A DNA stretch of 43,762 nucleotides, taken from contig JBKJML010000141.1 in NCBI GenBank assembly GCA_046596415.1, positions 1 through 43,762 of the forward strand, in the 5' to 3' direction. The first letter of the stretch is position 1. Each line of letters opens with the position of its first letter. The translations under genes were made by a program, and so were the position numbers. This stretch comes from Gaiellaceae bacterium. GTDB lineage: Bacteria > Actinomycetota > Thermoleophilia > Gaiellales > Gaiellaceae. Under the pieces are notes generated by a model. The model had not been told where the DNA came from. It saw only the letters and a list, made by a program, of their open reading frames with translations, and made no database searches. Positions 1-43,762 of the stretch are shown here, in pieces.

Positions 1-273
1 GGCGCTGTCCGGCTCCTGACCCAGGCTGCGGCGAAGGAGGTCGCGGCGAGCGGCGTCCGCGTCAACGCGGTCGCGCCGGGGACGGTCGAGACGGAGTTGA
101 CGCTCGGCCTCGCCTCCGGTGAAGAGCTGCGGGCGCTCGGTCGCGAGCGCGTTCCGCTGGGCCGGCTCGGGCGGCCCGAGGAGATCGCGGCCGCGGTCGC
201 ATTCCTCTCCTCCGATGCGGCCTCGTACGTGACGGGCCACGTCCTCGTCGTCGACGGGGGCTGGCTCGCGTGA
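1..273 (+). CDS. short-chain dehydrogenase/reductase, C-terminal fragment (5' end outside window)
   Basis: Frame 1 is open from base 1 to TGA 271-273. The translation (...SGVRVNAVAPGTVETELT...YVTGHVLVVDGGWLA) is a classical SDR C-terminus. Confidence 0.8.
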   Translation, partial: GAVRLLTQAAAKEVAASGVRVNAVAPGTVETELTLGLASGEELRALGRERVPLGRLGRPEEIAAAVAFLSSDAASYVTGHVLVVDGGWLA

Positions 274-286
274 GCGCCGGGCCTGC

Positions 287-315
287 TTGACACGATTTCG
301 TGTGGGGTTCACTAT
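287..315 (+). promoter_or_regulatory. candidate sigma70-type promoter of operon A
   Basis: TTGACA (287-292), a 17-nt spacer, then CACTAT (310-315), about 70 nt upstream of ATG 385. Confidence 0.3.
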
Positions 316-384
316 GCGGACATCACGACCGCCATGCGAACGCCTGCTTCGGACAACCCCTTGCGGCCCGACCCTCCGTCAAAG

Positions 385-1173
385 ATGAGCGTGACGCCCC
401 ACTCGGCCTCCGGTCGAGAGAGCCGTCCCGTCGTCGAACTGCGCGGCATCCGGAAGTCCTTCGGCACGGTCGAGGTCCTCCACGGCGTCGACGTGACCGT
501 CCACGCGGGCGAGCACGTGGTCATCTTCGGGCCTTCCGGGTCGGGCAAGTCGACCGTTCTGCGGACGATCAACCTGCTCGAGGAGCCGAGCGAGGGCTCG
601 GTGCGCGTGCTTGGGGTCGAGTACGGGCCCGGCCTCCCCGGCGTCCGCGCCGAGAAGCGCGGCGGCCCGGTCCAGCTCCGCCGGCACGTCGGGATGGTCT
701 TCCAGCAGTTCAACCTCTTCCCGCACCTGACTGCCCTGCACAACGTCGCGCTCCCGCTCCGCGCGGCCAAGGGCATGCGGCGGCGGGAGGCGGAGGAGCG
801 GGCCGGACTTGCGCTCCAGCAGGTTGGGCTGCTCCGCTGGGCGGGGCACTTCCCGGGTGAGCTCTCGGGCGGCCAGCAGCAGCGCGTCGCGATCGCTCGC
901 GCGCTCAGCCTCGACCCCGAGGTGATGCTCTTCGACGAGCCGACCTCCGCGCTCGACCCGGAGCTCGTCGGAGAGGTGCTCGCGGTGATGCGCGAGCTCG
1001 CCGAGAGTGGGATGACGATGGTGATCGTCACCCACGAGCTCAACTTCGCACGCGAGATCGGCGACTTCAACGTCTTCATGGATCAGGGCCTGATCGTCGA
1101 GTCGGGGCAGCGCGGCTTCTTCGACTCGTGTTCGAACCCGCGCACGCGCCAGTTCATCGAGGCGGTCCTGTGA
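385..1173 (+). CDS. polar amino-acid ABC transporter ATP-binding protein (GlnQ/HisP-like)
   Basis: Walker [10 protein letters not shown], signature [15 protein letters not shown], Walker B LFDEPTSALD. The ORF opens at 334; ATG 385 gives the usual N-terminal length. Confidence 0.9.
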   Translation: MSVTPHSASGRESRPVVELRGIRKSFGTVEVLHGVDVTVHAGEHVVIFGPSGSGKSTVLRTINLLEEPSEGSVRVLGVEYGPGLPGVRAEKRGGPVQLRRHVGMVFQQFNLFPHLTALHNVALPLRAAKGMRRREAEERAGLALQQVGLLRWAGHFPGELSGGQQQRVAIARALSLDPEVMLFDEPTSALDPELVGEVLAVMRELAESGMTMVIVTHELNFAREIGDFNVFMDQGLIVESGQRGFFDSCSNPRTRQFIEAVL

Positions 1174-1928
1174 GTCTCCTCGCGACCTACGACTGGAGCC
1201 TGGTCTGGGAGAACAAGGAAGACCTCTTCCGTGGCCTCTTGACCGCGATCGAGGTCGCCGCCGTCGCGCTCGTCATCTCCGTGGTCGTCGGGCTCGTGCT
1301 CGCGCTCGCCCGGATGAGCAGGCCGCCGTTCTCCTGGCTCGCCATGATCTACGTGAACGTCTTCCGCGGCGTCCCGGCGCTCGTCAGCGTGATCTGGGTC
1401 TACTTCGGGGTCTCGCTCCTGCTCGGGATCAACTTCACCGTCTTCCAGGCCGGCGTGATCGCGCTCGTTCTCCTCTACGGCGCCTTCATCTCCGAGATCT
1501 ACCGCGCCGCCCTCCAGGCGATCCCGCGCGGGCAGGGCGAGGCCGGGCTCGCGCTCGGGATGCACCCGATTCGCGTCTTCGTCCAGGTCGTGTTCCCGCA
1601 GGCGACGAAGATCGCGATTCCGAACATCGGCAGCATGTTCATCGGGATGATCAAGGACACCTCGACCTTCACCGTGATCGGCCTGCTCGAGGTCCTCCGC
1701 GTCACGCAGAACATCAACTCCGTCACGTTCCAGCCGTTCGTCCTCTTCACGGCCGCGGCGGCGATGTACGTGGGGGCGACGTTCTTCTTCGACTTCCTCT
1801 TCCGCGTAGTCGAGAAGTCGTTGACCACGCCGCCCGGCGGCGGGATCGCGAAGGCGGTGACGCGGCGGCGCAGACAGAGGATCGATCTCGTCGTCAGGAA
1901 CGTCGAGGCACTTTCGGGCAGAACCTAG
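1170..1928 (+). CDS. amino-acid ABC transporter permease (His/Glu/Gln/Arg/opine family)
   Basis: GTG 1170 overlaps the upstream TGA (GTGA). Multi-TM protein with the EAA-type loop (...EIYRAALQAIPRGQGEAGLALGM...). Confidence 0.9.
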   Translation: MSLLATYDWSLVWENKEDLFRGLLTAIEVAAVALVISVVVGLVLALARMSRPPFSWLAMIYVNVFRGVPALVSVIWVYFGVSLLLGINFTVFQAGVIALVLLYGAFISEIYRAALQAIPRGQGEAGLALGMHPIRVFVQVVFPQATKIAIPNIGSMFIGMIKDTSTFTVIGLLEVLRVTQNINSVTFQPFVLFTAAAAMYVGATFFFDFLFRVVEKSLTTPPGGGIAKAVTRRRRQRIDLVVRNVEALSGRT

Positions 1929-1970
1929 TTGTCGGGAATCCACGGCCTCCGGGCCACGAACAGGGAGGGT

Positions 1971-2819
1971 ATGCACGTGAACACCAACAAGAGGCGGTTC
2001 CGCTTCACCGCCGGGGTCGTCGCCGCGCTCGCAGCACTCGCCGTCACGGCGATGGTCGCGACCGGCGCATCGGCGACGCCGACGGCCGGCAATCCGTATC
2101 ACCTGAACAAGGCCGGCACGCTGACGGTCGGGATGACGCTGCAGTTCAAGCCGCAGATGTACCTCGACTCGAAGGGCAAGCCCGCCGGCTACGACGTCAT
2201 CCTCGTCAAGGCGCTCGCCAGGCAGATGGGCGTCAAGCTCGACATCAAGAACCTCGACTTCAACGGCCTGATCCCAGGCCTCGTCTCGAAGAAGTTCGAC
2301 ATGGTCTCGGTCGGCCTGTCGAACACGCCCGAGCGGCGCAAGGCGGTCGGCTTCAGCCGAGCCTATGTCCCGTACGCGCAGATCCTCGCGGCGGCGAAGG
2401 CCGATACGACGGCCGCTACGATCGCCGCGTGGAACAGCTCGGACAAGGCGATCACCTCGCTGCAGGGGTCGACGGCCGAGCAGCTCGTGCAGAAGACGTT
2501 CCCGAATGCCGAGTCGAAGTCGTTCCCCGACCAGAACGCGGCGTTCCTCGAGGTCGCAACCGGCCGCGCGGATGGGATCGTGGTCGAGAACTACCTGCTT
2601 GCGCAGTTCAACAAGTCGAACGGCAACAGGCTGAAGCAGGTCGCGTTCAAGAAGCCGCTCCACGTCGAGTACGGCTCCTACGCGGTTCAGAAGGGCAACA
2701 CCTCGCTCGCGAACTACCTGAGCGCGTTCATCTGCAAGCAGCAGAAGAGCGGCCAGCTCGGGAAGATCTACCAGTCCACCATCGGGGCTCCGCTGCCCCA
2801 GATGCCGGCCTGCCGCTGA
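1971..2819 (+). CDS. family-3 periplasmic amino-acid substrate-binding protein
   Basis: AGGGAGGG sits upstream of ATG 1971. Signal-like N-terminus KRRFRFTAGVVAALAALAVTA, followed by a typical SBP_bac_3 body (LTVGMTLQFKPQMYLDSKGKPAGYDV...). Confidence 0.9.
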   Translation: MHVNTNKRRFRFTAGVVAALAALAVTAMVATGASATPTAGNPYHLNKAGTLTVGMTLQFKPQMYLDSKGKPAGYDVILVKALARQMGVKLDIKNLDFNGLIPGLVSKKFDMVSVGLSNTPERRKAVGFSRAYVPYAQILAAAKADTTAATIAAWNSSDKAITSLQGSTAEQLVQKTFPNAESKSFPDQNAAFLEVATGRADGIVVENYLLAQFNKSNGNRLKQVAFKKPLHVEYGSYAVQKGNTSLANYLSAFICKQQKSGQLGKIYQSTIGAPLPQMPACR

Positions 2820-2833
2820 GCGACCGCGGCAGC

Positions 2834-4258
2834 ATCGATCTCCTCGTCGTCGGCGGCGGCCCTGCAGGGCTCGCCGCCGGCGTCGAGGCGGCGAGTGCCG
2901 GCCTCGCCGTCACGATCGTCGACGAGCGCCCGACCTTCGGCGGGCAGATCTTCAAGCAGCCCGGCCCGGGCTTCGTCGTCACGGAGCCGGCCGCGCTCGG
3001 GCGGGACTACCTCCGCGGCCGGCAGCTGATCGAGGCCGCCGAGCGCTCCGGCGCTACGCTCCTGCCCCGGACGAGCGCGATCGCGATCCGCGGCAACGCC
3101 GTCGTCCTCGTCGAGGACGGCGAGGCCGCACGGAGCGTCGAGGCGCGGCGCATCCTGATCGCGCCCGGCGCGCACGACCGGCCCGTCGTCTTTCCGGGTT
3201 GGACGCTCCCAGGCGTCGTCACTGCCGGGGGCGCGCAGACTCTCGTCAAGACCCAGCGCGTGCTGCCCGGGCGCCGGATCGTCTTCGCCGGCAGCGGGCC
3301 GCTCGCGCTCGCTTTCCCGGCGCAGCTGCGCAGCTACGGCGCCAACGTCTCGCTCGTCCTCGAGGCCGGCCCCGCTCCGGGCCTCGCCGACATCTTCCGG
3401 CTCGTCGGCGCCGCGCGCGGCAACGTGCCGCTGCTGCGCGACGCGGTCGCCTACCGGGCGAAGCTTCTCCGCGAGCGCGTCCCGCTCCGCTACCGCCGCA
3501 TCGTCCTCCGTGCCGAGGGCGACGCACGCGTCGAGGCGGTCGTGCACTCTGCCGCCGACGCCGACTGGCGACCGATCCCCGGGACGGAGGAGCGGGTCGA
3601 GGCAGACACGCTCTGCGTCGGCTACGGCTTCTTCCCCTCGGTCGAGCTGCTGCGGCTTGCCGGCTGCGACTTGGTCTACGACGAGGATCTCGGTGGGCCG
3701 GTCGCAGTCCTCGACGAATGGCTGCGAACCACGGCGCCGGGCGTCTCCGCCGCCGGAGACGGGACCGGGGTTACCGGCTCCTACGTCGCGATCGACGAGG
3801 GAAGGCTCGCGGCGCTCGGCGCCGCCCTCGACCTCGGCGCGCTCACGGCGGCGGAGGCCTCGAGGCTGGCCGGGCCGATCCGCGCCCGCCTGCGTCGGAA
3901 GGAGCGCTTCCGCGCCGCGCTTCGCGGCCTGCACCGGGTCGGCCCCGGGATCTACGAGCTCGCGACCCCCGAGACCGTCGTCTGCCGCTGTGAGGAGGTG
4001 AGCGCGGCCCAGCTCGACGAGGCCGTCGCTGCCACCGCCGACGTCAACGTCGTCAAGACCCTGACGCGCGTCGCGATGGGCCTCTGCCAGGGCCGCAACT
4101 GCCAGCGCCACGTCGCTGCCACGATCGCGCGGCGACACGGCGAGCCGATCGCCGGCCTCCCGATGGCGACGCCGCGCGCGCCGGTGCGGCCAATCCCGAT
4201 CAGCGCGATCGCGGACGCGAGCCTCGAGGACGAAGGGTTCTTCACCCTTGACGACTGA
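2834..4258 (+). CDS. FAD/NAD(P)-binding oxidoreductase with BFD-like [2Fe-2S] motif (opine oxidase A / HcnB / D-hydroxyproline dehydrogenase alpha-like)
   Basis: DLLVVGGGPAGLAAG Rossmann motif, a second dinucleotide fold RIVFAGSGPLAL, and C-terminal CRCEEV...GLCQGRNCQ. No ATG/GTG/TTG lies near the fold, so the start is uncertain (ATC 2834, or CTG 2810/2816). Confidence 0.8.
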   Translation: MDLLVVGGGPAGLAAGVEAASAGLAVTIVDERPTFGGQIFKQPGPGFVVTEPAALGRDYLRGRQLIEAAERSGATLLPRTSAIAIRGNAVVLVEDGEAARSVEARRILIAPGAHDRPVVFPGWTLPGVVTAGGAQTLVKTQRVLPGRRIVFAGSGPLALAFPAQLRSYGANVSLVLEAGPAPGLADIFRLVGAARGNVPLLRDAVAYRAKLLRERVPLRYRRIVLRAEGDARVEAVVHSAADADWRPIPGTEERVEADTLCVGYGFFPSVELLRLAGCDLVYDEDLGGPVAVLDEWLRTTAPGVSAAGDGTGVTGSYVAIDEGRLAALGAALDLGALTAAEASRLAGPIRARLRRKERFRAALRGLHRVGPGIYELATPETVVCRCEEVSAAQLDEAVAATADVNVVKTLTRVAMGLCQGRNCQRHVAATIARRHGEPIAGLPMATPRAPVRPIPISAIADASLEDEGFFTLDD

Positions 4259-5468
4259 GGCCTGGCCCGCGGCGCGCGACCTGCGTGCGCCCCTGCCCGA
4301 GAGCACCGACGTCCTGATCGTCGGCGGCGGCCTCGCAGGGACCGCGCTCGCGTACTACCTCGCCCGGGCCGGGGTCGAGTGCGTGCTCGTCGAGCGCGCG
4401 GAGTTGAACCGCGAGGCCTCGGGCACCAACGCCGGCAGCTTCCACTTCCAGATCGCGCTGCACCAGCTGACCGCGCTCGAGACCGGCAACGTGCGCGACC
4501 GGCTCCAGACCGAGGTGCGCCTGCACGCCGAGGCGGCCGAGGTGTGGAAGACGCTCGAGCGCGAGCTGGCCGGGAGCCTCGACATCCACATCACGGGCGG
4601 GCTGATGGTCGCGGAGACCCCGCAGGAGCTCCAGCTGCTCCACGAAAAGCGCGAGATCGAGCAGGAGTCCGGCCTCGAGACGCACGTGCTCGAGGGCCAG
4701 GAGCTCCGGAGCTTCGCGCCGTACCTCGCCGACGACCTGCTCGGTGCCACCTGGTGCCCCGACGAGGGCCACGCGAACCCGATGCTCGCGGCGCCGCTCT
4801 TCGCGCTCCGCGCGGGCGAGGCGGGCGCCGAGCTGCGCACGCACGCACCCGTCACCGGGGTCGACACGGACCCGGACGGCGGCGCCCGCCGCTTCACGGT
4901 CACGACGGCGGCCGGCACGATCCACGCCCACCGGATCGTCGATGCGGCCGGGGCCTGGGCGAACGAGCTCGCCTCGTTCGTCGGCCTCCGCCTACCGATC
5001 CGCGCCGAGGGCCTCCACCTGAACGTGACCGAGCCCCGCGAGCACGTGCTCGGGCCGATGGTGCAGCACATCGGCCGGCGGCTGACGTTGAAGCAGTCCG
5101 CGAACCACACCTTCATCATCGGCGGCGGCTGGCCCGCGCACCCCGAGGAGCCACCGCGGCGTTACTCGACCACCTGGGAGAGTGCCGCCGGCAACGTCGC
5201 CGTGGCCGTGCGCGTCATGCCCTACCTCGCCGACGTCCGGCTCGTGCGGACGTGGTCGGGGGTGATGGCGTTCACCGACGACCTCGCCCCGATTGTGGGC
5301 GAGTCGGCGCGCAGGCCCGGTTTCCATACGCTGATCGCCACCACCGGTTTCACCCTCGGCCCGCTGATGGCGCAGCTCCTCGCGGAGGAGCTCGCGACCG
5401 GGCGCGGCAAGATCCCTCCCGAGTACTCGGTCGACCGCAGCCCGTCCCGCCAGCCGACCGCCACCTGA
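4248..5468 (+). CDS. DAO-family FAD-dependent oxidoreductase (opine oxidase B / HcnC / sarcosine oxidase beta-like)
   Basis: TTG 4248 overlaps the upstream stop by 11 nt. Motifs DVLIVGGGLAGTALAYYLARAG and EASGTNAGSF. Confidence 0.9.
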   Translation: MTTEAWPAARDLRAPLPESTDVLIVGGGLAGTALAYYLARAGVECVLVERAELNREASGTNAGSFHFQIALHQLTALETGNVRDRLQTEVRLHAEAAEVWKTLERELAGSLDIHITGGLMVAETPQELQLLHEKREIEQESGLETHVLEGQELRSFAPYLADDLLGATWCPDEGHANPMLAAPLFALRAGEAGAELRTHAPVTGVDTDPDGGARRFTVTTAAGTIHAHRIVDAAGAWANELASFVGLRLPIRAEGLHLNVTEPREHVLGPMVQHIGRRLTLKQSANHTFIIGGGWPAHPEEPPRRYSTTWESAAGNVAVAVRVMPYLADVRLVRTWSGVMAFTDDLAPIVGESARRPGFHTLIATTGFTLGPLMAQLLAEELATGRGKIPPEYSVDRSPSRQPTAT

Positions 5469-5493
5469 GAACACGACGAGCGAACGAGGAGAT

Positions 5494-6435
5494 ATGAATA
5501 GAGATGACGTTCAGTGGCGCGGGTACTGGCCCGCCTGCCCGACCCCCTTCCGTGAGGACGGGAGCTTCGACGCGGACGCGATGCGCGCGCTGATCGAGTG
5601 GTACGTCGGCGAGGGCATGCACGGCGTCTTCGTCAACGGGACGACCGGCGAGTGGTTCTCGCAGAGCCCGGAGGAGCGGCGGCTCGTCGCGGAGACGGCG
5701 ATCGACGCGGTCGGCGGGCGGATCACGATCGCGATTGGCTGCACCGCCTACACCGCGAAGGAGGCGGCCAAGCTCGGCCGGCACGCGCTCGCCGCGGGGG
5801 CGGACGGAATCGGGTCGACGCCGCCGCCGTACGCGAAGACCTACGACGACGAGACGGTCCAGTACTACCGTGACCTCTCGGACGGCGTCGACGGTCCGAT
5901 CATGATCTACAACTGGCCGCACGGGACGAACGTCGACATCGGGCCCGACCTCGCGGAGCGCCTCGTCGAAATCGAGAACGTCGTCGGGCTGAAGGACAGC
6001 ACCCCGAACGCGGAGCAGTTCTACGAGACCGTCAAGCGCGTGGTCGGCCGCGTCCGCGTCTTCGGGCCGTTCATGTCGAGCGCCGGCCTCGACGTCCTGC
6101 TGGAGCACGGCGGCGACGGCTTCATCGGCGGTGGCTCACTCTTCGGCGCGTCGGACGCGGCGTACTGGGAGGCTGTGTGGCGTGGCGACGTCGAAGGTGC
6201 GCGCGCTCACGCGCACCGCACCGACGAGCTCTTCCCGAAGCTCTGGCTGCCCGGTGGCTGGGGCGGCCACTTCGGCGCCTACCAGAGCCAGCTGAAGGCG
6301 CTGATGAAGCTGCTCGGCCAGCCCGGCGGGACGGTGCGCCCGCCGCGGCTGCCGGTGACCGACGAGGCGAGCCTCGTGCGGCTGCGCGAGGTGCTCGTCG
6401 AGACGGGGCTGCTCCCGCAGGCGGTGGAGGAATGA
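5494..6435 (+). CDS. DHDPS/NAL-family lyase (DapA-like; candidate pyrroline-hydroxy-carboxylate deaminase type)
   Basis: AGGAG sits upstream of ATG 5494. The motif GVFVNGTTGEWFSQSPEERRLV is typical of the dihydrodipicolinate synthase family. Confidence 0.88.
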   Translation: MNRDDVQWRGYWPACPTPFREDGSFDADAMRALIEWYVGEGMHGVFVNGTTGEWFSQSPEERRLVAETAIDAVGGRITIAIGCTAYTAKEAAKLGRHALAAGADGIGSTPPPYAKTYDDETVQYYRDLSDGVDGPIMIYNWPHGTNVDIGPDLAERLVEIENVVGLKDSTPNAEQFYETVKRVVGRVRVFGPFMSSAGLDVLLEHGGDGFIGGGSLFGASDAAYWEAVWRGDVEGARAHAHRTDELFPKLWLPGGWGGHFGAYQSQLKALMKLLGQPGGTVRPPRLPVTDEASLVRLREVLVETGLLPQAVEE

Positions 6436-7379
6436 GTGTGTTCCGGGGGGTCGACCATGTCGGGATCGGCGTCGGCGACATCGACGAGGCAATCGCGTTC
6501 TACGGGCGGCACGTCGGCTTCGACGACGTCCGCTTCGACTGGACCGGCGAGGTCCCCGGGCTCGAGGCGATCGCCGGCCGCATCCCACGGGCACGCATCG
6601 CGATGCTCGCGAGTGGCGCGGCCACGCCCGTCGGGCCCGGCCGGATCAAGCTCGTCCAGGTGCTCGACGCCGGCGGCCCGCCCGCACCGCCGGCGGGCCA
6701 GGCGTGGGGCGAGGTCGGCGTCTGCGAGGTCTGCCTGCACATCCGCGGCGTCGAGGGCGTCCACGCGAGCCTCGTTGCGGCCGGCTGCGACGAGCTGATG
6801 GCGCCGATGAGTGCGACGGTCGTCCCGCATGAGGTCCCGCTCGACATCTCGTACGTCGCCGACCCCTGGGGGACGAAGCTCGAGCTGATCGAGTGGACGG
6901 GCCTCTGGCACTCGCTGCCCGGCCCGGCCCGGCCCGAGGGTGTCAACCACGTCGCCTTCGGCGTCACCGACATGGCCCGCACGCACGCGTTCTATGAGCG
7001 GCTCGGCTTCAGCGAGCTCCTCTTCGAGTCGACCGAGTTCTTCGACCCGATGGCGCCGTGGTACCGGGCACCCTGGTACTCGGAGGATTTGCCCACCCAG
7101 CACATGACGATGTCGATGTCGCCGCAGGGCGCCGCGATCGAGCCCGTCGTCCTCGATCCGCCAGGCCACGACTGCCGTGGCGAGTGGGGGCACCTCGGCC
7201 CGATGGAGTTCGCGATCGGCGTCTCGAACCTCGAGCAAGGGCTCGCAGAGCTCGGGCGCCAGGGGATCGACCTCGTCGGCGAGCCGCAGGCGGTCGACGT
7301 GGGCAGCGGCGAGTGGCGCTACGCGTACTTCGCCGAGCCGGACGGGAACTACGTGTCGCTTGTCGAGGGCCGCTACTGA
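6432..7379 (+). CDS. two-domain VOC (glyoxalase / bleomycin-resistance / dioxygenase) family protein
   Basis: ATG 6432 overlaps the upstream TGA (ATGA). Two repeats of the (V/G)xHVxxGVxD VOC signature: VDHVGIGVGD and VNHVAFGVTD. Confidence 0.8.
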   Translation: MSVFRGVDHVGIGVGDIDEAIAFYGRHVGFDDVRFDWTGEVPGLEAIAGRIPRARIAMLASGAATPVGPGRIKLVQVLDAGGPPAPPAGQAWGEVGVCEVCLHIRGVEGVHASLVAAGCDELMAPMSATVVPHEVPLDISYVADPWGTKLELIEWTGLWHSLPGPARPEGVNHVAFGVTDMARTHAFYERLGFSELLFESTEFFDPMAPWYRAPWYSEDLPTQHMTMSMSPQGAAIEPVVLDPPGHDCRGEWGHLGPMEFAIGVSNLEQGLAELGRQGIDLVGEPQAVDVGSGEWRYAYFAEPDGNYVSLVEGRY

Positions 7380-7690
7380 TGGGCGCCCGCTTGCCGCTCC
7401 ACGGCGGGCTCGAGCGCGGCCCGGCCGTGACGCTCACGCTCGACGGCCGTCCGGTGACCGCCTACGAGGGCGAGAGCGTGGCGACGCTGCTGCTCGCCGA
7501 AGGGGAGATCGTGACGCGCTTCACCCAGGGCGGCGCCCCGCGCGGCGTCTTCTGCGGGATGGGCGTCTGCTTCGACTGCCTCGTCGTCGTCGACGGCATC
7601 CCGAACACCCGCGCGTGCGTCACCTGGGTGCGCGAGGGTATGGAGGTCGTCCGCCAGGACGGCCTCGTCCCACTGAAGGAGGACCGCTGA
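7379..7690 (+). CDS. small (2Fe-2S)-binding subunit (HcnA / sarcosine-oxidase-alpha N-terminal type)
   Basis: ATG 7379 overlaps the upstream TGA by 1 nt. 103 aa with the motif GVFCGMGVCFDCLVVVDGIPNTRAC. Confidence 0.85.
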   Translation: MGARLPLHGGLERGPAVTLTLDGRPVTAYEGESVATLLLAEGEIVTRFTQGGAPRGVFCGMGVCFDCLVVVDGIPNTRACVTWVREGMEVVRQDGLVPLKEDR

Positions 7691-9102
7691 TGCAGATGTA
7701 CGTCGCAGGCGAGTGGCGCGGCTCCGCGCGCGAGGAGGCCGTGAGGAATCCCTACGACGGCGAGGTCGTGGACACCGTCCCCGTCGCGACCGCGGCCGAC
7801 GCGGAGGCGGCGCTCGCGGCCGCGGTCGACGGCGCCCGCGCGATGCGCGCGCTCTCGGCCTGGGAGCGGAGCGAGATCCTCCGGCGGGCCGCCGACCTCG
7901 TCGAGGCGTCGCTCCCCGACCTCGCACGCACGATCGCGCTCGAGGCCGGCAAGCCGCTCACCGAGGCGACGAACGAGGCAAAGCGGATCCCGGAGCTCCT
8001 CCGCCTCAGCGCCTCCGAGGGCGCGCGCATGCACGGGGAGACCGTGCCGGTGGACGCCGCGCCCGGCGGCGCCGGCAAGCTCGCCTTCACGCTCCGCCAG
8101 CCGTGCGGGGTCGTCGTCGCGATCACGCCGTTCAACTATCCGGCGCTCCTCGTCCTGCACAAGGTCGGGCCCGCGCTCGCGGCCGGGAACGCGGTCGTGC
8201 TCAAGCCGGCACGGCAGACCCCGCTCACGGCGCTCTTCCTGACGAGGGCGCTGCTCGAGGCGGGTCTGCCCGAGAACGCGCTCCAGTGCCTGACCGGCCC
8301 CGGCTCAGAGCTCGGCGCCGTGCTCTGCGCCGACCCGCGCGTCCGCAAGATCAGCTTCACCGGCTCGACCGCGGTGGGCGAGCAGATCTCCCGCGTCGCC
8401 GGCGTCAAGCGGCTCTCGCTCGAGCTCGGCTCGAACTGCCCGCTGATCGTGCTCCCCGACGCCGACCTCGAGCAGGTCGCGGCGGCGACGCTCACCGGCG
8501 GCTACGTGAACGCGGGCCAAGTCTGCATCTCCGTGCAACGCGTGCTCGTCGCCCGCGAGGTCTACGCCGACTACGTGGACGCGCTCACCCCGCTCGTCGA
8601 GGGGTTGCGGACGGGGCACCCGCTCGACGAGGCGACGGGGCTCGGCCCCGTGATCTCGGAGGCGGAGGCAGAGAGGGTCGAGCGGACGATCCGTGCCGCG
8701 ATCGACGGCGGCGCCACGCTCATCGCCGGCGGCAGCCGTGAGGGTGCGGTCGTCGCCCCCACGGTGGTCGGCGACGTCGACCCGGCGATGGAGATCTCCC
8801 GAAGCGAGCTCTTCGGCCCGGCCGTCGCGCTCACGGCCGTGTCCGGGATCGACGAGGCGATCGCGCTCGCGAACGACAGCGACTACGGCCTCGGGGCCGG
8901 CCTCTTCACCTCCGACCTCGGGAGCGCGCTCCGCTTCGCGAAGGAGATCGACTCGGGCTCGATCCAGATCAACTCGTCACCGCTCTGGCGCGCCGACCTG
9001 ATGCCCTACGGCGGCCTCAAGGGAAGCGGGATCGGCAAGGAGGGGCCGCGCTACGCGATCGAGGAGATGACCGAGCTGAAGACGATCGTCTTCCACGGCT
9101 AG
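7690..9102 (+). CDS. NAD(P)-dependent aldehyde dehydrogenase
   Basis: ATG 7690 overlaps the upstream TGA. ALDH motifs FTGSTAVG, LELGSNCP and EELFGP-like SELFGP. Confidence 0.92.
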   Translation: MQMYVAGEWRGSAREEAVRNPYDGEVVDTVPVATAADAEAALAAAVDGARAMRALSAWERSEILRRAADLVEASLPDLARTIALEAGKPLTEATNEAKRIPELLRLSASEGARMHGETVPVDAAPGGAGKLAFTLRQPCGVVVAITPFNYPALLVLHKVGPALAAGNAVVLKPARQTPLTALFLTRALLEAGLPENALQCLTGPGSELGAVLCADPRVRKISFTGSTAVGEQISRVAGVKRLSLELGSNCPLIVLPDADLEQVAAATLTGGYVNAGQVCISVQRVLVAREVYADYVDALTPLVEGLRTGHPLDEATGLGPVISEAEAERVERTIRAAIDGGATLIAGGSREGAVVAPTVVGDVDPAMEISRSELFGPAVALTAVSGIDEAIALANDSDYGLGAGLFTSDLGSALRFAKEIDSGSIQINSSPLWRADLMPYGGLKGSGIGKEGPRYAIEEMTELKTIVFHG

Positions 9103-9111
9103 CTGGACTGA

Positions 9112-10323
9112 CTACGCGGCCGCAGGGCTGAAACGGGCGGCGGCGAACGGGGCCAGCTCGTACGGCACCGTTCGGCCGCGCGAGAGATCGGCCACAAGCC
9201 TCCCCATCAGCGGGGCCGCGGTGAAGCCGAGGAACGGGAACGCGGCGACGAAGAACCCCGGGACGCCCTCGAGCTCGCCGAGAATCGGCCGGTGGTCGGG
9301 CGTGCCGTTGCAGATGCCCGTCCAGACCCGCAGCAGCCGAACCTGCGCGAGGGCGGGGACGACGTGCTGCGCGACACGGAGGTTTGCGTGCAGCGACTCG
9401 AAGCTGACCGCCGGCCGGCCGGTCTCGGGATCGGGCTTCGACGGCCAGCCCCCGCCGATCAGCACCGAGCCCACAGCGGCCTGCTTCAGCGTCAGGCGCT
9501 CGCCGGCGAAGTAGACGAGATGGCGCAGGAGTGGCGCGACCGGCTCGGTCACGTGCGCCTGGAGCGGCCAGCTCTCGACCGGCAGCGGCACGCCGACGAG
9601 CCCCGAGACCTGCCCGGCCGCGGTGCCCGCACAGTCGAGGATGCGCTCGCACTCGATCGGGCCGCCGGACGTCTCCACCCGGAACCCGCTCGGCGTCTGC
9701 TCGATCTCGAGCAGCTCGATCCCGACAGCGACTTGAGCGCCGAGCGCCTGGGCCGCGCGCGCGAACGCGGGCGTCGCGAGCAGCGGGTTCGCCTTCCCCT
9801 CGAGAGGACAGAGGAGCCCGCCGGCCATGCGCTCCGAGAGGTACGGCGCGACGCGGCGCATGTCGGCGCCCGAGAGCAGCTCGACCTCGAGCCCGGCCGC
9901 GCGCTCGATCGTGGCCTTCCGCTCGATCGCCTCGAGGTCGGCCTCCGTGTCGGCAGCCAGCAGCCCGCCGGTCAGCTTGACCTCAAGCTCGGCGTCGAGC
10001 TCGGCAGGGAGCTCGCGCCAGAGCTCGACCGCGTCGATCAGGAGCGGGATCGTGGGCGCCCACGCGCGCGCCCACTCCTCTCCTTCGACCATGAAAGGCT
10101 CGAACTGGATCTGGACATGGAAGCCGCCGGCATTGCGGCCCGAGGCCTCGGTGTTCAGGTCGTGGCGCTCGACGAGGAGAACGTCCACGCCCTCCTTCGC
10201 GAGAAAGTACGCAGCTGCGCAGCCCGTGAGGCCACCGCCGACAACGAGGCTGTCGCAGCGACGTGCCCTCCGGCTAGGATCGCTTCTGGTGGCCGGACCC
10301 CGTAGACGCAAGGAGATCATCAT
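9112..10323 (-). CDS. DAO-family FAD-dependent oxidoreductase (monomeric D-amino-acid / D-hydroxyproline dehydrogenase type)
   Basis: Motifs SLVVGGGLTGCAAAYFLAKEG and EASGRNAGGFH. Start could be ATG 10323/10320 or TTG 10311. Confidence 0.88.
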   Translation of the reverse strand: MMISLRLRGPATRSDPSRRARRCDSLVVGGGLTGCAAAYFLAKEGVDVLLVERHDLNTEASGRNAGGFHVQIQFEPFMVEGEEWARAWAPTIPLLIDAVELWRELPAELDAELEVKLTGGLLAADTEADLEAIERKATIERAAGLEVELLSGADMRRVAPYLSERMAGGLLCPLEGKANPLLATPAFARAAQALGAQVAVGIELLEIEQTPSGFRVETSGGPIECERILDCAGTAAGQVSGLVGVPLPVESWPLQAHVTEPVAPLLRHLVYFAGERLTLKQAAVGSVLIGGGWPSKPDPETGRPAVSFESLHANLRVAQHVVPALAQVRLLRVWTGICNGTPDHRPILGELEGVPGFFVAAFPFLGFTAAPLMGRLVADLSRGRTVPYELAPFAAARFSPAAA

Positions 10324-11299
10324 GCCCGCCGAGTTCCGAGGAAGCTATTCCGTGGTCGTCACCCCGTTCACTGAGGACGGCCAGGCGATCGACGTCGAGT
10401 CGACCAAGCGCTTCCTCGACTGGCAGATCCAGAACGACGTGCCGGGCGTGATCCTCCTCGGGACGACGGGGGAGTTCCTGACCGTGACCGACGAGGAGCG
10501 GGCGCTGCTCGTCCAGACGGCCGTCGAGCACGTCGACGGACGGATGCACGTGCTCGTCGCCACGATGAATGCGTCGACGCCGGTCGCCGTCCGGTACAGC
10601 CGCGAGGCGGAGCGCCTCGGAGCGGACGGCCTGATGATCATCCCGCCGTACTACTACACCCCGACTGAGGACGAGATCTTCGGCTACTACCGCGCGATCG
10701 CGGAGGCCGTCTCGCTGCCGATCATGGTCTACAACAATCCGGTCACCTCGAACGTGGATATGTCCGCGAAGCTGGTCGGCAAGCTGACGCGCGCCTTCGA
10801 GAACGTCCGCTACATCAAGGAAGCGAGCATGGACGTCGCCCGTGTCTACGACATCGTCGAGGAGACCGACGGCGTGATGAACGTCTTCGCCGGCGAGCGG
10901 ATCGTCGAGTCGTTCCTGCTCGGCGCAGTCGGCTACGTCAACCCGTACGGCAACTACCTTCCCCGGGCCTCGACTCGGATCTGGGACTTCCTCGTCGCGG
11001 GGCGGGTCGAGGACGCGAAGCGGATCCAGCGCCTGATCACGAAACTCGACCACGTGATCGCCGAGGGGCATCCGACGTACGGGCATCAGTGCTACTCGAA
11101 GGCGCTCGCCGCGGCCGCCGGCTATCCGGTCGGCGACGTGCGACCGCCGCTCACGACCTTCGCCGAGCTTGGCGAGGAGGGCCGCTCGCGCGTCGCAGAG
11201 ATCACGGCCGTGATGCACGACCTCGACGGGCTGATGGACGAGCTCGAGGCCCGCCCCGCCGGCGCACGGTCGGCCGGCTCGGCGCTCTCCCCGGCCTGA
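10322..11299 (+). CDS. DHDPS/NAL-family lyase, second copy
   Basis: AAGGAG (10310-10315) sits upstream of ATG 10322. Motifs GVILLGTTGEFLTVTDEERALL and VYNNP. Confidence 0.9.
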   Translation: MPAEFRGSYSVVVTPFTEDGQAIDVESTKRFLDWQIQNDVPGVILLGTTGEFLTVTDEERALLVQTAVEHVDGRMHVLVATMNASTPVAVRYSREAERLGADGLMIIPPYYYTPTEDEIFGYYRAIAEAVSLPIMVYNNPVTSNVDMSAKLVGKLTRAFENVRYIKEASMDVARVYDIVEETDGVMNVFAGERIVESFLLGAVGYVNPYGNYLPRASTRIWDFLVAGRVEDAKRIQRLITKLDHVIAEGHPTYGHQCYSKALAAAAGYPVGDVRPPLTTFAELGEEGRSRVAEITAVMHDLDGLMDELEARPAGARSAGSALSPA

Positions 11300-11333
11300 C
11301 CCCGCCCTCCGTGGAGGTCACCGCACTCGGGGC

Positions 11334-11363
11334 TTGACTCTGCCTGCCGTGCAGGCGTAGGTT
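11334..11363 (+). promoter_or_regulatory. candidate promoter inside operon B, upstream of the SBP gene
   Basis: TTGACT (11334-11339), an 18-nt spacer, then TAGGTT (11358-11363). Confidence 0.4.
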
Positions 11364-11375
11364 GGCCGCAGTTGT

Positions 11376-11395
11376 ATGCGCACGACTGTGCGCAT
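11376..11395. promoter_or_regulatory. perfect palindromic operator-like site ATGCGCAC-N4-GTGCGCAT
   Basis: 8-bp perfect inverted repeat just downstream of the candidate -10. The 15-mer GTGCGCATCGCGAAC (11388-11402) recurs at 29147-29161. Confidence 0.4.
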
Positions 11396-11438
11396 CGCGA
11401 ACTTCGCGGTGCGACCACCCACACCGATTGGGGGCAGC

Positions 11439-12407
11439 ATGAGCAATTACGACCAGGGATCTCCGAACCCGGCCGCGGACCCGACCGACCTCCTCGCTGG
11501 AGGCACGAGCCGCCGCCGGCTCCTCCAGGTCGGGGGGCTCGGGCTCCTCGGCGCGTCGACGCTCGCCCTGGCCGGCTGCGGCGACGACAACAAGTCGAGC
11601 GCCGCCGGTGCCGCGACCACGACGACGGCCACCTCGACGTCCTCCGGCTCGATCCTCGACAAGTGGACACGCGAGAAGACGGCCAAGCTCGGCGTCGACC
11701 TCAGCTTCCCGCCGCTCCAGTTCAAGGACAAGAGCGGCAAGCCGACGGGGTACATGGTCGAGGTCACCGAGCTGATGATGAAGGAGCTCGGCGTCACCCC
11801 CGAGTATGTCGAGACGCCGTTCGCCCAGCTCTTCCCGGGCCTCTCGGCGGGCAAGTTCGACATGCTGGGGATCGCGGTCACGATCTTGCCTTCGCGCGCC
11901 CTCCGCGGCTCGTTCGCGGACGTGCCTGCCTTCTACGAGTCGAACGTGGTCGTCATCAAGAGCACCTCGACCGCGAAAAGCCTCGACGACTTGGCGACCG
12001 CGAAGTTCGCCGTGCTCCAGGGGAGCTCGCAGGCCGCAAGCGGCAAGTCGATCTTCCCGAAGGCGACCTTCAACGAGTTCGCCTCCGAGACGGACGCGGC
12101 GACCGAGGTCTCGGTCGGCCGTGCCGAAGCGGCAATCTTCAGCGAGTTCTCGACCTCCTCGGTGCTCGGCACGAACGCCGACCTGAAGGCGCTCGCCGTT
12201 CCGCCGCTCTTCGTGGACGCGAACAGCTACTTCATGAAGGAGGGCGACACGAAGCTCTGGCTCTGGGTCTCGAACTGGCTCCGCTACCAGGCCTCGCACA
12301 AGACGTTCGAGAGCCTCTGGGAGAAGTGGGTCGTCCCGAACACGTCGAAGTACAACCTCGAGACCGCCGTCGTCGGGATCAACGGCGACGCGACGCCGAT
12401 CAGCTGA
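11439..12407 (+). CDS. family-3 amino-acid substrate-binding lipoprotein with Tat-like signal
   Basis: ATG 11439. Twin-arginine motif SRRRLLQVGG plus lipobox LAGCG, then an SBP_bac_3 body. Confidence 0.88.
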   Translation: MSNYDQGSPNPAADPTDLLAGGTSRRRLLQVGGLGLLGASTLALAGCGDDNKSSAAGAATTTTATSTSSGSILDKWTREKTAKLGVDLSFPPLQFKDKSGKPTGYMVEVTELMMKELGVTPEYVETPFAQLFPGLSAGKFDMLGIAVTILPSRALRGSFADVPAFYESNVVVIKSTSTAKSLDDLATAKFAVLQGSSQAASGKSIFPKATFNEFASETDAATEVSVGRAEAAIFSEFSTSSVLGTNADLKALAVPPLFVDANSYFMKEGDTKLWLWVSNWLRYQASHKTFESLWEKWVVPNTSKYNLETAVVGINGDATPIS

Positions 12408-12456
12408 CCCCCGACCGCGTGGCCTTCCGGGGGCGAGCCCGGAGGGCCCCTTCTCA

Positions 12457-13134
12457 ATGATGACGACCGTGCTCGGATATCAGTTCGCCTGGGGCACCGT
12501 CGTGGACCGCTGGGACGTGTTCCTCCTGGGCGCGTGGCTGGACGTCTGGGTGACGGCGATCTCATTTGTGCTCGCCTGCGGGATCGGGATCGGGATCGCC
12601 GTGATGCGGATCTCGGGCGTCTTTGTCCTCCGCGCGCCCGCCTTCGTCTACGTGCAGCTGCTCCGAGGCGTGCCGCTGCTCGTCTTCCTCTACTGGGTCT
12701 ACTTCGGGGTCGCGATCGTCGTCGGGCTCAACTTCAGCCCGGTCCAGGCTGGGATCGTCGCCCTGACGCTGACCGGGTCGGCCTATACGGCCGAGATCTT
12801 CCGGGCCGGGCTCCAGGCGATCGACCGCGGCCAGGCGGAGGCCTCGCGGTCGCTCGGCCTCTCCCGGATCGGCACCTACCGCCATGTGCTGCTCCCGCAG
12901 ATGCTCCGGATCGTCGTCCCCCCGCTCGGGAACACGTTCATCGGCCTGCTCAAGGGCGCGACCCTGCTCTCGATCATCGCCGTCCACGACATGGTTCAGG
13001 TGGCGAACGACCTCAACATCAACTTCTTCACCCCGTTCGAGGCGTTCACCGCCGTCGCCGTCATTCTCGTCGCCCTGGTGGCCGTCTTTTCGGCCGCCGT
13101 CACCCTCCTCGAGCGGGTGCTCGCACTCCCGTGA
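12457..13134 (+). CDS. amino-acid ABC transporter permease
   Basis: GGAGGG sits upstream of ATG 12457. Multi-TM protein with the loop [23 protein letters not shown]. Confidence 0.9.
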
Positions 13135-13874
13135 CCGTCGGCTACACCTTCCGCTGGGAGCTCGTGCCGGAGTCGGCCGGAGCGCTCGCCCACGGGCTCA
13201 GGATCACCCTCGAGCTCTCGGCGCTCTCGTTTCTGCTCTCGCTCGTGATCGGGCTCGTCGTCGCGCTCTGCCGCCTCGCGCCCTCACGACTGCTTCGCGC
13301 CGTCGCCTACGTCTACACCCAGGTCTTCCGGGCGCTCTCGCTCTATGTCTACGTGCTCTTCCTGTACTTCGGGATCGCCGCCGTCTTCGGAATCAACCTC
13401 GGCACATTCACCGCCGGGGTCGTCGCGCTCACGCTTCTGAACAGTGCTTACATGGCCGAGATCTACCGGTCGGCGATCCAGTCGGTCGAGCCCGGGCAGC
13501 GAGAGGCGGCGCTCGCTGTCGGCCTCGGCCACACGCGCTCCTTCGCGAGCGTGGTCCTGCCCCAGGCGATCCGGGTTGCCGTGCCCGGGCTCGTCAACCA
13601 GGCCGTGGACATCATCAAGGACTCGTCGATCGTGGCGGTGATCGGCCTCTTCGACCTGATGGGGACGACAATCCAGCTCGTGAACAGCGAGCGGGCACCG
13701 TTCGAGCTCTACACCGTCACAGCGCTGACCTACATCGCGCTGATCCTGCTCGTCTCCGCCGCCGCCGCGCTCCTCGAGCGCCGGCTCGCACGCCATCTCG
13801 CGGGCGGCGGCGCTGGGCCGGGGCCGTTCGCGAAGCTGCGCGGCTACCGCTTCGGCGGCCAGGTGCCCGCGTGA
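13131..13874 (+). CDS. amino-acid ABC transporter permease (second subunit)
   Basis: GTG 13131 overlaps the upstream TGA (GTGA). Loop motif [23 protein letters not shown]. Confidence 0.9.
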
Positions 13875-14680
13875 ACGAGGAGCTCGAGGCGGGTGAGGAC
13901 GTCGTGGTTGCGGAAGGCATCCACAAGACGTTCAACCGCGGCCATCGCGGGCGCGAGGTGCCCGTGCTGCGCGGGGTCGACCTGCGCGTCGAGAAGGGCG
14001 AGGTGCTGGTCGTGATCGGACCGAGCGGCTCCGGCAAGAGCACGCTCCTGCGTTGCCTCAACTTCATCGCACCGCCTGACGCGGGCAGCGTCACCTTCCT
14101 GGGCCGGAGGCTCACGGGCGACGTGCCACGCCGTAGGCCGGTCGAGCGGCTGCGCTACGAGCGGGAGCTCCGGTTCTTCCGGACGCACATCGGGATGGTC
14201 TTCCAGCACTTCAACCTCTTCCCGCACATGACGGCCGCCGAGAACGTCGCTCTCGCGCCGACGCGGGCGCTCGGGCTGTCGCGGAAGGACGCGCGGACGC
14301 GGAGCCTCGAGGAGCTCGCCCGCGTCGGGATGGCGGACAAGGTCGACGCGTATCCGAGCCAGCTCTCCGGCGGCCAGAAGCAGCGGGTTGCGATCGCGCG
14401 GGCGCTCGCGATGCGGCCGCAGCTCATGCTCTTCGACGAGGCGACCTCCGCGCTCGACCCGGAGCTGATCGGTGGCGTGCTCGAGGAGATGAAGCGGCTC
14501 GCCGAGTCGGGGATGACGATGATCGTCGTCACGCACGAGATGGGCTTCGCCCGCGAGGTCGGCGACCGCGTCATCTTCATGGACGAGGGCCGGATCGTCG
14601 AGGAGGGCGGAGCCCGCGAGTTGATCGACAGTCCGCAGAACGAGCGGACTCAGGCGTTCCTGAGCGCGATCCTGAACTGA
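13871..14680 (+). CDS. amino-acid ABC transporter ATP-binding protein
   Basis: GTG 13871 overlaps the upstream TGA. Motifs [30 protein letters not shown] and [10 protein letters not shown]. Confidence 0.92.
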
Positions 14681-14726
14681 TGCGCTGGGTGCATTATGTG
14701 GTTGACCACGACCGGAGGAGGCAGTC

Positions 14727-16139
14727 ATCGCCGTAGAGCACACGCCCGTCGACGAAGCGGCTGTCGAGGAGATCGACCGCCGCTTCGTCTTCCACCCCTT
14801 TACCCAGCTCGATCAGCACGAGCGAACCGGCACGCCCGGCATGATCGTGGCGGGCTCGGGCGTGCGTCTGACCGACATCCACGGCCGCTCCTACATCGAC
14901 GGGATGGCGGGTCTCTGGTGCGTGAACGTCGGCTACGGCCGGCCGGAGATCGGCGAGACACTTCGCGTCCACGCCGAGCGCCTCGGCTACTACCACTCGT
15001 TCTCCTCGATGAGCACCGACACGCCGGCGCTCCTCGCCGAGCGCCTGATCGCGATGGCGCCTGAGGGGATGTCGAAGGTCTTCTACGGCTGTACGGGCTC
15101 GGACGCGAACGACACCCAGGTCAAGATCGCCTGGTACTACAACAACGTCCTCGGCCGGCCGAAGAAGAAGAAGATCATCGCCCGGGATCGTGGCTACCAC
15201 GGCGTCACGGTGATGGCCGGGAGCCTCACCGGGCTCCCTGGGGTGCACGCCAACTTCGACCTGCCGCTGCCGATGGTCCGGCATACGACGGCGCCGCACC
15301 GGCTCTGGGAGGCCGCGTCGGGGATGAGCGACGAGGACTTCGCGCAGAAGCTGGCCGACGACCTCGAGCAGCTGATCCTCGCCGAGGGACCGGAGACGAT
15401 CGCGGCCTTCATCGCCGAGCCGATCCAGGGTGCCGGCGGCGTGCTCGTCCCGCCCGCCGGCTACTGGGAGAAGATCCAGGCGGTCCTGCGGCGCCACGAC
15501 GTGCTCCTGATCGCCGACGAGGTGATCACCGGCTTCGGGCGGCTCGGCGAGTGGTTCGGCAGCGACGTCTTCGGGATCGAGCCCGACCTGATCACGGTCG
15601 CGAAGGGCCTCACCTCCGGGTACGTCCCCCTCTCCGCGTGCATCGTCTCGGAGCAGGTCTGGCGCGTGCTCGTGGACGCCGGGCCCGAGGCCGGCGTCTT
15701 CGGCCACGGTTACACCTACAGCGCCCACCCGCTCGCCGCGGCGGTGGCGATGACGAACCTCGACCTGATCGAGAACGAAGGTCTCATCGCGCAGGCGGCG
15801 AGCCGCGGCGCGCTCCTGCACGAGCGGCTCCGGGAGGAGTTCGCGGATCACCCGCTCGTCGGCGAGGTGCGCGGCCAGGCCCTGATCGCGGCGCTCGAGT
15901 TCGTCCAGGAGCGCTCGCCGATGACGGCGTTCAACCCGGGACTGAAGGTGGCCGCCCGGATCACGCGCCGGTGCCTCGACCTCGGCCTGATCACGCGCGC
16001 GCTGCCCGCGTCCGACGCGATCTCCTTTGCGCCTCCCTTCGTCGTCTCCGAGGAGGAGCTCGAGGAGCTGGTGCAGACGACGCGCCGCGCCGTCGACGAG
16101 GTCTATGCCGAGCTGCGGAGCGAGGAGGCGATCGGGTGA
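14727..16139 (+). CDS. class-III (omega-amine:pyruvate, SpuC-like) PLP aminotransferase
   Basis: Motifs FHPFTQL and DGMAGLWCVNVGYGR. The conserved N-terminus extends upstream of the first ATG (14841). GGAGGAGG (14714-14721) lies 5 nt before ATC 14727. The minimal ORF is 14841-16139. Confidence 0.88.
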   Translation: MAVEHTPVDEAAVEEIDRRFVFHPFTQLDQHERTGTPGMIVAGSGVRLTDIHGRSYIDGMAGLWCVNVGYGRPEIGETLRVHAERLGYYHSFSSMSTDTPALLAERLIAMAPEGMSKVFYGCTGSDANDTQVKIAWYYNNVLGRPKKKKIIARDRGYHGVTVMAGSLTGLPGVHANFDLPLPMVRHTTAPHRLWEAASGMSDEDFAQKLADDLEQLILAEGPETIAAFIAEPIQGAGGVLVPPAGYWEKIQAVLRRHDVLLIADEVITGFGRLGEWFGSDVFGIEPDLITVAKGLTSGYVPLSACIVSEQVWRVLVDAGPEAGVFGHGYTYSAHPLAAAVAMTNLDLIENEGLIAQAASRGALLHERLREEFADHPLVGEVRGQALIAALEFVQERSPMTAFNPGLKVAARITRRCLDLGLITRALPASDAISFAPPFVVSEEELEELVQTTRRAVDEVYAELRSEEAIG

Positions 16140-17257
16140 ATCGAATCGGCCTGATCGTCAACCCGATCGCGGGCATGGGTGGCCGCGTCGGCCTCAAGGG
16201 CACGGACGGCGTGGCGGTGCTCGAGCGTGCGCTCGAGTTGGGTGCCACTCCGGTCGCGGCGGGGCGCACCGACCGGGCGCTCGCCCGGCTCGAGCACTGC
16301 CGCGGCGAGCTTCAACTCGTCGCGGCCGCCCGCGAGATGGGTGCCGACCTCGCCGAAGCTCACGCGTTCGAGACCGAGGTGCTGCCGCGCTCCGGGCGTC
16401 GGGGCGCGTCGAGCGCGGACGACACGCGTGCTGCCGCGGCAGAGCTGGCTCGGCGCGATGTCGACCTGATCCTCTTCGCCGGCGGCGACGGGACGACGCG
16501 CGACATCCAAAGCGTCGTCGGCGACCGACTGCCGATCCTTGGGATCCCGACGGGGGTGAAGATGCACTCCGCCGTCTTCGCGACGAGCCCGGAGCACGCA
16601 GGTGACGTCGCCGCCTCGTTCCTCTCCGACGGCGCCCGCGCCGCACTGCGCGAAGTCGAGGTCGTCGACGTGGACGAGGACGGCGTCCGGGACGGCCGGA
16701 TCGAGACGCGCCTCTACGGCGCCGTGTGCGTTCCCGCCGACCGGCTGCGGATGCAGGCGGCGAAATCCCGCTCGGGGCCCTCCGACGAGGCCGCGCTCGC
16801 CGCGGTCTGCCGCGCGTTCGCCGAGGCGATGGACCCGCGTCGGATCTACGTGCTCGGCCCGGGGACGACCACGAAGCGTATCGCGGAGCAACTGGAGGTC
16901 CCGAAGACGCTGCTCGGCGTCGACGCCGTCCGCGGCGGCCGCCTCGTCGGCGCCGACCTCGGCGAGCGCGAGCTGCTCGACCTCCTCGAGGGGCAGGCGG
17001 CGACGCTCCTCCTCGGCGTCGTCGGCGGTCAGGGCGCCCTCTTCGGCCGCGGCAACCAGCAGCTGAGCCCCGCGGTTCTGCGCCGGATCGGCGTCGCGAA
17101 CGTCGAGGTGATCGCCGGCCTCGGGAAGTTGCTCGCCCTCGATCCGCCATGGCTGCGCGTCGACACGGGCGACCCCGACCTCGACGCCGAGCTCGAGGGC
17201 TACCGGCGCGTCCACGTGGCTCCGCGCCGCACCGTCGTCTACAAGGTGGCGGCATGA
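16136..17257 (+). CDS. ATP-NAD kinase / diacylglycerol kinase-fold protein (AcoX-like, function unknown)
   Basis: GTG 16136 overlaps the upstream TGA. Motifs IGLIVNPIAGMGG and FAGGDGTTRD. Confidence 0.75.
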   Translation: MNRIGLIVNPIAGMGGRVGLKGTDGVAVLERALELGATPVAAGRTDRALARLEHCRGELQLVAAAREMGADLAEAHAFETEVLPRSGRRGASSADDTRAAAAELARRDVDLILFAGGDGTTRDIQSVVGDRLPILGIPTGVKMHSAVFATSPEHAGDVAASFLSDGARAALREVEVVDVDEDGVRDGRIETRLYGAVCVPADRLRMQAAKSRSGPSDEAALAAVCRAFAEAMDPRRIYVLGPGTTTKRIAEQLEVPKTLLGVDAVRGGRLVGADLGERELLDLLEGQAATLLLGVVGGQGALFGRGNQQLSPAVLRRIGVANVEVIAGLGKLLALDPPWLRVDTGDPDLDAELEGYRRVHVAPRRTVVYKVAA

Positions 17258-18645
17258 CCGCGCATCCGTACATGCCGAACTCGACCCCCGAGCTCCACCG
17301 GGAGCTCCTGGACGCCGTCGGCGTCCCCGACGTCGAGTCGCTCTTCGTCCAGATCCCGGCTGGGCACCGCCTCCAGGGCGGCCTCCAGCTGCCGCCCGCG
17401 CTGACCTCCGAGGCGACGCTGCGGCGCCACTTGCTCGACCTGCTCGCGCGGAACGAAACCTGTGAGCGCAACCTCAGCTTCCTCGGCGGGGGGATCTGGC
17501 AGCACCACGTGCCCGCAGTCGTCGACGAGATCGCGCGCCGGAGCGAGTTCCTGACGCCGGTCTGGGGGACGCCGTCGTCCGACCACGGCCGCAACCAGGC
17601 CTGGTTCGAGTTTGCGAGCCAGCTGGCGGAGCTGATCGGGATGGATTTCGTCGGCCTTCCCGTCTACAGCTGGGGCTGCGCGGAGGGCCACGCGATCCGC
17701 ATGGCCGCGCGCCTCACGGGGCGGGCGCACGTGCTCGTTCCGAGCACGATCAGCCCAGAGCGGCTGGCCGTGATCCGGACGTACTGCGGCTCGCCCGAGC
17801 TGCTCGGCCACATCGAGGTCGAGCTCGTCGGCTTCGACCCCGAGACGGGCGGCCTCGACCTGGATGACCTGCGCGCGAAGCTCTCACCGCGTACGGCGGC
17901 GGTGCTGATCGAGAACCCCGGCTATCTCGGGACGTTCGAGGCGAACGCGGCGGAGATCGCGGTGCTCGCACGCGCGAACGGCAGCGAGACGATTGTCGGC
18001 GTCGACCCGATCTCCCTCGGCATCGTCGCTCCGCCCTCCGAGTACGGCGCTGACATCGTCGTCGGCTCCGTCCAGCCGCTCGGCGTCCACATGTCGTGCG
18101 GCGGCGGCGCGGGCGGGTTCATCGCCTCGCGTGATGAGGAGCGCTACGCCCACGAGTATCCGACGCTCAACCTGAGCATCGGCCGGACCGTGAACGGCGA
18201 GTACGGCTTCGGGATGGCGCTCTTCGAGCAGACCTCGTACGGCCAGCGCGAGGAGGGGAACGACTGGACCGGCAACTCGGTCTACCTCCACGCCGTCGCA
18301 AGCGCCGCCTACATGGCGCTGATGGGGCCGGAGGGGTTCGCGGAAGTCGGCCGGCTGATCGTCGGGCGGAGCCACTACGCGGCCGGACGGCTCGCCGAGC
18401 TGGGGGGCGTCCGCATCCGCTTTCCGCGAGGCTTCTTCAAGGAGTTCGTCGTCGGCTTCGACGACACCGGCAAGACCGTCGCGGAGGTGAACCGCGCGCT
18501 GCGCGAGCGCGGGATCTTCGGTGGCAAGGACCTCTCGCGCGACTTTCCGGAGCTCGGCCAGAGCGCTCTCTACTGCGTCACCGAGGTGCACGCGCGCGAG
18601 GACATCGAGAGGCTCGTCGACGCGGTTGCGGAGGTGGTCGCGTGA
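17254..18645 (+). CDS. gcvPA: glycine-dehydrogenase (decarboxylating) subunit-1-like protein
   Basis: ATG 17254 overlaps the upstream TGA. N-terminus HPYMPNSTPELHRELLDAVGV, 463 aa, overall GcvPA-like layout. Confidence 0.85.
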   Translation: MTAHPYMPNSTPELHRELLDAVGVPDVESLFVQIPAGHRLQGGLQLPPALTSEATLRRHLLDLLARNETCERNLSFLGGGIWQHHVPAVVDEIARRSEFLTPVWGTPSSDHGRNQAWFEFASQLAELIGMDFVGLPVYSWGCAEGHAIRMAARLTGRAHVLVPSTISPERLAVIRTYCGSPELLGHIEVELVGFDPETGGLDLDDLRAKLSPRTAAVLIENPGYLGTFEANAAEIAVLARANGSETIVGVDPISLGIVAPPSEYGADIVVGSVQPLGVHMSCGGGAGGFIASRDEERYAHEYPTLNLSIGRTVNGEYGFGMALFEQTSYGQREEGNDWTGNSVYLHAVASAAYMALMGPEGFAEVGRLIVGRSHYAAGRLAELGGVRIRFPRGFFKEFVVGFDDTGKTVAEVNRALRERGIFGGKDLSRDFPELGQSALYCVTEVHAREDIERLVDAVAEVVA

Positions 18646-20222
18646 GGCGGTATCACGCAGCTGTCTGGGACGAGCCGCTCGTGATGGAGCTGGGGCGGCC
18701 CGGCCGCCGAGGTGTCGTCTTCGACGATGTCGGGCCGGAGGTGCGCGAGGCGGTCGGCGATCCGGTCGAGCTCGTGCCGGAGGGCCTGCGCCGCAGTGTC
18801 CGGCCGGAGCTTCCCGAGCTCTCCGAGCCGGAGGTGCTGCGCCACTACCTCCATCTCTCTCAAGAGACGCTCGGAATGATGGGCGTCAGCCTCTTCGGCA
18901 CCTGCACGATGAAGTACAACCCCCGCCTCGCGTGGGAGCTCGTCGCTCGACCCGAGATCGCGGAGCTGCACCCCGACCAGGACAACGAGACGCTCCAGGG
19001 GGTCCTCGAGCTCGTCCACGGGCTCGACCTGATCCTCCGCGGCCTCTCCGGGATGGATCAGTTTGTCTTCCAGGCGGGCGGCGGCGCGCACGCGGCCTAC
19101 ACACACACGGTCGTCACGCGCGCCTACCACGCCTCGCGCGGAGAGCTCGCCCAGCGTGACGAGATCGTGACGACGATCCAGGCGCACCCGTGCAACGCGG
19201 CGACCGCCGCGGCCGCCGGGTTCAAGGTCGTGACGCTCCCGCTCGAGGAGAACGGCTACCCGTCGCTCGATGCACTCAAGGCGGCGGTCTCGGAGCGGAC
19301 GGCTGCGCTGATGGTCGGAAACCCCGACGACATGGGGATCTACAACCCCGAGATCGACAAGTGGGTCGAGATCGTCCACGACGCGGGCGGCCTCTGCTTC
19401 TACGACCACGCGAACTTCAACGGCGTGATGGGGAAGCTGAAGGCGCGCGACCTCGGCTTCGATGCGTGCATGTACATGCTCCACAAGACCTTCGGTGCGC
19501 CAAAGGCGGGCGGCGGCCCGGCGGTCGGCGCCTACGGATGCACCGACGAGCTCGCCCGTTTCGTTCCAGCGCCCGTCGTCGTCGAGGACGGCGACCGCTA
19601 CCGGCTCGACCACGACCGGCCTGACAGTGTCGGCAAGGTGCGCGAGTTCTTCGGCAACGTGCCGCAGCTCGTCTACGCATACACATGGAGCCGCGCGATG
19701 GGGGCCGCGGGGATCGACGAGGCTTCGGACATCTCGGTGCTGCTGAACAACTACATGGAGAAGCGCCTGCTCGCGATTCGGGGGGTGACGAAGTCGCAGC
19801 CGCACCTGACCGCCCCGCGCCTCGAGATGACGCGCTACAGCCTCGAGCAGGTCGAGCAGGACACCGGGATCACGGTCTTCGACGTCCAGAACCGGCTGGT
19901 CGACTTCGGGATCGACGCATTCTGGCTCAGCCACGAGCCGTGGATCGTCCCGCAGCCGTTCACGCCCGAGGCGGGCGAGATGTGGTCGAAGGAGGACATC
20001 GACGAGTGGATCGATGTCCTCGGCCACGTGATCGAGGAGGCCTACACGGATCCGGAGCTCGTCCGGACGGCGCCGCACAACCAGGCGATCGCAAAGCTCG
20101 ACTCGACCGACCTGAACGACCCGGCGAACTGGGCGACGACGTGGCGTGCCTACCGGCGCAAGCGTGCGGCGGCCGACGGTGACGGCGACCCGACAGAGGC
20201 TCGCGCGAGGGTCGGTCCGTAG
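18642..20222 (+). CDS. gcvPB: glycine-dehydrogenase (decarboxylating) subunit-2-like PLP protein
   Basis: GTG 18642 overlaps the upstream TGA. Motifs LPELSEPEVLRHY and GTCTMKYNP, with the PLP-lysine motif LHKTF. Confidence 0.85.
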   Translation: MRRYHAAVWDEPLVMELGRPGRRGVVFDDVGPEVREAVGDPVELVPEGLRRSVRPELPELSEPEVLRHYLHLSQETLGMMGVSLFGTCTMKYNPRLAWELVARPEIAELHPDQDNETLQGVLELVHGLDLILRGLSGMDQFVFQAGGGAHAAYTHTVVTRAYHASRGELAQRDEIVTTIQAHPCNAATAAAAGFKVVTLPLEENGYPSLDALKAAVSERTAALMVGNPDDMGIYNPEIDKWVEIVHDAGGLCFYDHANFNGVMGKLKARDLGFDACMYMLHKTFGAPKAGGGPAVGAYGCTDELARFVPAPVVVEDGDRYRLDHDRPDSVGKVREFFGNVPQLVYAYTWSRAMGAAGIDEASDISVLLNNYMEKRLLAIRGVTKSQPHLTAPRLEMTRYSLEQVEQDTGITVFDVQNRLVDFGIDAFWLSHEPWIVPQPFTPEAGEMWSKEDIDEWIDVLGHVIEEAYTDPELVRTAPHNQAIAKLDSTDLNDPANWATTWRAYRRKRAAADGDGDPTEARARVGP

Positions 20223-20224
20223 CG

Positions 20225-20977
20225 GTGACCCCTACAGGACTCCTCGCAGGGCGGGTCGCGCTCGTCACGGGCGGCGGCAGGGGCCTCGGCGCCGCGATCG
20301 CCCGCGAGTACGCGGCGGCCGGCGCCGTCGGCGTGGTCGCCGACCTCGAGCGGGGCGCCGCCCCGGACGGCTGGATCGCGCTCGAGGCCGACGTCAGGGC
20401 CGAGGCCGATGTCGCGGCCGCGGTCGCGGCGGCCGCGGAGCGCTTCGGCCGGCTCGACGTCGTCGTCGCGAACGCGGGCGTCGTTCCGCCCTGGAGCGAC
20501 ACGAGCGAGCTCGACCTCGACGAGCTCGACGCGGTCTTCGCGGTCAACGTGCGCGGGGTCGCGGCCACGCTCAAGCACGGTGTCGCGGCGCTGAGGGAGC
20601 ACGGTGGCTCGATCGTCGTCATGGCCTCGCTGAACGCTTGGCGCGCGCACCGGAGCCAGCCGGTCTACACGGCGTCGAAGCACGCGGTGCTCGGGCTCCT
20701 GCGTACGGCCGCGCTCGACGCAGGCCGCTACGGGATCCGCGTCAACGGCCTGGGGCCTGGGCCGATCCTGACGGACGCGCTGCGCGAGCGCCTGGAGCGG
20801 CGGGCGGCGGCCGGCGGGCCCTCAGTCGAGGAGGCACTCGCCGAGGCTGCGGCCGGGACGGCGCTCGGCCGGATGGCGACGGAGGAGGACGTGGCGCGCG
20901 TCGCGCTCTTCCTCGCGAGCGACCTCTCCTCCGGGATCACGGGCGCGCTCCTGCCCGTGGACGGGGGTGTCGCCTGA
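20225..20977 (+). CDS. short-chain dehydrogenase/reductase
   Basis: Motifs VTGGGRGLGAAIA, NAGV and YTASKHAV. Confidence 0.88.
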   Translation: MTPTGLLAGRVALVTGGGRGLGAAIAREYAAAGAVGVVADLERGAAPDGWIALEADVRAEADVAAAVAAAAERFGRLDVVVANAGVVPPWSDTSELDLDELDAVFAVNVRGVAATLKHGVAALREHGGSIVVMASLNAWRAHRSQPVYTASKHAVLGLLRTAALDAGRYGIRVNGLGPGPILTDALRERLERRAAAGGPSVEEALAEAAAGTALGRMATEEDVARVALFLASDLSSGITGALLPVDGGVA

Positions 20978-21321
20978 TGCTGATCCGCGCCGGGGAGCGG
21001 CCGGAGGTCGAGGCGCGCGACGACCACCTCGTGATGCGCGCGCTCCTGCGCGGTGAGGACGGCGCCGGGCTCAGCCTCACGGAGGTGCGGCTCTCGGGCG
21101 CGCACCGGCCGCTTCGGACGTTGCGCTCGCCGAGGGTCTACTACGTGGTCGAGGGCTCCGCCGCCTTCAGGATCGGGGCGGCGCCGTCGTTCGTCGCGGC
21201 CCCCGGCGATGTGGTCGTGGTCCCGCGAGGCGAGGTCTACTCGCTCGAGGGCGAGTTCACCTACCTGGTCCTGAACGCGCCGCCCTATGCCGACGGCGAC
21301 GACCTCTACGAGGAGGACTGA
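20977..21321 (+). CDS. small cupin-domain protein
   Basis: ATG 20977 overlaps the upstream TGA by 1 nt. 114 aa with a beta-barrel-type sequence (YYVVEGSAAF...GDVVVVPRGEVYSLEG). Confidence 0.7.
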   Translation: MLIRAGERPEVEARDDHLVMRALLRGEDGAGLSLTEVRLSGAHRPLRTLRSPRVYYVVEGSAAFRIGAAPSFVAAPGDVVVVPRGEVYSLEGEFTYLVLNAPPYADGDDLYEED

Positions 21322-22083
21322 GTGCCGCTCGCGAACAGGACCGTCCTCGTCACGGGCGCTTCGAAGGGGATCGGCGCCGCGATTGCCGGCGCGCTCGGCG
21401 AGCGGGGCGCGGCGGTGGTCGCGCACTACGGGAGCGACGAGGCCGGCGCCCGGGAGGCGACGGCGGCGATCCCGGACGAGCGGAAGCTCCTCGTGCAGGC
21501 CGACCTTGCCGACCCGGAGGCGCCTGCGCGGCTCTGGGCCGAGGCGCTGGCGTGGCGCGGCGGCGTCGACGTCCTGGTCAACAACGCGGCGATCATGCCC
21601 GAGAGCCCGCTCGACGGTACCGACGAGGTGTGGGCGAGCGCCTGGGAGACCGCGCTACGGGTTAACGTGCTCGCCGCCGCTGACCTGATGCGCGAGGCCG
21701 TCCGGCACTTCCGCGAGCGCGGCGGCGGGGTCTTGATCACCCTCTCGAGTTGGGCCGCCCAGCGCGGCGCCGGCAACTCGAACCTCGTCGCCTACGCGGC
21801 GTCGAAGGCCGCGATCAAGGCAATGGCGCAGACGATCGCCCGCAACCACGCAACCGACGGCGTCCTCTCGTACATCGTCGCGCCGGGTGTCGTCCGAACC
21901 CGTATGTCGGAGGAAGCGGCTGTGAGTCGCGGAGGCGAGGAGGCGATCACCGCGACTCTCGCCATGGGCGAGTGGGTGCCGCCCGAGGATGTCGCCCGCC
22001 TCGTCGCCTTCCTCGCCACGGGCCGCGTCCGCCATCTGACCGGCGCCACCCTCGACGTCAACGGCGCGAGCTACATCCGATGA
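21322..22083 (+). CDS. short-chain dehydrogenase/reductase
   Basis: AGGAGGA sits upstream of GTG 21322. Motifs VTGASKGIGAAIA, NNAA and YAASKAAI. Confidence 0.88.
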   Translation: MPLANRTVLVTGASKGIGAAIAGALGERGAAVVAHYGSDEAGAREATAAIPDERKLLVQADLADPEAPARLWAEALAWRGGVDVLVNNAAIMPESPLDGTDEVWASAWETALRVNVLAAADLMREAVRHFRERGGGVLITLSSWAAQRGAGNSNLVAYAASKAAIKAMAQTIARNHATDGVLSYIVAPGVVRTRMSEEAAVSRGGEEAITATLAMGEWVPPEDVARLVAFLATGRVRHLTGATLDVNGASYIR

Positions 22084-23087
22084 AGTTCGGCGTCTGGTAC
22101 GACGTGCGCAACCCGCCGCGGTGGCACCGGCCCTACGCGGAGCTCTACCAGGAGACGCTCGACCAGATCGTCTGGGCCGAGTCGGCCGGCTTCGAGTCGG
22201 TACAGGTCTCGGAGCACCACGTGACCGATGAGGGCTACCTGCCCTCGGTCTTCCCGCTGCTCGCCGCGATCGCTGCCCGGACGAGCACGATCCGCCTCGG
22301 GTCGGCGGTGCTCCTCGCCCCGCTCCACCATCCGATCCGGTTCGCCGAGGACGCCGCGTTCGTCGACCAGCTGAGCGGCGGCCGGCTCGAGCTCGGGCTC
22401 GGGCTCGGCTACCGGCGCGACGAGTTCCGCGCGCTCGGCGTCCCACGGCCGGAACGGGGAACGAGGACGGAGGAGCTGATCGAGATCGCGCGCCGCGCCT
22501 GGACGGGCGAGCCCTTCACGCACCACGGCAGGCACTGGGACCTCGAGGACGTCGTCGTCACGCCGCCGCCGTTCCAGCCGGGCGGCCCGCCGCTCTGGCT
22601 CGGCGGCGCGACCGCGAAGGCCGCGGAGCGCGCGGGCCGGCTCGGCTGCCATTTCATGCCGGACGCCTACATGCCGGTCGAGCACTACGCCACCTACCGC
22701 GAGGCGCTCGCGGCGGCCGGCCACGACCCCGCCGACTTCCAGGTGGCGATCAACCCGACGATCTACGTCACCGAGGACCCCGAGCGCGGCTGGGACGAGG
22801 TGAGCGAGCATCTCCTCTACCAGTACAACCGCTACCGCGAGTGGTTCGCGGCGGGCGGAGCCGAGCCGGCCGCGACGGCGACGAGCGCCGACGAGCTCCC
22901 GCGCGACCGGTACCTGATCGGGACGCCCGCGCAGGTGATCGCCGGGATCGAGGCCCTGCGCGAGCGTCGCCCGTTCGACCGGCTCTTCTTCTGGGCGCGC
23001 CCCCCGGGCCTCCGCCTCGAGCAGAGCACGCGTTCACTCGAGCTCTTCGCCGAGCAGGTGCTGCCGCACTTCGGGTCGGGCGAGTGA
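22080..23087 (+). CDS. LLM-class (luciferase-like) flavin/F420-dependent oxidoreductase
   Basis: ATG 22080 overlaps the upstream TGA. Motifs GFESVQVSEHH and GRLELGLGLGY. Confidence 0.85.
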   Translation: MKFGVWYDVRNPPRWHRPYAELYQETLDQIVWAESAGFESVQVSEHHVTDEGYLPSVFPLLAAIAARTSTIRLGSAVLLAPLHHPIRFAEDAAFVDQLSGGRLELGLGLGYRRDEFRALGVPRPERGTRTEELIEIARRAWTGEPFTHHGRHWDLEDVVVTPPPFQPGGPPLWLGGATAKAAERAGRLGCHFMPDAYMPVEHYATYREALAAAGHDPADFQVAINPTIYVTEDPERGWDEVSEHLLYQYNRYREWFAAGGAEPAATATSADELPRDRYLIGTPAQVIAGIEALRERRPFDRLFFWARPPGLRLEQSTRSLELFAEQVLPHFGSGE

Positions 23088-23089
23088 GC

Positions 23090-24196
23090 TCAGACGACCT
23101 GGAGCTCGCGCGTGAACGTGTTCAGCGCCTCGCAGCCCGTGGCGGTGACGACGACTGTGTCCTCGACGTGGATCGGGGTGTTGCGGGCGATGAACGCGCC
23201 CGGATCGATCGTGAACACCATCCCCTCCTCGACCGGATCGGTGTTGCCGAGCTGGAGGAGCGGCGGCTCGTGCGCCTCGCCGAGGCCGACGCCGTGGCCG
23301 ACCTTCCAGATCTGCTGGTAGCCGGCCTCCGCCATCGCCGCCGCGCAGGCCTGGTGGATCGACTCGGCGGCCACGCCGGGGCGGACCGCGGCGACCGCGG
23401 CGTCGTAGGCGTGCAGCGTCGCCTCGTAGAGGCGCCGCGCCTCCGCCGTCGGCTCGCCGAGGAAGACGTTCCGGGCCGTGTCGGCGCGGTAGCCGCCGTG
23501 CGAGCCGGGAAAGAGGTCGACGTCGACGATCTCGCCCGGCTCGAAGCGCCGGTCGGTGAGGTGATGGAAGGCGCCGACGATCGAGAGCTCTTCCGAGCCC
23601 GCCTCGACCATCGCGCGGATGATCTCGCTGCCGGCCTGCGCCACGGTGACTCCCGGCCGGAGCACCTCGACCGCGCGCCGGTAGCCCGCGTCGTGCGCAG
23701 AGGCCGCGATCCGGAGTTGCCCGAGCTCGTACGCGTCCTTGACGGCCCGGAGCCGGTCGAAGACGGGGCTCGCGCGCCGGAGCCGCAGGCCGGGCGCGGC
23801 GCCGCGGAGGAAATCGGCGTCCGCGAACCAGAGGGAATCCTCGGCGCCGACGTCCGCGTCCCCGAGGCCGGCTGCCGCGGCGGCCGATCTCACCGCGCTC
23901 GTCGGATCCTGTCCGTCGACGTACGTGAAGACCTCCCGCACCGGGCTGCGCTCGAGATCGAAGATCCGCGCGTGCATCTCGCTCACGACCATCGCCGGCT
24001 CGCCGTCGACCGGCACGAGCACCGCGGAGAGCCAGAGCGGCCAGCCGCCGGGGTGCGCCGACTCGCCGGTCAGCCAGCGGAAGTTCGGCCCGGCCGTGAC
24101 GTACAGGCCCGCGAGCCCGGACTCGGCTGCGAGCCGCCGCGCTCGGTCGAGCCGCTTCGCGTGATCCGCTCCCTCCACCTCGCCGATCCTAGTCAC
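23090..24196 (-). CDS. M24-family metallopeptidase (Xaa-Pro dipeptidase / creatinase-fold hydrolase)
   Basis: GTG start at 24196. N-terminal creatinase-like domain plus the pita-bread motifs DVDLFPGSHGGYRADTARN, HGVGLGEAHEPP and VFTIDPG. Confidence 0.85.
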   Translation of the reverse strand: MTRIGEVEGADHAKRLDRARRLAAESGLAGLYVTAGPNFRWLTGESAHPGGWPLWLSAVLVPVDGEPAMVVSEMHARIFDLERSPVREVFTYVDGQDPTSAVRSAAAAAGLGDADVGAEDSLWFADADFLRGAAPGLRLRRASPVFDRLRAVKDAYELGQLRIAASAHDAGYRRAVEVLRPGVTVAQAGSEIIRAMVEAGSEELSIVGAFHHLTDRRFEPGEIVDVDLFPGSHGGYRADTARNVFLGEPTAEARRLYEATLHAYDAAVAAVRPGVAAESIHQACAAAMAEAGYQQIWKVGHGVGLGEAHEPPLLQLGNTDPVEEGMVFTIDPGAFIARNTPIHVEDTVVVTATGCEALNTFTRELQVV

Positions 24197-24230
24197 GTGT
24201 CAGCCACCAAACGACGAACAGGAGAACCAC

Positions 24231-24605
24231 ATGCCCTGCGCTTCACGTGACGAACTGCCCCTGCAGCAGATCACCCCGACCTACAGCACCCGGATGGCCA
24301 AGTGGGGCAGCATGACGGTCGGGATCGAGGCGGCCCCCGCCGGGTTGGACGGCGCCGCGTCGCTCGGCGATCTCCCCGGCGGCCGCTGCCAGGCCCATCA
24401 CTGGGGCTACATGCTCTCCGGGAAGATCGTCGTCGACTACGGTGACCGCCAGGAGACGATCGTCGGCGGCCAGGCGTACTACGTCGAGCCCGGCCACAAG
24501 ATCTCGTTCATCGAGGACAGCGAGGCGGTCGAGTTCACCCCGACCGAGGAGCTCAACCGGACGCTCGACGCGGTGCGGGCGAGCGTGGAGCGCGATCGGG
24601 GCTGA
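24231..24605 (+). CDS. cupin-like small protein
   Basis: AGGAGA sits upstream of ATG 24231. Motif HHWGYMLSGKIVVDYGD...YYVEPGH. Confidence 0.6.
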   Translation: MPCASRDELPLQQITPTYSTRMAKWGSMTVGIEAAPAGLDGAASLGDLPGGRCQAHHWGYMLSGKIVVDYGDRQETIVGGQAYYVEPGHKISFIEDSEAVEFTPTEELNRTLDAVRASVERDRG

Positions 24606-25716
24606 CGTCGTCGACGCCGTCGTCGTCGGCGCCGGCGTGATCGGCCTCGCGGCCGCGCGCGAGCTGCGCGGACGCGGAGCGTCGGTGGTCGTCGTCGAGC
24701 GCACCGGGATCGGCTCCGGGCAGTCGGGGGTTCAGCCAGGCGGCGTCCGCCGCCAGTGGGGGACGGCGATCGGCTGTCGCCTCGCCGGCGAGGCGTTCGC
24801 GTTCTGGCAGGAGGCCGAGACGCGGCTCGAGAGCCCTGTCGCGCTCGACTTTCGCGAGTGCGGCTACCTCTTCGTCGCCCACTCGGAGCAGACCCTCGCT
24901 CGTTTGCGCGCGAACGTCGCAGTGCAGAACGCGGAGGGCGTGCCGTCGAGGATCGTCGATCCCGAGGAGGCGGCCCGGCTTGTTCCCGGCCTCGGCACGG
25001 AGACGCTCGTCGGTGCCGCCTGGTGCGGGGAGGACGGCTACTTCGACCGGCCGCAGTCCGTCGTCGAGGCGTTTGCCCGCGGTGCGGACGTGCGCCTCGG
25101 GGAGGTGACCGAGCTGCGTCCGGTCGCGAGCGGCTGGGAGGTCGTTTGGAGCTCGGGTGTCGTGGCCGCGGCCACCGTCGTCCTCGCCGCCGGGGCGGGC
25201 TCCGTCGCGCTCGCGGCCCCGCACGGGGTGCGCCTCCCGATCGAGCTCGAGGAGCGCCATCTCTTCCTGAGCGCACCGGTTGCGGAGCGCCTCGTCGAGC
25301 CGCTCGTCGTCTCGGCCGAGCGCAGCTTCGCGGCGAAGCACCTCGCCGACGGGCGCGTCCTCGCGAGCGACCTCGGCGCCAAGGGTGACGCGGCGGAGGG
25401 TGCGCCGCGCTGGCGAGCGCGCATCCGCGAGGGGATCCGCGAGCTGCTGCCCGTGCTCGAGTACGTCGACTTCCCGATCCTCGCGAGCGGTGCGTACGAC
25501 GTCACACCGGACCGCCAGCCGATCCTCGGCCCGCTGCCGGCGGTGGACGGCCTGCACGTGGCGGCCGGGTTCAGCGGGCACGGCTTCATGATCGCCCCGG
25601 CGGTCGCGCGGATCCTCGCCGACGCGGTCGAGGGGCGGCGCGACCCGGTGCTCGACGTGCTCGATCTCGCGCGCTTCGAGGCGGGTCGGCTCGTGCCCGA
25701 GCCTCAGGTCGTCTGA
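24595..25716 (+). CDS. DAO-family FAD-dependent oxidoreductase (sarcosine-oxidase-beta-like)
   Basis: Motifs DAVVVGAGVIGLAAAREL, GSGQSG and GFSGHGFM. No canonical start lies near the Rossmann fold. ATC 24595 is tentative; the only in-frame ATG (24442) would overlap the cupin gene by 164 nt. Confidence 0.8.
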   Translation: MGADVVDAVVVGAGVIGLAAARELRGRGASVVVVERTGIGSGQSGVQPGGVRRQWGTAIGCRLAGEAFAFWQEAETRLESPVALDFRECGYLFVAHSEQTLARLRANVAVQNAEGVPSRIVDPEEAARLVPGLGTETLVGAAWCGEDGYFDRPQSVVEAFARGADVRLGEVTELRPVASGWEVVWSSGVVAAATVVLAAGAGSVALAAPHGVRLPIELEERHLFLSAPVAERLVEPLVVSAERSFAAKHLADGRVLASDLGAKGDAAEGAPRWRARIREGIRELLPVLEYVDFPILASGAYDVTPDRQPILGPLPAVDGLHVAAGFSGHGFMIAPAVARILADAVEGRRDPVLDVLDLARFEAGRLVPEPQVV

Positions 25717-26099
25717 GCGACGATCGCGTCGAGCTCGACCTCGACGAGGACGTCGGGGATGAAGCCGCCGACGAAGTAGGTCGTGTTCGCAGGGCGGATG
25801 TCCGCGAAGACCTCCCCGTGCGCGCGCACCGCGCCCTCCCAGTCCGCCCCGGGAGCGAGGAGGAGCCGTGTGCGGAGGACGTCCTCGGGGCCGGCTCCGA
25901 GCTTCTCCGCGGCGGCGAGGGCCTTGCGGAGGGCGAAGAGCGTCTGCCCGTAGGCGTCGCCGGGATGGACGGGGCCGTCCGCGTCGATCGGCGCCGTGCC
26001 GCTGACCGCGACGTGCGCGCCCATCCGGACCGCCCGCGAGTAGCCCGCGAGCTCCTCGAACCGGCTGCCCTCGCCGTAGGTCTGGCGCCGGTCGGCCAC
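25704..26099 (-). CDS. RidA/YjgF/TdcF-family (enamine/imine deaminase-like) protein
   Basis: 131 aa from GTG 26099, with a YjgF-type layout (...AVSGTAPIDADG...VEVELDAI). Confidence 0.82.
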   Translation of the reverse strand: MADRRQTYGEGSRFEELAGYSRAVRMGAHVAVSGTAPIDADGPVHPGDAYGQTLFALRKALAAAEKLGAGPEDVLRTRLLLAPGADWEGAVRAHGEVFADIRPANTTYFVGGFIPDVLVEVELDAIVAQTT

Positions 26100-26106
26100 G
26101 AGCGTC

Positions 26107-26116
26107 AGTTTATGCT
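26107..26116. promoter_or_regulatory. overlapping divergent -10 boxes for two leaderless genes
   Basis: Plus strand: TATGCT (26111-26116), 6 nt, then GTG 26123. Minus strand: TAAACT (26107-26112 as its reverse complement), 7 nt, then GTG 26099. Confidence 0.35.
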
Positions 26117-26122
26117 CGCCCG

Positions 26123-26437
26123 GTGACCGAGATGCAGCTCTACGACGTCCGCGTCACCGTCGAGCGGATCGAGGGCCGGTCGGTCTGCGGGCTCGCGGTG
26201 GGGGACTGGTTCGAGGTGACCGAGTCGAGCCGGGTCCGGATTCCGGCGGGGAAGCACTTCTGCCTGTTCGCGATCCAGGCGGTGCTGCCGCTCCTCCCGG
26301 CGAAGATGCGGCGCCTCCCGGCCGAGGACTGGCTCGAGCGCGACAACCTCGTCTGCTGCCCCGATCCCGACGAGGGGCTCGTGATGCGGATCGAGCGGAT
26401 CGGCGAGCGCACGCTCCGCACCGAGGACCTTACGTAG
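26123..26437 (+). CDS. small Cys-containing protein resembling the TIGR04076 family (unknown function)
   Basis: 104 aa. VRVTVERIEGRSVCG...GDWFEV...GKHFCLFAIQAVLPLL...VCCPDPD matches my recollection of TIGR04076-type proteins. Confidence 0.55.
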   Translation: MTEMQLYDVRVTVERIEGRSVCGLAVGDWFEVTESSRVRIPAGKHFCLFAIQAVLPLLPAKMRRLPAEDWLERDNLVCCPDPDEGLVMRIERIGERTLRTEDLT

Positions 26438-27342
26438 TGCGAGAGCTCGGGCTCGGGCTCTTGTCCGACCAGGAGCCCGCCGACTACGAGACGATCGCGC
26501 GCCGGGCCGAGGAGGCCGGAGTCGACGTGCTCTCAGTCTTCCACGACCTGCTCTACCAGCCGGCGATCGGGCCGCTCCTGCTGATGGCGCGGGTGACCGA
26601 GCGCGTCCGCCTCGGGCCGGCCGCGCTCAACCCCTTCACGCTGCACCCCTACGAGATCGCCGGCCAGACCGCCCTCCTCGACCGCCTCTCCGGCGGCCGC
26701 GCCTACGTCGGGCTCGTCAAGGGCGCCTGGCTCGATCTGCTCGGGCTCGAGGAGGAGCGGCCTCTGACGGCGCTGCGCGAGGCGGTCGAGATCGTGACCA
26801 AGCTCCTCGCGGGCGACCCGAGCGGCGTCGAGGGGGAGCGTTTCCGGCTCGAGCCGGGGGCGATGCTCGCCTACGAGCGCGAGCGGCTGCGGGTGCCGCT
26901 CCTGATCGGCACCTGGGGTCGGCGCACGGCGGCGTGGGCGGGCACCGTCGCCGACGAGGTGAAGCTCGGCGGCTCCGCCAACCCGGATCTGATTCCGGTG
27001 CTGCGCGAGTGGCTCGGCAGCCCCGACGTCGGGATTGTCGTTGGCTGCGTCACGGTCGTCGACGAGGACGGGGCGTGGGCGCGCGAGCGCGCCCGGGCGG
27101 CGGTCGCCCCGTACCTGGACGTCGTCGCGAAGCTCGACCCGACGCTCGAGCTTGCGCCCGGGCAGGAGCCGCCGCTCGACCGCTTCGCGATCGCCGGGAC
27201 GCCGGAGGAGGTGGCGGCACGCGTCGAGGAGCTCTGGGCGGCCGGCGCCGCCCGGGTCGAGCTGGGAACGCCGCAGGGGCGGACGACGCGCGCGGGCGTC
27301 GAGCTGATCTGCAGCCGCGTGCTGCCCCTGCTCCGCCGCTGA
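26437..27342 (+). CDS. LLM-class F420/flavin-dependent oxidoreductase (Mer-like)
   Basis: GTG 26437 overlaps the upstream TAG (TAGTG). Motifs LGPAALNPFTLHPYEIAGQTALLDRLSGGRAYVGL. Confidence 0.8.
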   Translation: MRELGLGLLSDQEPADYETIARRAEEAGVDVLSVFHDLLYQPAIGPLLLMARVTERVRLGPAALNPFTLHPYEIAGQTALLDRLSGGRAYVGLVKGAWLDLLGLEEERPLTALREAVEIVTKLLAGDPSGVEGERFRLEPGAMLAYERERLRVPLLIGTWGRRTAAWAGTVADEVKLGGSANPDLIPVLREWLGSPDVGIVVGCVTVVDEDGAWARERARAAVAPYLDVVAKLDPTLELAPGQEPPLDRFAIAGTPEEVAARVEELWAAGAARVELGTPQGRTTRAGVELICSRVLPLLRR

Positions 27343-27346
27343 GCTG

Positions 27347-27383
27347 GTGCCGGTGGGCGACGTTCTGCGCCGCCCACCGGCAC
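27347..27383. terminator. bidirectional hairpin between convergent genes
   Basis: GTGCCGGTGGGCG (27347-27359) pairs perfectly with CGCCCACCGGCAC (27371-27383); the loop is 11 nt. Confidence 0.6.
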
Positions 27384-27390
27384 TCGCTCC

Positions 27391-29064
27391 CTACTTGATC
27401 GTCACGGGCGCGAACGACTCGTTCGTCGTCGGGCTCGGCACGTAGCCCTTGACATTCGCGGTGAACGCCAGCGCCGACTTCGAGTGCGCGTAGGGGATCC
27501 CGGGGAGGTACTCCATGATCGTCCGGTTGATCGCCTGGTACATGGTCTTGCGCTTCTCGACGTTCGGCTCGAGCTCAGCCTCGTCGAGCGCCTTCGTCAG
27601 CGCCGGGTTCTTGAAGCCCCATTGCGGCTTCTCGCCCTGGAAGAAGATGCCGATGAAGTTGTCGGCGTCGGCGTAGTCACCGGTTTGGCCGAGGAAGTTC
27701 AGTGCGCCCCCCTTGCCCTGGAGGACACGGCCGAGGTAGTCGGGGCTCCACGGAGCCGAGTGCGGAACGACCTTGAAGCCGGACTCGTTCAGGCTGGCCG
27801 CGAAGGCCTCGAAGTTCCGCTTCGGGTCGGGCATGTACGGCCGCGACACATCCGTCGGGTACCAGAAGTCCACCGTGAGCGGGAGCGTGACGCCCGCCTT
27901 CTGGAGGAGCTCCTTCGCCTTCGCCGGGTCGTACGTGTACTCGGTGACGTCATCGGCGTAGCCCGAGAGCGTCGGCGGCATGAACTCCTTCGCCACCACG
28001 CCGCGGCCGGCGTAGAACGAGTCGACGATCTTCTGGCGGTCGAGTCCGTAGGCGACGGCCTGCCGCACCTCGAGCTTGTCGAACGGCTTCACCTTCTGAT
28101 TGATCGTGATGTAGGCGATGTTGAACGCCGGGCGCTCGAGCACCTGGAGTTTCGAGTCGCCCTTGACCGTCGGCACGTCCTGCGGCTCGACGAGGTCGTA
28201 GCCCTGGATCTCACCGGTCTGGAGGGCCTGGAGGCGCGCTGCGTTGTCGTTGATCGGGCGGATGATCAGCTTGTCGAGCTTGGCCTTCTCGCCCCAGTAG
28301 TCCTCGTTGCGGACGAGGACGAGCTTGTCGCCCCGCGTCCACGACTCGAGCTTGAACGCGCCGGTCCCGACCGGGTGCTCGGTTCCGAACGTGCCGGTGG
28401 GATGGAAGCCGGTGTCGTCGGTCGTGCCCGCGTCGGCTTCGTAGTCGATGAGCGCCTTCGGGCTCGCCATCGCGAACGGGGCGAGCGTCAGGGCGCCGAG
28501 CACGGAGGCTGACGGGCGCGTGAAGTTCAGTTTCACGGTCGTTTCGTCGGTCGCCTCGCAGCTGGCGAAGAGGCTCTGGCCGAGCGCCTCGTTCTCCTTG
28601 GTGTTCTGGGCGTATCCGCCGAACGTGACCTGCCAGTAGTACGACGCCGAGGCACTCTGGGCCGCACCCTCGAAGTTGTACCAGCGGTTGAAGTTAGCGC
28701 AGACGGCCTCGGAATTGAAGGGCTCGCCGTCCGTGAACTTGACGCCGGCGTGGAGCTTGAACGTGATCGCCTTGGCGTCCGTCGCCACCTCCCAACTCTC
28801 GGCAAGGCTCGGCACGACCTCCGTGCCGCCGGGCTTGAGGTTGACGAGCGTCTCGAAGATCTGCGACGCGGGTCGGATCGACTCGCCGTCGCTCGCGAGA
28901 GCGGGATCGAGCGAGACAGGATCGGCGGCGCCCGCGAAGACAAGCGTGCCCCCCGCTGCGCCTCCGGCCGTCCCGGCAGCCTTGTCCTTGCCGCCGCACC
29001 CGGCCGCCACGGCGAGCGCGACTACGACGAGGGCTAGCCCCGGAGGACGCCACGTCATGTTCAT
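27391..29064 (-). CDS. family-5 (peptide/opine/nickel) ABC substrate-binding lipoprotein, orphan
   Basis: AAAGGAGA sits upstream of ATG 29064. Lipobox AVAAGCGG, followed by a long SBP_bac_5-type body. No Dpp/Opp-type permease or ATPase is adjacent. Confidence 0.88.
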   Translation of the reverse strand: MNMTWRPPGLALVVVALAVAAGCGGKDKAAGTAGGAAGGTLVFAGAADPVSLDPALASDGESIRPASQIFETLVNLKPGGTEVVPSLAESWEVATDAKAITFKLHAGVKFTDGEPFNSEAVCANFNRWYNFEGAAQSASASYYWQVTFGGYAQNTKENEALGQSLFASCEATDETTVKLNFTRPSASVLGALTLAPFAMASPKALIDYEADAGTTDDTGFHPTGTFGTEHPVGTGAFKLESWTRGDKLVLVRNEDYWGEKAKLDKLIIRPINDNAARLQALQTGEIQGYDLVEPQDVPTVKGDSKLQVLERPAFNIAYITINQKVKPFDKLEVRQAVAYGLDRQKIVDSFYAGRGVVAKEFMPPTLSGYADDVTEYTYDPAKAKELLQKAGVTLPLTVDFWYPTDVSRPYMPDPKRNFEAFAASLNESGFKVVPHSAPWSPDYLGRVLQGKGGALNFLGQTGDYADADNFIGIFFQGEKPQWGFKNPALTKALDEAELEPNVEKRKTMYQAINRTIMEYLPGIPYAHSKSALAFTANVKGYVPSPTTNESFAPVTIK

Positions 29065-29134
29065 GATGTCTCCTTTTCGCTGGGCCGGTCCGGCCTGGGG
29101 CGAGTATCTCGTCCCGCCCAGCACGAGGCAAGCA

Positions 29135-29154
29135 ACGCGTACAATCGTGCGCAT
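29135..29154. promoter_or_regulatory. second copy of the operator-like palindrome (ACGCGTAC-N4-GTGCGCAT)
   Basis: The right half and 7 more nt are identical to site 11388-11402. It overlaps a TACAAT -10-like box (29140-29145) in the divergent SBP5/SnoaL intergenic region. Confidence 0.35.
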
Positions 29155-29177
29155 CGCGAACATCACCAAGGAGCCCC

Positions 29178-29642
29178 ATGGACCTCGCCGCCAGAGTTCG
29201 AGAGCTCGACGATCGCCTTGCGATCACTGATCTGATCCACGCCTACTGCGACCACTTCGACCGAAACGAGCCCGAGGCGGTCGCTGCGCTGTTCACGGCG
29301 GAAGCGACCGTCGACTACGGCCCCGAGGCGACGACGATCGTCGGGGCGGACGCGATTGCTTCGACGATCGCGGTCGGGCTGAAGCAGACGTTCGCCGCGA
29401 CGAGCCACCATGTCTCCAACATTCGGATCTCGTTCGAGGGCCCCGACGCGGCGCTCGGCGTCACCTACCTCTATGCATGGCACCGCTACGTCGACGGCTC
29501 GCCGGATGGGGAGCTCTGGGGCCGCTACCGCCACCGCTTCGAACGCACCGTCGCCGGCTGGCGGATTGCGCGGCTCGTGCTCGAGGCGACCGGCACGGTC
29601 GCCTTCCACCGGGCGACGATGCACCCGATCGGCCGCCGCTAG
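29178..29642 (+). CDS. SnoaL/NTF2-like fold protein
   Basis: AAGGAG (29168-29173) sits upstream of ATG 29178. The N-terminus (LDDRLAITDLIHAYCDHFDRNEPEAVAALFTAEATVDYG) is typical of SnoaL_4-like proteins. Confidence 0.72.
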   Translation: MDLAARVRELDDRLAITDLIHAYCDHFDRNEPEAVAALFTAEATVDYGPEATTIVGADAIASTIAVGLKQTFAATSHHVSNIRISFEGPDAALGVTYLYAWHRYVDGSPDGELWGRYRHRFERTVAGWRIARLVLEATGTVAFHRATMHPIGRR

Positions 29643-29646
29643 GCGA

Positions 29647-29671
29647 TGGGCCGTGCTGGGCTCGAACCAGC
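29647..29671 (-). other. orphan tRNA 3' fragment (T-arm plus acceptor 3' strand)
   Basis: The minus strand reads GCTGG-TTCGAGC-CCAGC-ACGGCCC-A: a perfect T stem-loop with the GTTCGAGCC consensus, a 7-nt acceptor strand and a discriminator. No matching 5' half is present. Confidence 0.45.
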
Positions 29672-29789
29672 TTGACAACAGATGCCGACGGGCTTTGTCG
29701 TCAGGGAACAGGTCACGTCATTCTGCAATGAGTTCTAAGAAGCGCCCCGGTGCCGCGAGCGTGACTTCCTTTTGCTCTAGGTGGTGCAG

Positions 29790-29821
29790 GTCGGGGGCGC
29801 GGGATCTTTCGCGCCCCCGAC
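29790..29821. terminator. 12-bp GC hairpin between convergent genes
   Basis: GTCGGGGGCGCG (29790-29801), an 8-nt loop, then CGCGCCCCCGAC (29810-29821). CTTTCCTTC follows on the plus strand. Confidence 0.6.
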
Positions 29822-29862
29822 CTTTCCTTCGCCTAGCGGGCGTTCATCATCGTTGGTTCCCG

Positions 29863-30642
29863 TCAGGAAGGAGCAATCGAGCTGCCACCGAGCGGGCATC
29901 CGGTGACGGTGCCACCCGTGATCGTCGCAGCGAGTTTCGCAAGGACATCACCGTTGAAGGTTCCCCGAGTGAGGGTGGTGGCCGCACCGGCAAGAGTCGT
30001 TCCCACGAACGTCGAATCCGTCAGCGTCACGGCGTCCGCGACCCACCAGTACACGCTGCTGCAAGCCGGCGTGGCACCGTCGCTCCTGATCACCGAGAAG
30101 TTGGTGCCCGTCAAAGCGCCGACTCCTAGGGTTCCGATCTTGAAGATCCAGGTGCCGTCCGTGGGCCCGTCGAGCGTCAACACACCGCCCGTCGTGGTGG
30201 CCGCCGCCTCGAAGCAATAGATGCCAGGGGGAAGCGTCTGACCAGCGAGTGTCGTCAATGTGGAGTCGCACTGCAGCGCCTTGAAGGCGTCGTAGGCAAC
30301 GCCGAAGTCGTTCTGGGCCTGCGCCGCTACCGTGTCCCCGGCGTTGATAGTCCCGATCACCGGACAACTGTTCTGCGTGATAGCGGTGCCGGGGTACACG
30401 CCGACATTTCCGGTGACAGTGGCGTCGGTGCAGGTCACCTCCGTGCCGGCGAGGACAGCGAAGCTTCCCGCTGCACCCAGCGAGGGAGTGGACATCGGGG
30501 CATCCGAGGCGAGCGCCAGGGCGGACGCCGGAATCAGCGCAACGACGACTACCGACATGACCAGCGAAAACAGAACACCGTTTCGTGAACGGCGCAGATC
30601 GCGTAGCACACTCAAGAGGAACCTTCCTACTGGAGTCGGCAC
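29863..30642 (-). CDS. secreted DUF3494 / ice-binding-like family protein
   Basis: Signal peptide (RRSRNGVLFSLVMSVVVVALIPASALALA), then LGAAGSFAVLAGTEVT...TGNVGVYPGTAIT...AAQAQNDFGVAYDA...LPPGIYCF...GTLTLDG, which is characteristic of DUF3494. Confidence 0.78.
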   Translation of the reverse strand: MPTPVGRFLLSVLRDLRRSRNGVLFSLVMSVVVVALIPASALALASDAPMSTPSLGAAGSFAVLAGTEVTCTDATVTGNVGVYPGTAITQNSCPVIGTINAGDTVAAQAQNDFGVAYDAFKALQCDSTLTTLAGQTLPPGIYCFEAAATTTGGVLTLDGPTDGTWIFKIGTLGVGALTGTNFSVIRSDGATPACSSVYWWVADAVTLTDSTFVGTTLAGAATTLTRGTFNGDVLAKLAATITGGTVTGCPLGGSSIAPS

Positions 30643-30703
30643 CGACGAGTCGTCGGCTGCCGCAGAACCGAGTAATCCGTAGTTCGCATCTACCAGTCAC
30701 AAC

Positions 30704-30729
30704 AGATACTTTCACTTGTTCAAGTATCT
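30704..30729. repeat. AT-rich inverted repeat upstream of the DUF3494 gene
   Basis: AGATACTT (30704-30711), 10 nt, then AAGTATCT (30722-30729). An inner ACTTG/CAAGT palindrome is also present. Confidence 0.5.
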
Positions 30730-30927
30730 AAACGTCACGCTCGGAACGTGCCTGCAATGCCGGTCGAGCCGGCGAGCACTAGGCGCGCTTTCTCCCCGCC
30801 GCCGACGAACGTGCGCTTGGGCTTCTACACGAATTCGGCTCAGCGCCGGATGGCTGTGAAATTGACGCGGCTGCGGATGCCGAACGATCACGTCGAGAGA
30901 CAGACCCGTCTGTGCACAGGGCGATAT

Positions 30928-30973
30928 AGAGCGGGAGCGACGGGACTCGAACCCGCGACCTCCGGCGTGACAG
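30928..30973 (-). repeat. 46-bp copy of the tRNA-Asp 3' half (att-like distal repeat)
   Basis: AGAGCGGGAGCGACGGGACTCGAACCCGCGACCTCCGGCGTGACAG is identical to 34575-34620. The flanking bases differ on both sides. Confidence 0.9.
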
Positions 30974-31132
30974 TTACGTGCTGCGGGTTACCGTTGGTGT
31001 TCGTTGGTCGCCGTTAGTCGCGCTGTGCGCGGCTTCCGCGCGGCGGCTCTTGTCGTTGGTCGCCACGGGTTGCCGCCGCTGCGTTCCAGAATCGTTCCAA
31101 AAGCCGGTCGCGCCCTCGACGTGCTAGCGGTG

Positions 31133-31201
31133 GGGATGCTTCTATGAGTGGCAAGTGCTCGAGGCAACCTCACTACCACTTGACACTCATAGAAGCATCC
31201 C
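31133..31201. repeat. 69-nt near-perfect palindrome (25-nt arms, 1 mismatch)
   Basis: GGGATGCTTCTATGAGTGgCAAGTG (31133-31157) pairs with CACTTGaCACTCATAGAAGCATCCC (31177-31201); the loop is 19 nt. Confidence 0.85.
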
Positions 31202-31277
31202 TGGTCTCAGAGAGAAGAGGCGGCGCCTAATCCGTCGCCGGCTGGTCGGGCGGGCGGTGGCGAGCGACAATGCGTGG

Positions 31278-34200
31278 ATGTCGAACTGCGTATCGTGTGG
31301 CGCGGCTCTTTCAGGGAGTGCGCGCTTCTGCTCGTCGTGCGGGATGTCGACCGCGATGGCTGCCTCCGCGGTCGAGGAGCGGAAGCTAGTGACAGTGTTG
31401 TTCGCTGATCTTGTCGGCTCGACGGCGCTGGGAGAGTCCACCGATCCGGAGCGGATGCGCGTGGTGCTCGACCGGTTCTACGACGCGATGGCGGCCGAGA
31501 TCGAGCGTGTTGGCGGAACGATCGAGAAGTTTGTCGGGGACGCGGTCATGGCCGCGTTTGGCGCGCCGATCGCTCATGAGGATCACGCCGAGCGGGCTCT
31601 TGCTGCGGCGCTGGCAATGCAGGATCGATTGCGCGAGCTCTTCGGAGACCGCTTGAAGCTCCGGATCGGTGTGAATACCGGGGACGTTGTCCTCGGACGC
31701 GCCCGCCAGGGCAGCTCGTTCGTGTCGGGCGACGCCGTCAACGTGGCGGCGCGGCTCGAGCAGGCCGCGGCGCCGGACGAGATCCTGGTCGGCGAGCGCA
31801 CCGTCGCAGCCGCGGGGGCGGCGTTCGCGTACGGGGAGGGGCGCTCACTCGCGGCGAAGGGCAAGCGGCTTCCCGTCAACGCACGCCCGCTCGTGCGCGC
31901 GCTCGCGCCACGGCGGCCGCGCGGCGCCCGCGGCCTCCGCTCGGCATTTGTGGGCCGCAAGCTGGAGATCGAGTGGTTGGTTCGAGCCTACGAGGCGACG
32001 GTCGCCGGCGGGCGACCGCGGCTCGTCGTTGCCGTCGGGGATCCAGGCGTCGGAAAGAGCCGTCTCGTAGCTGAGTTCGTCGACCGGCTCGCGCGCTTCC
32101 CCAGCTCTCCCGCCGTCGCTCTCGGCCGCTGCCTCGCGTATGGCCGTCAAACGACGTACGCGCCGCTCGGTGACGTGCTCAGGCAGCGGCTCGGCCTCGC
32201 TGAGAGCGCCTCGCCAGCCGACGTGGCGGCTGTTCTTGGGAGCCGGCAGATCCTCGCCCTCGCGCTCGGCGCCGCCGCCGCCGAGGACATCCATCCGCTC
32301 GTCGCGCGGGCACGGTTCCAGACGGCGTGGACGGAGTTCGTCGCCGAGGCGGCGGCAGAGCGCCCGCTCGTGGTCGTCATCGAGGACGCGCACTGGGCTC
32401 AGCCGCAGCTGCTCGAGCTACTCGATGAGCTCGCGGCGACGGGCGAGATGCCGATCCTCATCGTCGTGACGAGCCGGCCCGAGCTTGCGCCCGCCGCCTT
32501 CGCGCGCGCCGCGGCAGAGACAATCCGGGTCGAGCCGCTGCCGGCCGCGTCCGCCGCAGCGATGGCCGCGCAACTTCTGGGCTCAGCGCCACCGCAGCCG
32601 ATGCTCGCGGCCCTCGACCGCGCGGAGGGCAACCCCTTCTTCATCGAAGAGATCGTCGCCAGCCTTCTCGACCGCGGGCTGCTCGTCCGCCGCGAGGGCG
32701 CGTGGGCCGTCGGCGAGCTGCCGCCGTCCGCGGTCCCCGACACGGTCACGTCGCTGCTCGCCTCGCGGATCGATCTGCTTCCGCCGCGTGAGAAGCGGGC
32801 GTTGCAGGCGGCGGCGGTCGTCGGCCGGCGGTTCGGACGCGCGTCCGTCGAAGCACTGGTCGGCGAGCGGCCCGACTTCGCCCTGCTCGAGCAGCGTGAG
32901 TTCGTGGCACGGGCTTCCCCGTCGTCCGTGGCGGACGACGGGGAATACACGCTCAAGCACGCGCTCACGCGTGAAGTCGCGTACGCCGGGGTTCCCCGCG
33001 CTGCACGCGCGCGGCTCCATGCGGCTTACGCCGAATGGGTCGAACGCGAGCGCGGAGCGCGCGACGAGAACGCGCCGGTGCTCGCGCACCACTACGGCGA
33101 GTCGCTGGACGCGGAGTTCCTCGATCTGGCGTGGGGCGAGGACGCCGCGACGATCGAACGCTTGCGCACGAAGGCGCTTCGCTGGTTACAGCGGGCAGCC
33201 GAGTTGGCGATCGGGCGATACGACATCGACCAGGTACTCTCGCTTCTCCAGCGGTCGCTCGAGCTCGCCGAGGATGAAGCGACGACGCACCGCCTCTGGC
33301 GCGCGATCGCCGCGGCGCACGCGCTGCGGTACGACAGCGCCGGATTCGTCAGCGCGAGTCAGCGCGCCATCGACCTCGCGCCTGATGCGCCCGCGAGGTC
33401 TGCGCTGTACGCCGACCTCGCACTCCGCACGTCCGTCGCCGGCTTGATGTGGAACCCTCCGCTCGAGCCGCAGGTTGTCGAGGCCTGGATCGAGAGTGCG
33501 CTCAGGGGCGCCGCGGCTGGGAGCGCGGATCGGGCGAAGGCGCTTCTGGCGCGTGCGTGGTATGAGGCGAACGCGGACGCACCGGCGCGCGAGGCGCTCG
33601 CGATCGCCGAGCGCCTCGACGATCCGGTACTGATCGCGCTCGGGCTGCGCGGTTGCATCTTCGCCGCGACCACGGCTGGCCGCCTCGACGAGGCCGCCGC
33701 GCAAGCCGAGCGGCTCGACGCGATCGTCGGCTCGGTCTCAGATCCCGGCCTGAAGGAGGTCGTGATGACGCCCACCCTGCGCATCGCGATGCTGCTGGGG
33801 AATCTGGACGATGCGCGACGGCATGTCGAGTCGATCGACGCGTTGATCCGGGAGCTCACGCCCCACCATCGGCTTCACGGGCTCGCCTACGCGGTGGAGG
33901 TGGAAGAGCTTGGTGCGTGCTGGGAGCGGGTTCTCGCGCTCGAGCCCGCGGTCGAGGAGGCCGTGGAGCGCAACCGCGCGACGCCGTGCGCCCGCAACGC
34001 GCGGTCGCTGCTCGTCTGCGCGCTCGCGCACGAGGCGGCGGGCAACGGCGGACGCGCGGCCGTGGTCGAGCGTGCGGCTGAGCAACTGCGGATGGAGGGG
34101 CACGTGCGCGTGCTCGAGCCTCTTCTTCTGCGGCTTGCCCTTCTCCGCGGGCGGTCCGAGGAGCTGCAGGACCGGATCGGTCGCTACGGCGCGCCGCAGA

Positions 34201-34496
34201 TCCGGTTCACGTGGGATATCGCCGGCGTCGCCGCCTGGCTCGACGCCGCAGCGGCGCTCGGTCTGCGCGAGGCGATCGAAGCCGCCGCCACCGACATCGC
34301 CTACGAGGCGACGTACGTCGAGCCCTTTGTGCTGCGCGCGATTGGCATCGCGCGCAGGGACGAGGAGCTGATCCACCGGGCCGACCGCGCGTTCGCCGCG
34401 CGAGGACTCGATTGGTTCGCCCAGCAGACGCCGCTGCTGATAGGCGCGGCGACCCGCTCAGGGGCACGCCCTTGCCCCGGCTCTCGGACTAATTGA
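31278..34496 (+). CDS. Zn-ribbon / class-III nucleotidyl cyclase / STAND-type P-loop ATPase / TPR-like repeat protein
   Basis: Zn ribbon CVSCGAAL...FCSSCG. Cyclase motifs VTVLFADLVGST, EKFVGDAVMAAFG, IGVNTGDVV and GDAVNVAARLEQ. Walker A GDPGVGKSR and Walker B VVVIEDAHWA. About 600 aa of helical repeats follow, and no C-terminal HTH is recognisable. ATG 31278 is preferred over GTG 31155, which lies inside the palindrome. Confidence 0.85.
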   Translation: MSNCVSCGAALSGSARFCSSCGMSTAMAASAVEERKLVTVLFADLVGSTALGESTDPERMRVVLDRFYDAMAAEIERVGGTIEKFVGDAVMAAFGAPIAHEDHAERALAAALAMQDRLRELFGDRLKLRIGVNTGDVVLGRARQGSSFVSGDAVNVAARLEQAAAPDEILVGERTVAAAGAAFAYGEGRSLAAKGKRLPVNARPLVRALAPRRPRGARGLRSAFVGRKLEIEWLVRAYEATVAGGRPRLVVAVGDPGVGKSRLVAEFVDRLARFPSSPAVALGRCLAYGRQTTYAPLGDVLRQRLGLAESASPADVAAVLGSRQILALALGAAAAEDIHPLVARARFQTAWTEFVAEAAAERPLVVVIEDAHWAQPQLLELLDELAATGEMPILIVVTSRPELAPAAFARAAAETIRVEPLPAASAAAMAAQLLGSAPPQPMLAALDRAEGNPFFIEEIVASLLDRGLLVRREGAWAVGELPPSAVPDTVTSLLASRIDLLPPREKRALQAAAVVGRRFGRASVEALVGERPDFALLEQREFVARASPSSVADDGEYTLKHALTREVAYAGVPRAARARLHAAYAEWVERERGARDENAPVLAHHYGESLDAEFLDLAWGEDAATIERLRTKALRWLQRAAELAIGRYDIDQVLSLLQRSLELAEDEATTHRLWRAIAAAHALRYDSAGFVSASQRAIDLAPDAPARSALYADLALRTSVAGLMWNPPLEPQVVEAWIESALRGAAAGSADRAKALLARAWYEANADAPAREALAIAERLDDPVLIALGLRGCIFAATTAGRLDEAAAQAERLDAIVGSVSDPGLKEVVMTPTLRIAMLLGNLDDARRHVESIDALIRELTPHHRLHGLAYAVEVEELGACWERVLALEPAVEEAVERNRATPCARNARSLLVCALAHEAAGNGGRAAVVERAAEQLRMEGHVRVLEPLLLRLALLRGRSEELQDRIGRYGAPQIRFTWDIAGVAAWLDAAAALGLREAIEAAATDIAYEATYVEPFVLRAIGIARRDEELIHRADRAFAARGLDWFAQQTPLLIGAATRSGARPCPGSRTN

Positions 34497-34541
34497 GAGC
34501 CCCATCCACACCCCATCACGCGGTAGCGTCTGCCGGACATA

Positions 34542-34569
34542 GGAAAGAAAAATCGCCTGCGTGCAGGCG
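34542..34569 (-). terminator. intrinsic terminator downstream of tRNA-Asp
   Basis: The minus strand reads CGCCTGCACGCAGGCG (hairpin 34554-34569) followed by ATTTTTCTTTCC. Confidence 0.55.
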
Positions 34570-34578
34570 GTTCAAGAG

Positions 34579-34652
<74 letters not shown>

Positions 34653-34685
34653 CGGGCGAGGGGGCAGTCTAGCTGCCCCGGTCTC

Positions 34686-34691
34686 TAGGCT
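34686..34691 (+). promoter_or_regulatory. -10 box of a leaderless transcript
   Basis: TAGGCT, 6 nt, then GTG 34698. Confidence 0.35.
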
Positions 34692-34697
34692 GCATAC

Positions 34698-35840
34698 GTG
34701 ACGACGGTCGACTGGATCGCGGCCGCGGTGATCGCCGTCGCTGCATTGAACGGGCTCCGCAAGGGGCTCCTGTCGGGAGCGCTCTCGCTCGCCGGGATCC
34801 TCGGCGGCGCGTACGTCGGGGCGCGGATTGCGCCGCAACTCCTCTCCGGCACAACCTCGGCGTACACGCCGCTCGTGTCGCTCGCCGGCGCCGTCGTCGC
34901 CGGAGTGTTCCTCCAGAGCGCCGGCTCGCTCATCGGCGGCATGGTCGGCAAAACGCTCTTCGCGATCCCGCCGCTCAAGGCGCTCGACACGATCGGTGGG
35001 CTCGCGCTCGGTGCGGCAATCGGCACGACGCTCGTCTGGGTGCTCGGCGCCGTTGCGCTCCACGTCCCCGGCCAGACCGAGCTCCGCCGCGAGGTGCAGC
35101 AGTCCGTGATCCTCAAGCGGCTGAACGAGCAAGTGCCGCCCGAGCGGATCATGGACGCGCTCGCACGGGTCGACCCGTTCCCGGCGCTGCGCGGCCCAGA
35201 CGCGCCCGTCGAGCCGCCCGACCCGCTCCTCCTGCGCCAGCCCGCCGTCCGGCTCGCAAAGCAGAGCGTCGTCCGCGTTACCGGGAGCGCCTGCGGGCTC
35301 GGGATCGTGGGGAGCGGCTGGATCGCAGCCCCTGGCCTCGTCGTCACCAACGCGCACGTCGTCGCCGGCGTGAAAGGCCCACGCGTCGACCGGGGCGAGG
35401 ACAGCGACCGCCGCAGCGCCACGCTCGTGCTCTTCGACCCCCGCAACGACCTCGCGATCCTGCGCGCCCCAGGCATCGGCGGCCGGGCACTGCCGCTCGT
35501 CGACCCCCGCAGCGGCGTCGCGGTCGCCATCCTCGGCTACCCGGAGAACGGCCCGTTCACCGCCACGCCCGGCCGCGTCGGCCAGACGGCCACCGTCCTC
35601 ACGAACGACGCGTACGGGCGGGGCCCGGTTGGCCGCCGGATCACGACGATCCGCGGTCACGTCCGCCACGGCAACTCCGGCGGCCCCGCCGTCGACGGCG
35701 CCGGCGGCGTGCAGACAACCGTCTTCGCCTCGCGGGTCGGCTCGCGCTCCGGCTACGGCGTCGCCACCGACATCGTGCGCAAGGCGATCGCCAAGGCGCG
35801 TGGCGCGAAGCCTGTTTCGTCGGGCCCCTGCGTGCGTTAG
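34698..35840 (+). CDS. CvpA-domain membrane-anchored S1 (trypsin-like) serine protease, MarP-like
   Basis: Four N-terminal TM helices, then TNAHVVAG (His), NDLAIL (Asp) and GNSGGP (Ser). Confidence 0.85.
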   Translation: MTTVDWIAAAVIAVAALNGLRKGLLSGALSLAGILGGAYVGARIAPQLLSGTTSAYTPLVSLAGAVVAGVFLQSAGSLIGGMVGKTLFAIPPLKALDTIGGLALGAAIGTTLVWVLGAVALHVPGQTELRREVQQSVILKRLNEQVPPERIMDALARVDPFPALRGPDAPVEPPDPLLLRQPAVRLAKQSVVRVTGSACGLGIVGSGWIAAPGLVVTNAHVVAGVKGPRVDRGEDSDRRSATLVLFDPRNDLAILRAPGIGGRALPLVDPRSGVAVAILGYPENGPFTATPGRVGQTATVLTNDAYGRGPVGRRITTIRGHVRHGNSGGPAVDGAGGVQTTVFASRVGSRSGYGVATDIVRKAIAKARGAKPVSSGPCVR

Positions 35841-37645
35841 AACAGGTCGAGGATCCCGAGCGGGGCCCGAAACGGGGCCACCACGTACACGCCGGCCGCC
35901 CGGGAGCGGCACGCCTCGATCAGCCCGCCCGCCAACTCCATCCCGACCTCCGGCGCCGACGCGCCGGCGGCGCGCAGCGTCTCCTGCACCGGATCGGGCA
36001 CGACGATCCCCGGCACCTCGTTGTGGACGCGCACCGCGAGCTGGTGGCTGCGTAACGGCCAGATCCCGACGAGGAGTGGGATCGGCGAGCTGCCACCGAA
36101 GCGGGCGAGGAATGCGTCTAGGTACTCGACGTCGAAGACGATCTGGGTCATCGCGAACTGTGCACCGGCCTCGAGCTTCTGCTCGAAACGATCGAGCTCG
36201 AGCTCCATGTCGTCGGCGGTCGGGTTCACGGCGACGCCGGTGAAGAACGACGTGGGAGCGTCGATCGAGCGGCCGTGATAGTCCTCGCCCCGGTTCAGTG
36301 ACGAGATGAGACGCGTGAGCCCGATCGAGTCCACCTCGTACACCCCGCGCGCACCCGGGTAGTCGCCCTCCTCCGGAGGGTCGCCCGTGACCGCGAGCAC
36401 GTTGCGAACGCCTTCGGCGTGGGCACCGAGGAGCAGCGACTCGAGCCCGGCCACCGCGGTGTCGCGCGGCGTCAGATGCGGGATCGTCTCCATCCCGGTC
36501 GTCCGCTGGATTGCGACCGACGCCATGATCCCGCTCATCCGTGCGCGCGCCCGCGGGTTGTCGTTCACGTCGACGAGGTGCGCCTTGCCCGACTCCTTCA
36601 GGACGCGCGCCGTCTCGATCAGCCCCTCGTTCGAGGCGCCGAGCGGCGGATCGAGCTGCACCGAGACGACGAACTCCTGCTCGCGGAACATACGGGCAAG
36701 CTCCGTCTCCTCCGGCGCGGCGCCTGCGGCTGTGGCGAGCTCGTCCTCACGCACGATGAGCGGCCCGGACGGCGCGCGATCCTCGTCGACCGCAGAGCGG
36801 ATCGCCGCGATCTGGGCCGGGGTCGTGCCGCAGCAGCCGCCGATCAGGCCGGCCCCGAGGCTCCGCGCCTGCGCGGCGAACTCGGCGAAATAGTCCGGCG
36901 TCGCATGCGGGAAGACGAGTCGGGTGCCGGAGAGGCTCGCGAGACCGACGTTCGGCATCGCAGCGAGCACGCGACCCTCGCGCTGCATCGCCGCGAGCGC
37001 CCGCAGGGCTGCGGCAGGGCCGGCGCCGTGGTTCGCACCGATCGCGGCGACGTCGAGCCCGTCCAGCCGCTCGGCGGCCGTGGCGGCAGGGACGCCGCCG
37101 AGTGTGCGCCCGTCGGCGTCGAAGGTCATCAGCGCCACGATCGGCAGGCTCGACACGGTGCGTACGGCTGCGATCGCGGCGACGAGCTCCTCGAGATCGT
37201 AGAACGTCTCCAGCATCACGACGTCGGCCCCGCGCCCCTCCAGGATCTCCGCCTGCTCGGCGTAGAGCCGGTCGTTCTCCTCCGGGTCGAAGCGCTCGTA
37301 CTCGCCGAGCGGGCCGATCGCGGCTGCGATGAAGATGTCGCGGCCCGACACCTCACGCGCCTCACGCGCCAGTCGCACCGCGGTCGAGTTGATCCGCTCG
37401 AACTCGTCCTCCAGGAAGTGCGCGGCGAGCTTGCGCCGGTTCGCGCCGAACGTGTTCGTCTCGATCACGTCCGCGCCAGCCCGGATGAAACTTGAATGGA
37501 GCGCGACGACGCTCTCCGGCGCGCGCAGGTTCGCCTCCTCGGGGCAGCGCAGCCGTGGGACAGCGCCCGCAATCAGCGTCCCCATTCCCCCGTCGGCGAC
37601 AAGCGTGGGGCCGCTTCGCAGGCGCTCGGTGAACCGGTCTGCCAC
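35837..37645 (-). CDS. bifunctional homocysteine S-methyltransferase / methylenetetrahydrofolate reductase (YitJ-like)
   Basis: GTG 37645. N-terminal motifs LVADGGMGT and GGCCGTTP, with a C-terminal MTHFR-like half. The 63 codons upstream in the ORF are Arg/Ser/Pro-rich and look non-coding. Confidence 0.87.
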   Translation of the reverse strand: MADRFTERLRSGPTLVADGGMGTLIAGAVPRLRCPEEANLRAPESVVALHSSFIRAGADVIETNTFGANRRKLAAHFLEDEFERINSTAVRLAREAREVSGRDIFIAAAIGPLGEYERFDPEENDRLYAEQAEILEGRGADVVMLETFYDLEELVAAIAAVRTVSSLPIVALMTFDADGRTLGGVPAATAAERLDGLDVAAIGANHGAGPAAALRALAAMQREGRVLAAMPNVGLASLSGTRLVFPHATPDYFAEFAAQARSLGAGLIGGCCGTTPAQIAAIRSAVDEDRAPSGPLIVREDELATAAGAAPEETELARMFREQEFVVSVQLDPPLGASNEGLIETARVLKESGKAHLVDVNDNPRARARMSGIMASVAIQRTTGMETIPHLTPRDTAVAGLESLLLGAHAEGVRNVLAVTGDPPEEGDYPGARGVYEVDSIGLTRLISSLNRGEDYHGRSIDAPTSFFTGVAVNPTADDMELELDRFEQKLEAGAQFAMTQIVFDVEYLDAFLARFGGSSPIPLLVGIWPLRSHQLAVRVHNEVPGIVVPDPVQETLRAAGASAPEVGMELAGGLIEACRSRAAGVYVVAPFRAPLGILDLF

Positions 37646-37651
37646 GGGCCC

Positions 37652-37657
37652 ACTGTA
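37652..37657 (-). promoter_or_regulatory. -10 box of a leaderless transcript
   Basis: The minus strand reads TACAGT, 6 nt (GGGCCC), then GTG 37645. Confidence 0.35.
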
Positions 37658-37820
37658 GTGAAGCGGCGGCGTCAACCCCGAATGAGTGACGCGTGAACCA
37701 AGAATGGGTGATGGCACCAACCGATTCGTGTCCGATACTCCAACCAGTCCTCGAGCGCACCGGTGTGGCGGGAGCGAACGAGGGCAACTGCGGCAAGACT
37801 GGCTTCTGCGGAGGCCATTG

Positions 37821-37861
37821 GGAGACCGGGCCACGGCGGCGGCCCGGTCTCCTCTCTTTTT
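37821..37861 (+). terminator. canonical intrinsic terminator on the plus strand with no upstream plus-strand gene
   Basis: GGAGACCGGGCC (37821-37832), an 8-nt loop, GGCCCGGTCTCC (37841-37852), then TCTCTTTTT. Confidence 0.5.
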
Positions 37862-37956
37862 GGGCAGCTAAAGATTTCCGCCGCCCGAACCGATAAGGTG
37901 GACGGACTCTCCTTCCGGGGACTGACGGCAAATCATCCTGCGGTTAGGAAGGTCTC

Positions 37957-37984
37957 GAAACGGCGGGCTTTGGCTCGCCGTTTC
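37957..37984 (-). terminator. hairpin downstream of the SDR gene
   Basis: GAAACGGCG (37957-37965) pairs with CGCCGTTTC (37976-37984) across a 10-nt loop, 30 nt past the stop at 38014. Confidence 0.45.
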
Positions 37985-38013
37985 CCGTTCCGAGGGCGAA
38001 CACTGAGGCCGTC

Positions 38014-38790
38014 TCAGTCGTCGTGGACGACGCGGCCTTCCATCCCGCCGGCGACGGTGACCACCTCGCCCGTGATGTGGCCCGAGAGCACATCGGAGGC
38101 GAGCACGACGACCTGGGCGGCGATGTCGTCGGGCGTCGCGACCTTTCGCAGCGCCATCGTCCGCGAGATCCGCCGCACCGCCTCGGGGTCGACATGGCCA
38201 CGCGTCATCGGCGACTCCGTCCAGCCGGGGGCGACCGCGTTCACGCGTGCTCGCGGCGCGATCCGCGTCACCTCATTCTTCAGGCTGAGGAGCAGACCAC
38301 CGGTGACGGCCGACTTGGCGGCCGCGTAATCGGCGTGACCGGCCTCACCGACGATGCCCGCGGTCGAGCCGACGAGAACCAGCGAGCCGTGGCCGTTCCG
38401 CTCCACCTCACGTAGGAAGGCGCGGCTGGTCAGGAAGGCCGAGGTCAGATTCTGCCGGAGCGTCGCCTCCCAGCGCTCGAGCGTGAGCTCCCACACGGGC
38501 ACGTCCTCGGACGGCCAGACGCCCGCGACGGCAGCGCACACGTCGATCTGCCCGAGCGCCTCGCGCGCAGCCGCGAAGGCGCGGTCGACCTCGTGTTCGT
38601 CGGTCAGGTCGCCGCCGACGACCGGCGCGCCGCCGAGCTCGGCCGCCACCTCGCGCGCCCGCTCCTCACCGCGGTGGTAATGGACGGCGACGCGCGCACC
38701 CTCCGCTACGAAGAGCCGCGCGCAGGCAGCGCCGATCCCACCGGAGGCGCCGGTGACGAGGACGCCCTTGCCTGCGAGTCCGGTCTCCAC
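38014..38790 (-). CDS. short-chain dehydrogenase/reductase
   Basis: GTG 38790. Motifs VTGASGGIGAACA and YAAAKSAV. Confidence 0.88.
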   Translation of the reverse strand: METGLAGKGVLVTGASGGIGAACARLFVAEGARVAVHYHRGEERAREVAAELGGAPVVGGDLTDEHEVDRAFAAAREALGQIDVCAAVAGVWPSEDVPVWELTLERWEATLRQNLTSAFLTSRAFLREVERNGHGSLVLVGSTAGIVGEAGHADYAAAKSAVTGGLLLSLKNEVTRIAPRARVNAVAPGWTESPMTRGHVDPEAVRRISRTMALRKVATPDDIAAQVVVLASDVLSGHITGEVVTVAGGMEGRVVHDD

Positions 38791-38797
38791 GATCGCC

Positions 38798-38804
38798 TAG
38801 GCTA
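38798..38804. promoter_or_regulatory. overlapping divergent -10 boxes in a 21-bp intergenic region
   Basis: Plus strand: TAGGCT (38798-38803), 8 nt, then GTG 38812. Minus strand: TAGCCT (38799-38804 as its reverse complement), 8 nt, then GTG 38790. Confidence 0.3.
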
Positions 38805-38811
38805 CAGCCAC

Positions 38812-39621
38812 GTGAAGGTGCACATCATCAGCGATATGGAAGGCGTCTCCGGCATCACCAAGCCGCGGCAGACGCTCGGCGGCGCGCCGCTCTACGACGA
38901 GGGCCGCCGCCTCTACACCGAGGAGATCAACGCGGCCGTGCGCGGCGCCAAGGCGGCCGGTGCAACCGAGATCGTCGTCATGGACTGTCACGGCGCGGGT
39001 GAGGAGTGGATGTTCAACTCGCTCGTCCCCGACCTGCTCGACCCCGCCTGCGAGTGGGTCGTCCAGGACGAGTGGACCGAGTACACCGCTTTCCTCGAGG
39101 AAGGCTGCGACGCGGCGCTCTTCGTCGGCATGCATGCGAGAGCCGGCACGCGCGACGGGCTGATGAACCACACCGTCTCCGGCTCCGAGTATCAGAACCT
39201 CTGGTTCAACGGCACGCTCGTCGGCGAGACCGGGATCAACGCGGCGCTCTGCGGCACCTGGGGCTGCCCCGTCCTCCTCGTCACCGGCGACGAGGCCGCC
39301 TGTCGCGAGGGGCGCGAGCTCCTCGGCGACAACCTCACGACCGTGGCCGTCAAGATCGGTACCGGCGCCCGGAGCGCCCGCAACATCGCGCCGCTGCGGG
39401 CCCGCGAGCTGATCGAGGCCGGCGCGAAGGACGCGCTCGCGAACCTCGCCGCGGTGAAGCCGTACGACCCGGGCAGCCCCTGCGAGGTCCGGGTCGAGTT
39501 CAAGAACACGTTCACGCCTGACAAGCTCCGCTATCGCCAGGGCGTCGAGCGGATCGACGACCGAACGATCACCTCGTCGGCCGCGACGTGGTGGGACGCC
39601 TGGAAGCAGTTCTTCTTCTAG
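38812..39621 (+). CDS. M55-family D-aminopeptidase (DppA-like)
   Basis: N-terminus (M)KVHIISDMEGVSGI and motif VVMDCHGAG, 269 aa. Confidence 0.83.
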   Translation: MKVHIISDMEGVSGITKPRQTLGGAPLYDEGRRLYTEEINAAVRGAKAAGATEIVVMDCHGAGEEWMFNSLVPDLLDPACEWVVQDEWTEYTAFLEEGCDAALFVGMHARAGTRDGLMNHTVSGSEYQNLWFNGTLVGETGINAALCGTWGCPVLLVTGDEAACREGRELLGDNLTTVAVKIGTGARSARNIAPLRARELIEAGAKDALANLAAVKPYDPGSPCEVRVEFKNTFTPDKLRYRQGVERIDDRTITSSAATWWDAWKQFFF

Positions 39622-39627
39622 GAGAGA

Positions 39628-39652
39628 GCCTTGTGGCTCAGAGCCACAAGGC
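39628..39652. terminator. hairpin between convergent genes
   Basis: GCCTTGTGGCT, loop CAG, then AGCCACAAGGC (11-bp perfect stem). Confidence 0.6.
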
Positions 39653-39700
39653 GGGTTGTTCGGCTACAGCGCCGGTTCGGACACGGCTGAGGGACAGTCC

Positions 39701-40489
39701 CTAGAACGTCTCGAGCGAGGCGCGGCGCCGGCCCTCGACCTCGAAGAGCCGGAAGAGGCCGTAGGCGGCCACCGCATAGGCGACACCGATCGCAGCCTCC
39801 GTCCAGACGAGCGACGAGACATCGGTGAGCGTGGCTCCGCCCGCGATCTCGCGCGCTGCCTCGATCCCGTGCGTCATCGGCATCGCCCGGCCGATCGCCG
39901 CCAGCCAGCCGGGCAGGTCGTTGACGTCCACGTTGACGCCGCAGACGAGCAGCATCACGAAGTAGACGAGGTTCGCGGCGAAGAAGACATCGCGGGCGCG
40001 CAGGCCGATCGAGCCGATCAGCATTCCCAGGCAGACACCGGTCACGGTCGTGAGCACCACGACGACGGCGAGCGCCGGCACGGTCGCCGCCGCCGGCGAG
40101 AAGTCGAGGAAGACCCAGCCGGTCGCGAACCCGAAGGCCGAGACGATCAGCCCGTTGACGATGTTCGGCAGCGCCCGGCCGAGGAAGAGCGCGAGGCGGT
40201 TCGCCGGCGTTGCGAGGAGCGGCGAGAGCGTCCCGAACTGCCGCTCGTTCGCGATCCCCATCGTCATCCCGTAGATCCCGGCCATCGCCGAGACCTGGAC
40301 GGCGTTCCCGATCACGTAGAACGAGTCGTCCTGGCTGCCCGCATAGCGGCCGAGGTAGGAGAAGAAAAGGATCTGGAAGAGCGGGCTGCCGAGCATCGTC
40401 GTCACGTACATGCCGGGGCTGATCCAGTTGAAGAGGGCGCGGTAGGAGATGAGCCCGCCGATGAAGAAGACGCGGAAGGCGGCGGTCAC
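39701..40489 (-). CDS. ABC-2 type transporter permease (type-2 paralog, copy b)
   Basis: GTG 40489 overlaps the upstream TGA. The N-terminus FRVFFIGGLISYRALFNW parallels the N-terminus of 41251-42036. Confidence 0.85.
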   Translation of the reverse strand: MTAAFRVFFIGGLISYRALFNWISPGMYVTTMLGSPLFQILFFSYLGRYAGSQDDSFYVIGNAVQVSAMAGIYGMTMGIANERQFGTLSPLLATPANRLALFLGRALPNIVNGLIVSAFGFATGWVFLDFSPAAATVPALAVVVVLTTVTGVCLGMLIGSIGLRARDVFFAANLVYFVMLLVCGVNVDVNDLPGWLAAIGRAMPMTHGIEAAREIAGGATLTDVSSLVWTEAAIGVAYAVAAYGLFRLFEVEGRRRASLETF

Positions 40490-41250
40490 GTCAGCGAGAG
40501 GGTCGCGTGCACGCGGGCGCGTCGCTCGAAGTTCTGCATGAAGATCGAGCCGAGCACGAAGTAGACGGCGCCGAGGCCGATGCACATGCCGATCGACGGC
40601 CACACCGCGCCGCCGAGCGCTGCGTTGCGCACCGCCTCCATGCCCCACGTCGGCGCCAGCCCCCACGAGAGCCACTCGACCCAGCCGGGCAGGAGCGAGA
40701 GCGGGACGAGCAAGCCCGTGGCAAGCCAGACCGGATACTCGAGCAGGTTCGAGAACGCGTTCGCGTTCCGGTAGAGCACGAACGTCGATGCCATCAGGAG
40801 TCCGAGCATTCCCAGGCTGATCACGGTCACCGGCAGCGCAAGTGCGAAGAGCAGCGGATGCTCGAAATGGAGCGGGACGGCGAAAAAGACACGGCCCCAG
40901 AAGAGCGTCGCGACGATCGAGTAGAGGCCGATCGACGCCGTGGCGACGGTGATCGGCAGCAGCACGAAAATGAACCGCACCGGCGCGGCGACGGCCACCT
41001 CGAGCGTGCCCTGCCAGCGCATCCACTGGATCGCGCTGCCGGAGCCGAAGAGCGTCGAGGTCCAGATCCCCATCAGGCCTGCCCCGAGCGCCGCATACAG
41101 CAGCCCGTCGGGACGTTCGCCTGCCCGGAACATGAAGAAGGCGATCGAGGCGAAGATCACCGGCTGCACGATCGCGATCAGCACGAAGAAGAGCGAGTTC
41201 GTCAGGTTCTTCAGATTGAAGAGCCAGCCGATCCAGAGCAGCCGCAGCAC
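40486..41250 (-). CDS. ABC-2 type transporter permease (type-1 paralog, copy b)
   Basis: GTG 41250 abuts the upstream stop. It shares IAFFMFRAG, LEYPVWL, LAPTWG and the C-terminal ATLSLT with 42033-42803. Confidence 0.85.
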   Translation of the reverse strand: MLRLLWIGWLFNLKNLTNSLFFVLIAIVQPVIFASIAFFMFRAGERPDGLLYAALGAGLMGIWTSTLFGSGSAIQWMRWQGTLEVAVAAPVRFIFVLLPITVATASIGLYSIVATLFWGRVFFAVPLHFEHPLLFALALPVTVISLGMLGLLMASTFVLYRNANAFSNLLEYPVWLATGLLVPLSLLPGWVEWLSWGLAPTWGMEAVRNAALGGAVWPSIGMCIGLGAVYFVLGSIFMQNFERRARVHATLSLT

Positions 41251-42036
41251 CTACGCACGCTCCAGTGTCGCGTTGCGGCGTCCGAGGACCTCCATCGCAC
41301 GGATGATCGCGTAGCCGAAGGCGCCATAGACGACACCGATCACCGCTTCGCGCAGGACGAGCCCCCGGACGTCGCCGAGCGCCGCGCCGTCGGCGAGGCG
41401 CCGTGCCGCCTCGATCCCGTGCGTGAACGGGATCCCGCTCGAGATCGTCTGCAGCCAGCCCGGGAGCTGGTCGATTGGCACGTTCGCGCCGGACAGGACG
41501 AGCAGCAGCCCGAAGATGATGTTCGAGAGCACCGAGGTCTCGCGGACGATGAAGCCGAGGCCCGCGTTGACGAGCCCGAGGCCGGTGCAGGAGAACGCGC
41601 TCACCGCCGTCACGAGCGCGATCGGAGCGTAGGCCGAGAGCGGCACCTGGATACCGACGATCGCGCCGCCGACGAACAGCGCGAAGGCGGCGACGAAGAA
41701 CCCGTTCGTCACGACCGGCAGCGCGCGGCCGAGGAAGAGCGGCAGCCGCCGGGCGGGCGTGATCAGGATGTAGCCGAGCGTCTGCTGGTAGCGCTCGCCG
41801 GCGATCGTGTGCGTCATCGCGAACAGGCAGGGGATAGCGGCGTACTGGAGCGCGTTTCCGATCACGTAGAACTCGTCCGACTCGAGCTTCGCCGAACGGC
41901 CGATGTAGACGAAGAGCAGGATCTGGAAGATCGGCGCGACGAGCAGTGACGGGATGAACACCCAGGGGGAGAGCCAGCCGAAGAGCGCCCGGTAGCTCGC
42001 GAGGCCGCCGAAGAAGAAGATCCGCGCCGAGGTCAT
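41251..42036 (-). CDS. ABC-2 type transporter permease (type-2 paralog, copy a)
   Basis: ATG 42036 overlaps the upstream TGA. Motifs RIFFFGGLASYRALFGW and IPFTHGIEAAR. Confidence 0.85.
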   Translation of the reverse strand: MTSARIFFFGGLASYRALFGWLSPWVFIPSLLVAPIFQILLFVYIGRSAKLESDEFYVIGNALQYAAIPCLFAMTHTIAGERYQQTLGYILITPARRLPLFLGRALPVVTNGFFVAAFALFVGGAIVGIQVPLSAYAPIALVTAVSAFSCTGLGLVNAGLGFIVRETSVLSNIIFGLLLVLSGANVPIDQLPGWLQTISSGIPFTHGIEAARRLADGAALGDVRGLVLREAVIGVVYGAFGYAIIRAMEVLGRRNATLERA

Positions 42037-42803
42037 GTGAGCGAGAGCGTCGCCCGTGCCCTGGCCGCCTTCAGAGCCCGGTTCACGAGCACGATCCCGG
42101 CCAGGGTGTAGACGCCTCCGAGCAACGTCGCCATGACGATGTCGTCGAGCGGAGCGCCGCCGAGCGCCGCCTCGCGGATCGCGTTGATCCCCCAGGTCGG
42201 CGCGAGGATCCAGGAGATCGGCCGTACCCAGCCCGGAAAGAGCGACAGCGGCACGAGGAAGCCCGAGACGAGCCAGACCGGGTACTCGAGCATGTTCCCG
42301 AGCGCCCAGGCCTGCCGGAAGCGGACGAACGCGACGGCGAGCAGGAAGCCGAGCGCGCCGATCGAGAGCACGGTCGCCGGCACGGCCAGCACGAACTCGA
42401 CCGGATGGAGGATCTGAAGGTCGATCCCGAAGACGAGCCAGCCCCAGAGGAGCGTCGCCGCCATGCTGTAGACCCCGATCGAGGCCATCGCGATCGTCAC
42501 CGGCAGCAGCACGAGCGCGAAATGGGTCGGCGCCGCGACGAGCAGCTCGAGCGTGCCGTGCCAGCGCTCGCGGGCCATCGCCGCCCCTGCGGAGGTGCTC
42601 GTCGTCGACCAGATCCCCATCACGGCCGCACCGAGCGAGGCGTAGAGGAGCGGCTTCGGGTCATTGCCCGCCCGGAACATGAAGAAGGCGATCGTGGCGA
42701 AGAAGAGTGGGTAGACGACGCCGAGGATGCTGTTGAACGACGATCGGGTCAGCATCTTCATGTGGAGGACCCAGCCGAGGCCGAGCAGACGCAGGGCTCT
42801 CAC
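42033..42803 (-). CDS. ABC-2 type transporter permease (type-1 paralog, copy a)
   Basis: GTG 42803 overlaps the ATPase TGA. Six predicted TM segments. Confidence 0.85.
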   Translation of the reverse strand: MRALRLLGLGWVLHMKMLTRSSFNSILGVVYPLFFATIAFFMFRAGNDPKPLLYASLGAAVMGIWSTTSTSAGAAMARERWHGTLELLVAAPTHFALVLLPVTIAMASIGVYSMAATLLWGWLVFGIDLQILHPVEFVLAVPATVLSIGALGFLLAVAFVRFRQAWALGNMLEYPVWLVSGFLVPLSLFPGWVRPISWILAPTWGINAIREAALGGAPLDDIVMATLLGGVYTLAGIVLVNRALKAARARATLSLT

Positions 42804-43762
42804 GGCTCGCTGACGAGGGCGACGTAGGCGTCCTCGAGCGTCGGTTCGCGCGAGGAGACGCGACCGACCGAGGCGCCACCGAGTTGAGAGAGCAGCGCGT
42901 GCGTCAGCTCGGTGCCGGGTGCGGTCGCGACAACGAGGATCTGCGCCTGCTCGCGGTCCTCCACCGCCACGGTGCGCACGCCTTCGACAGCGCGCAGCCG
43001 CTCGACCGCGCCGTCCGGGACGCCGTAGACCTCGATCTCGACCACGGTTCCCTCGGCGACCCGCGCCTTCAGCTCCCGCGGCGTCCCGGCACCGACGATC
43101 TCGCCACGCGCGATCACGGCGATCCGGTCGCAGAGCGCGTCCGCCTCGAACATGTAGTGAGTCGTCAGCAGCACCGTCTTGCCCGACTGCGTGAGCGAGG
43201 CGATCGTGGCGCGAAGCTCGCGTGCGCCGACCGGATCGACACCGATCGTCGGCTCATCGAGAAAGACCACCGGCGGGTCGTGGAGAAGGCCGCGTGCGAT
43301 GTGGAGCCGCTGGCGCATGCCGCGCGAGAACCCCTCGACGCGCTCCTTCTCGCGGCCGTTGAGGCCGACGAGCTCGAGCAGCTCCTGGATCCGCGCCTTC
43401 TGGTTCCTCGGCTCGACCGCATAGAGCTCCGCGAAGTAGCGCAGGTTGTCGAGTGCCGACAGGCGCTCGTAGAGGCCGCGGTCGCCGCCGAAGACATAGC
43501 CGATCCGCTCGCGTACCCAGCGCGCGTCCTTGACGACGTCGTGGCCGAGCACCCGCGCCGAGCCGCTCGTCGGGATCAGCAGCGTGATCAGCATCTTGAT
43601 CGTCGTCGTCTTGCCGGCACCGTTCGGGCCGAGCAGCCCGAAGAGCTCGCCCTCGCCGATCTCGAAGCTGACGCCGCGCACGGCCTCGACCTCGAGCGAT
43701 TTGCGCCGGATCGTGCCGGTCGTCGTCTTGTACGTGCGGCGCAGATTCTCGACTTCGACAAC
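42800..43762 (-). CDS. ABC-2/DrrA-type exporter ATP-binding protein (5' end at or beyond window edge)
   Basis: Motifs GLLGPNGAGKTT, FSRGMRQRLHIARGL and VFLDEPTIGVD. The frame stays open upstream of the listed start to base 43762 (VVEVENLRRTYKTTTGTIRRK...). Confidence 0.9.
   Translation of the reverse strand, partial: VVEVENLRRTYKTTTGTIRRKSLEVEAVRGVSFEIGEGELFGLLGPNGAGKTTTIKMLITLLIPTSGSARVLGHDVVKDARWVRERIGYVFGGDRGLYERLSALDNLRYFAELYAVEPRNQKARIQELLELVGLNGREKERVEGFSRGMRQRLHIARGLLHDPPVVFLDEPTIGVDPVGARELRATIASLTQSGKTVLLTTHYMFEADALCDRIAVIARGEIVGAGTPRELKARVAEGTVVEIEVYGVPDGAVERLRAVEGVRTVAVEDREQAQILVVATAPGTELTHALLSQLGGASVGRVSSREPTLEDAYVALVSEP

Follow-up and report, generated by a model that had tools for sequence, protein, structure and literature searches.

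Several kinds of enzyme pair and gene cluster come close to the locus described here. Pairs of a kinase and a PLP-dependent lyase or decarboxylase are known, for example involving the (S)-1-amino-2-propanol kinase of the aminoacetone utilisation microcompartment. Among O-phospho amino pairs, an amino-alcohol kinase acts with an O-phospho-lyase (Mycobacterium aminoacetone/1-amino-2-propanol route; human ETNPPL/PHYKPL), and L-threonine kinase and the CobD decarboxylase form another kinase/PLP enzyme pair. Bacterial hydroxyproline-type clusters encode a three-component D-hydroxyproline dehydrogenase, a DHDPS-family deaminase and an aldehyde dehydrogenase, and the hydroxyproline pathway is not known to require a kinase or a P-like enzyme. 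The P-protein of Thermus thermophilus is split into two subunits, GcvPA and GcvPB (PDB 1WYT). AcoX, a protein without an assigned function, is specified at the start of an operon whose enzyme carries out a cofactor-dependent cleavage (PMC10107126). Here we analyze a module from a Gaiellaceae bacterium, lying in a 43.7-kb stretch of DNA (the window), in which a gene for a kinase-fold protein, X, is coupled to genes for the two halves of a P-protein homolog, PA and PB.

Organization of the operon

The module lies within a 13-gene operon spanning positions 10322 to 23087, with all genes on the + strand and intergenic gaps of -4 to 76 nt. According to Pfam, the first gene encodes a DHDPS-family lyase (10322-11299) and is followed by genes for a polar-amino-acid ABC importer comprising an SBP_bac_3 protein (11376-12407), two permeases (12457-13134 and 13131-13874) and an ATPase (13871-14680). 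Then come a class-III (omega-type) aminotransferase (14727-16139; Aminotran_3, 290.8 bits), whose top NCBIfam matches are PRK07482 and PRK06105; X (16136-17257), a 373-amino-acid protein with an NAD-kinase/diacylglycerol-kinase fold and a GGDGT motif; PA (17254-18645), a GcvPA-like homolog of the N-terminal half of P-protein; and PB (18642-20222), a GcvPB-like homolog of the C-terminal half that carries the PLP lysine. These four genes are chained, as originally predicted, by three 4-nt start-stop overlaps (GTGA at 16136-16139, ATGA at 17254-17257 and GTGA at 18642-18645). The start of the aminotransferase gene is probably a non-canonical ATC at 14727: there is no ATG, GTG or TTG 5' of the conserved N-terminus, the ATC lies 5 nt past GGAGGAGG, and the closest ortholog has ATA at the matching codon. 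Downstream of PB lie genes for an SDR oxidoreductase (SDR1, 20225-20977; adh_short_C2, 177.3 bits), a small cupin-like protein (20977-21321) that matched Cupin_2 and Cupin_1 alone, weakly and below the gathering score, a second SDR oxidoreductase (SDR2, 21322-22083; adh_short_C2, 147.8 bits) and finally a luciferase-like (LLM) oxidoreductase (22080-23087; Bac_luciferase, 234.6 bits) of the F420 type (TIGR03619, 177.1 bits against a cut-off of 166.9). The extent of the operon and its content of an amino-acid importer, two SDRs, a cupin and an LLM oxidoreductase were also as predicted.

Divergent from the operon is a gene for a DAO-family FAD amine oxidoreductase (9112-10323, - strand; Pfam DAO, 201 bits) that is SoxB/ThiO-like, its top NCBIfam matches being soxB and ThiO, each under the cut-off. 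The flanking region from 334 to 9102 encodes Pyr_redox_2/Fer2_BFD, DAO, Fer2_4, DHDPS and Aldedh proteins together with an ABC importer (Pfam), and the window also carries a two-domain VOC protein.

Relationship of PA and PB to the glycine cleavage P-protein

The original prediction found no T, H or L partner for PA and PB, and two scans agree with it. No GCV_T, GCV_H or Lpd-type enzyme was found by Pfam among the ORFs of the window with coding-type GC3, all of which were scanned except the short ORFs 1-273 and 29969-30220, and tblastn of the window yielded nothing above noise when the queries were GcvT, GcvH and Lpd sequences of related loci whose identity Pfam had verified. A search of the window with Rfam likewise found no glycine riboswitch. 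Relatives of PA and PB that lack gcvT and gcvH (T/H-less) fall into two clades, A and B, the window proteins belonging to clade A; in none of about 60 clade A/B loci, from many phyla, does gcvT or gcvH lie beside PA/PB, whereas these genes do accompany the canonical split glycine cleavage systems that the survey covered.

Both proteins are recognizable as P-protein halves, as had been noted from their motifs. PA scores 155.7 bits with GDC-P and 423.5 bits with NCBIfam GcvPA (cut-off 364), PB scores 505.7 bits with NCBIfam GcvPB (cut-off 441), and the best PDB matches are 1wyt_A for PA (1.6e-59) and 1wyt_B for PB (2.8e-76). LFGTCTMKYNPRLA and LHKTFGAPKAGGGPAVG are both found in PB, which retains the PLP-lysine motif HKTF and the CTMK motif, and PGAP and public plasmid records annotate relatives of PA/PB as glycine cleavage P-protein. 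Of 100 columns conserved across canonical PB, 30 are replaced, canonical invariant residues among them. In the window PB, GSCTMK has become GTCTMK and PHGGGGPG has become PKAGGGPA, the latter motif reading PK.GGGPA or PHGCGGPA in the T/H-less clades. PA has VWGTPSSDHGRNQ and EQTSYGQREEGNDWTGNS where canonical sequences have YTPYQPEISQG and TREQHIRRxKATSNICT. Human P-protein residues Y161 and Y164 (YTPYQ) have been classed as "active site", and Q366, H371, I372, R373 and K376 (QTREQHIRRDK) as "H-interface", the basis for the latter being a published docking model, not a solved complex; in the PA loop, by human numbering, R373 is changed to Q and K376 to E.

In a neighbor-joining tree of PB, a long branch shared by clades A and B separates them from 30 canonical sequences, and the sister group of the T/H-less clades consists of archaeal canonical PBs that are linked to X. 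Sequence comparison shows PA and PB to be members of a distinct, ancient GDC-P-fold subfamily in which the canonical active-site and H-protein-facing motifs have been lost. We consider it highly probable that they form a P-like enzyme outside the glycine cleavage system with a new substrate. This substrate is most likely some amino compound other than glycine, because PA and PB occupy a separate branch, lack the usual partner genes and have a kinase-like neighbor in X.

X and the recurrent neighbors of the module

X matches the NAD_kinase N-terminal domain (75.8 bits), NAD_kinase_C (32.2 bits) and DAGK_cat (25.9 bits) in Pfam, and reaches only 19 bits where the NCBIfam NAD kinase model requires 326. 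No PDB match was found for X by sequence, and its AlphaFold model (pLDDT 72.6) gave DgkB as the best, weak Foldseek match (TM 0.25-0.3). Many motifs, acidic and glycine-rich, are conserved across the X family well beyond the shared GGDGT, with no conserved cysteine among them. Homologs are named "predicted polyphosphate/ATP-dependent NAD kinase" by JGI and "NAD(+)/NADH kinase" or "ATP-NAD kinase family protein" elsewhere.

Our neighborhood survey found X-PA-PB or PA-PB-X without T/H at about 60 loci in Thermoleophilia, Rhodococcus, Pseudomonas, Alphaproteobacteria, Chloroflexota, Bacillota, Desulfobacterales, Brockarchaeota and Heimdallarchaeota. At seven loci the module is plasmid-borne, as on pRHL1 of Rhodococcus jostii RHA1 and pAMI4 of Paracoccus aminophilus. 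The X tree is congruent with the PB tree, and the T/H-less PA/PB co-evolve with X and are co-transcribed with it in most lineages. The original description of PA/PB as "obligatorily paired" with the GGDGT-fold protein was too strong, since X was missing within 8 kb at three of the six loci found via PB instead of X, all three in clade B; a TauE sulfite-exporter family gene adjoins X-less PA-PB pairs in L094 and L095. Some X homologs are found on their own, and others lie beside other PLP enzymes (that of Peptoclostridium is coupled to a gene for a HisC/CobD-like enzyme, a subfamily whose known members use phospho-amino compounds). In one Dehalococcoidia genome and a few archaea, X homologs are part of genuine gcvT/H/PA/PB(/lpd) clusters (for example L073, with the order gcvH-glyA, X, gcvT, PA-PB-lpd; L052; and L049/L050/L056/L059). 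We found no published description of the X-PA-PB module in the literature.

Genes that recur beside the module encode two SDRs, a class-III aminotransferase, an acyl-CoA ligase or CoA-transferase and an LLM oxidoreductase, along with enzymes of the DHDPS-like and DAO types, racemases and importers for amino acids or carboxylates. Aminotransferase orthologs lie directly 5' of X in Thermoleophilia and other actinomycetotal loci. SDRs flank PA/PB/X in Actinomycetota, Proteobacteria, Anaerolineae, Brockarchaeota, Desulfobacterales and Heimdallarchaeota, with SDR2 orthologs in L005, L007, L008, L046, L057 and L098, and the cupin-like protein is kept in L005 (72% identity). LLM genes recur next to the trio in Acidovorax, Paucibacter, Pseudomonas and Sphingomonas, and DHDPS orthologs (63-84% identity) accompany it in Gaiellales, Hyphomicrobiales, other Alphaproteobacteria and Roseicitreum, the DAO-family gene being conserved beside the DHDPS gene in L003, L007, L008, L010, L039, L057 and L098. 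An acyl-CoA synthetase (PRK08162 type, 980 bits) or CoA-transferases directly flank the trio in Pseudomonas, Rhodococcus, Gemmobacter and Anaerolineae; neither an acyl-CoA ligase nor a CoA-transferase was found in the window or in many of the surveyed loci. A cysteate racemase resembling CuyB (230 bits, cut-off 190) is encoded at the Desulfobacterales locus L045 along with a binding protein of the Glu/Asp type, and a Pro_racemase-family gene is present in the Anaerolineae version. Judged by its neighbors, the module appears to belong to operons that import amino or carboxylate compounds and break them down, in line with the recruitment to amine or amino acid catabolism proposed earlier. Overall, the observation behind the original prediction, of a P-like enzyme without T, H or L, is confirmed, and the interpretation built on it is partly supported.

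Possible function and comparison with known systems

In the mechanism that we prefer, but advance only tentatively, X would use ATP (or polyphosphate) to phosphorylate the hydroxyl of a hydroxylated amino compound. This compound might be an amino acid with a beta- or gamma-hydroxyl, or else a vicinal amino alcohol to which hydroxyproline, hydroxyectoine or hydroxylysine gives rise. PA/PB would then bind the anionic ester through PLP on the lysine of HKTF, making use of their new basic residues (Arg/Lys in DHGR, Lys in PKxGGG), and decarboxylate it or eliminate phosphate in a beta-elimination; the amine, aldehyde or ketone so formed would pass to the omega-type aminotransferase, the two SDRs, the aldehyde dehydrogenase and acyl-CoA ligases or transferases. 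The GGDGT motif, the NAD_kinase/DAGK_cat domains and the strong family-wide motifs suggest that X is a kinase, and its position beside PLP enzymes (PA/PB, the class-III aminotransferase with its 4-nt overlap and the HisC/CobD-like enzyme of Peptoclostridium) fits the scheme, as do the enzymes that recur downstream and the precedent of known kinase/PLP enzyme pairs. The racemase and binding protein of L045 and the TauE gene of L094 and L095 hint at an anionic substrate, and the accessory location of the module on seven plasmids supports a role outside glycine cleavage. The phosphoester intermediate that we infer for the X-PA/PB route is purely conjectural. Against this mechanism, PA and PB both exceed "equivalog" cut-offs for GcvPA/GcvPB, the aminotransferase resembles an ordinary omega-transaminase and not a phospho-lyase, three clade B loci lack X, the model of X is moderate and its similarity to DgkB weak, and X occurs in genuine gcv clusters, where no phosphoester is needed, so that the role of X alongside P-proteins may be a different one.

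In a second scheme, which extends the original prediction, PA/PB would be a plain PLP-dependent amino acid decarboxylase, a label that we too only infer, acting on an unphosphorylated substrate to give an amine that the omega-transaminase would convert to an aldehyde, with X an accessory such as a regulator or an NAD(H) kinase feeding NADP(H) to the SDR and LLM steps. The match of the aminotransferase to families that use primary amines, the nearby aldehyde dehydrogenase and SDRs, the names given to X homologs and the PA-PB pairs without adjacent X fit this scheme. We regard it as doubtful: X scores far below the NAD kinase cut-off and has conserved motifs well past GGDGT, its tree and its conserved translational coupling tie it to PB and PA, and its occurrence beside unrelated PLP enzymes argues for a link at the level of substrate, not cofactor supply. 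It is improbable that X is instead a non-catalytic or maintenance partner of P-type enzymes generally (as a third subunit, by assisting assembly or PLP loading, or by ATP-dependent reactivation), a role that would go back to the glycine cleavage systems of archaea. The genuine gcv clusters that contain X, the sister position of the archaeal X-linked PBs and the coupling of X with PA, which suggests matched stoichiometry, speak for such a role, but X is missing from most canonical glycine cleavage systems and is found elsewhere by itself or next to unrelated PLP enzymes, and its acidic and glycine-rich motifs look like those of an active enzyme.

Two further explanations would retain glycine. 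PA/PB could be an ordinary, additional and inducible split P-protein that decarboxylates glycine onto the housekeeping lipoyl-H-protein, with T, H and L encoded elsewhere and glycine produced by the operon; the NCBIfam scores, the retained PLP lysine and CTMK motif and the PGAP names agree with this, and the three DAO/SoxB-like oxidases of the window could free glycine from N-substituted glycines. The long branch, the replaced PB columns, the loss of YTPYQ and of the modeled H-interface loop in PA, the absence of adjacent T/H throughout the clade A/B loci and of a glycine riboswitch, and carriage on plasmids all make it unlikely. Alternatively, the decarboxylated carbanion of glycine or another small amino acid might be transferred to a non-lipoyl electrophile supplied or activated by X, either an acyl-CoA from a neighboring ligase, in an alpha-oxoamine-synthase-like condensation, or another thiol carrier. 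A remodeled H-protein-facing loop with a preserved PLP site, and the acyl-CoA synthetase or CoA-transferase genes beside some trios, would fit such a reaction, but many loci, the window among them, do not have those genes, X lacks a conserved cysteine that could serve as carrier, the operons look catabolic and have importers, and the additional loss of the active-site Tyr motif of PA suggests that the substrate, not the acceptor alone, has changed. We give this explanation little credence.

The module can be set beside the systems introduced above. With the Thermus split P-protein, PA/PB share fold and two-subunit architecture; they differ in their own long branch, their replaced key motifs and the usual adjacency of X, not gcvT/gcvH. 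X may resemble AcoX, going by homolog names and by its NAD_kinase/DAGK-type N-terminal domain with GGDGT, but the partner of X is a PLP enzyme and that of AcoX a thiamine-diphosphate E1; no acoABC genes are present in the window or any surveyed locus. The flank from 334 to 9102 resembles hydroxyproline-type clusters, as does the Anaerolineae version in its Pro_racemase-family gene, and the gene set of the flank recurs directly upstream of aminotransferase-X-PA-PB in L001 and L002; no epimerase gene is present in the window, which instead adds the VOC protein and the aminotransferase-X-PA-PB-SDR block. The kinases of known O-phospho amino pairs have APH or GHMP folds, as against the NAD-kinase/DAGK fold of X, and their lyases or decarboxylases have a class-III or class-I/II aminotransferase fold, as against the P-protein fold here. 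The window is nevertheless like those pairs in having a kinase-fold gene translationally coupled to genes for PLP enzymes, surrounded by dehydrogenases and aldehyde-processing enzymes.

PA and PB within the P-protein fold

PA (17254–18645, plus strand) and PB (18642–20222, plus strand) resemble the GcvPA and GcvPB halves of P-protein, and both exceed the NCBIfam equivalog cut-offs for these subunits (PA, 423.5 bits on the GcvPA model against a cut-off of 364; PB, 505.7 bits on the GcvPB model against 441); PA also scores 155.7 bits on Pfam GDC-P. The PB motifs quoted in the original prediction were found in the protein, which holds LHKTFGAPK, including the HKTF motif of the PLP-binding lysine, and GTCTMKYNP, including the CTMK loop. 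By model score, PA and PB would thus count as canonical P-proteins, but by every finer test of their sequences they appear not to be. Four canonical motifs, GSCTMK and PHGGGGPG in PB and YTPYQxExSQG and TREQHIRRxKATSNICT in PA, are kept in loci linked to genes for GcvT or GcvH (the T and H proteins) and in P-proteins of the PDB, and are altered both in the window and across two T/H-less branches of PA/PB, clades A and B. The one exception is the His of PHGGGGPG, which is kept in clade B PB (PHGCGGPA). The first PB motif and the PLP-lysine region read PLGSCTMKYNPK and NLHKTFSTPHGGGGPGAGP in canonical sequences (T/H-linked loci, Thermus 1WYT, about 40 representatives), LFGTCTMKYNPR and MLHKTFGAPK.GGGPAVGAYGC in clade A (the window, other Actinomycetota, Proteobacteria), and GQGTCTMKYSPKIN and FNLHKTFS.PHGCGGP in clade B, whose members are Heimdall- and Promethearchaeota, Desulfobacterales, Bacillota, Thermomicrobiales, Anaerolineae, Brockarchaeota, and Acidobacteria-like organisms. 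Among 30 canonical PB sequences, 100 alignment columns are conserved at 85% or more; 30 of these columns are systematically replaced in clade A, clade B, or both, and 12 of the replaced columns are invariant in the canonical sequences. The PA motifs YTPYQPE(I/V)SQG and TREQHIRRxKATSNICT are replaced in both clades alike. Aligned with 6I33 (offset +43), they correspond to human Y161/Y164, classed as active-site residues, and to Q366/H371/I372/R373/K376, classed as a flexible loop modelled to dock H-protein (PMC7259800). Window PA has Q at the R373 position and E at the K376 position. The proposed phylogenetic comparison with bona fide P-proteins placed PB outside the canonical group: in a neighbor-joining (distance) tree, which carries no bootstrap values, clades A and B share one long branch apart from all 30 canonical sequences, with archaeal canonical PBs as their sister group. 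Overall, these comparisons show a T/H-less, distinct, and widely distributed branch of the P-protein fold in which the predicted active-site and H-facing regions are remodelled.

It had also been claimed that the window encodes no T, H, or L protein (L being dihydrolipoamide dehydrogenase, Lpd). The claim was confirmed. Pfam searches, which took in all ORFs of the 43.7 kb that have coding-type GC3 except short ORFs at 1–273 and 29969–30220, found no GCV_T, GCV_H, or dihydrolipoamide dehydrogenase, and tblastn of the window with Pfam-verified GcvT and GcvH from related loci and with the Lpd of L073 (an archaeal locus described below) returned noise alone. Rfam detected no glycine riboswitch in the window, and gcvT and gcvH are absent within 7 to 12 kb in every clade A and clade B locus. 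A hidden H-protein domain at the PB C terminus was considered and rejected; the weak GcvH tblastn matches at 19847–20014 are out of frame and not significant.

Protein X and its gene neighborhoods

X (16136–17257, plus strand), a 373-aa protein of the NAD-kinase/DAG-kinase fold, carries a GGDGT motif within FAGGDGTTRD. It matches PF01513 (NAD_kinase; 75.8 versus 25.5) and PF20143 (32.2 versus 23.7), is borderline on PF00781 (DAGK_cat; 25.9 against a cut-off of 23.6), and does not reach the curated NAD kinase model NF002984 (19.3 bits against 326, over 39 residues only). No sequence relative of X was found in the PDB; its best Foldseek match, DgkB, is weak (TM 0.25–0.32), and the AlphaFold model is moderate (pLDDT 72.6). 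Overall, a kinase fold is supported for X as a prediction, but no particular substrate is. Eight strong motifs are kept across bacteria and archaea (NPIAGMGGxVGLKGTDG, GGDGTaRD, LGxPTGVKMhS, EVMDxDE, GPGTT, LLGVD, GRGNQQxS, and vDTGd), and this pattern is, to judge from conservation, that of an active enzyme. A role as thiol carrier was rejected, X having no conserved cysteine.

An alignment of X, used to search a single genome of each species, yielded 80 loci. The survey, suggested in the original prediction as a check on the co-occurrence of AcoX-like genes with gcvPA/gcvPB, recovered 32 clade A loci in the order X-PA-PB and 18 clade B loci in the order PA-PB-X, all without T or H. Another 21, mostly from Bathyarchaeia, have X alone or beside a gene for a DegT-type aminotransferase or a glycerate-kinase-like protein; gcvT and/or gcvH is present in 7, all archaeal or from Dehalococcoidia, and contig ends cut the remaining 2. 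The X tree mirrors the PB tree. X-PA-PB is also carried by 7 of the 12 plasmid records that bear an X homolog (Rhodococcus jostii RHA1 pRHL1, R. qingshengii, Sphingomonas psychrotolerans, Paracoccus aminophilus pAMI4, Gemmobacter fulvus, Antarctobacter heliothermus, and Roseicitreum antarcticum). On pRHL1, X occupies 439788–440894, and PA/PB follow it immediately 3'. A second search started from a clade B PB representative, and six of the contigs it found were looked up: three have PA-PB-X-SDR (Anaerolineae twice, Brockarchaeota once), and three, all Acidobacteria-like, have no X within 8 kb. The pairing of X with PA/PB had been called obligatory, which was borne out at every clade A locus examined but not at these three loci, and because of them the pairing is a rule rather than an absolute. 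Near two of the three X-less loci lies a TauE-family gene (L094, 667–1572; L095, 10881–11786) and near one a sulfatase gene (L091, 212–1597).

Among the recurrent partners of the module, the oxidoreductases are one or two short-chain dehydrogenases (SDRs) or Zn-dependent alcohol dehydrogenases, an LLM oxidoreductase, and DAO-family enzymes. A class-III aminotransferase, DHDPS-family enzymes, and either a PRK08162-type acyl-CoA synthetase or CoA-transferases also recur, as do racemases (of the Pro_racemase family, or CuyB-like and above the NCBIfam cut-off), M24 or ArgE/DapE hydrolases, and amino-acid or carboxylate importers (polar-amino-acid ABC, APC permease, TAXI-TRAP, TTT). A Desulfobacterales operon (L045, 4689–15231) ends with genes for a Glu/Asp-type binding protein and a cysteate racemase that is CuyB-like (230 bits against a cut-off of 190); together with the neighbors of the X-less pairs, these give hints of sulfonate or sulfate. 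The cysteinolate pathway comprises CuyC, HpsN, CuyB, and CuyA, with no P-like enzyme (PMC12814064). NCBIfam gave no specific pointer to the substrate: the binding proteins, SDRs, DAO, DHDPS, acyl-CoA ligases, and aldehyde dehydrogenase matched its models either below cut-off or in a generic way only.

X recurrently adjoins PLP-dependent enzymes. On a Peptoclostridium acidaminophilum plasmid (L085, 8992–11068), an X homolog overlaps the start of the gene for a 328-aa PLP enzyme of the HisC/CobD family, which scores 230 bits on hisC and 144 bits on CobD, both below cut-off. Known members of this subfamily act on phosphorylated amino compounds. X homologs also occur inside or beside genuine glycine cleavage system (GCS) clusters (gcvH, glyA, gcvT, PA, PB, lpd) in some Bathyarchaeia, a Desulfurococcales archaeon, and a Dehalococcoidia genome (L073, 6051–14601; L052, 5593–11110; L049, L050, L056, and L059). 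The order in L073 is gcvH-glyA, X, gcvT, and PA-PB-lpd, and the T/H-less clades have the PBs of L052 and L073 as their sister group. A haloarchaeal X homolog (50% identity) without PA/PB, on a Natronosalvus halobius plasmid (L086, 3867–15348), keeps much the same company as X in the window: an ornithine cyclodeaminase-like protein, a class-III aminotransferase, a TIGR03619 LLM protein, SDRs, EthD, and a DHDPS-family protein. In Aeromonas and Pseudoalteromonas, X homologs stand alone.

The operon in the window and its flanks

The window has a G+C content of about 70% and very high GC3 in coding frames, and the nearest homologs of its proteins are in Gaiellaceae and Thermoleophilia metagenome-assembled genomes. 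A 13-gene plus-strand operon extends from 10322 to 23087 in the order DHDPS-family gene, polar-amino-acid ABC importer (SBP_bac_3, two permeases, and ATPase), class-III aminotransferase (AT), X, PA, PB, SDR, small cupin, SDR, and F420-type LLM oxidoreductase. The three 4-nt overlaps claimed for AT-X-PA-PB are present at exactly the positions predicted (16136–16139, 17254–17257, and 18642–18645), coupling a putative kinase gene to genes for PLP enzymes. AT (14727–16139, plus strand) lacks an ATG, GTG, or TTG codon anywhere from the in-frame upstream stop (14703–14705) to its conserved N terminus; the sole plausible start is ATC at 14727, 5 nt 3' of GGAGGAGG, a strong Shine-Dalgarno sequence (window 14703–14850). 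In the closest AT ortholog (L003, 8520–8640), this codon is ATA and follows GAAAGGAGA, and the two sequences suggest that an AUH start codon is conserved in AT. At the 5' end of the operon, the DHDPS-like gene (plus strand) diverges from a DAO gene on the minus strand, and their predicted start codons overlap (CATG, 10321–10324), leaving no room for an intergenic promoter region; 6 nt separate the corresponding pair in L003.

Upstream, at 334–9102, lies a second catabolic set (ABC importer, Pyr_redox_2/Fer2_BFD/SO_alpha_A3 protein, DAO, DHDPS, two-domain VOC, Fer2_4, and aldehyde dehydrogenase), which we take to resemble a three-component D-hydroxyproline dehydrogenase with its deaminase and aldehyde dehydrogenase. 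In the related loci L001 and L002, a set of this type is directly 5' of AT-X-PA-PB-SDR; relative to them, the window has a DAO/DHDPS/ABC block inserted between the two. On the other side, a gene for an M24/creatinase-like hydrolase (23090–24196, minus strand) adjoins the operon; its product falls short of the DoeA cut-off (79 bits against 575), and ectoine degradation as such was rejected. A second cupin, a third DAO, a RidA-family protein, a second LLM protein, and an M55 D-aminopeptidase are encoded around the operon at 24231–27342 and 38593–39621. GC3 is lower (0.67–0.86) at 29000–34650, which contains a SnoaL-like gene, the gene for a 1,050-aa adenylate-cyclase and AAA_16 protein (31344–34496), and a tRNA gene (34579–34652, minus strand). 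This stretch may have been acquired separately or may be regulatory. The sole folate-linked gene of the window (35837–37675, minus strand) encodes a homocysteine S-methyltransferase domain fused to an MTHFR domain and is unrelated to T protein.

Candidate function and significance

The surveys show that this PA/PB branch usually co-evolves with, and is translationally coupled to, kinase-fold X, and that it is embedded in catabolic operons that are often plasmid-borne. In a possible mechanism, X would phosphorylate a hydroxylated amino compound, PA/PB would decarboxylate the resulting ester or eliminate phosphate from it, and AT, the SDRs, aldehyde dehydrogenase, and the CoA-activating enzymes would take the product onward. 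Hints in support are the conserved basic residues newly present in the remodelled loops, the sulfonate- and sulfite-related neighbors where X is absent, and the pairing of another X with a HisC/CobD-type enzyme. Against this stands chiefly the presence of X in genuine gcv clusters, where X may have a more general P-protein-associated role. An ordinary GCS role for PA and PB, which has the model scores on its side and the altered motifs and missing T, H, and L genes against it, seems to us quite unlikely. We tentatively put forward, as a possibility of rather modest probability, that X and PA/PB form a new enzyme system in which an AcoX-like kinase-fold protein is mechanistically coupled to a remodelled P-protein for ATP-dependent PLP chemistry, the substrate being a hydroxylated or anionic amino compound, in organisms from Heimdallarchaeota to Proteobacteria.

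In annotated plasmid records (L083, L084, L087, L088, L089, and L098), PGAP names the T/H-less genes [quoted passage not shown] assigns them the GO term “glycine catabolic process,” and calls X “NAD(+)/NADH kinase” or “ATP-NAD kinase family protein.” This naming is probably a systematic over-annotation. If the PA/PB subfamily acts otherwise, reconstructions that score glycine cleavage from such genes, which may include those of Asgard archaea and soil Actinomycetota, would be wrong. The function of the module is directly testable, because cultured, genetically workable hosts carry it on plasmids (R. jostii RHA1 pRHL1, P. aminophilus pAMI4, S. psychrotolerans, and several Pseudomonas). In such hosts, TetR, LysR, or AmiC-ANTAR regulators are encoded next to the module.

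Both protein families are already known, and what would be new is the functional variant. We found no description of an X-PA-PB module in the literature on AcoX and glycine, glycine decarboxylase-like clusters, COG3199, ATP-NAD kinase and glycine dehydrogenase, P-protein structure, cysteate racemase, or amino-alcohol phospho-lyase. To our knowledge, the P-protein fold serves one reaction only, and a second activity would be new. A new X-PA/PB system, if real, would give the AcoX-like family its first function and the P-protein fold a second, non-lipoyl-dependent activity, and the module offers a tractable handle on AcoX relatives. The function of AcoX itself was still termed unknown in 2022 (PMC10107126). 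X differs from AcoX in that it does not adjoin acoA, acoB, or acoC, and no E1 or E2 genes occur in the window or the surveyed loci. A further hint in support of the phosphoester mechanism comes from the known vicinal amino alcohol systems, which have the same logic of a kinase plus a PLP lyase.
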